In this document: positions 1 to 39,024 of the stretch, one piece after another
Layout: each line of letters opens with the position of its first letter
Position numbering within the stretch: the first letter of the stretch is position 1
From: Desulfobacterales bacterium
GTDB lineage: Bacteria > Desulfobacterota > Desulfobacteria > Desulfobacterales > UBA11574
Length of the DNA: 39,024 nucleotides
Direction: 5' to 3'
NCBI GenBank assembly: GCA_032127815.1
Contig: JAQBHK010000411.1
Location: 1-39,024 of the forward strand
Notes under the pieces: model-generated
Database searches by the model: none
The model's input: the letters and a program-made list of their open reading frames with translations, nothing else
Told to the model about the DNA's origin: nothing
Translations under genes and position numbers: made by a program

Positions 1-957
1 GTCATGATGACCTCCATGGGTCAGCGTGGAGATGCCAAGCGGTTAGAGAAAATCGGTTTTGCTGCCTATCTGACCAAACCGGTCAAACAGTCACAGTTCT
101 ACGACTGTCTTGCCGCTGTTTCTGGTCTGCAGAAGAAAGCGCAAAAGGATCGGCCTGCGGCAATTGTTACCCGGCACTCTCTTACAGAGGATCAAAAACG
201 TAGGGTTCACATCTTGCTGGCTGAAGACAACATTATAAACCAAAAGGTGGCCATAAGTATTCTTGGCAAACTTGGATACAGTGCTGATGCTGTTGCCAAT
301 GGCAAAGAAGCGGTGAGTGCTTTGGAAATGATCCCATACGATATTGTTCTGATGGATTGTCAGATGCCGGAAATGGATGGATATGAGGCAACCAGAGAGA
401 TCCGCAAACCGGAATCGAAAGTGCTTGATCACAAGGTGCCTGTTATTGCCATGACAGCCCATGCCATGAAAGGTGATCGCGAAAAATGTCTAAAAGCCGG
501 TATGGACGACTACCTCTCAAAACCGGTTATGCCCCAGGAGCTTTCTGATATGCTTGAGAAGTGGATAGCGAAAAAAGGCTCTTCTCAGCAAGAAGAAGCC
601 ATAGTCAGTGATATAGACCCGGTACAAGATATCTTTGACAAGGCCGGTCTTTTGGATCGTCTCATGGGTGACAAAGAGCTTGCTAATGAAATCCTTGGCG
701 AGTTTATGGAAGATGTTCCCCGCAAGATTACCGCTTTGAAAGAAGCTCTTGACAAGGATGATGCACCCTTGGTTCAGAGAGAGGCACACTCACTCAAAGG
801 CGCATCCGCCAACGTTGGTGCTGTAGCCTTGCAAGAGATGGCATGTCAAATCGAAGTTGCTGGTGAGGCCCGGGATTTGGTTAGAGTGAATTCGCTCATT
901 TCAAAGCTTGATGAACAGTTTGAGGTGCTCGAAAAATTGGTTCAACCAGACTTCTAA
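1..957 (+). CDS. Hybrid sensor histidine kinase, C-terminal part only (end of one receiver domain, a full second receiver domain, HPt domain); 5' end lies outside the window
   Basis: Frame is open from base 1. AAYLTKPV closes one receiver. Second receiver: HILLAEDNIINQKV...DIVLMDCQMPEMDGYE...AMTAHAMKGDREKCLKAGMDDYLSKPV. HPt histidine motif EAHSLKGASANVGA. Stop at 955-957. Confidence 0.85.
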   Translation, partial: VMMTSMGQRGDAKRLEKIGFAAYLTKPVKQSQFYDCLAAVSGLQKKAQKDRPAAIVTRHSLTEDQKRRVHILLAEDNIINQKVAISILGKLGYSADAVANGKEAVSALEMIPYDIVLMDCQMPEMDGYEATREIRKPESKVLDHKVPVIAMTAHAMKGDREKCLKAGMDDYLSKPVMPQELSDMLEKWIAKKGSSQQEEAIVSDIDPVQDIFDKAGLLDRLMGDKELANEILGEFMEDVPRKITALKEALDKDDAPLVQREAHSLKGASANVGAVALQEMACQIEVAGEARDLVRVNSLISKLDEQFEVLEKLVQPDF

Positions 958-976
958 AACAAAAATGTGAAGTACC

Positions 977-1045
977 ATGAGAATATTGATCGCTGAAGAT
1001 GATTCTACCTCTCGCCAAATCCTGGAACTGTTTGCTGACTGGTGA
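977..1045 (+). pseudogene. Truncated response-regulator receiver stub (22 codons then stop), 20 nt downstream of the kinase gene
   Basis: ATG at 977 translates MRILIAEDDSTSRQILELFADW then TGA. This is a classic receiver-domain N-terminus with the acidic EDD pocket, but no continuation in frame. Downstream frames up to about 1195 hold only faint receiver-like strings (TIITIFF / LQFIEIL) interrupted by T-runs. Confidence 0.4.
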
Positions 1046-1158
1046 TAGCTGCAATAGTTCGGTACATATCAATGGCCCGATTTTTTTGAGATATCCTCAT
1101 ACCTTATCACCAGACTATAATCACCATTTTTTTTTAACGGATCGAAACACCCTGCAGT

Positions 1159-1443
1159 TTATCGAAATTCTTCATTCGCTTCTTCAAGTATAAGTGCCAT
1201 CTTGGCTCTTTTTTTTTTGACGATTATAAAACAGATCGTAACCGTAAGAAGGATTAACATCGGCAGCAAAAGTTCCGCCAGCATCATCTGACCTTCACCC
1301 GGAGCAGGCGCCACAGACTCGATGCGCGTGATCTTTTCGGCAGTACTTACCCTTGAGTGGATGGTCAGCGCGATTGCGCCGATATAAATTGCCACAAATA
1401 CAATCGCTAAAATACACAGTCTAACTTCAAATTTGCTCATCAT
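1159..1443 (-). CDS. Hypothetical small membrane protein (94 aa, two hydrophobic helices)
   Basis: ORF with two hydrophobic stretches (LCILAIVFVAIYIGAIALTI and LLLPMLILLTVTICFIIV) followed by a KKKRAK anchor. No recognisable family. Confidence 0.4.
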   Translation of the reverse strand: MMSKFEVRLCILAIVFVAIYIGAIALTIHSRVSTAEKITRIESVAPAPGEGQMMLAELLLPMLILLTVTICFIIVKKKRAKMALILEEANEEFR

Positions 1444-1768
1444 TAGATACCCTTCAGCAAGAAATATAATGTTACAGTTAAGGTTTATGTTTCGACGATT
1501 AGAAAATCAAGATAAAGTTTCAGCCCGCACTTTTCGGTTCTCATGATTCCAGGCTCGATTGGGTTTCCATCAAAACTCTGCCTTGCATAAAGACAATCTC
1601 CCATTATATGGTATCGATGAAATTTCACTAGACAGGCACGATTGATTGGATCTGTGGCTTTCTCGTTTTCCAGCCTGCCCCGCAGAGCGTGGAAAAGGTT
1701 AAAAAAATCCTGAGAATCCTGTCGATCCTGTCTTAATAATTAAGAAAATATTCTTTGGAAAGGTAAAA

Positions 1769-2554
1769 ATGGAAATTCACCCAACCGCCGTGATCGCCTC
1801 GACTGCCAAAATTGGCAAAGATGTTAAAATTGGAGCATATGCCGTTATTGAAGATCATGTGGAAATCGGAGATAATTGTTTGATAGATTCCCATGCATTT
1901 ATTCGAAGTTTTGTGAAAATGGGATCGAATAATATCGTGCATCCTTATGCCGTCATTGGGGGTTTACCCCAGGATATCACTTTTGACATCAATTTAGAAA
2001 CATATACTGTAATCGGCAATGACAATGTTTTCAGGGAATCATGCACGATCCACCGAGCTACCAGGGAAGGCGAGTCAACCCGGATTGGATCGAATTGTTA
2101 TTTTATGACGTGTATTCATGTTGGACATGACTGTGTCATTGGGGATGGGTGTATTTTTGCTTCTTACACAGGGTTAGGGGGATTTGTAGAGGTCGATGAT
2201 AAAGTTTTTTTCGGCGCGGGAGTAATGGTCCATCAATTTGTAAGAATTGGTTCTTTGGCAATGCTGGCAGGGGGAGCATTGATTCGCAAAGATGTTCTAC
2301 CGTTTTCATTGGTGGGCGGCACGCCTGTGCGCCACTATCGTCTTAATTTAATAGGTTTGCGCAGGGAAGGCATAAAAGGTGAGCGCTTAAAACCGATTTC
2401 AAACGCTTTTTTATCTTTGAGAAAGTCGCGAGATTTGGCGGCGCTGGAACTACCCCAAACACCCGAAATTGATTATTTGCAACAATGGATTTGCGCGCCT
2501 TCAAAAAGAGGAATATATGGGTTTGTTTCCGGTAAGAAAAAGGAAGATGAGTAA
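1769..2554 (+). CDS. lpxA: Acyl-ACP--UDP-N-acetylglucosamine O-acyltransferase (LpxA, left-handed beta-helix hexapeptide protein)
   Basis: 261 aa. N-terminus MEIHPTAVIASTAKIGKDVKIGAYAVIEDHVEIGDNCLI shows hexapeptide periodicity. Also HVGHDCVIGD, the C-terminal helical part LNLIGLRREG, and SD-like GGAAAGG upstream. Confidence 0.8.
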   Translation: MEIHPTAVIASTAKIGKDVKIGAYAVIEDHVEIGDNCLIDSHAFIRSFVKMGSNNIVHPYAVIGGLPQDITFDINLETYTVIGNDNVFRESCTIHRATREGESTRIGSNCYFMTCIHVGHDCVIGDGCIFASYTGLGGFVEVDDKVFFGAGVMVHQFVRIGSLAMLAGGALIRKDVLPFSLVGGTPVRHYRLNLIGLRREGIKGERLKPISNAFLSLRKSRDLAALELPQTPEIDYLQQWICAPSKRGIYGFVSGKKKEDE

Positions 2555-2852
2555 GATCTGCACAACCTTCTCTCCATTAACGCCGTTTCCGGCAACTTAG
2601 CAGTAATTTTCGGAGCCCACCAAAAAATATTCATCACGCCTGTCCGCCGTACAAGACTTTGGCAGGCGGAAAAGCACGCAATTGCGAAAACACAAAAAAC
2701 AACGAAGATAATAGGAAAACTGTACATATTGTGTACAAAACTCTTTCAAAACACATTATCTTGTGATATAAAACAATGTTGGCAAGTTAGCCTTAATAGA
2801 GAAGCGTAGATTAATTCTCAACCAATTGCATTACAATTACAGAAGTTTATTT

Positions 2853-4745
2853 ATGACCAACAACAACTATACGGCAGAATCGATTGAAGTGCTAAGCGGC
2901 CTTGACCCGGTCAAGCGCAGACCCGGAATGTATACGGATACGATTAGACCCAACCATCTCGGGCATGAAGTTGTCGACAACAGCGTGGATGAAGCCATTG
3001 CCGGTTTTGCCGACCGCATTGACGTTACACTATACAAAGACGGTTCTTGCAAAGTGAGTGATAACGGCAGAGGCATGCCGGTTGACCTCCACCCCGAAGA
3101 AGGCGTCAGCGGCGTTGAAGTAATTATGACTCGACTGCATGCCGGCGCAAAATTTTCCAACAAAAATTATCAGTTTTCCGGAGGGTTGCATGGTGTGGGA
3201 GTGTCGGTGGTAAACGCACTGTCGACCCGGTTGGATGTGGAAATAAAAAGAGACGGAAAAAAATATGAGATCGGCTTTGCAAACGGTGATAAATGCCGTG
3301 AACTGGTAGAAACGGGCCCTGTCGGTGTTAGAAATACAGGGACCACGGTTCATTTTTGGCCGGATCCGAAGTATTTCGATTCTCCCAGATTCTCCGCCCG
3401 TCGATTAAAACACGCATTGCGGGCCAAAGCCGTACTCTGCCCGGGACTGTGGGTTTATTTTAAAGACGAAAACTCCGGAGAATCCGAGAACTGGTACTTT
3501 GAAGACGGCCTTAAAAATTATCTGGTTGATAGTTTGCAGGGATTTGCCATGCTGCCGGAAGAGCCTTTTATCGGCGAGATTAACGGCAATCATGAATTGG
3601 CGCACTGGGCGGTTGTCTGGCTGCATGAAGGGGGCGATACGGTTACGGAAAGTTATGTCAATCTGATCCACACGCCGTTGGGCGGCACCCATGTAAATGG
3701 TTTCCGCAGCGGGTTGTTAACGGCCATCCGTGAGTTTTGTGATTTCCGAAATTTAATCCCCAGAGGTGTCAAGCTCGCTCCGGAAGATATATGGGATCGT
3801 TGCAGTTATGTGTTGTCCGTGCGAATGCAGGATCCTCAGTTCTCCGGACAGACCAAAGAGCGCCTTGGATCCCGGCAATGCGCGGCCTTTGTTTCCGGGG
3901 GAGTCAAGGATGCTTTCAGCCTCTGGCTGAATCAGCACACGAATGCCGGTGAAAAACTGGCCGCACTGGCCATAAATAACGCCCAGCACCGTTTGCGATC
4001 CAGCAAAAAAGTCGCCCGGAAAAAAATCACCAACGGTCCGGCTTTGCCGGGCAAGCTGGCGGATTGCGTGGGCATGGAACCGCTGCACAGCGAACTGTTT
4101 CTGGTGGAGGGAGATTCTGCCGGCGGATCTGCCAAACAGGCCCGGGACCGCCAGTTTCAAGCGGTTATGCCTCTGAGGGGGAAAATTTTAAATACCTGGG
4201 AAGTCGATTCTGCGGAGATACTGAATTCCAATGAAATCCATGACATTTCTGTTGCAATCGGTGTCGATCCCGCGTCTGAAAACCTTAATGGTTTGCGTTA
4301 CGGCAAAATTTGTATTTTAGCTGACGCGGATTCTGACGGATTGCATATAGCCACCTTGATTTGCGCCCTTTTCATGCGCCATTTTCGCCCGCTGGTAAAA
4401 GCCGGGCATATCTATGCTGCCATGCCGCCCCTGTATCGCATTGATGCCGGTAAAGACGTATATTATGCCCTGGACGAAGAAGAAAAACAGGGAATTTTAA
4501 AGCGGATAAACAATAAAAAGAACAAAGGTGCAATTAACGTGCAGCGTTTTAAAGGACTGGGGGAAATGAATCCTTTGCAACTGCGAGAGACGACCATGGC
4601 ACCGGATACACGGCGCCTGGTGCGGCTTACGCTCGACCATGATGATAAGGCCGAGTCCATGATGGACATGCTGCTTGCTAAAAAGCGGGCTGCGGATCGC
4701 AGAACATGGCTGGAAGAAAAAGGTAAGCTTAGTACAAAACCTTAA
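2853..4745 (+). CDS. parE: DNA topoisomerase IV subunit B
   Basis: About 630 aa from ATG 2853 (MTNNNYTAESIEVLSGLDPVKRRPGMYT aligns with the E. coli ParE start). GHKL ATPase motif GLHGVGVSVVNALS; Toprim motifs EGDSAGGSAKQARDR and PLRGKILN. Length fits ParE, not the ~800-aa GyrB. Confidence 0.9.
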   Translation: MTNNNYTAESIEVLSGLDPVKRRPGMYTDTIRPNHLGHEVVDNSVDEAIAGFADRIDVTLYKDGSCKVSDNGRGMPVDLHPEEGVSGVEVIMTRLHAGAKFSNKNYQFSGGLHGVGVSVVNALSTRLDVEIKRDGKKYEIGFANGDKCRELVETGPVGVRNTGTTVHFWPDPKYFDSPRFSARRLKHALRAKAVLCPGLWVYFKDENSGESENWYFEDGLKNYLVDSLQGFAMLPEEPFIGEINGNHELAHWAVVWLHEGGDTVTESYVNLIHTPLGGTHVNGFRSGLLTAIREFCDFRNLIPRGVKLAPEDIWDRCSYVLSVRMQDPQFSGQTKERLGSRQCAAFVSGGVKDAFSLWLNQHTNAGEKLAALAINNAQHRLRSSKKVARKKITNGPALPGKLADCVGMEPLHSELFLVEGDSAGGSAKQARDRQFQAVMPLRGKILNTWEVDSAEILNSNEIHDISVAIGVDPASENLNGLRYGKICILADADSDGLHIATLICALFMRHFRPLVKAGHIYAAMPPLYRIDAGKDVYYALDEEEKQGILKRINNKKNKGAINVQRFKGLGEMNPLQLRETTMAPDTRRLVRLTLDHDDKAESMMDMLLAKKRAADRRTWLEEKGKLSTKP

Positions 4746-4773
4746 CCCTGGTAAGCCGGAAAAGAAAAAGATT

Positions 4774-4852
4774 ACCACGAAAACACGAAAGGACGAAAAC
4801 ATGAAAAAGATTATTAAAATTTCGTGTTTTCCTTCTTTCGTGCTTTCGTGAT
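4774..4852. repeat. Imperfect 33-bp inverted repeat (28/33 complementary, 13-nt AT loop) in the parE-parC spacer; arms are tandem 8-mers CACGAAAA/CACGAAAG/GACGAAAA/CATGAAAA
   Basis: Left arm 4774-4806 is accacgaaaacacgaaaggacgaaaacatgaaa. The reverse complement of right arm 4820-4852 is atcacgaaagcacgaaagaaggaaaacacgaaa. Confidence 0.75.
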
Positions 4853-4904
4853 TGCTTTTAATATTTTTGCCGCAAAAAGCGCAAAATTCATAACTAAGGA
4901 ACTA

Positions 4905-7178
4905 ATGACTGAAACAGAGACATTAAGCCTGGAAGAGGTTGAGCATTTGCCCCTGGAGGTCTTTTCGGAGCGGGCCTACCTGGAATATTCCATGTATGTT
5001 ATTTTAGACCGTGCGCTGCCCCATATCGGCGACGGCTTAAAACCGGTGCAGCGGCGTATTGTCTACGCCATGTCGGAACTGGGGTTAAAGGCGGGTTCCA
5101 AGTATAAAAAGTCAGCGCGGACCGTGGGTGACGTGTTGGGTAAATTTCACCCCCACGGCGATTCGGCCTGTTATGAAGCCATGGTCTTAATGGCCCAGCC
5201 GTTTGCCTACCGCTACCCTTTGCTGGATGGACAGGGCAACTGGGGATCTGCTGACGATCCCAAGTCATTTGCGGCCATGCGGTATACCGAATCCCGGCTC
5301 TCTGCTTATGCCGGGGTATTACTGACTGAACTTGGCTTAGGGACCGTAGACTGGCTGCCTAACTTTGACGGCACCCTTAATGAACCTTCCATATTGCCCG
5401 CGCGTCTGCCGAATATCCTGCTAAACGGCACCACCGGTATTGCCGTCGGCATGGCGACCGATATTCCGCCTCACAATTTGGTTGAAGTTGTCAACGCCTG
5501 CGTCGAACTGCTCAATAACCCCAACGCAGACATTGAGGCCCTGTGCGCCCACATCCAGGGACCGGATTTTCCCACCCGCGCGGAAATCATTACTCCGCGC
5601 AGTGAAATCAAAGAGATGTATCGCACGGGCAACGGCAGGCTGAGGATGCGGGCTGTTTTTGAAAGAGAAAACGGGGAAATCGTTATTACAGCGCTGCCAT
5701 ACCAGACGTCCGGCTCCAAGATTATGGAGCAAATTGCCGGACAAATGAACGCAAAAAAACTGCCCATGGTAGTAGACCTTCGCGATGAATCCGATCACGA
5801 AGATCCCACCCGTCTTGTTATCGTGCCGCGCTCCAACCGGATCGATTTCGACGCGCTGATGGCGCATTTGTTTGCCACCACAGATCTTGAACGCACTTTG
5901 CGGGTGAACATGAACGTCATCGGCAGCAACGGCCGTCCCCAAGTCAAGGGGTTGGCGGTTTTACTTCGAGAGTGGCTGGCGTATAGAAAAGATGCGGTCC
6001 GCCGGCGCCTGCAGCATCGACTGGACAAAGTAGAAAACCGGCTGCATTTATTGGAAGGCTTACTCATCGCTTACCTCAATATCGACGAGGTGATCGAAAT
6101 CATCCGCAGCCAGGAGCACCCCAAACCAGTATTGATACAGCGATTTAACCTGTCCGATGAACAGGCTGAGGCCATTCTTGATCTGAAACTGCGCCATCTG
6201 GCCAGATTAGAGGAAATAAAAATCAAGTCCGAGCAGGATGAGCTGGCTCGCGAACGGGATGAGCTGAAAAAAATCTTAGGTTCAAATGCGCGCTTAACAA
6301 CATTGATACGCAAGGAACTGATTGCAGATGCCGAAAAATACGGCGACCAAAGACGCTCTCCCATAGTTGAGCGTGAAGAGGCCCAGGCTCTTTCCCAGTC
6401 GGATATCGTGCCGGTGGAGCCGGTCACCGTAGTTTTGTCCAGCAACGGCTGGGTTCGGACTGCCAAGGGGCATGATGTGGACCCGGCTAATTTGAGTTAT
6501 AAATCAGGCGATCAATTCCAGGCAGCGGCCCTGGGCCGCAGCAACCAGCTTGCGGCTTTTTTGGATTCTACCGGCAGGAGCTATTCGATTCCCGTGCTTG
6601 GCCTGGCGTCGGCCAGAGGTCAGGGCGAACCGTTGAGCGGCCGCTTAAATCCGCCGCCGGATGCAACCTTTGTGACAGTTCTTATGGGAGCGCCTGACCG
6701 GCTGTTGCTGCTGGCAAGTGATGCGGGTTACGGGTTTGTCAGTAAACTGGCTGAGCTGTACACCAAAAACAGAAACGGCAAAGCTTTATTATCCTTGCCT
6801 GCGGGGTCGCGGCCGTTTGTACCGGTACCGATAAATAATATCGATACTGACCTTCTGGTTGCCGTCAGTAATGAAGGCCGGATGCTGGTATTTGCGGTCA
6901 AGCATCTTCCATTGCTGGCGCGGGGAAAAGGCAACAAGATTATCCAGATACCTCCGTCACGCGTGGCTTTAAGGGAAGAATTCGTGGCCGAACTTGCTGT
7001 TTTACCGGCAGAAAGCCATCTTATCATCCATGCCGGGAAACGCCACCTGACACTGAAACCCGGCAATATCGAACAATTCAGGGGTGAACGGGGTCGCCGG
7101 GGACGCAAGCTGCCCAGAGGATTTCGCAACGTGGATCGCCTGGAAGCGGTAAGACCTCAGCAGATGGCATTAATTTGA
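4905..7178 (+). CDS. parC: DNA topoisomerase IV subunit A
   Basis: About 757 aa from ATG 4905. [31 protein letters not shown]; active-site Tyr context [11 protein letters not shown]. Length and the pairing with a short B subunit fit ParC rather than GyrA. Codons 4824-4904 of the tracked ORF are read-through of the hairpin arm. Confidence 0.9.
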
Positions 7179-7270
7179 ACCTAAATTGCCCCGGCTACAC
7201 TTGCTTTGGCAGGATAAAGAGGTGGGTAGGAGCTTCACTTTACAGTACAATTCTCAGAACAGTATCACAA

Positions 7271-7643
7271 CTATTTTGAAGCCTTGATATTTACTGAATT
7301 ATAGCAGGCAGTACAAGTTTCGAATTGAAGATTCGGAACCCCAATCAATTCCGATAGTTGGGTGACTTGGATTTGCGATTGAAGGTACCAGGTATCTACA
7401 ATCAGCCCAAGCCATGATATGTTGGCGATATCGCAAGTTTTAAAACGGAACCGAAGCCGGTCATAAATTGCAGATCTCAAGAAATCCTTTAATTCCAATC
7501 GATTTAGCTGAATCTTCATTGAGTTTTTCACTGAAACCTGTGCAAACGGTATCGGGATATGGTTTACGACAATACGTTAACCGAGGTGTTCGAGATGAAA
7601 AATTATCCTTTGGCCCCAGGCTGGAAATTGTTGGCCCGACCAA
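7271..7643 (-). pseudogene. Possible frameshifted C-terminal debris of an IS4-superfamily-like DDE transposase (very tentative)
   Basis: Two overlapping minus-strand frames give ...LNEDSAKSIGIKGFLE / ...LELKDFLRSAIYDRLRFRFKTCDIANISWLGLIVDTWYL. This loosely resembles the W-IE--FK-LKS-L--RPIY-R...H-----LAL tail of IS4/IS1634-type transposases. Recognised from memory of the pattern only. Confidence 0.2.
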
Positions 7644-7882
7644 AAGGGGTGCATAAAAACAGTGTAGTCATGGCGTTCATCCCCAATAGTGCTCATCTCC
7701 CGTAGAACCCTGGTTGTACCATCATCTGTAGTTCTCCATCCCCAGCACTATTGGGTCTCTTATTAACTGCTCAATGGTTGGTGGTTCTGTTGATCCAGAC
7801 CTTTATTAAAGGGAACCTAATACTAATCTTGCTTCCCTTTTCATGGCTGACAGATGCAGATGAGACCATGACGGTATCTCTT

Positions 7883-10072
7883 TTAAGTCAACTGAAGATC
7901 CAGATTTGTCATTTCTTTTGTTAAATCATAGTCATAGGCCGGATATTCAAAGATTGGGATCCTGGGTTCTGTTTCACTTAAGGAATATCCATAAATTGAT
8001 TCATACTCGCTCACATCTTCGCCCATATTGTCAAGCTGCTGGAGATAATCATGGAGACTTTTAGATTCAATGATGGTGATTTTTCCTATCTTTTCTATCA
8101 TTGGGCTATGCTCCCTTGTGGCATCATGATCAAATTCAAGGATTCTTCTGCCGTCATTGGTAATGCCGATGGTCCTGAAGGTAAGACTCTTGCCGACCCC
8201 CGGAAGATTGAGGACATTCCTGTCAGAGGATAGGAACGGGATGTCAGCATCTGTTCTCAACCGGTCGATGTTATTAACTATATTTTCTGCATTTAAAGAC
8301 AGTTGTCTTAGGTCCGGAAAAAATGTATCTGGCAGAAGTCCGATACTCTTTTCTTCCATGCCTTCCTGAACCAACCGTGCATTGGGTGAAAAAAGATGGC
8401 TATTTTCCATATATCCTTTAACGGTAAATGAATAATAGGGAAGAATCCCGATATCGTTGAGTACTTTTCGGAGTTTAGCCGTATGCCCCCTTCTTGACGC
8501 AGCCGATGTGAAAACCAGCTGGTTGGTTACAATCCACCCGGCTTTATTCAGCTGATCTACACAGAATCTTGTTTCAGGAGTTATCTCCATTGGAGATTCA
8601 AAATGGGTCTGGAAAACAAATTGCTGAATGCCTATTTTTGAAGCTTTTTCTTTGAACTCGGCAAATATGTTTACAAGACCAGCCTGAATTCTCATGGGAA
8701 GATAAACCAGGAGCCTGGTGCCCAGTCTTACCCTTAAGATCTCTGCGTATTTTTCTCCATCTTTTCTTTTCCTATTGGCCCTGCGTTTTCTTTTGGCCAT
8801 ATTATAAATGCTTTGTAAAATTTTTCGAAGGGTTTTATTGGTGCTCATCAGAGAATCACCGCCAGTGATGAGAATGTCCCTTAACTGGGAGTCATTTTCA
8901 AAATAGCTGATAGAGGCTTCCAAGCGTTCGTCAAATGATTTCTTGACTTGTAATTTTTCAAGGTCAAAATTCAAATCACCTTGTTGAAAGCCATACATTC
9001 TCTGGCAGATTGAACACAGTCCGCCACAGGCACGGCCCATGCTTTTTGGAATTAATATGGCGACGTTGGGATATCGTCTGTGGATACAGGTATCTGGAAT
9101 GATCCAGCCTGCAACATTGGGTTTTCCGGGCTCCACAACATCTTCTTTTTCCCAGGCATGAATAGTGCCGAATTCATTGATCAGTTCCTTTGAATAGATC
9201 ATATATTGCCTGATGGCAAGATCCGCACCCAAGGAAACAGGAGAGGCATGGGTGTCAATAAGCGACAGGTAATAGGGGTTGACAAAGAAGGGCATTCCAA
9301 CTTTTTGAGCTTGTTTCAGGTTGTCCATCGTTTCCTTGTCAAGGGAGAACTCAAGCATTTCATTTAGGTTTTCAGGGGTTCTGACTGCAAATTTGAGATG
9401 AAATTGATGATCGTTCCACCATTTTTTGGCAAGGGTCATTTTTTCCTTCTGTGACATCCCTTTTTTAAATCTAAACCGTTTGCTTTTTGTTTTTTTTTCA
9501 TCAATTGTTTTAATGATGATTTTCAGTATCCGAAGTTTATTTTTTTCCCGCTGCCGGATGATATCCGGATCAAGACCTGAAGAATATCTGTCCATCCATG
9601 ATGAAATCTTCAATTTATTTGGTGCAGGATCTATATGCCCTGAAAACTGTCTGAACAGGTGAATCATGTCATAAAAAAAAGCAGGGGTGGCTCCGCCAGT
9701 CCCTTTGCGGGCACATTGCATTAGAATGGCAAAGGGATCATTTTCCACAATTTCGCCCTTGTGATTAAGATCCTTGAATTGCCTGCCGGAATGTTTGATA
9801 TAATCCAGGATACGAATGGCCGCATAATCTTTGGGTCTCAGCTTATCGAGCTGGCTTTTGCCAATTTTTTTTCGGAGATAGTAAGCATTGGCCTGTTTGT
9901 TTTCGGAAAGGATATCTAAGGCCCAGGTCTTCAATCTTTTTTTTGCCTGGCGAATGGTTTTTGAAGTATCGATGATATCGGTAAGATCTTTATTTTCTAT
10001 GAATAATTTTAGCATGAGCCTATATGCTTTTACGTTGGGAGGGATATGTTTTAATTCATTTAAAATTGGCAT
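7883..10072 (-). CDS. KamA-family (lysine 2,3-aminomutase-like) radical-SAM/PLP enzyme, unusually long (729 aa) with an N-terminal extension of about 215 aa and an extended C-terminus
   Basis: WWNDHQFHL, VNPYYLSLID, HRRYPNVAILIP, radical-SAM triad CGGLCSIC (C349-x3-C353-x2-C356), ILITGGDSLMS, PYYSF, and LNLPGVGKS where LAM has its PLP lysine. SD GAGGA lies 6 nt before ATG 10072. Confidence 0.85.
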   Translation of the reverse strand: MPILNELKHIPPNVKAYRLMLKLFIENKDLTDIIDTSKTIRQAKKRLKTWALDILSENKQANAYYLRKKIGKSQLDKLRPKDYAAIRILDYIKHSGRQFKDLNHKGEIVENDPFAILMQCARKGTGGATPAFFYDMIHLFRQFSGHIDPAPNKLKISSWMDRYSSGLDPDIIRQREKNKLRILKIIIKTIDEKKTKSKRFRFKKGMSQKEKMTLAKKWWNDHQFHLKFAVRTPENLNEMLEFSLDKETMDNLKQAQKVGMPFFVNPYYLSLIDTHASPVSLGADLAIRQYMIYSKELINEFGTIHAWEKEDVVEPGKPNVAGWIIPDTCIHRRYPNVAILIPKSMGRACGGLCSICQRMYGFQQGDLNFDLEKLQVKKSFDERLEASISYFENDSQLRDILITGGDSLMSTNKTLRKILQSIYNMAKRKRRANRKRKDGEKYAEILRVRLGTRLLVYLPMRIQAGLVNIFAEFKEKASKIGIQQFVFQTHFESPMEITPETRFCVDQLNKAGWIVTNQLVFTSAASRRGHTAKLRKVLNDIGILPYYSFTVKGYMENSHLFSPNARLVQEGMEEKSIGLLPDTFFPDLRQLSLNAENIVNNIDRLRTDADIPFLSSDRNVLNLPGVGKSLTFRTIGITNDGRRILEFDHDATREHSPMIEKIGKITIIESKSLHDYLQQLDNMGEDVSEYESIYGYSLSETEPRIPIFEYPAYDYDLTKEMTNLDLQLT

Positions 10073-10443
10073 TATAGTTCCTCGTTGTCGCTAAAATTAT
10101 TACCAAAGAAATAAAGAGGGTTGTTATAAAAAGCAAGGACGATATCATAAGTATAAGGATAGGAAATTGCTTTTTTCAAGGAATTTGAAAGTATCAGTCA
10201 GTATGAATCCCTGTATTCAAATTAACCGATAATACCAGGTTTTGAATTGTTTTGGTATCATAAAGTTTTTCTGTCTCTGAGTACTTCATACAAGGGTAAT
10301 CATACTGGAATGTCGGTATATTCAAGGATACCTTTGCGATGTTTACTTGAAGATATGATTCAGGGGTGAGAAACGTTCTCTTCATTGCTTTTTTCATTAT
10401 CCAAAACCCGCTATTTTCAGCCGATTTGGAGCTAAATGCCGTT

Positions 10444-10472
10444 TTGACAATACGATCTTTATTTGGTACTCT
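10444..10472 (+). promoter_or_regulatory. Candidate sigma70-type promoter for the crotonase/ACD operon
   Basis: TTGACA (10444-10449), 17-nt spacer, TACTCT (10467-10472), about 150 nt upstream of the first crotonase gene. Motif match only. Confidence 0.25.
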
Positions 10473-10625
10473 AATTTCGTCTGTCTGAAGCCGGCTGATA
10501 ATTGTTGTCGCATCAGATGCAGCACAATATGTTCTTACTCATTCCCAGCCGTCACACAACTTTAACAACCTCAGTTTTTTTGCTTTAAAAAGGGAATTCC
10601 TATCCTTTTTATGGAGGAAATAAGA

Positions 10626-11396
10626 ATGGATTTTGAGTGCATCATTTATGAAAAAGAGGAAGGGATTGCGACCATCAAACTGAATAGGCCTAAAGTTCTG
10701 AACGCTATGAATAAGCAGTTATGGCTCGACTTTCAAGTAGCACTAGAAGATGTCAAGAATGACCTGGATATAAAAGTTTTAATTATTACCGGGGAGGGGC
10801 GGGCATTTTCTACCGGAGCTGATTTAAAGGAATCAAAAGATAGGGATATAGAGGAATATCGCGAATACCTTTTAGAGCTGCAGGAAACATCGAGAAAAAT
10901 CATCCGGTTTGAAAAGCCAACTATCGCCGCGATTAACGGTTATGCGTTAGGCTCAGGATATGAATTGGCCCTTGCATGTGATATTCGGATCTGTGCGGAG
11001 GAAGCACAGATCGGATCCCCGGAAGCCAAAGTGACATCCTCCGTTACAGGTGGAGCCATGAGATTGATCCAGGACCTGATCGGCCCTGGCAAAAGTAAAG
11101 AACTTCTTTTTACAGCAGAATATATCGATGGAAAAGAGGCCGAGAGGATAGGGCTTGTTAACAAAGCCGTTCCCCAGAACCGACTTATGGACGCAGCCAA
11201 AGGAATGGCAAAGAAGATTGCCGGTAATTCAGCTTTCTCTTTAAAAATGATTAAAAAGGGTCTACATATGGCACAGGGGGAGGCGAGTCTCGAGGCCTTA
11301 ATGGACTTTGAGATTGAGGCATGCTTGGCCTGTGTTTCTACGAAAGAAAGGCAGGAATCTTTAAAGGATTTCGAGGAAAGAAAGAGAAAGCCTTGA
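10626..11396 (+). CDS. Enoyl-CoA hydratase/isomerase (crotonase) family protein
   Basis: MDFECIIYEKEEGIATIKLNRPKVLNAM, GEGRAFSTGADLKE, AAINGYALGSGYELALACDIRI, SPEAK...GGAMRL. ATG 10626 is preferred over 10611 because GGAGG (10613-10617) sits 8 nt upstream. Confidence 0.85.
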   Translation: MDFECIIYEKEEGIATIKLNRPKVLNAMNKQLWLDFQVALEDVKNDLDIKVLIITGEGRAFSTGADLKESKDRDIEEYREYLLELQETSRKIIRFEKPTIAAINGYALGSGYELALACDIRICAEEAQIGSPEAKVTSSVTGGAMRLIQDLIGPGKSKELLFTAEYIDGKEAERIGLVNKAVPQNRLMDAAKGMAKKIAGNSAFSLKMIKKGLHMAQGEASLEALMDFEIEACLACVSTKERQESLKDFEERKRKP

Positions 11397-11482
11397 TCCT
11401 GGTAACTCAATTATTGTTTCTTTTTTAATTTGTTATTTCTGCACAAGCAGATATCCGTATCCAGTATTCAGGAGGGAGTACA

Positions 11483-13618
11483 ATGTCTATTGAAAATATC
11501 TTGAACGCTGAATCTGTTGCCATTGTTGGAGCAACAAAGAGTGAAACCAAGAGAGGCTTCCAGGCCATTAAAACGCTTCTGGATGAAAAATTTGAGGGAA
11601 AAATATATCCGGTTAACCCCAAAGAAAAAAGCATATTAGGCCTTAAGTGTTATAAGAAGGTGTCTGATATCGAGGACCCGGTTGACATCGTATTGATTAC
11701 TACTCCCGCCCAGACTATTCCGGCCATTTTGGAAGATTGCGGTAAAAAGGGTGTTCATGGAGCTGTTATTATTGCTGCCGGATTCGGAGAACTCGGAGAT
11801 GAGGGAAGAAAAAAAGAAGAAGAAATGGTGGAAGTGGCAAGAAAAAACAATATCCGGTTAATAGGTCCAAACACATCCGGCATAATAAACATGAAAAACA
11901 ATCTGAATCTTGTAGGTTTGCATGATGTACCCAAAGGGGATATTGCCCTTCTTACCCAGAGCGGCAACATGGCCCTGACATTGATAACAGAAGCGAGTGT
12001 CAAAAGCCGGAAAGGAATTTCATATTACATAGGCGTGGGAAACGAGGCGGACATCAAATTTCACGAATATCTCGAGTTTTTCCAGCAAGACCCTGATACA
12101 AAGGCCATATTAATGTATGTGGAGGGGATGAGAGATGGTCGCAAATTCCTGCAACAGGCGTATAAGACCACTCTCGAAAAACCGATCATCCTTCTCAAAA
12201 GCGGTCGTTCATCCATTGGCAAAAAATCAGCAGGTTCACATACCGGTGCCCTGGCTGGTATGTCGGAAGTGGCTAAGGGAGCCTTTGAACGAGCAGGAAT
12301 TATTGTGATTGAGAATTCGGATGAGCTTTTTCCTGCAGCGGAGACCCTTTCAAGCCTTCCGCCTATTAAAAACAACAATGTTGCCGTTCTTGCCGACGGA
12401 GGAGGCCATGCCACCATTGCTGCTGACCTTTTAACCGATTTAGGGATAAATATCCCTATGTTGAGCGAGAAGACTCAAACCAAATTGAAAAAGATTCTGC
12501 CCTTTACAGCATCAGTGCCAAATCCGGTTGATGTAGCTGGAGGCACAGATTCTAACCCGGCCATTTTTGCCGAATGTGCTGAAATAATCATGAAAGATAC
12601 TAACATAGGCGGGCTTTTAATCGTGGGTCTTTTTGGCGGCTATGGGATACGTTTTGCTAAAAGTCTCGCATTAGTGGAAGAAGATGCGTCCCATATGATG
12701 GGAAAAATGGTGAAAAAATACAATAAACCAATTATTCTCCACAGCCTTTATAGCGCCAAGAAACCCCATTCCCTTGACCTTTTGCGATATTATAACATTC
12801 CAGTTTACGACTCTCTGGATGTGGCATGCAAATGCATTAGCCTGTTGGCAGAGCATGGAGATTATTTGGGCAGGTATCATGCAAAAGCAAAATATATCAT
12901 GAATTGGGGCGCCAAAACAAAGTCCAAAGGAGAGAAAATAATAAACAGAGCCAAAGAAGAGAACCGCAATTTCTTGCTGGAATATGAAGCCAAGAGTCTT
13001 ATACAATTACACGGTGCATCTGTCTCTCATGATTATCTGGCAAAAACAGCAGATGAAGCCGTTAGCATTGCGAAAAACATTGACGGGGAGGTTGTAATGA
13101 AAATTGTATCCCCGGATATTCTTCATAAGAGCGATGCGGGAGGGGTTAAACTCAAACTAAGGACAGAAGACGAAGTTCGTAAAGCCTTTGACGAGATTGT
13201 CGATAACGCAAAAAGATTCGATGAAAAAGCGGACATAAGAGGAATCCTTGTGTCACCCATGGCCAAAGAGGGTGTGGAAGTGATCATAGGGACAAAAATA
13301 GATGACCAATTTGGTCCGATTATTATGTTCGGATTGGGAGGTGTACTGGTGGAAATTTTACGGGATGTTTCTTTCCGGGTGCTTCCCCTATCGCCAGCAG
13401 CTTCCAAGAGGATGTTAAAAGAGATAAAATCCTTTCCCATTCTGGATGGTGTCAGAGGAAAGCCTCCATGTGATAAGAAAGCTCTTACGGAGTTAATGTT
13501 AATCTGTTCTGAAATTGTCGAAGCATATCCTGATATACAGGAGATGGATTTAAATCCCGTTATTGTCTATGAAAGTGGCCTTAATGTTGTAGATGCTCGA
13601 ATTATTCTGAAAGATTAA
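11483..13618 (+). CDS. ADP-forming acyl-CoA synthetase (acetate--CoA ligase ACD family, fused alpha+beta, 711 aa)
   Basis: CoA-binding start VAIVGATKSETKRGFQAIKTLL...KIYPVNPK; phosphohistidine loop GSHTGALAGM; C-terminal ATP-grasp half (EYEAKSLIQLHG...VVMKIVSPDILHKSDAGGVKL). SD AGGAGGGAG. Confidence 0.85.
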   Translation: MSIENILNAESVAIVGATKSETKRGFQAIKTLLDEKFEGKIYPVNPKEKSILGLKCYKKVSDIEDPVDIVLITTPAQTIPAILEDCGKKGVHGAVIIAAGFGELGDEGRKKEEEMVEVARKNNIRLIGPNTSGIINMKNNLNLVGLHDVPKGDIALLTQSGNMALTLITEASVKSRKGISYYIGVGNEADIKFHEYLEFFQQDPDTKAILMYVEGMRDGRKFLQQAYKTTLEKPIILLKSGRSSIGKKSAGSHTGALAGMSEVAKGAFERAGIIVIENSDELFPAAETLSSLPPIKNNNVAVLADGGGHATIAADLLTDLGINIPMLSEKTQTKLKKILPFTASVPNPVDVAGGTDSNPAIFAECAEIIMKDTNIGGLLIVGLFGGYGIRFAKSLALVEEDASHMMGKMVKKYNKPIILHSLYSAKKPHSLDLLRYYNIPVYDSLDVACKCISLLAEHGDYLGRYHAKAKYIMNWGAKTKSKGEKIINRAKEENRNFLLEYEAKSLIQLHGASVSHDYLAKTADEAVSIAKNIDGEVVMKIVSPDILHKSDAGGVKLKLRTEDEVRKAFDEIVDNAKRFDEKADIRGILVSPMAKEGVEVIIGTKIDDQFGPIIMFGLGGVLVEILRDVSFRVLPLSPAASKRMLKEIKSFPILDGVRGKPPCDKKALTELMLICSEIVEAYPDIQEMDLNPVIVYESGLNVVDARIILKD

Positions 13619-13697
13619 AGTTTCATAGATCTTTGACAAAAAATTGGAATATACCCGAAAACGTAAAATCATGAAAATTTTAAATCGACTTTTCATG

Positions 13698-13719
13698 AAA
13701 ACTTTTTGCAAAAAGTTTT
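13698..13719. repeat. Perfect 22-nt palindrome AAAACTTTTTGCAAAAAGTTTT, preceded by a 9-bp inverted repeat TCATGAAAA/TTTTCATGA (13669-13677 / 13690-13698), in the ACD-crotonase spacer
   Basis: Read directly. The reverse complement of 13698-13719 equals itself. Confidence 0.7.
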
Positions 13720-13754
13720 ACCACGAATAATCCCTGAATAAGGAGTTTTAATCT

Positions 13755-14555
13755 ATGGAATATAAGGAAATACTTTTCGAGGAAAAAGGATCTGTTGCTC
13801 ATTTAACACTAAATCGACCCGACATCCGAAATGCCATAACAGGTGAAACAATCATTAATGAAATCGTGGATGTATGCAATAGGGTTCAGAACAAAAATGA
13901 TATTAGTGCCCTGATTGTCACCGGTGCCGGTTCAGCTTTTTCGGCCGGAGGAAACGTTAAGGACATGCATAATAAGGAAGGCATGTTCTCAGGAAATCCG
14001 GAACAGTTACGCGAGAACTACCGCAAAGGAATCCAGCGTATCCCTTTAGCGCTTTATTATCTGGATGTTCCGACTATAGCAGCAGTCAACGGTCCCGCTA
14101 TAGGGGCTGGTTGTGATTTAGCATGCATGTGCGATATACGTATTGCCAGCGAAAAAGCCCGTTTCGGGGAAACCTTTGTTTCTGTTGGTTTAATCCCCGG
14201 CGATGGCGGAGCATTTTTTCTGCCCCGTATCATAGGATTTTCCAGAGCATGTGAGCTTGCATTTACATGCAGGATAATTGATGCGCAGGAAGCCCAGCGG
14301 ATTGGCCTGGTAAGCGAAGTCACCTCACCAGAAAATCTTATTCAGCGTTGCACGGAAATCGCTTTTGAAATCGCAAAACAACCTCAAAACATCCTCCGTC
14401 TGGCAAAACGTCTATTCTATCTTTCACAAGGAAGGAGTTTGGAGGAAGTGCTTGAACTTTCTGCTGCCTATCAGGCCCTCTGCCATCATACCCCTGAGCA
14501 TGACATGGCTGTAGAGAAACTACTTTCCCAGCAGAAGCAGCAAACAAAAAAATGA
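13755..14555 (+). CDS. Enoyl-CoA hydratase/isomerase (crotonase) family protein, second paralogue
   Basis: VAHLTLNRPDIRNAI, GAGSAFSAGGNVKDM, AAVNGPAIGAGCDLACMCDIRIA (Asp where hydratases usually have the first catalytic Glu), FGETFVSVGLIPGDGG. SD AAGGAG. Confidence 0.85.
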   Translation: MEYKEILFEEKGSVAHLTLNRPDIRNAITGETIINEIVDVCNRVQNKNDISALIVTGAGSAFSAGGNVKDMHNKEGMFSGNPEQLRENYRKGIQRIPLALYYLDVPTIAAVNGPAIGAGCDLACMCDIRIASEKARFGETFVSVGLIPGDGGAFFLPRIIGFSRACELAFTCRIIDAQEAQRIGLVSEVTSPENLIQRCTEIAFEIAKQPQNILRLAKRLFYLSQGRSLEEVLELSAAYQALCHHTPEHDMAVEKLLSQQKQQTKK

Positions 14556-15143
14556 TTAATTGTTAGAGAACTTAATAAGTTAAAAGCAAAACTAAACCAG
14601 CGTTTGGTTTTAAAAAAATTTACAAAGAGGTTGTTAATGTGGAAGTAGAAAATAAAATATTGGTTGTTAAAGAATTGCCTGATGGGTCTCCAGTCAGAAT
14701 ACCTTATTTTATAGAAGGAAGGACATATTCGAAAATTAATCAAGAAATAGATTGTCGTTTCGGAAAATGCGGCTATTTTATATTTTTACGATGACCGCCA
14801 GCCTGTTGATATCTTGCCAAACGTCCAGATATCTAATGATTCCACGCTAATGTGATACTATTAACGTATTTGGATCTCAGTTTGAGCCTTTTTATGAAAT
14901 CCTGCTGTCCCCCCGACCCTGTATATTCATCTAACTTACTGGAAATAAACTTTATAACATTAATACAACTCAAAAAAGATCAAGAATTATTCGGTCTGGC
15001 ATGAATGTTGGATTATACCAATGCAAAACCTGGCCTTTGGTTTCATCCTGTCGCTTAATTTCAACTACTTTTCCAAGCATGCCTGTCACGCCGCAATCAG
15101 ATTTTTTATTTACACATAATTACTTTTTGGCTATTGTGTAGAT

Positions 15144-15809
15144 ATGAAAACTCAATCGATTCCAACTCGTGGCAGAACCTTGGACCATGCTGCCTTTATT
15201 TATGATTTTGTGGAGCCGATCCTGATGCTCGGCAAGCAGAACGAGTATGACCGCCATATTGTTTCATTGCTTGAACTGACTCCGGCCGACAGGGTCCTTG
15301 ATTTAGGCTGCGGTACCGGAGTTTTAACCCGGATGATCGCTGATCAACTGGATGCTGAAGCCGGAGGGGTTTCGCTGGGCATTGACGCCGCGGCCAAGAT
15401 GATTAAGGTTGCCAGAAAAAAACGCGAAAACGAAGCCTGTTGCTTTGAGGTGGCGGCCGCCGAAGATCTGCCCTTTGAAAACGCATCTTTTGATGCGGTT
15501 GTGTCAAGCCTTTTTTTCCACCATGTTCCCCTTGATTTGAAAGAAAAATCTCTCTTGGAAGCCTTCCGAGTTCTGCGTCCTCAAGGCCGGCTGGTTATTG
15601 CTGACATGCACACCCCCACTACTTGGATGGGGGCGCTGGTATCGCATGTTTCGCGCTGGTTTTTTATGCAACCGCAGATCGGAGAAAATATTAGGGGTGT
15701 TCTGCCGGCGCTGATCGAGAAAGCAGGTTTTAATCCACCCAAGAATGTTTGCACCTATTTCGGATATATAGCCATTTTCATCAGTCAGAAGCTTAACCTG
15801 CTAAAATAA
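15144..15809 (+). CDS. Class I SAM-dependent methyltransferase (Methyltransf_11/UbiE-like, 221 aa)
   Basis: Motif I VLDLGCGTGVLTRMIA; LPFENASFDAVVSSLFFHHV; LRPQGRLVIAD. Confidence 0.85.
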   Translation: MKTQSIPTRGRTLDHAAFIYDFVEPILMLGKQNEYDRHIVSLLELTPADRVLDLGCGTGVLTRMIADQLDAEAGGVSLGIDAAAKMIKVARKKRENEACCFEVAAAEDLPFENASFDAVVSSLFFHHVPLDLKEKSLLEAFRVLRPQGRLVIADMHTPTTWMGALVSHVSRWFFMQPQIGENIRGVLPALIEKAGFNPPKNVCTYFGYIAIFISQKLNLLK

Positions 15810-16861
15810 TGGACATTGTTGAAAAAACAGAAAACATTCAACGGCCAGCCAAAGATTTAACGGCAACGGGTCCGCTGGCTATGCTGCAGGAAGAATTGTC
15901 TTCCGGTCTCCGGTTATACTGGACAAAAGCCGCTGCCATTCTTAAGGGGAGCGGCATCAGCCTGCTCGATCCTGCGGATGATTTTTTCTCCCTGGATAAA
16001 AATTTTTTTTCGGCGCTGTTTCTTTATTCTTACCATCGAGCAGGTATCGCCAAGCAGCGGCGAATAGTATATGCCGCCATCAACCAGTGCTTACGCGGCC
16101 TGGTGACAGGATGTGACAATATCCTGGACGATGAATACAAAAAAACCCTTGAAACCGATTTGCCCGTGCAAGGGACCCGCTTTCGCTCGGTGCTCGATAT
16201 CATGGTTTCTGATCGCGTTCTTTTTGAAATCCTTTTAAATGGCTTTCAGGATAATGAATATAACAGCCAGGATGTTTTGGCTGCCAGTGTTGCCTCACTG
16301 CATGCGCTGACACAAAGCGGTGCTCAGGAAGCTGCGGAAGAGGGCGGCATTCATAAAATACTCCAACCGGAGCAGATTCTTCAATCCATACACCATTATA
16401 AAACCGGGTTGCTTTTTCAATGCCCGTGGGCCGTACCTTTGATTATAGAAAATTCTCGGAAAGAGACCGTTTCGTTTTTACTGGAAGCGTTGTACCAAAT
16501 CGGAATGGGATGCCAGATAATGGATGATATGGTTGATCTGGCATCGGACCTGCGCCAAAAGCGCCACAATTATGTGGCTTCCATTCTCTATCATGATGCA
16601 AATCATAATGAGTGGAACCGCTTGAAGTCTTTAATGGCATCGAATCCGCAAACCACAAAAGATAAGAACCTGCTGTTAGAGCTGCCATATGCCAAATCCG
16701 TAGCGGTGAAGGCGGCCAGGGCCTTTCTTTATGAAGGACTCAGCGCTCTTTTTGGCGCTACCCATCAATCTTTTGTTGAACCTTCTATGGCGTTTCTTTC
16801 GAAAAGAATCGGCGCAGAACAGATGATGTCTGATATCGAGATATGTCATTTGGATATTTAA
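15809..16861 (+). CDS. Polyprenyl-synthase-like (class I isoprenoid synthase fold) protein with degenerate first Asp-rich motif
   Basis: HHYKTGLLFQ...(42 aa)...GMGCQIMDDMVDLASD parallels the IspA region HKTGALI...GLAFQVQDDILD (second Asp-rich motif). The position of the first motif reads CDNILDDEYKK, without the DDxxD...RRG continuation. The start overlaps the methyltransferase stop (TAATG). Confidence 0.65.
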   Translation: MDIVEKTENIQRPAKDLTATGPLAMLQEELSSGLRLYWTKAAAILKGSGISLLDPADDFFSLDKNFFSALFLYSYHRAGIAKQRRIVYAAINQCLRGLVTGCDNILDDEYKKTLETDLPVQGTRFRSVLDIMVSDRVLFEILLNGFQDNEYNSQDVLAASVASLHALTQSGAQEAAEEGGIHKILQPEQILQSIHHYKTGLLFQCPWAVPLIIENSRKETVSFLLEALYQIGMGCQIMDDMVDLASDLRQKRHNYVASILYHDANHNEWNRLKSLMASNPQTTKDKNLLLELPYAKSVAVKAARAFLYEGLSALFGATHQSFVEPSMAFLSKRIGAEQMMSDIEICHLDI

Positions 16862-18015
16862 AATTTTGGATTAAAACTGCCTACCTGTTTCTTTCGCGGT
16901 CAGCGCGCTCTACCGCGGTCCTTGCGTTAATGGTGGTCATCGCCGTTGCGGTCCTGATCTTTCTATCTGCTTTAGCAATCGGCGTAAACGACGCCATGAT
17001 CCAAAATTCCATCGGCCTTTATTCAGGTCATATATCAGGCGACCTTCTGCCACAGCCCCTTAATCCGGAGAGCCTGAAAATAGACGGCGTCGCCGGTGTT
17101 CTCAAACGCAGCCTGATACCGGGCACCCTTTCAAATGGAGATTATATTGAGACCATTGCTATGGTTGCTGTCGATCCGGTTGCCGAGCAAAAGCATGCTG
17201 CCATTTGGAAAAAAACCATTCAGGGCAGATATATCCAAAATTACGAGCATTCGATATTTTTAAGCTCCACCTTAGCGAAACAATTAGACGTTCAAACAGG
17301 AAGTATCCTTTACTTTAGTCCGGCCATTAGCAAAAAACCGGTTAAGTTAATGGTATCAGGGATCTATAAGACCGCAATAGACTATCTCGATCGAGGAATT
17401 GCTTTTTGCCCCTTTGAGATTCTACCGGTAAAAACAGCAACGTGGCGGGCGGCCATTTTTTTAGAGCAAGGGATTGATCCGGAGCAGATCATTAGCAGGT
17501 ATCGTCAATTACTACCGCAATCGCTCGAGTTTAAGTCGTGGCAGGAAATGATGCCGGACCTGCTGCAGTTAATTGATTTGAATTATGTCTCCATGGGCAT
17601 CGTTATGGTTTTGGTGTTTGGCGTAGTTTCAATTGGTATTGCCTGTGCCTTTGTCATCTTTATCTTTAAAAACTTGCGTGAATACGGCATTATGAAAGCC
17701 ATGGGTGTAACCCCCCTGGAAATAGCATACCTGATATTTATCGAAGTGATCATGATGAACCTTGCCGCCTCTATTGTCGGCATTCTTGGAGGTTGTTTAG
17801 CGGTTTTGATTACGGGCCACACCGGAATAGATCTTGCTTATTTTACATCACATAATCGTTATTTTGTTGTGTCGGGGGTTATCATTCCCAGACTGACATT
17901 TTATTCCTTATGTCTACCGCCGATGCTCGCTTTCTTTTTCAGCATGGTGTCTGCTATATGGCCGGCGTGGTTAATAGCCGGAAAAAAAGCAGCGGATATT
18001 TTAAGAAGTGTTTGA
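16843..18015 (+). CDS. ABC transporter permease, FtsX/MacB/LolE type (4 TM with a large extracytoplasmic domain)
   Basis: N-terminal TM (AVLALMVVIAVAVLIFLSALAIG), a soluble stretch of about 220 aa, then three C-terminal TMs with the FtsX-type signature region LREYGIMKAMGVTPLEI. Overlaps the previous gene by 19 nt. Confidence 0.8.
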   Translation: MSFGYLKFWIKTAYLFLSRSARSTAVLALMVVIAVAVLIFLSALAIGVNDAMIQNSIGLYSGHISGDLLPQPLNPESLKIDGVAGVLKRSLIPGTLSNGDYIETIAMVAVDPVAEQKHAAIWKKTIQGRYIQNYEHSIFLSSTLAKQLDVQTGSILYFSPAISKKPVKLMVSGIYKTAIDYLDRGIAFCPFEILPVKTATWRAAIFLEQGIDPEQIISRYRQLLPQSLEFKSWQEMMPDLLQLIDLNYVSMGIVMVLVFGVVSIGIACAFVIFIFKNLREYGIMKAMGVTPLEIAYLIFIEVIMMNLAASIVGILGGCLAVLITGHTGIDLAYFTSHNRYFVVSGVIIPRLTFYSLCLPPMLAFFFSMVSAIWPAWLIAGKKAADILRSV

Positions 18016-18694
18016 CAACATGATACAGCTCGAAGGGATTTCAAAGGAATATCGATCGGGAAGAGGCCGGGTTTTGGCCCTGTCCGACGTAACCTTCACC
18101 TTTGAAAAGAATAGCAAGGTGGCGGTATTCGGAAAATCGGGTTCAGGCAAGACCACGCTGCTCAATTGCATCGGGGGACTCGAACGGCCGGAGAGTGGAA
18201 TGGTAACATGTTTTGGTGTTGACATTCATTCGCTATCCGAAAAAGCGCTTTGTCTTTTTCAACGCAAGAACCTGGGGTTCGTTTTTCAACACGGCAACCT
18301 TTTTAGCTACTTGACGATTTTTGAGAACATCGCCTTTCCCTTGGAACTGAATGGCTTTGAGAGAAAGGCTGTGTTAAAGCGAGTCAGTGAACTGCTTGAA
18401 AACATCGGTCTTGCCGACGCTGGGGCGGCACTTCCATATGAACTTTCCGGCGGAGAGGTTCAACGGGTTTCTGTGGCCCGGGCCATAGCCCATTCGCCCC
18501 GGGTGCTTCTGGCGGATGAACCTACCGCAAGCCTGGATTCGGACACAGGCAGAGATCTTGTCCGGCTTATGTTCAGTATGGGGCGCGATCAGGGATGTAC
18601 CATGATTATTGCTACACACGACACGGATATCATTAAGCTGGCGGATGCCCGACTGCCCATCCAGGACGGCAAAATTGAAACGGAGGATAAATGA
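18008..18694 (+). CDS. ABC transporter ATP-binding protein (LolD/MacB-type)
   Basis: Walker A GKSGSGKTTLLN, Q-loop FVFQH, signature LSGGEVQRVSVARA, Walker B VLLADEPT, H-loop ATHD. Overlaps the permease gene by 8 nt. Confidence 0.9.
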   Translation: MFDNMIQLEGISKEYRSGRGRVLALSDVTFTFEKNSKVAVFGKSGSGKTTLLNCIGGLERPESGMVTCFGVDIHSLSEKALCLFQRKNLGFVFQHGNLFSYLTIFENIAFPLELNGFERKAVLKRVSELLENIGLADAGAALPYELSGGEVQRVSVARAIAHSPRVLLADEPTASLDSDTGRDLVRLMFSMGRDQGCTMIIATHDTDIIKLADARLPIQDGKIETEDK

Positions 18695-18999
18695 AGTCGT
18701 TTTTAAAAATGACCGTTTTATTTGTTTTACTTTTTATCATTTTCGGATGCACCTATCGTTATTATCTTGGTTTTCACGGGCCTTCGATACAATTGTATCC
18801 CGAAGACCATGAAGGCGTAACCGAAGATGAAGAATGCCTTGAATGCCATGATCCTGAAAATGATCCGGAATGTACGCCAACTTCTCACCCGCACTTTACC
18901 GGATGCCTGAAATGTCACAATGATGAAGTAAATACAGTGAAATTAAGAAAGACGCCCGTTGCGGATTTTCGACGAGCGTATCATTCTTTCCGATTTTAG
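18691..18999 (+). CDS. Small (102 aa) putative lipoprotein dihaem cytochrome c
   Basis: Signal peptide MKSFLKMTVLFVLLFIIFGC with a lipobox-like IFGC (Cys20). Two CXXCH motifs, CLECH (49-53) and CLKCH (72-76). ATGA overlap with the ATPase stop. Confidence 0.6.
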   Translation: MKSFLKMTVLFVLLFIIFGCTYRYYLGFHGPSIQLYPEDHEGVTEDEECLECHDPENDPECTPTSHPHFTGCLKCHNDEVNTVKLRKTPVADFRRAYHSFRF

Positions 19000-19148
19000 A
19001 TGTGTGCTGTAAGGGCAGAGGGGGCATAAATACTGTAACACTGCCAATATCATATTGAATGGCTTTTCAAATGCAGAATTTGTTGATATTTTTAAAAAAA
19101 AGACATAATAAATTCCAGATCAAAAACCAACTAATCCAACAAAGGCTT

Positions 19149-20561
19149 ATGAAGCATCGGGTAGTTCAACTTGTCAGTTTGATCGGCATTCTGCTTTTGG
19201 CTGCATCCTGTGCGCCGTTTAAACCTCTATCCAGGCCGTCGCCGGCCGGGGAGTTGCCGGGGGAATTTTCTCTTTATACGGGCCAGTCCGAGCCGCTCCA
19301 GCGGTGGTGGGAAGAATTTGACGACCCGGAACTCAATGCCCTGATCGCAGCGGCCCTGTCAGACAACCTGACCCTGAAGGAAGCCTGGTCGCGACTCAAC
19401 CAAGCCCGGGCCCTGGCCGTTCAGTCCGGCGCAGCACTTTATCCGGACCTGTCCGGTACCGCCGGGGCTTCTTATGCGCGTCAACGGACTGCTAACGGCA
19501 TCCGGCAATCCGTATCGAGCGAAGACTATTCTCTGGGGGTCATAAGCAGCTACGAACTGGATTTGTGGGGACGTATCCGGTCCGGGCAGGAATCGGCCCT
19601 GCTGGATGTAAGCGCCGCCCGTGAAGATTTAAATACGGCCGCGATGACCCTGGCGGCTGAGGTTACCCGGCGCTGGATAAACATTATTGCCCAGCGGATG
19701 CAAAAACAGCTTCTGGAGCATCAGCTTCAAACCAACCGGACATACCTGGAACTGATTGAACTGAGGTTTCGAAAATCGATGGTGTCGGCACTGGATGTTT
19801 ATCAGCAAAAACAAGTTGTTGAAGATGTCATGGCTGAAATCCCGCTGATCGAAGCCGAAGAACAGCTCTTGCGACATGAACTGGCACTTTTGCTGGGAAA
19901 ACCGCCGCAGTTTTTTGTAAAGATCAGCCGGACCGGCTTGCCGGAACCGGTTCAAATCCAGGCAACCGGGCTGCCGGCCGACCTTCTTGCGGCCCGTCCG
20001 GATTTGCGGGCGGCCGGGATGCGCCTGCGGGCGGCGGACTGGCAGGTGGCGGCTGCGCGTGCGAACCGCCTGCCGGCGATCAGCCTGACAGGACGGGCCC
20101 ACTATGGCGCGGGGAATGTGGATGTACTCTTCGATAATTGGCTGCTCAGCCTGGCGGGCAATCTGACCGCACCGATATTCGACGGAAAACGGCGGGCAGC
20201 CGAAGTCGACCGCCGGCTGGCGATCACGGATGAAAACCTGTCCGCATACCGGCAAGCGGTTTTAACGGCTATCAAAGAAGTCGAAGACGCACTCGTCAGC
20301 GAGGCGAAGCAGCGGGAGTACATTAAGCGGCTTGAAACTTTAACGGCAACTGCGCGTAAGGCTTTTGAAGAGGCCGGCAATCGCTATCGTAACGGGCTTA
20401 CCGATTACCTGCCGGTGCTGACCCAGCTGTTAAAAGTTCAGGGTCTTGAAAGGAATTTAATTAAGCAGCAGGCAAACCTGATAGGGATTCGCATCAGCCT
20501 CCATCGCGCCCTGGGCGGAACCTGGACCGAATCGCTGACCTCTTTGACGATTGACGATTGA
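19149..20561 (+). CDS. RND efflux outer-membrane lipoprotein, NodT/OprM family
   Basis: From ATG 19149: MKHRVVQLVSLIGILLLAASCAPF (lipobox LAASC), WWEEFDDPELNALI, two OEP repeats, YRNGLTDYLPVL...LHRALGGGW-type C-terminus. Confidence 0.85.
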   Translation: MKHRVVQLVSLIGILLLAASCAPFKPLSRPSPAGELPGEFSLYTGQSEPLQRWWEEFDDPELNALIAAALSDNLTLKEAWSRLNQARALAVQSGAALYPDLSGTAGASYARQRTANGIRQSVSSEDYSLGVISSYELDLWGRIRSGQESALLDVSAAREDLNTAAMTLAAEVTRRWINIIAQRMQKQLLEHQLQTNRTYLELIELRFRKSMVSALDVYQQKQVVEDVMAEIPLIEAEEQLLRHELALLLGKPPQFFVKISRTGLPEPVQIQATGLPADLLAARPDLRAAGMRLRAADWQVAAARANRLPAISLTGRAHYGAGNVDVLFDNWLLSLAGNLTAPIFDGKRRAAEVDRRLAITDENLSAYRQAVLTAIKEVEDALVSEAKQREYIKRLETLTATARKAFEEAGNRYRNGLTDYLPVLTQLLKVQGLERNLIKQQANLIGIRISLHRALGGTWTESLTSLTIDD

Positions 20562-20585
20562 CGATTGTCTATTGATGATTGATGG
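20544..20585. repeat. Tandem heptamer array, six units (TTGACGA x3, TTGTCTA, TTGATGA, TTGATGG), spanning the stop codon of the OMP gene
   Basis: Read directly. Stop TGA at 20559-20561 lies inside unit 3. Confidence 0.75.
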
Positions 20586-20608
20586 TTTCGTAATAAGTCA
20601 AAATCTCA

Positions 20609-20684
20609 CGCAAAGCCGCAAAGGGCGCAAAGTTAACTTGTTAATATTAAATGTTGTTTTCTTGGCGTCCTTAGCGTCTTTGCG
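20609..20684. repeat. Imperfect 24-bp inverted repeat (20/24, 28-nt AT-rich loop); arms are tandem 8-mers (C)CGCAAAG
   Basis: Left arm 20609-20632 is cgcaaagccgcaaagggcgcaaag. The reverse complement of right arm 20661-20684 is cgcaaagacgctaaggacgccaag. Confidence 0.75.
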
Positions 20685-20761
20685 AGAAAATATAGTTTTT
20701 ACGAGTTCGCCATGATTGAATATAATTTTTGTTCAAGAACCAGTATCACACAGGTACAAAA

Positions 20762-21988
20762 ATGACGGATAATAAACAGAATAATATGTTTTTCGAAAAA
20801 CAGCCGAGCCCGGTTAAAACGCCGCGCCCCATCGTCAGGATTGTGCTGTCATTGATCATACTCGCTGTTGGTGCCGGTACGGCATTTTACCTGAAAAACA
20901 GTGCGCCCCGAACCCGGAAACAGCCGCTGGCCCGGTTGAGTCCGACGGTTCAGGTCGAACCGGTAACGCTTGCCGACTATCAGATCGTTGTAACGGCCAT
21001 GGGGACCGTTATTCCTGCCCGCGAAGTGGTGCTAAAATCCCGTGTGTCCGGAGAAGTTGTCGAAATTCATCCCGAATTTACGGAAGGCGGGTTATTAAAA
21101 AAAGACACGAAAATACTCCGGATCGACCCGCTGGACTTCAAGCTGGCGCTGGCGCGCAAGCAGAGCGCGGTGACCGCTGCCGAATCCGCCCTGAAACTGG
21201 AGCTGGGCCATCAGGACGTGGCCAAGCGCGAATGGGAACTGTTAAAAGGAGCCGAGCCGGTGCAGGATCTGGAGAAGGAACTGGCGCTGCGCAAACCCCA
21301 TCTGGACAAAGCCAGAGCAGATCTGGCGGCGGCCGAAGCCGACTTTAAGACAGCAGCGCTCAATCTTGACCGAACCCTTATCCTGGCGCCGTTCAATGCC
21401 ATGGTTCGCACAAAAGCGGTGGACCTCGGATCCCAGGTAGCACCACAGGAGCCGCTGGCCGAACTGGTGGGAACCGATGCTTACAGGGTTAGGGTGTCCA
21501 TACCGGTCGATCGCCCTGAATGGATTAACATTCCCGGCCTGGCCGGCGATGCGGGCTCCAAAGCCCGCATTATTTACAGCCAGGGTCATGCATGCAGCGG
21601 GACGGTTGTCCGGCTGTTGGGAGATCTGGCAACCGAAGGGCGCATGGCCCGTATCCTGGTGGAGGTTCCGGACCCGCTCGGTTTGACTGCTTCCAACCAG
21701 GGGCGCGTACCGCTTTTAATCGGCGAGTACGTGCGGGTAGAAATCCAAGGGCGTAAACTAAAGAGCGTGTTTCAAATTCCGCGGCCGGCTTTCAGGGACA
21801 ATTCAAGCGTCTGGATTGCCGGCGAAAACCAGATATTGGAAATTCGGAAGGTGCGTCCGCTCTGGCGTGATGCCGGCTTCGTCCTGCTGCAAGACGGACT
21901 GAAACCCGGTGAACGGCTGATCGTCTCGGATTTGGCGGCACCGGTGCAAGGAATGGCGTTGCTTGTCGGTGGTTCGCCAGGTTCATGA
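20762..21988 (+). CDS. RND efflux membrane fusion (periplasmic adaptor, HlyD family) protein
   Basis: N-terminal TM (IVRIVLSLIILAVGAGTAFYL), a coiled-coil segment (ALKLELGHQDVAKREWELL...DKARADLAAAEADFKTAALNLDRT), and beta-barrel/MP-domain-like regions. ATG 20762 is preferred to TTG 20729. Confidence 0.85.
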   Translation: MTDNKQNNMFFEKQPSPVKTPRPIVRIVLSLIILAVGAGTAFYLKNSAPRTRKQPLARLSPTVQVEPVTLADYQIVVTAMGTVIPAREVVLKSRVSGEVVEIHPEFTEGGLLKKDTKILRIDPLDFKLALARKQSAVTAAESALKLELGHQDVAKREWELLKGAEPVQDLEKELALRKPHLDKARADLAAAEADFKTAALNLDRTLILAPFNAMVRTKAVDLGSQVAPQEPLAELVGTDAYRVRVSIPVDRPEWINIPGLAGDAGSKARIIYSQGHACSGTVVRLLGDLATEGRMARILVEVPDPLGLTASNQGRVPLLIGEYVRVEIQGRKLKSVFQIPRPAFRDNSSVWIAGENQILEIRKVRPLWRDAGFVLLQDGLKPGERLIVSDLAAPVQGMALLVGGSPGS

Positions 21989-22069
21989 AATTTTTTCATC
22001 GACAACTAAAATGTAAATAAATCCAAATACATTGGATGAAAACCACTAAATTGGATATGCGTACGTGAT

Positions 22070-25000
22070 ATGAGCAGTCTTTCGCAAAACGATTCCGAAA
22101 GGAAAGGGGCCATTGTCTGGATGGCCGGGCATTCCGTGACGGCCAACCTGGTCATGCTGGTGCTCCTGTTGGGCGGATTATATATGGGCATCCGGATCAA
22201 AAAGGAGGTTTTTCCTTATTTTGAGCTGGATCTGGTCCAAATCACCGTGCCCTACCCCGGTGCCAGCCCCCAGGAAGTGGAAAGAGGCATCATTTTGGCC
22301 ATAGAAGAAGCCGTCCAGGGGCTGGAAGGGGTCAATGAAGTTCGGGCATCTGCCAGGGAAGGGGTCGGAACGGTTACCGTGGAGATGATCGAAGGCGAAA
22401 ATCTGCAAAAGCTGGCCCAGGATATCCAGAGCGAGGTGGACCGGATTACATCGTTTCCCGACGAAGCCGAAGAGCCGCAAGTGGTGATCGTTTCGCGAAA
22501 ACGTTATGTCGTTTCGCTGGCTCTTTACGGCGACCAGAGCGAGGGGGTTTTGCGTGAATATGCAGAATACCTGCGGGATCGCCTGCTGCAGCAACCGGGC
22601 ATCACCCAGGTGGAGCTGACCGGGGTGCGCAACTATGAGATCAGCGTCGAAATCCCCCAGGACACACTTAGAACCCATAACCTTACGCTTGAGGAAGTTG
22701 CCCAGCGCATCGGCCGGACGTCTATGGAGCTTCCCGGAGGCGCCGTCAAGGCCTTGGGGGGCGATATCCTGGTGCGAGTCAAAGAGCGCAGGGATTACGG
22801 TCATGAATTCGGAAAGATTCCGATTATTACGACCAACGACGGCACCCAGGTTCTGCTTGAAGATATTGCCGATATTAAGGACGGGTTTGAAGAAACCGAC
22901 AATGCCGCTACATATAACGGCAAACCGACCGTGATGATCGAAGTCTTCCGGGTCGGTGATCAAACTCCTGTTTCGGTATCCAATGCCGCTAAACAGGTCG
23001 TCGCTGAAGTCAATCAGGAATTGCCCCCCGGCCTGGCGGTTGTTCTTCGTAACGATCGCTCGGATATTTATCGGCAGCGCATGGGCCTTCTGATCAAAAA
23101 CGGATTTATGGGACTGGGGCTGGTGTTTATTTTGCTGGCATTATTTCTGGAAATCCGGCTCGCATTCTGGGTCGCTCTGGGGATTCCCATCTCTTTTCTG
23201 GGTTCCCTTTTAGTGTTACCGGCCATGGACGTCAGCATTAACATGGTATCCATGTTTGCGTTTATCGTGACTTTAGGTATCGTGGTGGACGATGCCATCG
23301 TGGTCGGGGAAAACGTATATTATCACCGCCAGCGCGGTGTTCCCTGGTTGGAAGCCGCTATCTCAGGGACCCGGGAAATCGCCATGCCGGTTATTTTCAG
23401 CGTACTGACCAACATGGTGGCTTTTTTGCCCTTGTTCTTCGTTCCCGGCATTCTGGGAAAGGTTTTCAGACAAATTCCGGTGGTCGTGATCATCGTGTTC
23501 GCCATTTCGCTGATCGAATGTTTTTTTATTCTTCCGGCCCACGTGGGCCACCAGAAACCGCCGCACAAAGGATTTTTCGGCTGGATATACGCCCGGCAGC
23601 AGCGATTCAGCGACGCCTTTGTCCGTCTGGTTATACATCGATACGGTCCCTTGCTGGGGTTGGCCCTGCGCTGGCGATATGTGACATTGTCCGCGGGCAT
23701 TGCTATTTTAATGATTACGGTCGGCTATGCGAAGAGCGGGCGCATGGGATTCGAGCTTTTTCCAAAGATCGAATCCGATTATGCCCTGGTGACGGCCACG
23801 CTGCCGTTTGGAACCGCTTTTCAAAAAACCGAAAAAGTGCAAAAGATTCTGGTCCGGGCGGCCCAGGAGGTTGTCGCTGAAAACGGCGGAACAACACTCA
23901 TGGAAGGAATTTTTGCCAATATCAATGACAACAAGGCCGAGGTTCGCATCTACCTGACACCGCCGGACAAGCGCCCGATTTCAACGGCCAATCTAACCGA
24001 ACGCTGGCGGGAACGGGTCGGGGTTATTCCGGGATTGGAAGCGCTTTTATTCGAATCCGATGCCGGCGGACCCGGCCGCGGCGCCGCCATTACCATAGAA
24101 CTCAGCCACAAAGATATCGATCTGCTGGAAAAGGCTGCGGCCGGCGTGGCAGAGGCTATGAGATTTTACCCGGAACTCAAAGATATCGATGACGGTTTTG
24201 CGCCGGGCAAACAGCAGATCGATTTCCAGGTCAAGCCTGAAGCCCGCAGTCTCGGATTACGTTCCCGGGAGGTGGCCAGACAGGTCCGGCATGCTTACTA
24301 TGGCGCCGAGGCGTTGCGGCAACAGCGGGGGCGCAATGAAATCAAAGTCATGGTGAGGCTCCCCAAAGACGAACGGGGTTCCGAGTTTAATCTTGAAGAA
24401 ATGATATTGCGGACCCCGGCCGGCAAAGAGATTCCCTTGCGCGCGGCCGTTACCGTAAACCGGGGGCGGGCCTACACCGATATCAATCGCCGCGCCGGGC
24501 GCCGGATCGTGTCGGTGGAAGCCGACGTTCAGCCCCGCAGCAAGGCCGGCCAGGTGCTGGAGTCGCTTAAATCCGAAGCCTTGCCGGCCTTGCAGAAGAA
24601 ATATACCGGTTTGCGCTACAGTTTTGAAGGTCGCCAGGCCGACCAACGCGAAAGCATGCAGAGCCTGATGCGAGGGCTATTGGCGGCGCTGGTGGTTATT
24701 TTTGCCATGCTGGCGGTTCCGTTGAACAGTTATATCCAGCCCATGATCATTATGGCGGCGATTCCCTTCGGCATTGTGGGCGCCGTGCTCGGGCATCTGA
24801 TCATGGGCTACAGCCTGAGCGTGCTCAGCATGTTCGGCGTGGTGGCGCTGTGCGGGGTGGTGGTCAACGATTCACTGGTGTTGATCGATTTTGCCAATCG
24901 TAAAGAAAAGGCCGGAATGAGCCGGCGCGACGCCGTTCACCAGGCCGGCATCCATCGTTTTCGGCCGATTATTTTAACCACTCTGACCACTTTCGGCGGC

Positions 25001-25210
25001 CTGTCGCCGATGATCTTTGAGACCTCCCGCCAGGCCCGGTTTTTGATTCCCATGGCCCTTTCCTTAGGGTACGGCATCCTGTTTGCAACCTTGATTACGT
25101 TGGTTCTGGTGCCGTCTCTTTACCTTATTATCGACGATATTTCTCAATTGATGCGAACCAATCCTGTACCTGATATTCATGATTTAAACTTGGAAAAATC
25201 TGAGAAATAG
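22070..25210 (+). CDS. RND family efflux transporter permease (AcrB/CzcA superfamily, 1046 aa)
   Basis: 12-TM RND layout with two large periplasmic loops. VMLVLLLGGL start, GIVVDDAIVVGENV, VVALCGVVVNDSLVLIDF. Confidence 0.9.
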   Translation: MSSLSQNDSERKGAIVWMAGHSVTANLVMLVLLLGGLYMGIRIKKEVFPYFELDLVQITVPYPGASPQEVERGIILAIEEAVQGLEGVNEVRASAREGVGTVTVEMIEGENLQKLAQDIQSEVDRITSFPDEAEEPQVVIVSRKRYVVSLALYGDQSEGVLREYAEYLRDRLLQQPGITQVELTGVRNYEISVEIPQDTLRTHNLTLEEVAQRIGRTSMELPGGAVKALGGDILVRVKERRDYGHEFGKIPIITTNDGTQVLLEDIADIKDGFEETDNAATYNGKPTVMIEVFRVGDQTPVSVSNAAKQVVAEVNQELPPGLAVVLRNDRSDIYRQRMGLLIKNGFMGLGLVFILLALFLEIRLAFWVALGIPISFLGSLLVLPAMDVSINMVSMFAFIVTLGIVVDDAIVVGENVYYHRQRGVPWLEAAISGTREIAMPVIFSVLTNMVAFLPLFFVPGILGKVFRQIPVVVIIVFAISLIECFFILPAHVGHQKPPHKGFFGWIYARQQRFSDAFVRLVIHRYGPLLGLALRWRYVTLSAGIAILMITVGYAKSGRMGFELFPKIESDYALVTATLPFGTAFQKTEKVQKILVRAAQEVVAENGGTTLMEGIFANINDNKAEVRIYLTPPDKRPISTANLTERWRERVGVIPGLEALLFESDAGGPGRGAAITIELSHKDIDLLEKAAAGVAEAMRFYPELKDIDDGFAPGKQQIDFQVKPEARSLGLRSREVARQVRHAYYGAEALRQQRGRNEIKVMVRLPKDERGSEFNLEEMILRTPAGKEIPLRAAVTVNRGRAYTDINRRAGRRIVSVEADVQPRSKAGQVLESLKSEALPALQKKYTGLRYSFEGRQADQRESMQSLMRGLLAALVVIFAMLAVPLNSYIQPMIIMAAIPFGIVGAVLGHLIMGYSLSVLSMFGVVALCGVVVNDSLVLIDFANRKEKAGMSRRDAVHQAGIHRFRPIILTTLTTFGGLSPMIFETSRQARFLIPMALSLGYGILFATLITLVLVPSLYLIIDDISQLMRTNPVPDIHDLNLEKSEK

Positions 25211-25321
25211 CCATTTTAACCCGAACAAATAATCGCTTGTTGCACGAACGGCCCCTATATCTCTCGACAAGTTCAAAAGAGGGTTCAACCTAGGTTCAAT
25301 AAAGTTCTCGGCAATTAATTC

Positions 25322-25432
25322 CTGGGCGACCAGGAGTGCACGATGTCCCATGTGTGCAGCTTCTCCGCCTGCTTGGACGACCGTACCGGCACCGAAGACA
25401 ATATGGCCTGCCGTGGCAAAGGAAAATTGCAT
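25322..25432 (-). pseudogene. N-terminal stub of an iron-containing alcohol dehydrogenase family gene (about 36 recognisable codons)
   Basis: MQFSFATAGHIVFGAGTVVQAGGEAAHMGHRALLV matches the Fe-ADH/maleylacetate-reductase start pattern (F-f----ivFG-G-------e----G--RaLlV). After that the ORF degenerates and runs into the 3' end of the RND gene. The start lies 4 nt after the reconstructed glpK stop. Confidence 0.5.
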
Positions 25433-25436
25433 GGGT

Positions 25437-26949
25437 TTATTCGATCCAGTTTAAGGTTCGCTCAACGGCCTTTTTCCAACCGGCGATGCCCTGAGCGCGT
25501 TGCCCTGATGCCATCTGTGGCTGCCAGGTCTTGTCCATGGCCCAATTGCTTTTTAGTTCATCCCAACCACTCACAAAACCACTGGCCAGGGGCAGCGGCC
25601 GAGGCGGCACCTAAGGCGGTGGTTTCCGTTATTTTCGGGCGCACGACCGGGACGCCCAAAACGTCGGCCTGAAATTGCATCAGCAGTTCATTGGCCACCA
25701 TGCCGCCATCCACACGCAGACTGCTCAGTGCGACGCCGGAATCTTTCTGCATGGCCTCGACCACATCCAGTGCCTGGTAGGCAACAGCTTCCAAGGCAGC
25801 GCGGGCAATATGGTTGCGGTTAATGAAGCGGGTCAACCCAACGATTACCCCCCGTGCGTCCGAGCGCCAGTAGGGCGCAAACAGACCGGAAAAGGCCGGT
25901 ACGATGTAAGCGCCGCCATTGTCCTCTACATTGCGCGCCAGGGGTTCGATTTCAGCCGCGTGCCGTATGAATCCGAGGTTGTCTCGCAGCCATTGCACCA
26001 GGGCGCCGGCAATAGCGATGGAACCTTCCAGGCAATAGATCGGCTTTTCCCCGCGCATCTGATAGCCGACTGTGGTGAGCATGCCGTGGCGACTGGCCAC
26101 CGCCTCCTCGCCGGTGTTGAGCAGCAAAAAACATCCTGTGCCATACGTGTTCTTTGCTTCTCCAACTTCGAAGCAGGCTTGCCCGACCAATGCGGCCTGC
26201 TGATCTCCCAGCGCCCCGCACACCGGCACTTCACCACCGAGGGGGCCATCCTTGCGGGTGGTGCCCCATGTGTCGGAGTCGATGGAGGGTACGATGCGGG
26301 GTAATATCTGGGCCGGAATATTGAGGGTTTTACAAATCTTTTCATCCCAGGCGAGGGTGTGCAAATCCATCAACAATGTGCGGCTGGCGTTGGTCACGTC
26401 CGTAACATGCGCACCGCCATCCGGGCCGCCGGTGAGCCACCAGATAATCCAGGTCTCGATGGTGCCGAACAGGGCGTCACCCGTTTCAGCACCATAGCTA
26501 GCAGCCTCGACATTTTCTAAAATCCAGCGCACTTTGGGACCGGAAAAATAAGTGGCGACGGGCAGGCCCGTTTTGGCCCGAAAGCGATCCTGGCCTCCCT
26601 CTTTGGTCAAATTGCGGCAGATTTCATCGGTGCGGGTACACTGCCAGACAATGGCGTTCATATACGGCCGGCCGGTGCGTTTGTCCCACATGACCGTGGT
26701 TTCACGCTGGTTGGTGATACCGATGGCCGCGATGTTGTTGCCAATCAAGCCGGTTTTGCCCAACGCCCGGCGGATGACCTCGCCGGTGTTGAGCCAAATC
26801 TCCATAGGATCGTGCTCCACCCAGCCGGCCCGGGGAAAAATTTGCGCATGCTCCTTCTGATACTCCCCGACGATGCGGCCGCGCCGGTCGAAAATGATAA
26901 AACGGTTGCTGGTGGTTCCCAAATCCAATGCACCGATATATTCGCCCAT
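25437..26949 (-). CDS. glpK: Glycerol kinase, with an apparent single-base frameshift about 45 codons before the true stop (tracked ORF is 25558-26949)
   Basis: [53 protein letters not shown]. The expected C-terminus [50 protein letters not shown] lies in another frame and ends at 25437. SD AGGAGA. Confidence 0.9.
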
Positions 26950-26973
26950 AGTTGTCTCCTTTCCTCTGATACG

Positions 26974-27819
26974 TTATCGCGTTAAGCCCGTCTGCCCCAG
27001 CGCCTCGTCCGGCAATCCGAGCGCAACGCCCAACAGCTGCGACACCGATACGGCCGGCAGGTCGCTGTAAGCCGCCGTGCCCGACAGGTGTTCACTGCGG
27101 ACCTGTCCGAACTGAAGCTGGCAGTAAGTACACGCTGTAATCAGCGCCTGGGCGCCCGATTCACTAGCATCGGCCAGTTTTCGCTGCATGAGCGCCAGGG
27201 ACAATTGGTTATTCTTCTCCCATAGCGGATAGCCGCAGCAATCCAGGCGCAGCGGCCACTCAACCACAGTTGCCCCGGTGGCCGCGACAACGGATTCAAA
27301 AATGGTCGGCGCCAGCGGGTTGTCGAATTGGGTCACATCACCGGGTCTGAGGGCATGGCAGCCGTAGTGCGCCGCCGCCCGGTAGCCGTGCAACGGATGT
27401 TTAACTCGGGCCTGCAAATGCGCAAGTCCCAGATCCTCTGCCAAGGCAGTCAGCAAGTGGCGAACGACCACATCCTTGGACCATTGCAGGCCGTCCTCTT
27501 GAAGCAGACCATTGACCCGTTCACGCAGTTCGGCATTGCGATGCATCCAAAAATGGGCATGCTTGAGGTTGCCGTAACAGCATTTGCAGGGGGTGAGCAC
27601 GGGCAAACCCTTGCGGGCGGCCATGGCCAGGATGCGGGCGCCGGAGAGCATGGCTGCCGTGAAATCTACGTGGCGCACCGGGTAGCCGCAGCAGTTCAGC
27701 TCGGTCTCCTCCAACCTGACATCAAGGGCCGACAGCACGGCCCGCGTAGCGCGATCATACTCTGGCAGAAACGGTTTTATTTTGCAACCGGGGAAGTACA
27801 GGTAGCGCAATTTGGCCAT
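26974..27819 (-). CDS. HdrB/GlpC-like protein with two CCG (cysteine-rich) domains
   Basis: MAKLRYLYFPGCKIKPFLPEYDRATRAVL...ELNCCGYP and HYGCHALRPG...RLDCCGYPLW. ATG 27819 is preferred (GGAG 9 nt upstream, 4 nt after the upstream stop) over 27876 or 27834. Confidence 0.75.
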   Translation of the reverse strand: MAKLRYLYFPGCKIKPFLPEYDRATRAVLSALDVRLEETELNCCGYPVRHVDFTAAMLSGARILAMAARKGLPVLTPCKCCYGNLKHAHFWMHRNAELRERVNGLLQEDGLQWSKDVVVRHLLTALAEDLGLAHLQARVKHPLHGYRAAAHYGCHALRPGDVTQFDNPLAPTIFESVVAATGATVVEWPLRLDCCGYPLWEKNNQLSLALMQRKLADASESGAQALITACTYCQLQFGQVRSEHLSGTAAYSDLPAVSVSQLLGVALGLPDEALGQTGLTR

Positions 27820-27823
27820 GCGG

Positions 27824-29566
27824 TTAGGCTCCATTTTTTTGTGCTCCCAAATCGGTTGCCAAGATATGTTGTTCAAAACCGGGGTCCGAGGCCTGTACGG
27901 CAGGGGTCAGGCGCCGGCAGGCCTCGTTGCGCAACTCGTAGAGCACATCGGCCACACGAACCCCTTGGGGACAATGTTCCTGGCACTTGTAGCAAGTCAC
28001 GCAATCCCAGACCATGCGGCTGCCGATGGCCGTCTCTTTGAGCTGCAGGCGCATCAGGTTCATTACCTGCTGGGGGGTCAGCTCCAAATCGCGCTGAGGA
28101 TCTTCCGAGACGGCGACGACAGGACACACATTGGTGCAGGTGGAGCACTGGACACAGGCCCAAAAAGTGTTTGGATTGTCTGTGAGCCGCAAAGGCGTTG
28201 CGCGTAATGGAACCTGCGTGCCCAAAGTATCCGGGCACGTCTTGAGGATCTCCGCCCACTGGGGGGCTGAATGGCGACGCATCCAGCCGTGGGCCTGAGG
28301 ATAGCCGTTGCGACTCAAATCAGATGTTGACGCCGCCCACATATCCTGCAAATCGATGCCGGACGGACACCATGCGGTACATCGACCGCAGTCAGTGCAG
28401 ATAAAGCTGCCCTCGGATAAACGTGCTTGGGCGTGGGCATTGCTGCGACCTGCCGCCATCCGGGCGACGCTGTGCAGCTTTTCAGACGGCAAAATATCAG
28501 AATTGGGGATAACTTGGAAAATCGGGCCCACGGCGCAATGCAGCGTACACACCCCGCAATGGGTGCAGGCGTCCAGCCCCAAAGCACGCCGGGTCGGACG
28601 GTTCACGGGTCGATCGGTGGCAGCGCTGCCCAAGGCGCGGCTCACCAGGCTGAACGGAGTAGACACCAAATGAAACGATTTGCTAAACGGCAGCAGGGCC
28701 AGGGCCAGGCAGCCGATCAGATAGTGGGCGTACCTTAAGGCTGTCTCCAGTCCGATAGCGGTGATCCGCGCAGAAAACGGCTTGAGGGCCAAGGCCAAAG
28801 GATAGGAGAGCACGGCCGAACCCGGTCGCGAATGGCATGCCGCACAATACTCTTCATGCTGGCTGCGGCCTTCGTCCAACAGCTCGGGATCGTTCGCAGA
28901 CGGCATCGGTGCAAATGCCACATCGAATTGGGCTGCCCAGTAGGCCTTCAAGGGGGCGATCTCTTTTGGATCATCGCTGTCCATGTAGTCGACCACCATT
29001 TCATCGAACAGAGTCGGTGAAATGATCTGGACCGCCTCCAGCGCCGCTCCGGTGAGGATGATGCCGGAAAGCAACAACAACAACCAACTATCCGCACCGC
29101 GCATGGTACGACGCAGCGTCCGGTTCGCCCGGCGACGCACCCAAGCAATTATCACACCAACCATGACCAGCACACCCAGCAGATTGCGCAAAAACATGAA
29201 CGGATTGAGGGTTGAGGCGTAATCGGGAAAAAGGCGGGCCGTGATCCGATCGTCGAAGACATGCATCAACAGCAGCAAGAGCATGCCGTAGAACAGGGCT
29301 ATGTGCATGACCCAGCGTCTTGGATCCTGGCGCAGGATGTGGATTTGCAGGAGCACTTCCATAAGCAAGGTTCTTAAAAGGACGATCAGACCCCTTGGTT
29401 GCAACAACGCCTTGGCCACAGCACCGAGGGCGCCCAAAGCGCGCTTTGCCAAAGCGGTATCTTCGGCCTCCGGCCCAAGCGGCAAAACCAGCCAACGCCC
29501 CATGCGATACCCGATGCCGACCAGGCAGATGATCAAGGCACCATATGCACAGTAAGTCAGGAACAT
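27824..29566 (-). CDS. Fusion protein: N-terminal polytopic membrane domain (about 5 TM, His-rich, NarI/HdrE/DsrM-like) plus C-terminal domain with four CxxCxxCxxxC(P) [4Fe-4S] motifs (HdrC-like)
   Basis: Start MFLTYCAYGALIICLVGIGY at 29566 (AAGGGA 8 nt upstream, 13 nt after the glpB stop). TM helices contain His (VMHIALFYGMLLLLLMHVF, YAHYLIG). CAACH sits in the TM4-TM5 loop. FeS motifs: CTHCGVCTLHC, CTDCGRCTAWCP, CVQCSTCTNVCP, CVTCYKCQEHCP. Confidence 0.75.
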   Translation of the reverse strand: MFLTYCAYGALIICLVGIGYRMGRWLVLPLGPEAEDTALAKRALGALGAVAKALLQPRGLIVLLRTLLMEVLLQIHILRQDPRRWVMHIALFYGMLLLLLMHVFDDRITARLFPDYASTLNPFMFLRNLLGVLVMVGVIIAWVRRRANRTLRRTMRGADSWLLLLLSGIILTGAALEAVQIISPTLFDEMVVDYMDSDDPKEIAPLKAYWAAQFDVAFAPMPSANDPELLDEGRSQHEEYCAACHSRPGSAVLSYPLALALKPFSARITAIGLETALRYAHYLIGCLALALLPFSKSFHLVSTPFSLVSRALGSAATDRPVNRPTRRALGLDACTHCGVCTLHCAVGPIFQVIPNSDILPSEKLHSVARMAAGRSNAHAQARLSEGSFICTDCGRCTAWCPSGIDLQDMWAASTSDLSRNGYPQAHGWMRRHSAPQWAEILKTCPDTLGTQVPLRATPLRLTDNPNTFWACVQCSTCTNVCPVVAVSEDPQRDLELTPQQVMNLMRLQLKETAIGSRMVWDCVTCYKCQEHCPQGVRVADVLYELRNEACRRLTPAVQASDPGFEQHILATDLGAQKNGA

Positions 29567-29579
29567 GTTTATTTTCCCT

Positions 29580-30866
29580 TCAGCCCAGCATGCGCACGCA
29601 CGCTCGGACAGCCCCATAGGCTGTGGCAATGGCCAATCCGCTGCCGCATTTCTGGCGTTTCCAATCCTGGTGGGCCAGAATGGAGCCCGCGGCAAAAAGA
29701 TTGGGGTAAAGCATTTGTCCGTTTGCATCCACCGGATGGAATTGGCCGTCCACAGCCACGCCGGCCCGGTTGATCGGATGGCCCTCACGGTGCAGCAAAT
29801 CCTTATGGTGCCAGGCTGCGCGATCCTTGGGCTGTACGACGGGCAAATCGAAAATGGTTTCACGAATACCGTGCCTGTCGGCATGCAATCCTTTGCCGAA
29901 AAAACGCCCGCTGCACATGATGGCGCTGCGTGCCGTGATTCGAAAATCAATGTCGGCCCCCCGCCCCACGTCAAACCGCCAGCGCCCGTCAGCCAGGCGC
30001 TGGGCGCCCATGACACGCTGTTGGAAAAAGGGGCGGATTCCCATAGCCGGTAAGCGTTGCTCAAAGATCTCTCGCAAACGCAAACCGGTGACGGCCGGCA
30101 GCATGGTGGGAATTTCAAAAACAGGTACGCCCAATCCTTGCTGCAAATCTTCCATGACGCGGACGGTGCGGTACATGCCAAGCACGGCCGGCAAGCCGAC
30201 GACCTCGGCCGTGCCGATATGCGGACGAATGGCGGCAACGAGCTTTTCTCGACTATCAGCGACATCCAGCGCCCGCGCCATATGCTCGGTGTACAACTCG
30301 CCTTTGGCATCAGGGAAGCCGATGCGTACCGGAATCAGCTCCGGCCAGCGATCGGCCAGACTCAAGGCGATTTGCCGTGCACTGTAACCTTTCAGGCCGT
30401 CAAAGTCCACCAGCAGGCACGATAAGCGATCCGCCAAAGCCGAAGGCCCGCGACGCATGGTGTGCGGCACGGCATAGGTGGGTTTTAGCGTGCCGGCCGG
30501 GGTTAGAACCTCCATGTTTCTTTGTAAAAGTGTAAAATGCGGGTAACCGCTTGTTAATAAAAAAGCCAAAACAATATCGAAAGACTCGCGGATCGAGGCA
30601 ATATCGACAAGAGCATAGGGATGCAAAGGTTCGTCCCGGCAGAGCCGGGTGATGCCTTGCCAGGGATCGTCCAGCACCTTTCCCTGGGCCACCGGATGCA
30701 CACCGAGCAGATCTATTAAGCCGCTGGCAAATCCGATTTCGCCGATGAGTCCCACCTGCACCGTATCGATGCCTTGTCGGGCGGCAAACAGGGTAGCGGC
30801 CATGCCGGCCATGCCGGTACCGATGATCATCAAATCGCAGGTGGTCTCTTTATTATAGGTGTTCAT
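29580..30866 (-). CDS. glpB: Anaerobic glycerol-3-phosphate dehydrogenase subunit B
   Basis: 428 aa. FAD fold start CDLMIIGTGMAGMAATLFAARQG. Positioned directly after glpA. C-terminal ...GSILAHQDW...GSGLAIATAYGA. Confidence 0.8.
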   Translation of the reverse strand: MNTYNKETTCDLMIIGTGMAGMAATLFAARQGIDTVQVGLIGEIGFASGLIDLLGVHPVAQGKVLDDPWQGITRLCRDEPLHPYALVDIASIRESFDIVLAFLLTSGYPHFTLLQRNMEVLTPAGTLKPTYAVPHTMRRGPSALADRLSCLLVDFDGLKGYSARQIALSLADRWPELIPVRIGFPDAKGELYTEHMARALDVADSREKLVAAIRPHIGTAEVVGLPAVLGMYRTVRVMEDLQQGLGVPVFEIPTMLPAVTGLRLREIFEQRLPAMGIRPFFQQRVMGAQRLADGRWRFDVGRGADIDFRITARSAIMCSGRFFGKGLHADRHGIRETIFDLPVVQPKDRAAWHHKDLLHREGHPINRAGVAVDGQFHPVDANGQMLYPNLFAAGSILAHQDWKRQKCGSGLAIATAYGAVRACVRMLG

Positions 30867-30924
30867 GGCATTACCGACTAATGATGCATGAGCTCAAAGC
30901 AGTGAATCGTATATCGCACAGACT

Positions 30925-31074
30925 GAACATCGAACGTCCAACGTTGAACATCGAATAATGATGTCGCTCCGCTCCGCAATTTAATTTCATTCGTTTTTTT
31001 ATTCACCATTCGATCCGGCGGACAAGTGCTTGCTCGCCTCTGGCGAGTTGGATGTTCGATGTTTGATGTTCATC
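30925..31074. repeat. Inverted-repeat element in the glpA-glpB spacer; arms are tandem heptamers (GAACATC/GAACGTC/CAACGTT/GAACATC versus TTGGATG/TTCGATG/TTTGATG/TTCATC). 18-bp stem (16/18) around a 104-nt spacer
   Basis: 30925-30942 is gaacatcgaacgtccaac. The reverse complement of 31047-31064 is aaacatcgaacatccaac. Inner perfect hairpin ctcgcc-tct-ggcgag at 31033-31047; palindrome CAACGTTG at 30939-30946. Confidence 0.65.
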
Positions 31075-31104
31075 TTTTAAGTAAACCTCTCCCAGCCTTC
31101 AGCC

Positions 31105-32679
31105 TTATTTCCCCTCGGCCTCCAACTCAAGACAGAACAGCCCGCAATGCATGGCCTCCAGCAGTTCGGCCTGGGCCAGCGGCAAATCCCACAGCAGGGG
31201 CTGCTGTCCGCGCCAGCGTTCGCGCAAAAAGGCCCGCAGTTCCGAGGGGCCCCGGCGATTATCCAAATGCTGCCGGTCATACAGGTAGGCAGCCAAACGC
31301 TGGCTGCAAAAAGTTCCCTGACAGGGGCCTTTGCCAATGCGGCTGCGCAGCCCGATCGCCTCAAAGCCAGGCCGGCCATCCAGTTCGCGTATAGTGCCCA
31401 CGATCTCTTCGACCACGCTTTGCGGTACCATTTCACATTCGCAGAGCAACACGTCGTTGGGCGCATTGTCGCGTAGCCACATATTGGGCGCCAGTCCGGG
31501 TTCGGTCCAGCGGGCATCCACTGTGTTGGGCAACGGTTCCAGATGGGTCCGGCAGGACGCATGGACCCCCAGGCGCTCACACACCAGATCGGCTGTTTTC
31601 TCGGCCATCAAGCGATAGGTGGTTAACTTGCCGCTGGTAATGGTGATGAAATTGGCAAGTTTTTCCGGTTCCCGGGCGTGATCGATCAGCGCGAATCCGC
31701 GGCTCACCGTCCGGTCGTCATCCCCTTGCGCCTTTTGGCTGCTGCTGCCCAACAAAGGGCGTACACCGCAGAAGGCACGGATGTATCTAGTGGCCGCCAG
31801 TTCGGGTATCATAGCGGCACCTTCGTCGATAATATGGTCGATTTCATGAATTTCAGGGTAGTACAAGTCAGGTGATTCGGTACGCTCGGAAGTGGTGCCC
31901 AGAATGGAGACGGTCCCTCCGGGCACAAGTATATCTCCGTCAGTGGGGTGACGCAGCCTGTTTACGACCCGTTGGGTGATCCGGGTATTGGTGACTAGCA
32001 TGCTGCCCTTGGAATAAAGCATGTCTATTTGGACTCCGGCCATGGCGGCAACCTCACTGGCCCATGCACCTGAGGCATTAACGATAATTTCAGGTTCGAC
32101 GGACATCTTCTTCCCGGTCATTTTGTTCAGCAGAAGAACAGACCGGATCTTACCATTGATGATCTTGAAATCCACTGCTTGCGTGAAGCGCAGAAAGCGA
32201 GTGCTCAGTTGTTGGGCGTGGGCGATATTGCCAAGGGAGAGTCTGAAAGGATCGATTGTGGCATCTTCAACGTGGAAAGCGGCTATAGTTTGATCCGACA
32301 GGGCGGGCTCCATCTCCTGAGCATCTTTGATATCCAGGAAAAGGGCCGGAATTCCGTGCTGGGCACACCTTTGAGGAAAATCTGCGATATAATTTTCATC
32401 ATCACCGGCTACGGCCACGAACAGGCCGCCCGTATCTTCAATACAATGGGCCGCCAGTTTTTTAAGCAGGCGGCCTTCTCGCTGGCACTCCACGGCTGCA
32501 CTCGGATCGGAGGCAATGTAACGGGCGCCGCTGTGTAAAAGCCCCTGGTTGCCTCCCGAAGCACCGGCGTTAATGTCCTGTTTTTCTGCCAAAACGCAGT
32601 GGATACCGCGCAGGGCCAAATCCCTTGCCAGGCCTGTGCCGGTAGCACCGCCGCCGAGAATCAACACCTGGGTCTTCAC
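31105..32679 (-). CDS. glpA: Anaerobic glycerol-3-phosphate dehydrogenase subunit A (FAD, C-terminal BFD-like [2Fe-2S] domain)
   Basis: VLILGGGATGTGLARDLALRGIHCVLAEK...GASGGNQGLLHSGARY; C-terminal LLCECEMV...GKGPCQGTFC. GTG 32679 is preferred (AAGGAGG 6 nt upstream) over the tracked TTG at 32697. Confidence 0.9.
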   Translation of the reverse strand: MKTQVLILGGGATGTGLARDLALRGIHCVLAEKQDINAGASGGNQGLLHSGARYIASDPSAAVECQREGRLLKKLAAHCIEDTGGLFVAVAGDDENYIADFPQRCAQHGIPALFLDIKDAQEMEPALSDQTIAAFHVEDATIDPFRLSLGNIAHAQQLSTRFLRFTQAVDFKIINGKIRSVLLLNKMTGKKMSVEPEIIVNASGAWASEVAAMAGVQIDMLYSKGSMLVTNTRITQRVVNRLRHPTDGDILVPGGTVSILGTTSERTESPDLYYPEIHEIDHIIDEGAAMIPELAATRYIRAFCGVRPLLGSSSQKAQGDDDRTVSRGFALIDHAREPEKLANFITITSGKLTTYRLMAEKTADLVCERLGVHASCRTHLEPLPNTVDARWTEPGLAPNMWLRDNAPNDVLLCECEMVPQSVVEEIVGTIRELDGRPGFEAIGLRSRIGKGPCQGTFCSQRLAAYLYDRQHLDNRRGPSELRAFLRERWRGQQPLLWDLPLAQAELLEAMHCGLFCLELEAEGK

Positions 32680-32745
32680 GGGGCACCTCCTTGGCAAACG
32701 ATCAACATATCAGGCTTCAAATACTTAAATTTGGCCATTTGTTTA

Positions 32746-32760
32746 TTTCACTTGCGAAAA
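32746..32760. promoter_or_regulatory. Candidate GlpR (DeoR-type) operator, copy 1, in the glpA/glpR divergent region
   Basis: TTTCACTTGCGAAAA recurs 14/15 at 33925-33939. Related CGAAAAA(C)ATCAT units lie at 32755-32767 and 32789-32800. Confidence 0.3.
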
Positions 32761-32931
32761 ACATCATAGGGTGCTAAGGGTTTGTGAACGAAAAAATCAT
32801 GCAAATTAAGTTTGTACGCATTTATTAGCAGAATTGAATTGTTTTGTCACCATAAATATTCCTTTAACAACACATTGTGGCATTAGCTTTCTATTTCGAA
32901 TATTTATGACATATAAGTTTAGGCAGGAAGC

Positions 32932-33786
32932 ATGATGACAGAAAACAGCAAGAGAAGTGAAACATCTTCCGGTACCAACGGCAATTACAGCCCAAGAACA
33001 GACGGATATAATGGAAAGATTGGACCGGTGCGCCAACGGCACGATAAAATCCGACAACTGGTTCAAAATAACGGTTTTGTAACGATCGAATATCTGGCAC
33101 AAGAGTTCGGAGTAACGCCTCAGACGATTCGGCGTGATATAAATATTCTTAGTGAAAACGGGTTGATTAACCGCTACCACGGCGGAGCAGGCATAGCAAC
33201 CAGCACCGAAAACGTCGAATATACAAAACGTAAGGGGCTGTGTTTTAAAGAGAAACAGAAAATTGCACAGATGGTCGCCGAAAATATCCCGGATCACGCC
33301 TCGCTTTTTCTTAATATCGGAACCACAACCGAGGAGGTTGCCAACGCACTGTCCGATCACCAACGCCTCAAGGTGATTACGAACAATCTCAATGTTGCCT
33401 CGATTTTGAGCAGGAACGAAAATTTTGAGGTCATTGTGGCGGGCGGGTTGGTGAGGCCTCGCGATTGTGGGATTATCGGGCCTCTAACGATCGATTTTAT
33501 TCAGCAGTTTCGTGTTGACTACGGCGTTATCGGGATTAGCGGTATTGATCTGGACGGAACATTGCTCGATTTTGATTATCGAGAAGTCATGGTCGCACGC
33601 GCCATTATCGATAATTCCCGTAAAGTGTTTCTGGTCGCCGACCATACCAAATTCGGCCGTAACGCCATGGTGCGGCTTGGCAACATCACGGAGATTGATG
33701 CGCTGTTTACCGATCAGACGCCGCCATCGGTGTTTACCGAGCTTATCAACAGCGCAGATGTTCGATTGTTTTCAGCAAACCCATAA
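32932..33786 (+). CDS. glpR: DeoR-family transcriptional repressor of the glycerol-3-phosphate regulon
   Basis: HTH region RHDKIRQLVQNNGFVTIEYLAQEFGVTPQTIRRDINILSENGLINRYHGGA; C-terminal sugar-phosphate-binding domain (VITNNLNVA...GGLVR...GISGID...VFLVADHTKFG). Divergent from glpAB. Confidence 0.85.
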   Translation: MMTENSKRSETSSGTNGNYSPRTDGYNGKIGPVRQRHDKIRQLVQNNGFVTIEYLAQEFGVTPQTIRRDINILSENGLINRYHGGAGIATSTENVEYTKRKGLCFKEKQKIAQMVAENIPDHASLFLNIGTTTEEVANALSDHQRLKVITNNLNVASILSRNENFEVIVAGGLVRPRDCGIIGPLTIDFIQQFRVDYGVIGISGIDLDGTLLDFDYREVMVARAIIDNSRKVFLVADHTKFGRNAMVRLGNITEIDALFTDQTPPSVFTELINSADVRLFSANP

Positions 33787-33924
33787 GCGCAATACGAACC
33801 CGGGCTTGGCCAAACGCAGCCGCCATTTTCACGAGATTCGGAATAATGGAGTCTCTTTCCGGAGATTCAGGTTGAAAAGAAAATTAAGCCGGCATGATGG
33901 AAAAAGAACAATAAATATATAAAT

Positions 33925-33939
33925 TTTCATTTGCGAAAA
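33925..33939. promoter_or_regulatory. Candidate GlpR operator, copy 2, upstream of the glycerol ABC operon
   Basis: TTTCATTTGCGAAAA sits about 120 nt upstream of ATG 34058, in an AT-rich promoter-like stretch. A perfect 8-bp hairpin GATGCCTA-tggt-TAGGCATC follows at 33975-33994. Confidence 0.3.
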
Positions 33940-34057
33940 TTATTTAAAGGATGATACGGTGAATTTGCATAATCGATGCCTATGGTTAGGCATCTGCTGG
34001 CTTGTACAACATCCGGATGCGCCGTTACACTCAGACTCTTGAATAGGGAGACAGTTA

Positions 34058-35152
34058 ATGGGCTTGTCACTACAAAACATTGACAAGATTGTTAACCGAG
34101 AAATCCATCTCAAAGATATCAGCCTTGAATTTGAATCCGGTTCCCGCAATGTGATACTTGGCCGCACACTTTCCGGCAAGACATCCCTGCTGCGTATCAT
34201 GGCCGGCCTGGATCGCCCAACTCACGGCAATATATTTGTAGGCGGTAATGACGTCACCGGCACCCCGGTGCGCAAGCGCAGTGTCGCTATGGTCTATCAG
34301 CAGTTCATTAATTACCCGTCCTTAACCGTTTTTAAAAATATTGCCTCCCCTCTGAAGATAGGCGGACTGAATAAAAAAGAAATAGACCGGCGCGTGCGCG
34401 AAACCGCCGAAATACTGCACCTCGAGAGTCTGTTGAAGCGCTTGCCCTCCGAGCTTTCCGGCGGACAGCAGCAGCGCACCGCCATCGCCCGGGCCCTGGT
34501 AAAAGACGCCGATTTGCTTCTGCTGGACGAGCCTTTGGTGAACCTGGACTATAAACTGCGCGAAGAGCTGCGGGTTGAGCTTCAGGAGATTTTCAAGCAG
34601 CGCAGGGCGATCGTCGTGTACACCACTACGGAACCGACCGAGGCCCTGATGTTGGGAGGCAATATTGTGGTAATCGATGAGGGCCGCGTTCTGCAAACCG
34701 ACGCCACTTCAAAAGTGTACCACAACCCGACGACCCTCAAGGTGGCCGAAATATTCAGCGACCCACCCATTAACTACATTAGCGGCACCGTCCAGGGGAG
34801 CACGGCCCTACTGGGGCATGATATAGAAATTCCATTAGATGGCCATATGAAATCCTTGCCGGCCGGGAACTATAAATTCGGTGTACGCTCCCATCGTTTC
34901 TTTCTATCAAGGACCAGTGAGAAGGATAGCGAAATTCAGGCCAGAGTGGAATTGTCGGAGATAAGCGGGTCGGAAACGTTCATTCATATCAGCTACAACA
35001 ATGCTCGGCTGGTGGTTCAGGAAACCGGGATTCAGCCTCTCAGGATCGGCGCCGAAATATCGATATATGTCAACCCGAGTTGTTTCTTTGTGTACGATGA
35101 GGCCGGCGTTCTGGTGGCAGCACCGTTGCAGGACACTATTAAAAAAGGCTGA
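34058..35152 (+). CDS. ABC transporter ATP-binding protein 1 (MalK/UgpC-like with C-terminal regulatory domain; GlpS/GlpT-type glycerol importer)
   Basis: Walker A GRTLSGKTS (atypical), canonical signature LSGGQQQRTAIARA, Walker B LLLLDEPL, and a TOBE-like tail. Confidence 0.85.
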   Translation: MGLSLQNIDKIVNREIHLKDISLEFESGSRNVILGRTLSGKTSLLRIMAGLDRPTHGNIFVGGNDVTGTPVRKRSVAMVYQQFINYPSLTVFKNIASPLKIGGLNKKEIDRRVRETAEILHLESLLKRLPSELSGGQQQRTAIARALVKDADLLLLDEPLVNLDYKLREELRVELQEIFKQRRAIVVYTTTEPTEALMLGGNIVVIDEGRVLQTDATSKVYHNPTTLKVAEIFSDPPINYISGTVQGSTALLGHDIEIPLDGHMKSLPAGNYKFGVRSHRFFLSRTSEKDSEIQARVELSEISGSETFIHISYNNARLVVQETGIQPLRIGAEISIYVNPSCFFVYDEAGVLVAAPLQDTIKKG

Positions 35153-35166
35153 ACCAGGAGGCGGTC

Positions 35167-36252
35167 ATGGCACAAATCGAGTTAAATGAAATTTCTCACA
35201 GCTATATACGCAACCCAAAAGAAGCGTCGGATTATGCCTTAAAGCGGATTCACAATACTTGGGAGGATGGGGGTGCCTATGCCCTGCTGGGACCTTCAGG
35301 CTGTGGTAAAACCACATTACTGAACGTCATTTCAGGGTTGCTTACCCCCAGTAGCGGCCGGGTGTTTTACAACGGTAAGGACGTCTCCGGATTGCCGCCG
35401 GAAAAACGCAACATTGCCCAGGTCTTTCAGTTTCCTGTTTTGTACGACACCATGACGGTGTTTGGAAATCTGGCCTTCCCTTTGCGAAATCGAGGCGTTC
35501 AGAGTAGCGAAATCACCCAACGGGTACACGAGGTAGCCGAAATCCTTGACTTGACCCCTTTTCTTGAAATGCGAGCGGCCGGGTTGACTGCCGACGCCAA
35601 ACAGAAGGTTTCGTTGGGCCGGGGGTTGGTCCGCAGTGATGTGGCGGCCATTTTGTTTGATGAACCGCTGACCGTGATCGATCCGCAGCTGAAATGGGAC
35701 CTGCGGCGAAAACTCAAAGAGATCCACGAACAGCTTAAGCTGACCTTTATATATGTCACCCACGATCAGGTGGAAGCCTTAACTTTTGCCGACAAAGTAG
35801 TCGTCATGTATGAAGGTGAAATCGTACAAAGCGGTACTCCCCAGGAGCTTTTTGAAAACCCGGAACATACTTTCGTGGGATATTTCATCGGCAGTCCCGG
35901 GATGAACTTTTTGGAGTGTACTTTAGACGGAAATGAGGCGCGAGTTGATGGCGCCGGCATAACATTGGACGAGGAAACGGCGGCAAAGGGACGCAAGGCC
36001 CAGGGAAAACTGGAGGTAGGGATTCGGCCGATGTATCTGGAATTGAGCTCGGAGCCGGTGGAAAGCGGCGTGCCGGCGCAGGTTCAGGCTATTGAAGATC
36101 GGGGCAGTTACATGATTGTGGTGCTTAAAATGGCCGGCAAAACCTTACGGGCCAGACTGCCGGTAGACACGCCGATTTCCGAAGGCAGGGTTTGGCTTGT
36201 TTTCCCGCCGCAAAAGATCAAGCTGTTTGCCGACGGGTGGCTGATTAGCTAG
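35167..36252 (+). CDS. ABC transporter ATP-binding protein 2 (MalK/UgpC-like; degenerate signature motif)
   Basis: Walker A GPSGCGKTTLLN, Q-loop VFQFPV. The signature position reads LTADAKQKVSLGRGL instead of LSGGQ. Walker B ILFDEPL, H-loop VTHD. SD AGGAGG. Confidence 0.85.
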   Translation: MAQIELNEISHSYIRNPKEASDYALKRIHNTWEDGGAYALLGPSGCGKTTLLNVISGLLTPSSGRVFYNGKDVSGLPPEKRNIAQVFQFPVLYDTMTVFGNLAFPLRNRGVQSSEITQRVHEVAEILDLTPFLEMRAAGLTADAKQKVSLGRGLVRSDVAAILFDEPLTVIDPQLKWDLRRKLKEIHEQLKLTFIYVTHDQVEALTFADKVVVMYEGEIVQSGTPQELFENPEHTFVGYFIGSPGMNFLECTLDGNEARVDGAGITLDEETAAKGRKAQGKLEVGIRPMYLELSSEPVESGVPAQVQAIEDRGSYMIVVLKMAGKTLRARLPVDTPISEGRVWLVFPPQKIKLFADGWLIS

Positions 36253-36283
36253 TGTCCATTTTGGATTCGCAAATGGACACTAG
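36249..36283 (+). promoter_or_regulatory. Perfect 13-bp stem / 9-nt loop intercistronic hairpin overlapping the ATPase-2 stop codon
   Basis: CTAGTGTCCATTT-tggattcgc-AAATGGACACTAG. Stop TAG at 36250-36252. The permease ATG lies 18 nt after the hairpin. Confidence 0.6.
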
Positions 36284-36301
36284 TTAGCAAGGAGTTTTTC
36301 T

Positions 36302-37171
36302 ATGGAAAAGTGGGAAGACAATAAGGCCTGGTTTCTGGTTCTACCGGTTTTTATCATCGTTGCCTTCAGCGCCATCATTCCTCTGATGACCGTGGTCAAT
36401 TATTCGCTCCAGGACATCTGGGGGCCGGGCCAGAGCGTCTTCGTCGGCACCGAGTGGTTCAAGGAAATGTTGGCCGACAAGCGCCTGCACGACGCCCTAT
36501 GGCGTCAATTCCTGTTCTCCGGGCTCGTGCTGTTGATCGAGATGCCGCTTGGCATACTTATTGCCCTGGCAATGCCCAAACGTGGTTGGGCAGCTTCCGC
36601 CTGTCTGGTTACAATTGCGATACCTCTGCTCGTTCCCTGGAATACGATCGGGACCATTTGGATCATCTTTACACGACCGGATATCGGTTTATTCGGGGCC
36701 GCCGTCAACAAATTCGTAGCATTCGATCATACCGCCCGGCCACTGGATGCCTGGATAACCCTGATGCTGATGGAAGTCTGGCATTGGACCCCGCTGGTTG
36801 CCCTGCTGGCCTATGCAGGGCTGCGCGCGATTCCCGAGGCTTACTACCAGGCGGCCAAGATCGACGGCGCATCGGCCTGGTCGATATTCTGGTACATCCA
36901 GCTGCCGAAGATGCGCGGCGTGCTCACCATCGCCTTTTTACTGCGCTTCATGGACAGTTTCCTGATCTACGCTGAGCCCTTTGTGCTGACAGGCGGCGGT
37001 CCCGGTAATTCGACCACATTCCTCTCCATTTATCTGGTCAAGATCGCCCTTTTGCAATTCGACTTAGGACCTGGCGGGGCCTTCTCGCTGATCTACTTTG
37101 TCATCGTACTGCTATTCAGTTTCATATTTTACCAGGCGCTTCAGAGAGTCGGAAAAGGAGAGCAGGTATGA
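36302..37171 (+). CDS. ABC transporter permease 1 (MalF/UgpA-type, 6 TM)
   Basis: Binding-protein-dependent transport inner-membrane signature region AAKIDGASAWSIFWYIQLPKMRG (EAA loop). SD AAGGAG. Confidence 0.85.
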   Translation: MEKWEDNKAWFLVLPVFIIVAFSAIIPLMTVVNYSLQDIWGPGQSVFVGTEWFKEMLADKRLHDALWRQFLFSGLVLLIEMPLGILIALAMPKRGWAASACLVTIAIPLLVPWNTIGTIWIIFTRPDIGLFGAAVNKFVAFDHTARPLDAWITLMLMEVWHWTPLVALLAYAGLRAIPEAYYQAAKIDGASAWSIFWYIQLPKMRGVLTIAFLLRFMDSFLIYAEPFVLTGGGPGNSTTFLSIYLVKIALLQFDLGPGGAFSLIYFVIVLLFSFIFYQALQRVGKGEQV

Positions 37172-37971
37172 AAGTAAAGAAAAAAACGATCGGCCTTATA
37201 ATATACTTAATGCTGCTGCTGCTTCCGATCTACTGGATGCTCAACATGTCCTTGAGGTCAAACGCCGATATCCTCGCGTCCTTCGCCCTGTACCCCAAAG
37301 GCATTACATTTAAGAACTATATGAAAATATTTACGGATTCATCCTGGTACATGGGGTATGTCAATTCCATGATCTTTGTCACCATGAACACCGTTATCTC
37401 GTTGTTCGTGGCACTGCCCGCCGCCTACGCCTTTTCACGCTACCGGTTCCTCGGTGACAAACACATGTTTTTCTGGTTGCTCACCAACCGTATGGCGCCG
37501 GCGGCAGTTTTCGCGCTCCCCTTTTTCCAGCTGTATTCCACCATCGGCCTGTTGGATACGCATATTGCGGTGGCACTTGCCCATTGTCTGTTCAACGTGC
37601 CGTTGGCGGTGTGGATATTGGAAGGCTTCATGTCCGGGGTCCCCCGTGAAATCGATGAAACCGCATTTATCGACGGGTACGGCTTTCCGCGCTTCTTTAT
37701 TACCATCTTTATCCCGCTGATCAGGGCCGGGGTCGGTGTGACGGCCTTTTTCTGTTTTATGTTTTCCTGGGTCGAGCTGCTTTTGGCCCGAACACTGACG
37801 GTAACGAATGCGAAACCCATCGGGGCAATCATGACACGCACAATCAGCGCGACCGGTCTTGACTATGGCCTGCTGGCCGCGGCCGGTATGCTCACGATTA
37901 TACCGGGCATGTTGGTGATCTGGTTCGTACGCAATTATTTGGCCAAGGGCTTCGCCATGGGACGTGTGTAA
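37168..37971 (+). CDS. ABC transporter permease 2 (MalG/UgpE-type)
   Basis: EAA-loop region EIDETAFIDGYGFPRFFITIFIPLIRAG. ATGA overlap with permease 1. Confidence 0.85.
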   Translation: MKVKKKTIGLIIYLMLLLLPIYWMLNMSLRSNADILASFALYPKGITFKNYMKIFTDSSWYMGYVNSMIFVTMNTVISLFVALPAAYAFSRYRFLGDKHMFFWLLTNRMAPAAVFALPFFQLYSTIGLLDTHIAVALAHCLFNVPLAVWILEGFMSGVPREIDETAFIDGYGFPRFFITIFIPLIRAGVGVTAFFCFMFSWVELLLARTLTVTNAKPIGAIMTRTISATGLDYGLLAAAGMLTIIPGMLVIWFVRNYLAKGFAMGRV

Positions 37972-37983
37972 AAGGGAACAACA

Positions 37984-38268
37984 ATGAATCTGACTCTGCA
38001 ATGGATGGAATGGACCTTGCCGACGGCAGTTTTCTTTGTCGTCATTTTCCTGATACTGGTTGCCATGACCATATGGCAGGCAGTATCACCTTCCGTCGAA
38101 CGCCGCGGTTTCCTGCCGATTCCTACCACACCCGGTGATCGGCTCTTTATAGGATTGTTGGGCAGCGCCTATATTTTCATGGCATGGATCGGATTGACCG
38201 ATCTTACCCTTTGGATCATGCTTGCCATTGGCGTGTGCTGGATTATTTTTGTGATGCGTTGGGGATAG
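37984..38268 (+). CDS. Small integral membrane protein (94 aa, DUF2160-like) embedded in the ABC operon
   Basis: Three hydrophobic segments. Sits between the permeases and the binding protein, as I recall for GlpSTPQV-type clusters. Family assignment is from memory only. Confidence 0.55.
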   Translation: MNLTLQWMEWTLPTAVFFVVIFLILVAMTIWQAVSPSVERRGFLPIPTTPGDRLFIGLLGSAYIFMAWIGLTDLTLWIMLAIGVCWIIFVMRWG

Positions 38269-38523
38269 AGAGGATGCCGATTTTGGCTCCTGGGCCGAGA
38301 TTCAAAGGAGACAAAAAAATAAACATGAAAATCGGGAAAATGCGTGTGGTGACCCGAATCGTTTTGAAAGGAGGTGGTAACGACCGCGAGTAGATGGGGC
38401 TGACCGAACAGAGCCTCTGGTTTGCCTCGTCGATTTCCCCGCCGGGGTGAGGAGACCAAATGAACAACTTAAGTCGGCAAGATGTGTGCGATTAACCGAA
38501 CAGATTTGAAAGGAGGCAACGAC

Positions 38524-39024
38524 AATGAACAAGAAGAGATTACTGTTTTGCGGGATCGTAGTCTTTGCGCTTATTTTTTCCGGCGTTCCCTGCTGGTCTT
38601 CGCAGCAGATGGATGCCGCCAAGAAATGGGTGGACAACGAGTTTCAACCGTCTACGCTAACCAAAGCCGAACAAATGAAAGAGATGGAATGGTTCATGAA
38701 CGCGGCAAAACCCTTTAAAGGGATGCATATAAAAGTCGTCTCCGAGACCATCCCGACCCATGAGTATGAATCAAAGGTGCTGGCCAAGGCCTTCGAAGAG
38801 ATTACCGGTATCAAGGTCTCCCATGACCTGATTCAGGAAGGTGACGTCATCGAAAAGCTTCAGACCCAGTGGGCGTCCGGTAAAAACATCTATGACGGTT
38901 GGATTAACGATTCCGATCTCATCGGTACACACTCCCGTTACGGCTATGTGGTTCCCTTGTCTGACTTTATGAAGGGCGAAGGTAAGGATGTTACCCTGCC
39001 GACCCTCGACGTAGACGATTTCAT
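38524..39024 (+). CDS. ABC transporter periplasmic substrate-binding protein (GlpV-like), N-terminal 167 codons; continues beyond the window
   Basis: Not in the ORF track because it has no stop. ATG 38524 is preceded by AGGAGG. Signal peptide MNKKRLLFCGIVVFALIFSGVPCWS. Frame is open to base 39024. Confidence 0.75.

Follow-up and report, generated by a model that had tools for sequence, protein, structure and literature searches.

The window, a stretch of 39,024 nucleotides from a member of the Desulfobacterales, contains a gene for a large KamA-family aminomutase that diverges from three plus-strand genes, encoding a crotonase (ECH1), a fused ADP-forming acyl-CoA synthetase (ACD) and a crotonase-family protein (ECH2). 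This locus raises the question of whether the four genes serve a single pathway and, if so, for which amino acid. The original prediction was a route from an alpha-amino acid, through a beta-amino acid and its CoA thioester, to an enoyl- or 3-hydroxyacyl-CoA. The four ORFs occupied the predicted positions, with a divergent spacer of exactly 538 bp, and the motifs ascribed to the aminomutase (NPYYLSLID, HRRYPNV, CGGLCSIC, GGDSLM and PGVGK) and to the ACD (GSHTGALAG) were all present in the translations (Table 1). The plus-strand genes were separated by 86 bp (ECH1/ACD) and 136 bp (ACD/ECH2).

Table 1. Features of the aminomutase locus, in coordinates of the window
Feature	Position	Strand	Basis
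Divergent KamA-family radical-SAM/PLP 2,3-aminomutase, 729 aa	7883..10072	-	ORF and motifs, NCBIfam KamA, PDB match 2A5H
Crotonase ECH1, 261 aa	10611..11396	+	Pfam ECH_1
Fused ADP-forming acyl-CoA synthetase (ACD), 711 aa	11483..13618	+	Pfam domains and GSHTGALAG phosphohistidine loop
Crotonase-family protein ECH2, 266 aa	13755..14555	+	Pfam ECH_1, NCBIfam PRK09245
KamA DNA module	7670..10292		blastn homology borders
ECH1-ACD-ECH2 DNA module	10607..14560	+	Nucleotide homology borders
Divergent spacer, 538 bp	10073..10610		Between aminomutase and ECH1

Identity and probable substrate of the aminomutase

In the aminomutase, a core at approximately residues 215–640 lies between an N-terminal helical extension (1 to ~215) and a C-terminal one (~640–729). 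A Pfam search of the protein gave no matches, and its score against the NCBIfam KamA model (TIGR00238) was 157.7 bits, below the cut-off of 199.2. The sole PDB sequence match, and the only solved relative, was lysine 2,3-aminomutase (LAM, KamA/AblA) from Clostridium subterminale (2A5H, E = 1.2e-14), with which structural comparison by Foldseek agreed (E = 4.8e-10). The CxxxCxxC, GGD and PYY motifs, R134 and the PLP lysine of LAM are held in common; the aminomutase is ~300 residues longer and lacks the zinc-site cysteines (C268, C375, C377 and C380). Its key residues are C349/C353/C356, R358, G404-G405-D406, K552, N622 and K628. Loss of PLP or SAM-cluster residues, which would have told against the original prediction, was not observed; the cluster cysteines, R358, GGD, the PLP lysine, K552 and N622 were invariant among 237 distinct family members. 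The gene is best explained as encoding a 2,3-aminomutase of the radical-SAM, PLP-dependent kind, from a KamA-family branch that is large and uncharacterised.

Among the NCBIfam equivalogs, the best score was obtained for glutamate 2,3-aminomutase (TIGR04368, represented by Eam of Clostridioides difficile), yet this was 120.6 bits against a cut-off of 650; AblA (TIGR03820) followed with 101 bits (cut-off 525), then the arginine enzyme (87.5 bits) and EpmB (63 bits). Alignment showed that LAM position 293, which is Asp in all three basic-substrate enzymes compared, LAM itself (2A5H), BlsG and EpmB, is Lys in the 729-aa family (K552), and the Asp at LAM position 330 is replaced by Asn (N622); lysine-, arginine- and EF-P-type enzymes have Asp at both. 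Lys and Asn are reportedly found at these two positions in clostridial glutamate 2,3-aminomutase, an observation attributed to Ruzicka and Frey in 2007, and we take Eam to carry this pair where LAM has its two Asp. Eam shares the SAM/[4Fe-4S]/PLP chemistry but, at ~420 aa, is without the extensions.

Both extensions were accounted for in a second, ~600-aa family, with which homology spans the full length of the protein (hhalign probability 100%, E = 1.1e-69 over 553 columns, residues 16–697 against 25–618). The two families share the invariant Cys triad, Arg, GGD, PLP lysine and the Lys and Asn at LAM D293/D330. Identity between them is only about 31–37%, and the 729-aa family is ~130 residues longer: it carries a basic insertion (KRKRRANRKRKDGEKYAE) following GGD and one of ~33 residues ahead of the PLP-lysine motif, and its C-terminal tail is longer; Pfam Radical_SAM detects the ~600-aa family but not the 729-aa family. 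Fusions of the ~600-aa family to DnaJ/archaemetzincin and TetR domains also exist. We take this family to be the methanogen-type glutamate 2,3-aminomutase (MmarC7_1783); Tunckanat et al. reportedly established in 2022 that the KamA homologue of Methanococcus maripaludis, with an N-terminal extension of ~160 aa, is such an enzyme. Methanotorris igneus, in which beta-glutamate accumulates (PMC1224877), has a member of the ~600-aa family (P0499). Because K552 and N622 replace the Asp pair of LAM, and given the end-to-end homology with the ~600-aa family, the enzyme probably acts on an acidic alpha-amino acid, L-glutamate being the likeliest, and forms beta-glutamate.

Genomic context of the aminomutase and its neighbours

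Members of the 729-aa family occur in the genomes of at least 577 species, some of them Bacteroidales of the human gut. Outside the Desulfobacteraceae clade, the long KamA gene had no conserved neighbour among over 120 loci, drawn from Bacteroidota, Gemmatimonadota, Planctomycetota, Nitrospinota, Myxococcota, Aminicenantes and the human gut; the KamA homologue was also solitary in M. igneus and Parabacteroides distasonis, and the ~600-aa family is likewise typically a solitary gene. Since there is no conserved partner outside one clade, a CoA pathway cannot be the general context of the family. In most lineages the aminomutase appears to work alone, presumably as a source of beta-glutamate, whether solute or metabolite.

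Within the clade, of 23 distinct loci that could be evaluated, 8 had a crotonase-ACD pair next to the long KamA gene (the window, L005, L008, L013, L093, L095, L101 and L107). Five of these (L005, L008, L095, L101 and L107) were tight, co-directional crotonase-ACD-KamA operons with 12–15 nt between ACD and KamA; L013 was a sixth co-directional locus, with a gap of 102 nt, while L093 was divergent like the window and its KamA DNA was 95% identical to the window's. The flanks beyond this triple varied between loci. In L010 and L016, genes for glutamine synthetase and a C-N hydrolase lay directly upstream of KamA on the same strand; glutamine synthetase converts beta-glutamate to beta-glutamine in Methanohalophilus (PMC1224877).

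The identification of the plus-strand genes as a crotonase, a fused ACD and a second crotonase with Asp at the first catalytic Glu was borne out by Pfam and by alignment of catalytic residues. The two small ORFs matched Pfam ECH_1 with 196 and 177 bits. ECH1 keeps both catalytic Glu (GYE...SPE) and has an unusual loop (SPEAKVTSSVTGGA) common to all ACD-paired crotonases; its best solved relatives were short-chain enoyl-CoA hydratase and 3-hydroxypropionyl-CoA dehydratase (5ZAI). In ECH2 the two catalytic positions are occupied by Asp and Glu, in that order (GCD...GET), and the protein belongs to the PRK09245 subfamily (370.9 bits, cut-off 354). The ACD contains CoA_binding_2, Succ_CoA_lig and ATP-grasp_5 domains, and its best NCBIfam models were 4-hydroxybutyrate-, acetate- and 3-hydroxypropionate-CoA ligases. 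It has the same domain order as the ligases of the thaumarchaeal 3-hydroxypropionate/4-hydroxybutyrate cycle (NF045493 aligns with residues 5–709 of 711), which resemble it also in having a short-chain crotonase as neighbour. However, scores of 487–530 bits against NF045493/NF045492 (cut-offs 1200–1300) mean that it is not an equivalog, and the host here is a bacterial sulfate reducer with no autotrophic-cycle context.

ACDs linked to KamA formed a clade of their own, with 84–93% mutual identity and 64–69% identity to all other ACDs. The window's ACD falls not in this clade but in a 'general' one; ECH1 likewise shares 94% identity with the general type and 74–77% with the KamA-linked type. In the general-clade contexts checked (L083, L088, L089, L090/L091 and L172), the ECH-ACD pair had no KamA gene nearby and its neighbours varied between loci. 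ECH2 followed only some of the general-type pairs and was never found in KamA-linked sets. A crotonase-ACD pair was also absent from the evaluable loci of the window's closest KamA relatives (L015, L092 and L094; 96–98% nucleotide identity). The expected co-conservation of long KamA with ACD and crotonases was found, for the pair, within the clade; it extended neither to other phyla nor to the second crotonase.

The description of the block as AT-rich held at synonymous sites: GC3 was 0.42, 0.45, 0.41 and 0.40 for the aminomutase, ECH1, ACD and ECH2, compared with 0.53–0.58 for parE/parC on the left and 0.47–0.70 for almost every gene to the right. A gene at 1769–2554, far to the left in the window, was as AT-rich as the block. 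The bracketing spacers had been thought to contain gene debris, but ten ORFs within them had no Pfam match at E ≤ 1, and apart from short extensions of the KamA block the spacers matched none of the sequences fetched. The block is mosaic, combining two DNA modules found separately elsewhere. One consists of the KamA gene with ~210 nt downstream and ~220 nt upstream, and recurs, 94–98% identical at the nucleotide level, in unrelated contexts (L001, L002, L015, L092, L093, L094 and L105). The other, ECH1-ACD-ECH2, shares 93.4% identity with L081/L082 and 81% with L084/L085, and its homology extends from 4 nt ahead of the ECH1 ATG to 5 nt past the ECH2 stop; it appears to have been brought into the window as a separate low-GC block. 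The junction between them (10293–10606, 314 nt) matched no fetched sequence. A 21-nt inverted repeat lies at the module borders (10155–10175/10587–10607), and a sigma-70-like promoter for the aminomutase is predicted inside the spacer, on the minus strand (10179–10150).

A candidate beta-glutamyl-CoA route and its alternatives

The reading tentatively preferred, at somewhat less than even confidence, is that a glutamate-type aminomutase and a CoA-dependent ACD/crotonase route link glutamate to glutaconyl-CoA in this clade. The aminomutase would convert L-glutamate to beta-glutamate, the ACD would interconvert beta-glutamate and beta-glutamyl-CoA, and a crotonase would act at C2/C3 of the thioester, eliminating or adding NH3 to give glutaconyl-CoA; alternatively, the crotonase might hydrate glutaconyl-CoA. 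The predicted pathway was partly supported by the clade pairing, but is better written with these glutamate-derived intermediates. The kamA-kamDE-kdd-kce-kal cluster is alike in passing from an aminomutase to reactions of CoA thioesters, the last of which eliminates NH3 from a 3-aminoacyl-CoA. As originally noted, kamDE, kdd, kce and kal were not seen in the window by inspection; lysine fermentation is the wrong frame for comparison, because the residues that bind the side chain point to an acidic substrate, for example glutamate. Here an ADP-forming synthetase would provide the entry to CoA thioesters, a crotonase-fold protein is the candidate lyase or hydratase, and the substrate is probably glutamate. 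ACDs often run toward acid and ATP, which counts against the route. The proposed crotonase chemistry resembles that of beta-alanyl-CoA ammonia-lyase (Acl) and 3-aminobutyryl-CoA ammonia-lyase (Kal), which reversibly eliminate NH3 from 3-aminoacyl-CoA, but no homologue of either was present here; neither Acl nor Kal is known to have the crotonase fold, nor are other beta-aminoacyl-CoA ammonia-lyases. To our knowledge no crotonase-fold C-N lyase has been described, and the ordinary hydratase Glu/Glu pair of ECH1 is a point against the route. Formation of beta-glutamate from glutaconyl-CoA and NH3 via beta-glutamyl-CoA was proposed earlier, the enzymes not being identified (PMC1224877), and amination of glutaconyl-CoA has been suggested only as a possible promiscuous reaction (bioRxiv 10.1101/2025.11.21.689712).

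A credible, if rather doubtful, competitor is that the juxtaposition in the window is incidental: a stand-alone synthase of beta-glutamate or another beta-amino acid, its product being for example a compatible solute, was joined by horizontal transfer into a low-GC island with a general short-chain acyl-CoA/acid module. That module could act on crotonate, 3-hydroxybutyrate, 3-hydroxypropionate or acrylate, or convert acyl-CoA to acid and ATP, and the closest solved relatives of ECH1 and the ACD models are consistent with this. The sharp, independent borders of the two blocks, the general ECH-ACD pairs with variable neighbours and the solitary KamA genes of other lineages also favour it, and many source samples were marine, soda-lake or hypersaline, although the presence of the family in human-gut Bacteroidales weakens a purely osmolyte role. 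Against it, ECH-ACD adjoins KamA in seven other clade loci, in two orientations and with both paralogous ACD clades, where chance adjacency of two given modules in a genome of ~4000 genes would be of the order of 0.1% per locus; L093, moreover, shares the divergent layout. That same layout, found independently, argues against the window being an assembly chimera of contigs from two populations joined inside the spacer, as does the junction, which is unique sequence rather than a shared repeat open to mis-joining. Such a chimera is very improbable, even though the arrangement was a singleton among the 23 loci and each block matched different MAG contigs at 93–98%.

The remaining alternatives concern the substrate. 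A basic or neutral (beta-lysine-type) pathway using both crotonases, as a rewired analogue of lysine fermentation, is what the original prediction implies if taken literally. The KamA-family core, the adjoining ACD and two crotonases, and the lack of KamDE-, Kdd-, Kce- or Kal-like ORFs among those of at least 150 aa in the window (by inspection) agree with it; but the Asp pair that binds the side chain in LAM is invariably replaced by Lys552 and Asn622, the lowest scores were those of the lysine, arginine and EpmB models, and ECH2 is missing from every KamA-linked set, making it highly unlikely. Another anionic substrate (2-aminoadipate, cysteate or a phospho-amino acid), or peptide- or protein-bound glutamate, is unlikely to a lesser degree; the N- and C-terminal extensions would then serve to recognize the substrate, and the ECH-ACD link would not concern beta-glutamate. 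K552 is compatible with any anionic group, and the ~300 residues beyond the KamA core are conserved with 56–58% identity across phyla. The N-terminal domain was modelled confidently (pLDDT 79.6) and had no relative by Foldseek (best E = 1.1), PDB profile (best E = 0.17) or Pfam (none); the sister-family fusions also point this way. Conversely, the extensions are common to the ~600-aa family, including that of a beta-glutamate-accumulating methanogen, and R358, which binds the alpha-carboxylate of free amino acids, does not vary.

For the window itself, coupling of the aminomutase to the preferred beta-glutamyl-CoA route is plausible by analogy, with less certainty than for its relatives' tight operons, because its partner is a common module, brought in separately, rather than the dedicated paralogue. 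For the clade, which appears repeatedly to have kept the aminomutase beside a crotonase and an ADP-forming acyl-CoA synthetase, a CoA-dependent route is the most economical reading; it would tie glutamate to glutaconyl-CoA and crotonyl-CoA metabolism, in one direction or the other. The frequency of this pairing among related sulfate reducers suggests a CoA-dependent beta-glutamate pathway that can be tested.

The aminomutase and its active site

The four open reading frames of the locus were found where the original prediction had placed them, with a divergent spacer of 538 bp, and every motif it had quoted was present in the translations (see the table of features). The 729-aa protein scored 157.7 bits against the NCBIfam KamA model (TIGR00238), below the cut-off of 199.2, and produced no Pfam-A match at E<=0.01, neither to Radical_SAM nor to LAM_C; its sole Pfam match was Fer4_12 (E 0.025), with the core alone as query. 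Domain-based annotation pipelines will miss this protein. A search of PDB sequences returned lysine 2,3-aminomutase (LAM; 2A5H) as the only solved relative and, judged by alignment, the protein is a divergent KamA branch whose homology is nonetheless secure. The full-length AlphaFold model was of unusable quality (pLDDT 54), and 2A5H was the sole Foldseek match obtained with it. The N-terminal extension was modelled as a helical domain (pLDDT 79.6) for which neither fold nor profile search of the PDB gave a relative, which would make it novel.

Residues were mapped by aligning the 729-aa protein with 2A5H, BlsG (arginine 2,3-aminomutase) and E. coli EpmB. The CxxxCxxC motif for [4Fe-4S]/SAM (C349/C353/C356) corresponded to LAM C125/C129/C132, K628 aligned with the PLP-binding LAM K337, the SAM motif G404-G405-D406 was retained, and R358 was the carboxylate-binding Arg. 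The SAM-cluster and PLP residues that had been recognised from motifs therefore survive proper alignment. The protein differs from lysine 2,3-aminomutase (KamA/AblA) at both lysine-binding Asp of 2A5H: Lys552 occupies the position of D293, where all three basic-substrate enzymes (LAM, BlsG and EpmB) have Asp, and Asn622 occupies that of D330. The Cys triad, R358, GGD, K628, K552 and N622 were invariant in 237 distinct family members. The zinc site of LAM was also altered, C268 being replaced by Arg while C375, C377 and C380 had no counterpart. The lysine 2,3-aminomutase equivalog (TIGR03820) was not reached (101.1 bits against a cut-off of 525.4); the best equivalog was clostridial glutamate 2,3-aminomutase (TIGR04368) at 120.6 bits, but its cut-off is 650.

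According to Lepore and colleagues in 2005, D293 and D330 of LAM reportedly bind the epsilon-ammonium group of lysine, while the clostridial glutamate 2,3-aminomutase Eam is said, after Ruzicka and Frey in 2007, to have a Lys/Asn pair (K332, N369). K552/N622 is presumably the equivalent of this pair; a tblastn search of plasmids for an Eam sequence found only AblA, BlsG and EpmB. The substrate pocket of the 729-aa family is non-basic and probably acidic.

Distribution of the long family and its relatives

Full-length relatives of ~705-745 aa were abundant. The long KamA was present in at least 577 species-representative genomes, from lineages including Desulfobacterales, Bacteroidota, Gemmatimonadota, Planctomycetota, Nitrospinota, Myxococcota, Aminicenantes and Ignavibacteria, and on 260 metagenome stretches, many of them human-gut contigs. 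Among cultured gut Bacteroidales it occurred in Parabacteroides distasonis (WP_009275016.1; on NZ_OY725748.1, locus L175), Phocaeicola massiliensis and Bacteroides finegoldii. In gut Bacteroidales and metagenome loci (L175, L130-L171) the ~700-aa gene had a response regulator or hybrid kinase and TonB-dependent receptors as neighbours. One Bacteroidales chromosome (CP070687.1, L028) carried tandem full-length paralogues of 729 and 727 aa, 61% identical and both with TVKG and NLPxVGK motifs. Full-length identity between phyla was 56-58%. The G-C content of the gene tracked that of the host across phyla (mean difference 0.002), which argues for long residence in these hosts and also disfavours a mobile or defence role for the solitary gene.

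The next relatives, identified by exhaustive search of 1.84 billion representatives, were proteins of ~600 aa at 33-37% identity. Unlike the 729-aa protein, this sister family is detected by PF04055; it passes the KamA cut-off, matches no equivalog, and has the same Lys and Asn, also invariant. The two families formed separate clusters at 31-37% identity, below orthologue-level similarity, yet the ~600-aa proteins have a homologous N-terminal extension before the KamA core: hhalign of the two family alignments matched residues 16-697 to 25-618, both extensions included, with a probability of 100% (E 1.1e-69), and the motifs FF.(D/E)M..LF and RYPSGLD...R..N..RI were common to both. A KamA homologue of Methanococcus maripaludis with a ~160-residue N-terminal extension is, reportedly from the work of Tunckanat and colleagues in 2022, a glutamate 2,3-aminomutase, and the ~600-aa group is likely to be its family. 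Two fusions were observed in the group, one joining a DnaJ domain, the KamA core and an archaemetzincin-like domain (P0344, 1357 aa) and the other placing a TetR-family regulator N-terminal to the core (P0374, 822 aa). The group also includes a protein of Methanotorris igneus, an organism that accumulates beta-glutamate (PMC1224877). From these comparisons, the window's aminomutase is intact, strongly conserved, and homologous over its whole length to a family associated with producers of beta-glutamate.

Gene neighbourhoods and the composition of the window

The long KamA is basically a solitary gene, like that of M. igneus. No neighbour cluster occurred in more than 7 of 80 genome loci, no Pfam family in more than 6 of the 124 proteins upstream of them, and 80 metagenome loci had no metabolic partner in common beyond closely related contigs. 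PADLOC gave no matches, so that a role in anti-phage defence was rejected, as was a mobile cassette, since homology breakpoints differed between genomes and had no fixed end. An M24 peptidase neighbouring both a KamA (locus L092) and a crotonase-ACD pair (L083) was discounted, the two proteins being 22% identical and not orthologues. Riboswitch control (Na+ or c-di-AMP) has been reported for ablA and eam; it was rejected here because no Rfam family reached its gathering score anywhere in the window.

The exception was the Desulfobacteraceae clade of the window's KamA gene (76-98% protein identity), where KamA is repeatedly kept beside a crotonase (ECH) and an ADP-forming acyl-CoA synthetase (ACD). 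Such a pair adjoined KamA in 8 of 23 distinct clade loci with enough upstream sequence, the window being one. Five of these (L005, L008, L095, L101 and L107) had ECH-ACD-KamA on one strand with a gap of 12-15 nt between ACD and KamA; L013 was likewise co-directional and in this order, its gap being 102 nt, and L093 was divergent, as in the window. Flanks beyond the triple differed between loci, and linked loci were scattered over the KamA similarity range of the clade rather than forming one tip group. The expected co-occurrence of KamA with an ACD and two crotonases was seen, for one crotonase and the ACD, in 8 of the 23 loci of this clade and was not seen in other phyla; the second crotonase was in none of the KamA-linked sets. 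In L005, a three-subunit xanthine-dehydrogenase-family molybdoenzyme (MoCoBD, 2Fe-2S and FAD subunits) and a distant crotonase lay directly upstream of the triple on the same strand. Two Desulfobacula MAGs (L010, L016) had a C-N hydrolase and a glutamine synthetase directly upstream of KamA and co-directional with it, reminiscent of Methanohalophilus, in which glutamine synthetase converts beta-glutamate to beta-glutamine (PMC1224877).

Coordinates of features in the window and in comparison loci (L-numbers)
Feature	Location	Coordinates	Strand	Details
KamA-family ORF	window	7883..10072	-	729 aa
ECH1 crotonase	window	10611..11396	+	261 aa; Pfam ECH_1 196 bits
ACD	window	11483..13618	+	711 aa; Pfam CoA_binding_2 86.9, Succ_CoA_lig 155.9, ATP-grasp_5 258.6 bits
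ECH2 crotonase	window	13755..14555	+	266 aa; Pfam ECH_1 177 bits
KamA homology block	window	~7670-10292		
ECH1-ACD-ECH2 homology block	window	10607-14560		
Inverted repeat	window	10155-10175 / 10587-10607		21 nt
Overlapping ORF	window	27824..30310	-	828 aa
Overlapping ORF	window	29580..30866	-	428 aa
Bac_GDH neighbour	L081	3729-6602		
Bac_GDH neighbour	L082	4281-4910		
Bac_GDH neighbour	L172	3919-5946		
C-N hydrolase, glutamine synthetase	L010	609-3082		
C-N hydrolase, glutamine synthetase	L016	7455-9875		
Molybdoenzyme, distant crotonase	L005	2382-6845		
Long KamA	L175	5677-7791		
Tandem KamA paralogues	L028	10001-12190 and 12385-14568		

Both small open reading frames of the locus were crotonases by Pfam, as predicted, and the 711-aa frame was a fused ACD with CoA-binding, succinyl-CoA-ligase-like and ATP-grasp domains in a single chain and the phosphohistidine loop GSHTGALAG; it reached no NCBIfam equivalog cut-off. 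ECH1 retained both catalytic Glu (in GYE and SPE, which match the Glu pair of crotonase 5Z7R on alignment). ECH2 has the crotonase fold but, with Asp for the first catalytic Glu and Glu at the second position, falls outside the enoyl-CoA hydratase type.

The ACDs linked to KamA formed their own clade (84-93% identity among themselves, 64-69% to all others). The window ACD was 96% identical to a protein (P0123) of the paralogous 'general' clade and stands outside the KamA-linked type. The general ECH-ACD pair, in some cases with ECH2 after it, was very common in Desulfobacterales, and in L081-L085, L088-L091, L172 and L173 it had other neighbours and no aminomutase beside it; in L172 the divergent neighbour of ECH1 was a glycosyltransferase, not KamA. 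The blocks most closely related to ECH1-ACD(-ECH2) of the window had a large NAD-specific glutamate dehydrogenase (Bac_GDH) convergent and immediately downstream, where the window has instead a spacer of 588 bp and a UbiE-like methyltransferase. ACD-paired crotonases of both clades were 74-94% identical and shared an unusual loop that follows their second catalytic Glu; the general and KamA-linked pairs probably perform the same chemistry.

The window was a mosaic at the DNA level. Its KamA block matched, at 94-98% identity, contigs whose flanks were entirely different. The ECH1-ACD-ECH2 block shared 93% identity with L081/L082, and its borders lay 4 nt ahead of the start of ECH1 and 5 nt past the stop of ECH2. 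The 314 nt between the blocks matched nothing among the sequences fetched for comparison. An inverted repeat, its arms 86% complementary and 411 nt apart, bracketed the spacer and coincided with the points at which homology ends for the KamA block (L001, L092 and L094) and for the trio block (L082); it could be due to chance or be a remnant of the recombination by which the blocks came together. L093 had the layout of the window and 95% identical KamA DNA, but an ECH-ACD pair of the KamA-linked type (66-71% nucleotide identity), which suggests replacement of one paralogous pair by the other. The nearest KamA relatives of the window that could be evaluated (L015, L092 and L094) were without an ECH-ACD pair.

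The AT-rich island was confirmed, GC3 being 0.40-0.45 in the four genes against 0.53-0.58 in parE/parC to the left and 0.47-0.70 in nearly all genes to the right. Spacer frames had no Pfam match, and the gene debris supposed to bracket the island was not recovered. Elsewhere, in the high-GC glycerol-3-phosphate dehydrogenase region, frames of 828 and 428 aa overlapped by ~730 nt and long antisense frames were also present; the overlap may come from a frameshift or from frames drawn too long in GC-rich DNA.

A candidate beta-glutamate pathway

The beta-amino-acid pathway of the original prediction was supported in part, and is here re-centred on glutamate and beta-glutamate. The aminomutase would interconvert glutamate and beta-glutamate, the ACD would interconvert beta-glutamate and beta-glutamyl-CoA, and the crotonase would interconvert beta-glutamyl-CoA and glutaconyl-CoA (plus NH3), or else hydrate glutaconyl-CoA. 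In the searchable literature the beta-glutamyl-CoA steps are only proposed and none is assigned to genes, nor was any paper found there describing the ~700-aa aminomutase family; to our knowledge, the glutamate 2,3-aminomutases described so far are of only two kinds. In Desulfobacula-like sulfate reducers the ECH-ACD-KamA operons, and by analogy the window, could encode an undescribed CoA-dependent beta-glutamate pathway, comprising a glutamate 2,3-aminomutase of a new, 700-aa class, an ADP-forming synthetase and a crotonase-fold C-N lyase, although we consider this unlikely. The Glu/Glu pair of ECH1 is that of an ordinary hydratase, a weak point for the putative lyase role.

The main rival explanation is that the adjacency of these genes in the window is incidental, within a horizontally acquired low-GC island. 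For the window trio, which is of the general type and not the dedicated KamA-linked paralogue, a role with the aminomutase is less certain than in the operons. The pairing of ECH-ACD with KamA recurs in the clade loci counted here, the window among them, which argues against coincidence.

The locus is a variant of KamA-family aminomutase, ACD and crotonase rather than a new category, and it exposes a large family together with a candidate pathway. The active-site signature of this widespread ~700-aa family predicts an acidic substrate, and the recurrent operon supplies specific candidates for the enzymes of the missing CoA-dependent steps. If the CoA-dependent pathway is real, anaerobes would have, beside the methylaspartate and 2-hydroxyglutarate pathways, a third way of getting from glutamate to glutaconyl-CoA/crotonyl-CoA; this class of aminomutase would produce beta-glutamate in many of them, human-gut Bacteroidales included, and would be an added source of this compound (3-aminoglutarate) in sediments and the gut.

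Follow-up and report, generated by a model that had tools for sequence, protein, structure and literature searches.

The five genes at 15144-18999 on the forward strand of the window (the whole stretch of 39,024 nt that was analysed) form a genuine, self-contained conserved unit. A SAM methyltransferase (MT) gene is followed, 5'→3', by genes for a polyprenyl-synthase-like (PPS-like) protein, an FtsX-type permease, an ABC ATPase and a ∼60-aa dihaem lipoprotein cytochrome (Table 1). It is possible, and we propose it tentatively, that the two enzymes together produce a methylated prenyl lipid, perhaps quinone-like, and that the ABC pair would extract it from the inner membrane and present it to the anchored cytochrome.

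Table 1. The cassette genes and their upstream region, with the basis of each assignment
Feature	Position	Strand	Basis
Upstream intergenic region, 588 nt, AT-rich; presumed promoter/regulatory region	14556-15143	+	Sequence
Class I SAM-dependent methyltransferase, Coq5/UbiE-like, 221 aa, cytoplasmic	15144-15809	+	Pfam, NCBIfam, AF2, Foldseek
Atypical class I isoprenoid-fold (trans-prenyl-synthase-like) enzyme, 350 aa, cytoplasmic	15809-16861	+	Pfam, motifs, model
FtsX-family (type VII ABC; LolC/LolE/LolF/MacB-like) permease, 390 aa	16843-18015	+	Pfam, NCBIfam, PDB, hydropathy
ABC ATPase, LolD/FtsE/DevA/MacB/YbbA type, 228 aa (GTG 18008) or 224 aa (ATG 18020)	18008-18694	+	Pfam, NCBIfam, motifs
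Mini dihaem c-type cytochrome lipoprotein, 102-aa precursor	18691-18999	+	Motifs; weak Pfam

Architecture and conservation of the cassette

The overlapping or abutting layout given in the preliminary description was reproduced, with every junction string at its position. The MT and PPS-like genes meet in TAATG (15807-15811), the PPS-like and permease genes share the 19-nt overlap ATGTCATTTGGATATTTAA (16843-16861), the permease and ATPase genes meet in GTGTTTGA (18008-18015), and the ATPase and cytochrome genes share ATGA (18691-18694). The spacings from the first gene to the fifth were −1, −19, −8 (or +4) and −4 nt, so that none of the four successive junctions is wider than +4 nt; the other same-strand gene pairs of the window were mostly 14–811 nt apart, and two others overlapped. 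Across homologous loci, the median gaps were −4, −4, +3 and −4 nt (n = 52–73 loci). Because of the median of +3 nt at the permease/ATPase junction, ATG 18020, 4 nt past the permease stop, may be the ATPase start instead of GTG 18008; the junction is tight with either. A clear Shine-Dalgarno sequence (GGAGG) was found for the cytochrome gene only among the five. The overlaps back co-translation and co-expression only, and the fixed stoichiometry earlier deduced from them was an over-reading.

The region upstream of the MT gene is the largest same-strand gap in that part of the window. A sigma-70-like match within it (TTTACA-17-TATTGT, 15109-15137) was found by match to consensus alone (15 found versus 10.7 expected) and, as a promoter, would leave almost no leader before the first gene.

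In a synteny search, the same five-gene order was found in 52 of ∼65 assessable loci (in a set of 83 loci, 50 complete and 2 truncated), and the cassette was spread over 173 species, mostly Desulfobacterota (sulfate-reducer-type bacteria). Desulforhopalus sp. IMCC35007 is one of the carriers. The order was thus very strongly kept in relatives, in agreement with the single conserved unit that had been claimed. The flanks were unrelated between loci, and no extra gene recurred beside the cassette, the commonest neighbour being found in 9 of 82 loci. Transcript contigs of a Desulforhopalus relative, from one metatranscriptome with possible DNA carry-over, spanned the MT/PPS and PPS/FtsX junctions, and none lay over the ABC or cytochrome genes. 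No publication describing the cassette was found in a literature search and no NCBIfam equivalog corresponds to the combination, consistent with the earlier statement that it is not a described system. Among variant loci, the ABC pair is absent or reduced to a remnant in two (L056 and L081), which retain the cytochrome together with MT-PPS, and in L076 the cytochrome gene is shifted to the operon front.

The RND efflux genes downstream are not part of the cassette system. Homologues of the OMF-MFP-RND genes were found within 7–8 kb of the cassette in none of ∼85 other loci; the single exception, an MFP of L069, is unrelated and lies far upstream. The G+C content at the cassette/downstream boundary steps from ∼0.46 to ∼0.53–0.58. 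The idea that these genes provide the outer-membrane exit was therefore dropped.

In a more distant branch (∼30% identity), the PPS-like and MT genes were side by side at almost every one of 80 loci, with their order reversed and no ABC or cytochrome genes; in place of these, the branch carries a two-component system, an NAD(P)H-binding protein of the NmrA/QOR2 type and a secreted protein. It is the PPS-like/MT pair that forms the real ancient core. A redox partner accompanies the pair in each branch, the dihaem cytochrome in Desulfobacterota versus the NmrA/QOR2-type protein in the distant one.

The enzyme pair

The model of the PPS-like protein was a confident IDS fold (pLDDT 82.7), with the full all-helical synthase fold and intact DDxxD and KTG, and its structural matches were IDS or IDS-like prenyltransferases only (TM ∼0.5). 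The invariant residues are D103-N104-x-x-D107-D108-E109, E174/E177/E178, H195, K198-T199-G200, G232-x-G-C-Q236-x-x-D239-D240-x-x-D243, D247 and N254. The first motif is altered yet invariant (DNxxDDE): the second Asp of the FARM is replaced by Asn, and its arginines by E115/T116. The protein lacks GGKRxR and RRG, the motifs through which canonical synthases bind IPP and diphosphate, and the NSE/DTE cyclase motif was found in none of 40 family members examined. Pfam polyprenyl_synt scored above its gathering score (32.4 versus 27) but covered residues 188–250 only, and the NCBIfam scores were 13 bits for HepT (cutoff 456) and 25.7 for FPPsyn (cutoff 275). The protein is thus not an ordinary octaprenyl/heptaprenyl synthase, in line with the preliminary description. 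The family is sharply bounded: 344 clusters scored among 1.84 billion, with no canonical synthase retrieved by its profile. The acidic motifs, KTG and SARM were invariant at identities down to 19%. The earlier term "degenerate" does not fit, as the active site is remodelled and yet stays invariant even at 19–34% identity.

The MT is the best-conserved member of the cassette (57–86% identity across loci), and its conserved pocket residues are common to the cassette and distant-branch enzymes. It matched Methyltransf_11/25/31 and Ubie_methyltran in Pfam. Its top NCBIfam matches were CpaM and UbiE/MenG, all below cutoff (MenG/UbiE 85.8 versus 158), and the nearest curated families were UbiE/MenG/MpqE/RquA, again below cutoff. 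With the AF2 model (pLDDT 74.9), the best Foldseek match was yeast Coq5 (TM 0.72), closely followed by TleD, GPP-MT and PE N-MT, in a search that was non-discriminating, as Coq5, TleD, GPP-MT, PE N-MT, MitM and RebM all scored at ∼E 1e-12. The other top matches were prenyl- or lipid-directed MTs. In structure, the MT is closest to Coq5/UbiE and other lipid/prenyl MTs, in keeping with the UbiE-type analogy drawn before.

The transporter and the cytochrome

Hydropathy of the permease showed TM1 at residues 26–44, a ∼200-aa periplasmic domain and TM2–4 at ∼256–379. It scored 36 bits with Pfam FtsX and 19 bits, below GA, with MacB_PCD; the NCBIfam LolC/LolCE scores of 48–49 bits were far under the cutoffs of 362–473. 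Its PDB sequence matches were LolC, LolE and LolF only, which, together with the type VII topology, agreed with the MacB/LolE-type pair recognised before. The same two observations count for extraction of the type VII kind, with a periplasmic partner as recipient. The permease is presumably a homodimer, since its gene is the sole permease gene in the cassette. The ATPase scored 111 bits with Pfam ABC_tran and ∼192 bits with NCBIfam FtsE/LolD/DevA, missing every equivalog cutoff; its catalytic motifs were intact (Walker A GKSGSGKT, signature LSGGE, Walker B VLLADE and H-loop THD).

The cytochrome has a signal peptide, a lipobox with Cys20 and CXXCH at residues 49–53 and 72–76, from which we infer haem attachment and lipidation. 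The conserved H29, H40 and H66 are candidate distal ligands, the Pfam match (Paired_CXXCH_1) was weak at 18 bits, and the mature N-terminus was unusually conserved (C-A-Y-R-x-Y-L-G-x-H-G-P-S). The cytochrome was found in ∼80% of loci, and three of three independently chosen family members were located in the cassette, so that it is a cassette-specific, frequent but dispensable member; as its gene is missing from 13 loci, the core function must be possible without it. The location of these three members, the retention with MT-PPS in L056 and L081 and the shift to the operon front in L076 count for a dedicated cytochrome. The 60-aa dihaem domain showed no obvious lipid-binding pocket, which counts against a lipid–cytochrome interaction.

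Proposed function and alternatives

From the observed gene content, conservation, synteny, folds, motifs and topology, we infer the following substrate class, catalytic activity and product. The acidic motifs retained by the PPS-like protein would be its binding site for Mg2+ and an allylic prenyl diphosphate. Because these motifs are kept and the IPP-binding motifs are lost, non-elongating prenyl diphosphate chemistry is most likely: the enzyme would ionise the prenyl diphosphate and join the prenyl group to a non-IPP acceptor, or otherwise convert it, with no chain elongation. Ionisation is not assured, since the FARM is remodelled and was modelled at low confidence (pLDDT 53–67). The MT would methylate the same substrate or the product of the PPS-like enzyme. 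The outcome would be a hydrophobic molecule with both a prenyl and a methyl group, which may be quinone-like and would partition into the inner membrane. In the Desulfobacterota branch, the proposed direction of transport is away from that membrane: the Lol/MacB-type (type VII) transporter, a homodimeric permease with its ATPase, would lift the lipid from the outer leaflet at the expense of ATP and present it to the cytochrome, which would be membrane-anchored via its lipid-modified N-terminal Cys and could exchange electrons with the lipid. The chemistry of the preliminary description, in which a methylated isoprenoid or quinone-like lipid is moved to the periplasm, is plausible. Coq5 as the best TM match of the MT and the redox partner in each branch count for a quinone-like or lipophilic substrate; the lack of a head-group (aromatic or quinone) biosynthesis gene within the cassette and the non-discriminating MT fold search count against a quinone-like one.

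LolCDE releases lipoproteins from the inner membrane, and the ABC pair might likewise extract the co-encoded dihaem lipoprotein for outer-membrane or surface placement, the MT/PPS-like pair then having an unrelated or accessory lipid function (e.g. a lipid needed at the destination). The solved relatives and best NCBIfam matches of the permease point this way, the conserved lipobox and mature N-terminus could be a recognition element, and the cytochrome and ATPase genes usually overlap by 4 nt. We nevertheless regard such release as unlikely: the ABC pair is kept in the 13 loci without the cytochrome gene, the reverse holds in L056 and L081, the Lol scores fall far short of the equivalog cutoffs, and the invariable coupling of the ABC pair to the two enzymes is left unexplained.

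An unlikely alternative is an inducible module for envelope-lipid modification or resistance, in which the PPS-like/MT pair would modify a polyprenyl-phosphate carrier or other envelope lipid under two-component control, and the transporter, like Bce/MacB-type resistance transporters, would protect or clear envelope lipid intermediates. A divergent OmpR-type regulator with a HAMP histidine kinase was found in ∼20 of 50 distant-branch loci, and among the Desulfobacterota loci 9 have a PAS-HK and 5 a response regulator upstream; but most Desulfobacterota loci, the window included, have no adjacent two-component system. Six distant-branch loci carry an ArnT/PMT-family glycosyltransferase, a family that uses polyprenyl-phosphate-linked donors, and PEMT/ICMT-family membrane methyltransferases are associated in variant loci L034 and L082. 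However, glycosyltransferase and phosphatase are absent from the Desulfobacterota cassette, the permease is of the 4-TM Lol/MacB type and not of the 10-TM BceB type, and the dedicated cytochrome is not accounted for.

The MT might instead C-methylate a prenyl diphosphate, which the PPS-like enzyme would convert or condense to a secreted or volatile metabolite, as in the logic of 2-methylisoborneol, sodorifen and longestin, with the transporter for export or self-protection. The adjacency of an MT and a class I isoprenoid-fold enzyme, the GPP C-methyltransferase and TleD among the MT structural matches, and superfamily matches to Terpene_synth_C (two members, weak) and SQS_PSY (one) are in keeping with it. 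Such a specialised terpenoid is quite improbable, however, as the NSE/DTE motif was found in 0 of 40 members, the fold matches IDS and not cyclases, no account is given of the cytochrome and NAD(P)H partners, and secondary-metabolite clusters are not typically as highly conserved as this one is over ∼170 species. Moreover, type VII ABC transporters do not export cytoplasmic products but work from the periplasmic side (PMC12646458).

IDS-fold enzymes such as ComQ, StheQ and Ord1 are able to prenylate non-IPP acceptors, and comQ adjoins a two-component system (bioRxiv 10.64898/2026.08.29.745113; PMC12510300). By this precedent, a peptide or protein, possibly the small, highly conserved cytochrome precursor, would be prenylated and then methylated by the MT before export, as in CaaX prenylation with carboxyl-methylation; the ICMT/PEMT-family MTs in the two variant loci would fit. 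It is very unlikely here, because the cassette protein combines an altered FARM with an intact SARM, the opposite of ComQ/Ord1, in which the FARM is intact and the second motif is a pseudo-SARM; because the enzymes are cytoplasmic, whereas the cytochrome leaves via Sec and matures in the periplasm; and because the cytochrome is missing from 13 loci and the entire distant branch.

Housekeeping quinone biosynthesis, with a normal long-chain prenyl diphosphate synthase and MenG/UbiE (as in hepS-menH-hepT) by chance beside a transporter, agrees with the automated labels "polyprenyl synthetase family" and "UbiE" and with the polyprenyl_synt score, but is close to refuted by the confinement of that match, the HepT, FPPsyn and MenG/UbiE scores, the loss of GGKRxR and RRG, the family profile that finds no canonical synthases, and the conserved linkage to the ABC genes and the cytochrome.

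Extent and conservation of the five-gene cassette

The genes for the methyltransferase (MT), the polyprenyl-synthase-like (PPS-like) protein, the FtsX-type permease, the ABC ATPase and the mini dihaem lipoprotein cytochrome very probably constitute one conserved functional module, from which the RND genes downstream are excluded. Inspection of the window showed that the junctions reported in the preliminary description (TAATG, a 19-nt overlap, GTGTTTGA and ATGA) were all exact. Same-strand neighbours elsewhere in the window were mostly separated by gaps of 14–811 nt, with two other overlapping pairs, so that four successive junctions of ≤ +4 nt were not the norm of the window. The median junction gaps across homologous loci were −4, −4, +3 and −4 nt. 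The ATPase may start at ATG 18020, 4 nt past the permease stop, as this matches the median gap at that junction.

Features of the window cassette and of homologous loci
Locus	Feature	Coordinates	Strand	Basis
Window	MT (class I SAM methyltransferase)	15144-15809	+	ORF, domain scan
Window	PPS-like protein (polyprenyl_synt match limited to residues 188-250)	15809-16861	+	ORF, domain scan
Window	FtsX-family permease	16843-18015	+	ORF, domain scan
Window	ABC ATPase	18008-18694 (or from ATG 18020)	+	ORF, domain scan
Window	Small two-CXXCH cytochrome	18691-18999	+	ORF, domain scan
L076	Cytochrome gene	4920-5222		
L056	MT, PPS-like, cytochrome	3515-5543		
L081	MT, PPS-like, cytochrome	5227-7482		
L081	Monohaem CXXCH protein	4705-5046		
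L034	PEMT-family membrane methyltransferase	5313-5927		
L082	PEMT/ICMT-family protein	8824-9339		
L016	249-aa protein	8871-9620		
L100	Distant-branch cassette, example	5857-8350		
L097	Distant-branch cassette, example	4652-5521		

The first cassette gene was preceded by an AT-rich gap of 588 nt. The sole sigma-70-like match right upstream (15109-15144 region), a consensus match only, stopped 6 nt short of the first ATG; transcription from it would yield a nearly leaderless cassette mRNA. No Shine-Dalgarno sequence was found ahead of cassette genes 1–4 in the window, and a Rfam scan of the entire window returned zero RNA families. No terminator was predicted between the cytochrome and OMF genes, terminator-like sites being at chance level.

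Relatives of the PPS-like protein numbered 924 in a collection of 5.8 billion proteins, where their best name was "polyprenyl synthetase family protein", and the family was present in 173 genomes when one genome per species was scanned. The carriers were almost all Desulfobacterota MAGs (Desulfobacterales, Desulfatiglandales, Desulfobulbaceae, Adiutricales and Smithella), joined by the cultured Desulforhopalus sp. IMCC35007 (locus L062). All five genes were found in the window order at 50 of 83 loci, and at 2 more that were cut off at the 5' end. The ABC pair without the cytochrome was found at 13 of the 83; the rest were mostly too short to judge, with a few reduced forms (e.g. L027, L044 and L056). 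Three diverged PPS-like members on long contigs (53–58% identity) had the same five-gene order within wholly different flanks. There was no sixth conserved gene, the commonest neighbour being an upstream PAS histidine kinase (9/82 loci), and the 150 best representatives, at most 432 aa long, included no MT-PPS fusion.

The linkage was reinforced by variant loci. The cytochrome gene stood first in the operon of a Smithella MAG (L076), and in L056 and L081 the MT, PPS-like and cytochrome genes were kept while the ABC pair was deleted or a remnant. A PEMT-family membrane methyltransferase substituted for the class I MT in L034, and in L082 (labelled Geobacter sp. UBA4074) a PEMT/ICMT-family protein followed the ATPase at the cytochrome's usual place. 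The family membership of these two proteins hints that the substrate may be a lipid bearing a carboxylate or phosphate. Upstream in L081 there was also a gene for a monohaem CXXCH protein of 113 aa. On the RNA level, contigs from one marine metatranscriptome spanned the MT/PPS and PPS/permease junctions of the Desulforhopalus locus, which weakly suggested co-transcription of these three genes; the ATPase and cytochrome genes were uncovered, and the window sequence itself was absent from all RNA runs checked.

The OMF-MFP-RND operon directly downstream had been proposed as an outer-membrane exit. This was not borne out, because no OMF, MFP or RND homologue was found within 7–8 kb of other loci, the sole exception being an unrelated MFP in L069 that lay far upstream. 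The G+C content was 0.44–0.47 in the cassette (15144–18999) versus 0.52–0.59 downstream (19000–25210), within a window range of 0.37–0.60. As the linkage was unique to the window and the G+C rose in a step at ~19000 (from about 0.46 to 0.53–0.58), the RND, OMF and MFP genes were rejected as parts of the system and the efflux operon was regarded as a chance neighbour. The step may mean that the region is a mosaic or that one block was acquired horizontally; an assembly chimera is possible. On the upstream side, the same strand encoded two proteins at 11483-14555, one of 711 aa and the other a crotonase/enoyl-CoA hydratase that exceeded the cutoff of NCBIfam PRK09245 with 371 bits. The former looked like an ADP-forming acyl-CoA synthetase, as judged by eye only. 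Neither gene was linked to the cassette at other loci, and no homologue of the hydratase was found within 7–8 kb of them.

The PPS-like protein and its methyltransferase

An AlphaFold2 model of the PPS-like protein built from 20 homologues was confident and all-helical (pLDDT 82.7, pTM 0.85). Its top Foldseek matches in the PDB were all isoprenyl diphosphate synthases (IDS) or IDS-like (4jyx, 1wy0, 1rqi, 3wjk and 3mzv; best E 2.5e-4). Apart from synthases of the trans-prenyl diphosphate type, only Ord1, a prenyltransferase of IDS-like fold, was structurally related, and all these matches were distant (TM-score 0.45–0.56, identity 12–18%). Profile alignment to solved synthases covered the KTG and second Asp-rich helices only (E ~1e-4), and the N-terminal 110 residues gave no alignment to IspA. 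Pfam PF00348 was matched with 32.4 bits (GA 27), but only by residues 188–250, out of a model of 251 positions. Against the NCBIfam synthase models the scores were 13–26 bits versus cutoffs of 275–560 (FPPsyn 25.7/275, GGPPS 17–18/460–500, HepT 13/456). When 1.84 billion cluster representatives were searched exhaustively with the family HMM, 344 matched at E ≤ 0.001, none of them long enough for a fusion. So small a number indicated that the very numerous canonical synthases were not retrieved and that the family was cleanly bounded.

The second Asp-rich motif (SARM) and the KT motif were intact (G232-M-G-C-Q236-I-M-D239-D240-M-V-D243 and K198-T199-G200), aligning with those of GGPPS/FPPS. The first Asp-rich motif (FARM) read D103-N104-I-L-D107-D108-E109, followed by Y-K-K-T-L-E-T-D. 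No RRG was present anywhere in the protein, and E115/T116 occupied the position of the RR of IspA by hhalign, the IspA sequence being used as a ruler only. GGKRxR, the IPP-binding motif I, was found neither in the window protein nor in any of 20 A3 members, and in 1 of 20 A2 members. Given the established roles of the IDS motifs, the PPS-like protein is expected to have no IPP site but probably retains binding of Mg2+ and of a prenyl diphosphate.

The residues invariant in the family were D103-N104-x-x-D107, E109-Y-K111, K198-T-G200, G232-x-G-C-Q236-x-x-D239-D240-x-x-D243, D247 and H253-N254. Those kept at 19–34% identity were D103, N104, D107, E109, E174, E177, E178, G180, H195, G200, G232, Q236, D239, D240, D243, D247 and N254. 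The protein had been called "degenerate", a label against which the invariance of the acidic motifs down to 19% identity speaks; a decayed or non-catalytic subunit, in the manner of HepS or the GPPS small subunit, is for the same reason unlikely. The NSE/DTE cyclase motif was absent in 40/40 family sequences and Terpene_synth_C was weakly matched in only 2/20 members; a terpene cyclase was rejected on account of the missing motif. The PPS-like protein is thus no ordinary chain-elongating synthase, and no decayed form of one either; it represents a separate branch of the class I isoprenoid fold that has been conserved.

The MT was the most conserved member of the cassette, with 57–86% identity across loci versus 47–69% for the PPS-like protein. 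Its name "UbiE" in the sources came solely from automated annotation. It had a class I SAM fold with the LDLGCGTG motif and matched Pfam Ubie_methyltran with 65 bits (GA 20.1), and no curated NCBIfam model was reached (score/cutoff: CpaM 98.7/180; UbiE/MenG, TIGR01934, 85.8/158). For the MT of the distant branch described below, UbiE/MenG scored best, below cutoff (101/158). The AlphaFold2 model of the MT (pLDDT 74.9) was closest to yeast Coq5 (TM-score 0.72), and the next matches, bacterial PE N-methyltransferase, TleD, GPP C-methyltransferase, MitM and RebM, had E-values indistinguishable from that of Coq5. These structural matches support a lipophilic small molecule as the substrate, and we lean towards a quinone-type ring.

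A metagenome scan with a single one of the distant subgroups revealed a branch of 80 loci (L084–L163), whose PPS-like proteins were ~30% identical to that of the window. An MT homologue (150–200 bits) directly followed the PPS-like gene in nearly all loci that were long enough, the reverse of the gene order in the window. The cytochrome was absent, and the FtsX/ABC pair was found only in L132. A secreted protein of ~210 aa was encoded 6 nt downstream in 32 of ~50 assessable loci; it had no Pfam or NCBIfam family and was similar to no window protein. By eye only, it looked Cache/PDC-like. Next in the gene order came an NAD(P)H-binding NmrA/QOR2-type protein. As neither the PPS-like protein nor the MT had a TM segment or a signal peptide, both were assigned to the cytoplasm. 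Residues outside the SAM site that were common to the MTs of both branches were T8, G10, T12, Y20, D21, P25, FFHH 124–127, D154 and Q176..E181-N-I-x-G185, and their retention argues for one common substrate. The PPS-like/MT pair is the ancient, obligately paired core. The constant coupling of this sharply bounded new isoprenoid-fold family to a Coq5/UbiE-like MT implies a prenyl-derived metabolite not yet described.

The ABC pair and the mini-cytochrome

The permease was of the 4-TM FtsX type (TM1 at residues 26–44, a periplasmic domain of ~200 aa, TM2–4 at ~256–379; Pfam FtsX 36.1 bits, GA 25.5), and its solved relatives were LolC, LolE and LolF only. The Walker A, LSGGE, Walker B with Glu and H-loop of the ATPase were all intact (ABC_tran 111 bits). 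It scored ~192 bits to FtsE, LolD and DevA, under every equivalog cutoff, and none was reached by the pair (score/cutoff: LolC 49/473, lolCE 47.9/362, LolD 192/308). By these features the pair is classed as a type VII (mechanotransmitting) ABC system, in which one gene supplies the permease. No MacA-, LolA- or EnvC-like partner was encoded in the cassette, and no MFP or OMF gene for a MacAB-TolC-type adaptor or outer-membrane factor was found in the cassette neighbourhood of other loci.

The cytochrome family had 324 members, nearly all named "hypothetical". In 54/54 cassette-linked copies a signal peptide was present, with [GAS]-Cys at its end; both CXXCH motifs were found in 49/54, the remainder looking frameshifted. 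The mature protein had a median of 62 aa and a strikingly conserved N-terminus, C-A-Y-R-x-Y-L-G-x-H-G-P-S. H29, H40 and H66, invariant in a four-sequence alignment, are candidate distal haem ligands; bis-His ligation is probable. Three family members on long contigs, picked independently of the PPS gene, all lay at a cassette end (3/3). From these features the small protein is predicted to be a lipid-anchored, periplasm-facing dihaem c-type cytochrome specific to the cassette. The window copy, of 102 aa, carried a 22-aa C-terminal tail, NTVKLRKTPVADFRRAYHSFRF (18934–18999), which most family members did not have; several clusters of ~102 aa (71–84% identity) carried it too, indicating a clade feature and no read-through artefact. 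No significant relative was found among solved structures (best E 0.019), and weak matches were to Paired_CXXCH_1, TmcA, NrfH and NapB. The cytochrome shares two CXXCH motifs at ~30 aa per haem with dihaem NapB, cytochrome c7/c3 and the NrfH/NapC haem-packing motif, but differs from these in being lipoprotein-anchored, only ~62 aa when mature and found only in the cassette. It is among the smallest dihaem c-type cytochromes and is attractive for biophysics.

Cassettes that lacked the cytochrome were scattered across the PPS tree, which indicated that the gene was lost several times or is encoded elsewhere. In one of these, L016, the ATPase gene was directly followed by that of a 249-aa protein, which had no Pfam family and whose signal peptide (LSGC) was lipoprotein-like; the protein may be an alternative periplasmic partner.

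Proposed function and alternatives

In the mechanism that we tentatively put forward, the PPS-like protein would use a prenyl diphosphate without IPP and the MT would methylate the same molecule. The hydrophobic product would enter the membrane, where the ABC pair would pull it from the outer leaflet and present it to the cytochrome for electron exchange. As a composite, this reading of the sequences is possible, with the balance somewhat against it. A redox role of the product is supported only indirectly, by the occurrence of a separate redox partner in each branch, cytochrome c in the cassette versus an NAD(P)H-binding NmrA/QOR2-type protein in the distant branch (28 loci), and by the nearest relatives of the MT being quinone C-methyltransferases. 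A full electron-transfer device, with a methylated prenyl redox lipid made by a new IDS-fold branch, lifted out of the inner membrane by the ATP-driven type VII system and passed on to the lipid-anchored mini dihaem cytochrome, is improbable. If true, it would be a route for electrons from the quinone pool to the periplasm (or outward) in Desulfobacterota distinct from Qrc, Tmc, Hmc and NrfH-type complexes, and no earlier type VII ABC system would have had a cytochrome for its periplasmic partner. In marine sediments, anaerobic carbon and sulfur cycling is dominated by Desulfobacterota, whose envelope electron transfer is only partly understood. The cassette is widespread among them (at least 173 species), highly conserved, uncharacterised and experimentally tractable. 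Even with a non-redox lipid product, the PPS-like/MT pair would be a clean, testable target for enzyme discovery.

Every part of the cassette belongs to a known superfamily, while the combination of an IDS-fold/MT pair, a type VII ABC system and a cytochrome is undescribed. The preliminary description had not recognised it as a described system, and this held up: neither the cassette nor its PPS-like family nor its mini-cytochrome was found described in the full-text literature searched, the NCBIfam equivalogs or Pfam beyond generic families.

LolCDE/LolDF, MacAB-TolC, FtsEX-EnvC and YbbAP-TesA share with the cassette a 4-TM FtsX permease with a large periplasmic domain, an ATPase that is a protein of its own and an extracytoplasmic partner encoded alongside, and the type VII repertoire has recently been widened by YbbAP-TesA to lipid extraction for a partner enzyme. 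The cassette differs in having a 60-aa dihaem lipoprotein cytochrome instead of a LolA-, MacA- or EnvC-like partner, in the translational coupling of its ABC genes to two cytoplasmic enzymes, and in scores that fall short of the equivalog cutoffs for Lol, MacB, FtsE and YbbA. No precedent for a cytochrome partner was found in the searches made, and the cytochrome would be a new kind of partner for the mechanotransmitting superfamily.

Among the alternatives, a dedicated Lol-like release of the cytochrome lipoprotein is rather unlikely.

An envelope-lipid modification or resistance module under two-component control is also improbable. Upstream in ~20 loci of the distant branch lay genes for a HAMP histidine kinase and for a divergent regulator of the OmpR type. 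Six loci of this branch also carried an ArnT/PMT-family glycosyltransferase. The window-type cassettes had the PAS histidine kinase as a neighbour at few loci.

There is still less to be said for a methylated terpenoid metabolite. In GPP-MT/2-methylisoborneol synthase, SodC/SodD (sodorifen), Lon23/Lon22 (longestin) and the Bacillus hepS-menH-hepT operon, an MT and a neighbouring class I isoprenoid-fold enzyme serve one prenyl substrate. The cassette MT likewise adjoins an isoprenoid-fold enzyme, and GPP-MT and TleD were among its structural matches. However, the PPS-like protein has no NSE/DTE motif, and the MT, at 221 aa, is smaller and has Coq5 as its closest structural match. The pair is moreover coupled to a type VII ABC system and a cytochrome, or to secreted and NAD(P)H-binding proteins in the distant branch; we know of no MT/terpenoid pair with either set of partners.

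ComQ-like protein prenylation is very unlikely. ComQ and StheQ (peptide Trp prenylation) and Ord1 (indole prenylation) use the IDS fold for a non-elongating job, and Ord1 was among the Foldseek matches. In these enzymes the FARM, the single metal site, is intact and a pseudo-SARM (NDxxx) does not bind metal, and in the genome comQ is linked with a small gene for its substrate and with a two-component system (bioRxiv 10.64898/2026.08.29.745113). The PPS-like protein has the reverse pattern, an altered FARM and an intact SARM, which places it outside that group, and its partner is a methyltransferase. No gene for a Trp-containing peptide and no indole acceptor pathway recurred in the neighbourhoods, the adjacent small protein being a Sec-exported cytochrome.

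Housekeeping quinone synthesis is scarcely credible. The PPS-like protein resembles the trans-IDS (PF00348: IspA/FPPS, GGPPS, IspB/OPPS, HepT) in its all-alpha fold, KT(G) and GxxxQxxDDxxD, but has D-N-x-x-D-D-E as first motif instead of DDx2-4D with RRG, no GGKRxR, 12–18% identity, a TM-score of ~0.5 and scores below every NCBIfam synthase cutoff, and it is always paired with an MT. An ordinary octaprenyl/heptaprenyl synthase, which the preliminary description had named as one outcome that would speak against its proposal, was therefore rejected together with MenG on the NCBIfam scores, the motif losses and the HMM separation.

Follow-up and report, generated by a model that had tools for sequence, protein, structure and literature searches.

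How do electrons leave an anaerobic glycerol-3-phosphate (G3P) dehydrogenase when the genome offers no GlpC to receive them? The question is raised by a 39,024-nucleotide stretch of a Desulfobacterales genome (contig JAQBHK010000411.1, analysed in full and here called the window), in which glpA (31105-32697, or 31108-32697 without the stop codon; 530 aa) and glpB (29580-30866, or 29583-30866 without stop; 428 aa) are followed on the same, minus, strand by a gene for a 580-aa membrane and iron-sulfur protein (27824-29566, or 27827-29566 without stop), a gene for a 281-aa HdrB-like protein (26974-27819, or 26977-27819 without stop) and then the glycerol kinase gene glpK (25437-26949; FGGY_N and FGGY_C). 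Judged by their profiles, GlpA and GlpB are orthologue-level matches to anaerobic G3P dehydrogenase: GlpA (Pfam DAO), with only one strong match across the genome, scored 472.6 bits on NF008313, above the cut-off of 425, and 549.3 on TIGR03377, just below that of 552.8, and GlpB (FAD_binding_2) scored 539.2 bits on NF003725 (cut-off 345). The 580-aa ORF starts 13 nt past the glpB stop codon with a ribosome-binding site (AAGGGA) in front, and the 281-aa ORF starts 4 nt past the 580-aa stop with GGAG 9 nt upstream. An 828-aa reading in the same frame as the 580-aa ORF was discarded, as it reflects merely the lack of an upstream stop and overlaps glpB.

The surroundings are those of a glycerol locus. 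Upstream of glpA lies a divergent DeoR-family, glpR-like regulator (32932-33786, plus strand; HTH_DeoR and DeoRC), a gene found in this position, usually divergent, in most related loci. An ABC transporter with two ATPases and two permeases (34058-37971, plus strand; ABC_tran and BPD_transp_1, two of each) is probably a glycerol or G3P uptake system of the same regulon; a glpSTPQUV cluster is found beside the same genes in Pseudodesulfovibrio (2024 Pseudodesulfovibrio paper). The occurrence of glpK, the glpR-like gene and the transporter in one locus was counted in favour of a role in G3P electron exit. A frameshift interrupts glpK past residue ~444; its final ~50 codons are read in another frame (25440-25586), and a 503-aa relative aligned by tblastn falls into two frames. 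A promoter and terminator scan of positions 25000-33200 found nothing above shuffled expectation, and therefore has no word to say on operon structure.

The pair of genes is a regular companion of glpAB. A survey of relatives, as proposed in the initial annotation, found it after glpAB in 70 of 80 species-level loci spanning Desulfobacterales, Desulfovibrionaceae, Desulfomicrobium and Syntrophobacteraceae; glpB is directly upstream of the 580-aa homologue in the same number (70/80), and a separate CCG gene lies downstream of it in 76. Counterparts of the 580-aa ORF in the 80 loci contain no CCG motif, apart from a CCG tripeptide that occurs by chance within the membrane half of a single member (L031). 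Also borne out was the claim that canonical GlpC is replaced: no GlpC reaches the cut-off of 279.9 bits in the genome, which is 93% complete and has 109.8 as its best score, and on the GlpC profiles TIGR03379 and NF008369 (cut-offs 278-280) the 580-aa protein scores only 62.3 and 47.8 bits and the 281-aa protein 29.6. The HdrF-type family, to which we assign the pair below, would be the standard GlpAB outlet in many Desulfobacterales and Desulfovibrionaceae.

It might be asked whether the 580-aa ORF is an artefact, a cytochrome b gene and a ferredoxin gene joined by an assembly or frameshift error, as the fragmentation of this draft assembly (569 contigs) and the frameshift in neighbouring glpK could suggest. 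However, each of the 80 independent species loci, complete genomes included, encodes the transmembrane domain, CxxCH and iron-sulfur motifs in one ORF, about 520-600 aa long, and the same ORF recurs in 120 database clusters and 14 paralogue loci. These comparative data refute an assembly-error fusion, and we regard an artefact of this kind as vanishingly improbable.

The gene layout, transmembrane helices, histidines, four iron-sulfur motifs and two CCG motifs that the initial annotation had read from the DNA were confirmed in every detail. The membrane domain of the 580-aa protein comprises residues 1-305 (28652-29566, minus strand), for which hydropathy and charge distribution predict five transmembrane (TM) helices with the N-terminus out and the C-terminus in. 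Hydropathy places the segments at residues 1-25, 82-105, 120-147, 157-185 and about 273-301, and the AF2 model has helices at 2-27, 82-102, 121-147, 157-181 and 273-294 (pLDDT 80-95). Four histidines, His88 and His102 on TM2 and His281 and His299 on TM5, are invariant among 121 homologues; His88/His299 are predicted to ligate a proximal and His102/His281 a distal haem b. The TM5 pair is 18 residues apart, matching NarI and EMO, and the TM2 pair has a spacing of 14, that of E. coli NarI being 10. Retention of all four histidines would imply true transmembrane electron transfer.

The resemblance of this half to NarI and HdrE, suspected from the outset, was upheld by profile and by structure. An hmmscan of the protein matched PF02665 (Nitrate_red_gam) at residues 124-182 with 28.9 bits against a cut-off of 22.9; a six-frame PF02665 search of the genome at E <= 0.001 missed the window copy, which marks the sensitivity limit of six-frame scanning. 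On TIGR00351 (narI) the protein reaches only 21.5 bits vs 105.6, and it is therefore not nitrate-reductase NarI itself. VIA alignment to NarI chains gave Z 9.6-10.1 at an rmsd of 4.3-5.1 over 172-184 of about 220 residues with 21-23% identity, and Foldseek probabilities for the same chains were 0.35-0.97; a Z of about 10 is modest by itself for helical bundles and counts jointly with the profile match and the histidine pattern. Together, profile and model comparison assign the membrane half to the cytochrome-b fold of the NarI/HdrE type, with haem b predicted.

The remainder of the 580-aa protein adds two 2x[4Fe-4S] domains, making the whole an HdrF-type fusion of HdrE-like and HdrC-like parts. 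CxxCxxCxxxC occurs four times in it, from residues 334, 390, 471 and 522 on, with P after three of the motifs and A after the first; all 16 cysteines are invariant or nearly so among the 121 homologues, and the four motifs are present in all 80 species-level loci, bar one cut by a contig end, down to 34% identity. The first dicluster domain (residues about 330-410, motifs 334 and 390; 28337-28579, minus strand) matches Fer4_8 and, weakly, the N-terminal domains of GlcF and HmcF and the C-terminal domain of SdhB. The second (residues about 465-552, motifs 471 and 522; 27911-28174, minus strand) matches HdrC in the PDB with E 1.3e-13 and a VIA Z of 8.1, and its best NCBIfam stretches are the GlpC N-terminus, HdrC and QmoC, all far under cut-off. 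By alignment and modelled structure, the iron-sulfur part is accordingly best described as HdrC-like.

The domain order, with the membrane part first and the iron-sulfur part after it, had appeared to match no described Hdr-like family; here the initial annotation was mistaken, as HdrF and EMO/EtfD share that order. In Strittmatter et al. 2009 (PMC2702500), HdrF is a membrane-integral Hdr-like type with an N-terminal membrane part, then an HdrC-like and then an HdrB-like part. HdrF genes adjoin glpAB in Desulfobacterium (Desulforapulum) autotrophicum HRM2, one HdrF being encoded there by two genes, and HdrF was proposed as the GlpAB electron outlet (PMC2702500). HdrF of HRM2 is known from annotation only, and a second dicluster domain, the four-histidine pattern and a CxxCH loop go without mention in the accessible text (PMC2702500). 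HRM2 contains a 539-aa family member without a CCG domain, WP_049770398.1, which shares 45% identity with a glp-linked member of the Desulfobacula type and 37% with the 580-aa protein of the window; on the description in PMC2702500, we tentatively take it to be the split HdrF of that strain. This entry is listed under a generic NCBI name only. Searched across the order, in a sample without HRM2, it found a best identity of 46%. A cluster of glpK, hdr-like genes, glpBA and glpR was also drawn for Pseudodesulfovibrio and other SRB in the 2024 paper. The layout of GlpAB with a split HdrF-type module, as far as sequence comparison tells, is therefore real but largely ordinary, being common in the group and described in 2009: a kind already known, albeit uncharacterised biochemically.

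The closest characterised relatives are EMO and EtfD, which carry electrons from cytoplasmic flavoproteins to (methyl)menaquinone, EMO of S. aciditrophicus (ETF:(methyl)menaquinone oxidoreductase) being known from a cryo-EM preprint (10.64898/2026.08.18.745454). EtfD of M. smegmatis (PDB 9OJN) is the best structural match to the whole 580-aa protein, with a VIA Z of 22.1 over 333 residues and a Foldseek E of 5e-5. In EMO and EtfD, too, a NarI-type haem-b domain of five helices stands at the N-terminus, followed by an alpha-helical domain with 2x[4Fe-4S] and then by HdrB-like non-cubane clusters. As in HdrF, EMO and EtfD, a NarI-like TM domain shares its chain with an HdrC-like dicluster domain that follows it, but the 580-aa protein has no HdrB-like domain fused to that chain: EMO is one polypeptide, whereas here a gene of its own encodes the HdrB part. 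Dicluster domains number one in EMO against two here, and EMO keeps three histidines where the 580-aa protein has four, as NarI does; the distal haem of EMO is a twin, and in MsEMO it is missing. A CxxCH loop, present here, is not reported for EMO. The partner also differs, being ETF for EMO and GlpAB here, and glpAB rather than etfAB are the genes that adjoin.

More distantly, NarI, HdrE, DsrM, HmcE, TmcC and QmoC share the NarI fold, with five helices and bis-histidine ligation of two b haems by TM2 and TM5. NarI and DsrM are separate subunits, unlike the 580-aa fusion; QmoC (48 bits on the HdrC part of the 580-aa protein) is an HdrC-NarI fusion too, but with its iron-sulfur domain at the N-terminus instead of the C-terminus. 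GlpC of E. coli resembles the pair in its position after glpAB, in its presumed role between GlpAB and menaquinone and in its HdrC-like dicluster and two CCG domains. It is, however, a single protein of roughly 400 aa (NF008369 profile length 401) where two proteins are found here. GlpC is not known to have TM helices or haem.

The separate CCG protein likewise proved to be what it seemed. It carries two Pfam CCG domains (PF02754 twice, 84.7 bits; motifs NCCGYP and DCCGYP), the signature of non-cubane clusters, and aligns over its full length (residues 6-274, E 7.7e-47) with M. marburgensis HdrB, all ten cluster cysteines (2 x 5) included; EMO and EtfD are each short of one. On TIGR03288, the HdrB equivalog profile, it scores 171 bits vs a cut-off of 345, almost equalled by the 156.9 bits on SdhE, and alignment thus assigns it as an HdrB homologue that is not a CoB-CoM heterodisulfide reductase subunit. 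The initial annotation had named three observations that would speak against its reading, namely a membrane half without relatives, absence of the pair from related loci and an assembly fusion; none of the three was made.

Retention of every catalytic-cluster cysteine makes a thiol or disulfide substrate possible for the HdrB-like protein. With G3P electrons, the complex might thus reduce a carrier in disulfide or trisulfide form, DsrC for example, in the manner of DsrMK and HdrDE; its membrane part would then trade electrons with menaquinol, the pool of which would serve as second donor or overflow. Strittmatter et al. 2009 (PMC2702500) indeed raised the option that GlpAB electrons are delivered to Hdr subunits instead of the quinone pool. 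The end-to-end alignment with a catalytic methanogen HdrB would fit such a role, and so would a second setting of the module: elsewhere in this genome, and in 10 of the 14 other genomes sampled, it neighbours an HdrA-like flavoprotein (925 aa). Against it stand the low equivalog score and the comparable match to SdhE, a CCG protein of quinol:fumarate reductase that serves quinone and electron transfer only; moreover, the locus contains no dsrC or thiol-carrier gene, and CCG domains serve electron transfer in E. coli GlpC and in EMO. We consider catalysis by the HdrB-like protein quite improbable.

With moderate confidence, we instead propose that the two genes encode the subunits that anchor the anaerobic G3P dehydrogenase in the membrane and lead its electrons out, to menaquinone, in place of GlpC. 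From the folds, ligand conservation, predicted topology, synteny and absence of GlpC we infer a complex with GlpAB in which the predicted cofactor sites would be occupied and electrons would flow outward from G3P to a quinone acceptor. GlpA and GlpB would oxidize G3P in the cytoplasm, and electrons would enter at the two non-cubane clusters of the 281-aa protein, where flavoprotein electrons enter in the EMO-ETF structure. The 580-aa protein would pass them on through its four cubane [4Fe-4S] clusters, by way of the HdrC-like domain and then the extra dicluster domain, to the proximal and on to the distal haem b of the NarI-type five-helix bundle, and menaquinone would be reduced near the periplasmic face. 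Of the claim originally made, a membrane-integral electron exit in place of GlpC stands as the best reading, because a NarI-type fold, an HdrC-like iron-sulfur part, an HdrB homologue, synteny and the lack of GlpC all point to it, and menaquinone is its presumptive acceptor. The module stands alone without GlpAB in four loci and elsewhere neighbours the HdrA-like flavoprotein; its acceptor is thus independent of glycerol metabolism.

Some considerations sit uneasily with the menaquinone path. Reduction of menaquinone by G3P is already exergonic (about -190 vs -74 mV). A two-haem route to a quinone site on the periplasmic side would cost proton-motive force for no evident reason, the uncoupled MsEMO makes do with a single haem b, and quinone reduction in NarI or EMO needs no periplasmic haem c. 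Such a haem is what the TM4-TM5 loop may hold. This acidic loop of roughly 85 residues, predicted to be periplasmic from topology and the positive-inside rule, contains a CxxCH (C241-A-A-C244-H245; 28832-28846, minus strand) that is invariant in 121/121 homologues, 80/80 species loci and 14/14 paralogue loci. His237, upstream of it, is near-invariant and Met190 invariant, and the genome encodes a cytochrome-c assembly/maturation gene (PF01578, 141 bits). A periplasmic-side CxxCH together with a maturation system has the marks of a c-type cytochrome, with a putative covalent haem, and CxxCH probably carries haem c beside the distal haem b. By analogy, this haem may be part of the quinone site, in a position comparable to that of the second haem in the distal twin of EMO. 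We know of no counterpart to the loop among NarI, HdrE, DsrM, HmcE, TmcC and QmoC, nor of any tri-haem (b, b, c) relative of NarI, HdrE, DsrM or EMO. The NarI-family ORF elsewhere in this genome, beside an iron-sulfur-protein ORF on another contig (C142) and probably dsrM, lacks CxxCH. A literature search for a NarI-type protein with a haem-c loop returned no title pointing to one, which is not proof of absence, and no description of the second dicluster domain, the periplasmic-loop CxxCH or the reuse of the module beside the HdrA-like flavoprotein was found in the literature searched.

It is tempting to speculate that the module exports electrons: those of cytoplasmic G3P would cross the two b haems, driven by membrane potential, and leave via the periplasmic covalent haem c to the c3 pool and on to hydrogenases or formate dehydrogenases, Qrc or other complexes, menaquinone not being the direct acceptor. 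The invariant CxxCH in a periplasmic loop, His237 or Met190 as a possible sixth ligand and the maturation gene would all suit this role, as would the four retained b-haem histidines, given that MsEMO, working uncoupled, has only one haem b and none in the distal position (10.64898/2026.08.18.745454). Export would also do away with the puzzle of why an exergonic reaction should run a reverse redox loop. It seems unlikely nonetheless, since the haem c is itself putative and, being one haem only on a short loop, might lie away from the surface, the operon contains no conserved periplasmic cytochrome gene, and the closest characterised relatives are all quinone users. A broader proposal accommodates either acceptor, and we advance it tentatively: a tri-haem NarI-type subunit (proximal b, distal b and a covalent c in the TM4-TM5 loop) and its separate HdrB-like partner might form a reusable transmembrane electron module of Desulfobacterota, serving at least two cytoplasmic flavoenzymes, GlpAB and the 925-aa HdrA-like protein, and leading either to a quinone site at the distal b/c haem pair or directly to periplasmic cytochromes.

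How electrons from cytoplasmic dehydrogenases of lactate, G3P or acyl-CoA are fed into the membrane of sulfate reducers, and at what energetic gain or cost, is only partly understood. The HdrF-type GlpAB outlet is well placed in this respect, having cultured hosts such as Desulfovibrio caledoniensis, Pseudodesulfovibrio karagichevae and P. methanolicus, with Desulforapulum autotrophicum HRM2 as a further candidate, and being a close yet distinct relative of EMO/EtfD, structures of which are newly out. Its characterisation would show whether an exergonic donor, too, uses a two-haem transmembrane path, what role the invariant periplasmic CxxCH plays, and whether a fully cysteine-ligated HdrB can be a mere wire. 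For annotation, the genes are better named GlpC-replacing HdrF-type subunits than '4Fe-4S dicluster domain-containing protein'.

The window's minus strand carries five co-oriented genes: glpA (31108-32697, 530 aa), glpB (29583-30866, 428 aa), a gene for a 580-aa membrane/FeS protein (27827-29566), a gene for a 281-aa HdrB-like protein (26977-27819), and glpK (25561-26949). Both GlpA and GlpB reach orthologue-level scores against NCBIfam profiles (NF008313, 472.6 bits, cut-off 425; NF003725, 539 bits, cut-off 345). Gaps of only 13 nt and 4 nt separate the 580-aa gene from glpB and from the 281-aa gene, respectively, and a plausible ribosome-binding site precedes each of the two starts. A DeoR-type regulator (32932-33783) is divergent from the glp genes and is followed by an ABC transporter (34058-37971). 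The initial annotation had proposed that the 580-aa and 281-aa proteins stand in place of GlpC, and a profile search of the 93%-complete genome detected no canonical GlpC (best score 109.8 bits, cut-off 279.9), in agreement with that reading. Downstream, the reading frame of glpK shifts beyond residue ~444 (25437-25700, minus), and its last ~50 codons (ending NWIE) lie in another frame; relatives, including a 95%-identical locus (L043), have an intact gene (503 aa), and the shift reflects either an erroneous indel in the draft assembly or a gene that has recently become a pseudogene. Adjoining glpK in convergent orientation is an RND efflux system consisting of an outer-membrane factor, an HlyD-type adaptor and a 1046-aa AcrB-type pump (19059-25210, plus).

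Hydropathy and motif analysis confirm five membrane helices and four complete cluster motifs in the 580-aa protein. Arg/Lys residues are abundant in the loops that follow TM1 and TM3 and in the stretch beyond TM5, whereas the TM4-TM5 loop (~184-270) is strongly acidic, a pattern that puts the N-terminus and this long loop on the outer side of the membrane and the FeS half on the inner side. The membrane half is NarI-like, as previously suspected: it passes the Pfam Nitrate_red_gam cut-off (28.9 vs 22.9 bits), and an AlphaFold2 model built from 22 sequences (pLDDT 80-95 in the membrane part) aligns with E. coli NarI chains (VIA Z 9.6-10.1; ~172-184 residues of 211-225, 21-23% identity). The best structural match of the whole protein is M. 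smegmatis EtfD (9OJN; Foldseek E 5e-5; VIA Z 22.1 over 333 residues). His88/His102 in TM2 and His281/His299 in TM5 are invariant among 121 homologues, the latter pair sharing its 18-residue spacing with the haem ligands H233/H251 of EMO, an ETF:(methyl)menaquinone oxidoreductase. Within the predicted periplasmic TM4-TM5 loop is a CxxCH motif (residues 241-245; 28832-28846, minus), with a near-invariant His237 four residues ahead of it. The motif is kept by all 121 database homologues, all 80 species loci and all 14 paralogue loci, an invariance that spans both subfamilies (215 sequences examined). Judged from sequence, this CxxCH may be a site of covalent haem-c attachment within a cytochrome b of NarI type, and the genome contains a cytochrome-c assembly gene.

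The four motifs of the cytoplasmic half (at residues 334, 390, 471 and 522), whose 16 Cys are all invariant or nearly so in the 121 homologues, make up two helical-ferredoxin domains. Of these, the second is HdrC-like (PDB profile E 1.3e-13; model vs HdrC, Z ~8 at residues 459-555); the first is similar to the domains at the N-terminus of GlcF/HmcF and to the C-terminal portion of SdhB. The 281-aa protein contains two Pfam CCG domains and aligns end-to-end with methanogen HdrB (residues 6-274, E 7.7e-47), including all ten Cys of both non-cubane clusters. Its score on the HdrB equivalog is 171 bits (cut-off 345), with 157 on SdhE and only 30 on GlpC, which makes it an HdrB/SdhE-type protein; the idea that it is half of a GlpC was rejected on the same scores.

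The initial annotation did not recognise this domain order from described Hdr-like families, but the order is a known one: a NarI-like membrane domain, an HdrC-like domain and an HdrB-like domain follow each other in the same way in HdrF, defined in Desulfobacterium autotrophicum HRM2 (Strittmatter et al. 2009, PMC2702500). That account describes two hdrF loci beside glpAB, one HdrF being encoded by two genes, and takes the proximity as support for electron transfer from GlpAB via HdrF. A 539-aa HRM2 protein, WP_049770398.1, belongs to the family of the 580-aa protein and has no CCG domain. Similarly, the 2024 description of Pseudodesulfovibrio methanolicus gives a cluster of glpK, an Hdr-like gene set, glpBA, glpR and glpSTPQUV, common to other SRB. 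The window arrangement is thus a further case of one already in the literature. Characterised relatives are the single-chain enzymes EMO and EtfD, in which electrons from ETF enter at HdrB-like non-cubane clusters, continue over two cubane clusters and a haem b, and reach (methyl)menaquinone (EMO: preprint 10.64898/2026.08.18.745454). The window proteins differ from EMO and EtfD in that the HdrB part is split off, a second dicluster domain is present, the His pattern has four members as in NarI (three in EMO), all ten HdrB cysteines are kept, and the CxxCH loop is present; a limited check of the literature examined found no discussion of these five differences.

The pair also recurs at glpAB loci of relatives. 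When one genome per species was scanned, 80 loci were returned. The gene immediately upstream is glpB in 70 of them; of the other ten, six are truncated by a contig end and in four the neighbours are unrelated. A CCG gene follows immediately in 76, and contig ends account for three of the four exceptions. The rest of the cluster consists of glpA, glpR and, in most cases, glpK. Among the hosts are Desulfatitalea, Desulfosarcinaceae, Desulfobacula, Desulfosudis, Syntrophobacteraceae, Desulfomicrobium and Halodesulfovibrio; cultured ones include Desulfovibrio caledoniensis, Pseudodesulfovibrio karagichevae and Salidesulfovibrio brasiliensis, and the nearest locus is from 'Candidatus Desulfatibia vada' (95% identity). 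Membrane domain and FeS motifs share a single ORF at every locus, with all four motifs unless a contig end cuts the gene, which excludes a fusion created by assembly error; a fused CCG domain occurs at none of the 80. In a same-order sample, 168 of 401 genomes have a match at E <= 1e-30, a count that takes in a paralogous subfamily. In each of two homologues from other genomes, the frame is interrupted by one stop codon (G356:C61:31360-32820 and G328:C1:3159585-3160640, L096), TGA in one case and TAG in the other; the TGA may encode selenocysteine, since HdrF2 of HRM2 is reported as a selenoprotein (Strittmatter et al. 2009).

The earlier proposal of a membrane electron exit from glycerol-3-phosphate (G3P) oxidation to menaquinone is reasonable, and our best reading, held with somewhat better than even confidence, is a G3P:menaquinone oxidoreductase with the two proteins in the role of GlpC. 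Electrons would leave the flavoprotein for the non-cubane clusters of the 281-aa protein, then pass through the four cubane clusters of the 580-aa protein to a proximal and a distal haem b, and on to quinone at the outer face, where the putative haem c may help build the distal site. By textbook potentials, however, electron transfer from G3P to menaquinone is exergonic, so there seems to be no need for a charge-translocating path that spends proton-motive force, and this weakness keeps two rivals alive. Electron export through the putative haem c to periplasmic cytochromes would avoid that needless expense, and we regard it as unlikely; that the HdrB-type site is catalytic, acting on DsrC or another disulfide, draws on the same thermodynamic weakness and is more doubtful still. 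In all these readings we infer the acceptor.

The membrane/FeS and CCG module is not specific to GlpAB. A second copy in the same genome (contig C182, L084:453-6357, minus) encodes a 605-aa protein with membrane helices, CxxCH and four motifs, a 296-aa CCG protein and a 925-aa HdrA-like flavo-FeS protein (Pyr_redox_2 and several Fer4). A third copy of the membrane protein (contig C272, L085:7892-8605) is cut by the contig end and lies beside a pair of PAS histidine-kinase genes that run the other way. Among 14 other Desulfobacterales genomes sampled from a lower-scoring tier, a CCG gene follows the paralogue in 13, and in 10 the flanking sequence examined holds a homologue of the 925-aa protein that is complete or nearly so. 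In four species of the main survey the membrane/FeS gene lies among unrelated genes, with the CCG gene beside it in three; upstream are TatC and YcaO (L020), PriA (L021), RsgA (L024, with a chaperonin gene downstream), or, encoded on the opposite strand, a beta-keto acid cleavage enzyme and an acyl-CoA dehydrogenase (L042), and no dehydrogenase partner is in operon-like position at these four loci. The CxxCH loop and this modular reuse of the membrane/FeS and CCG pair are worth pursuing further.
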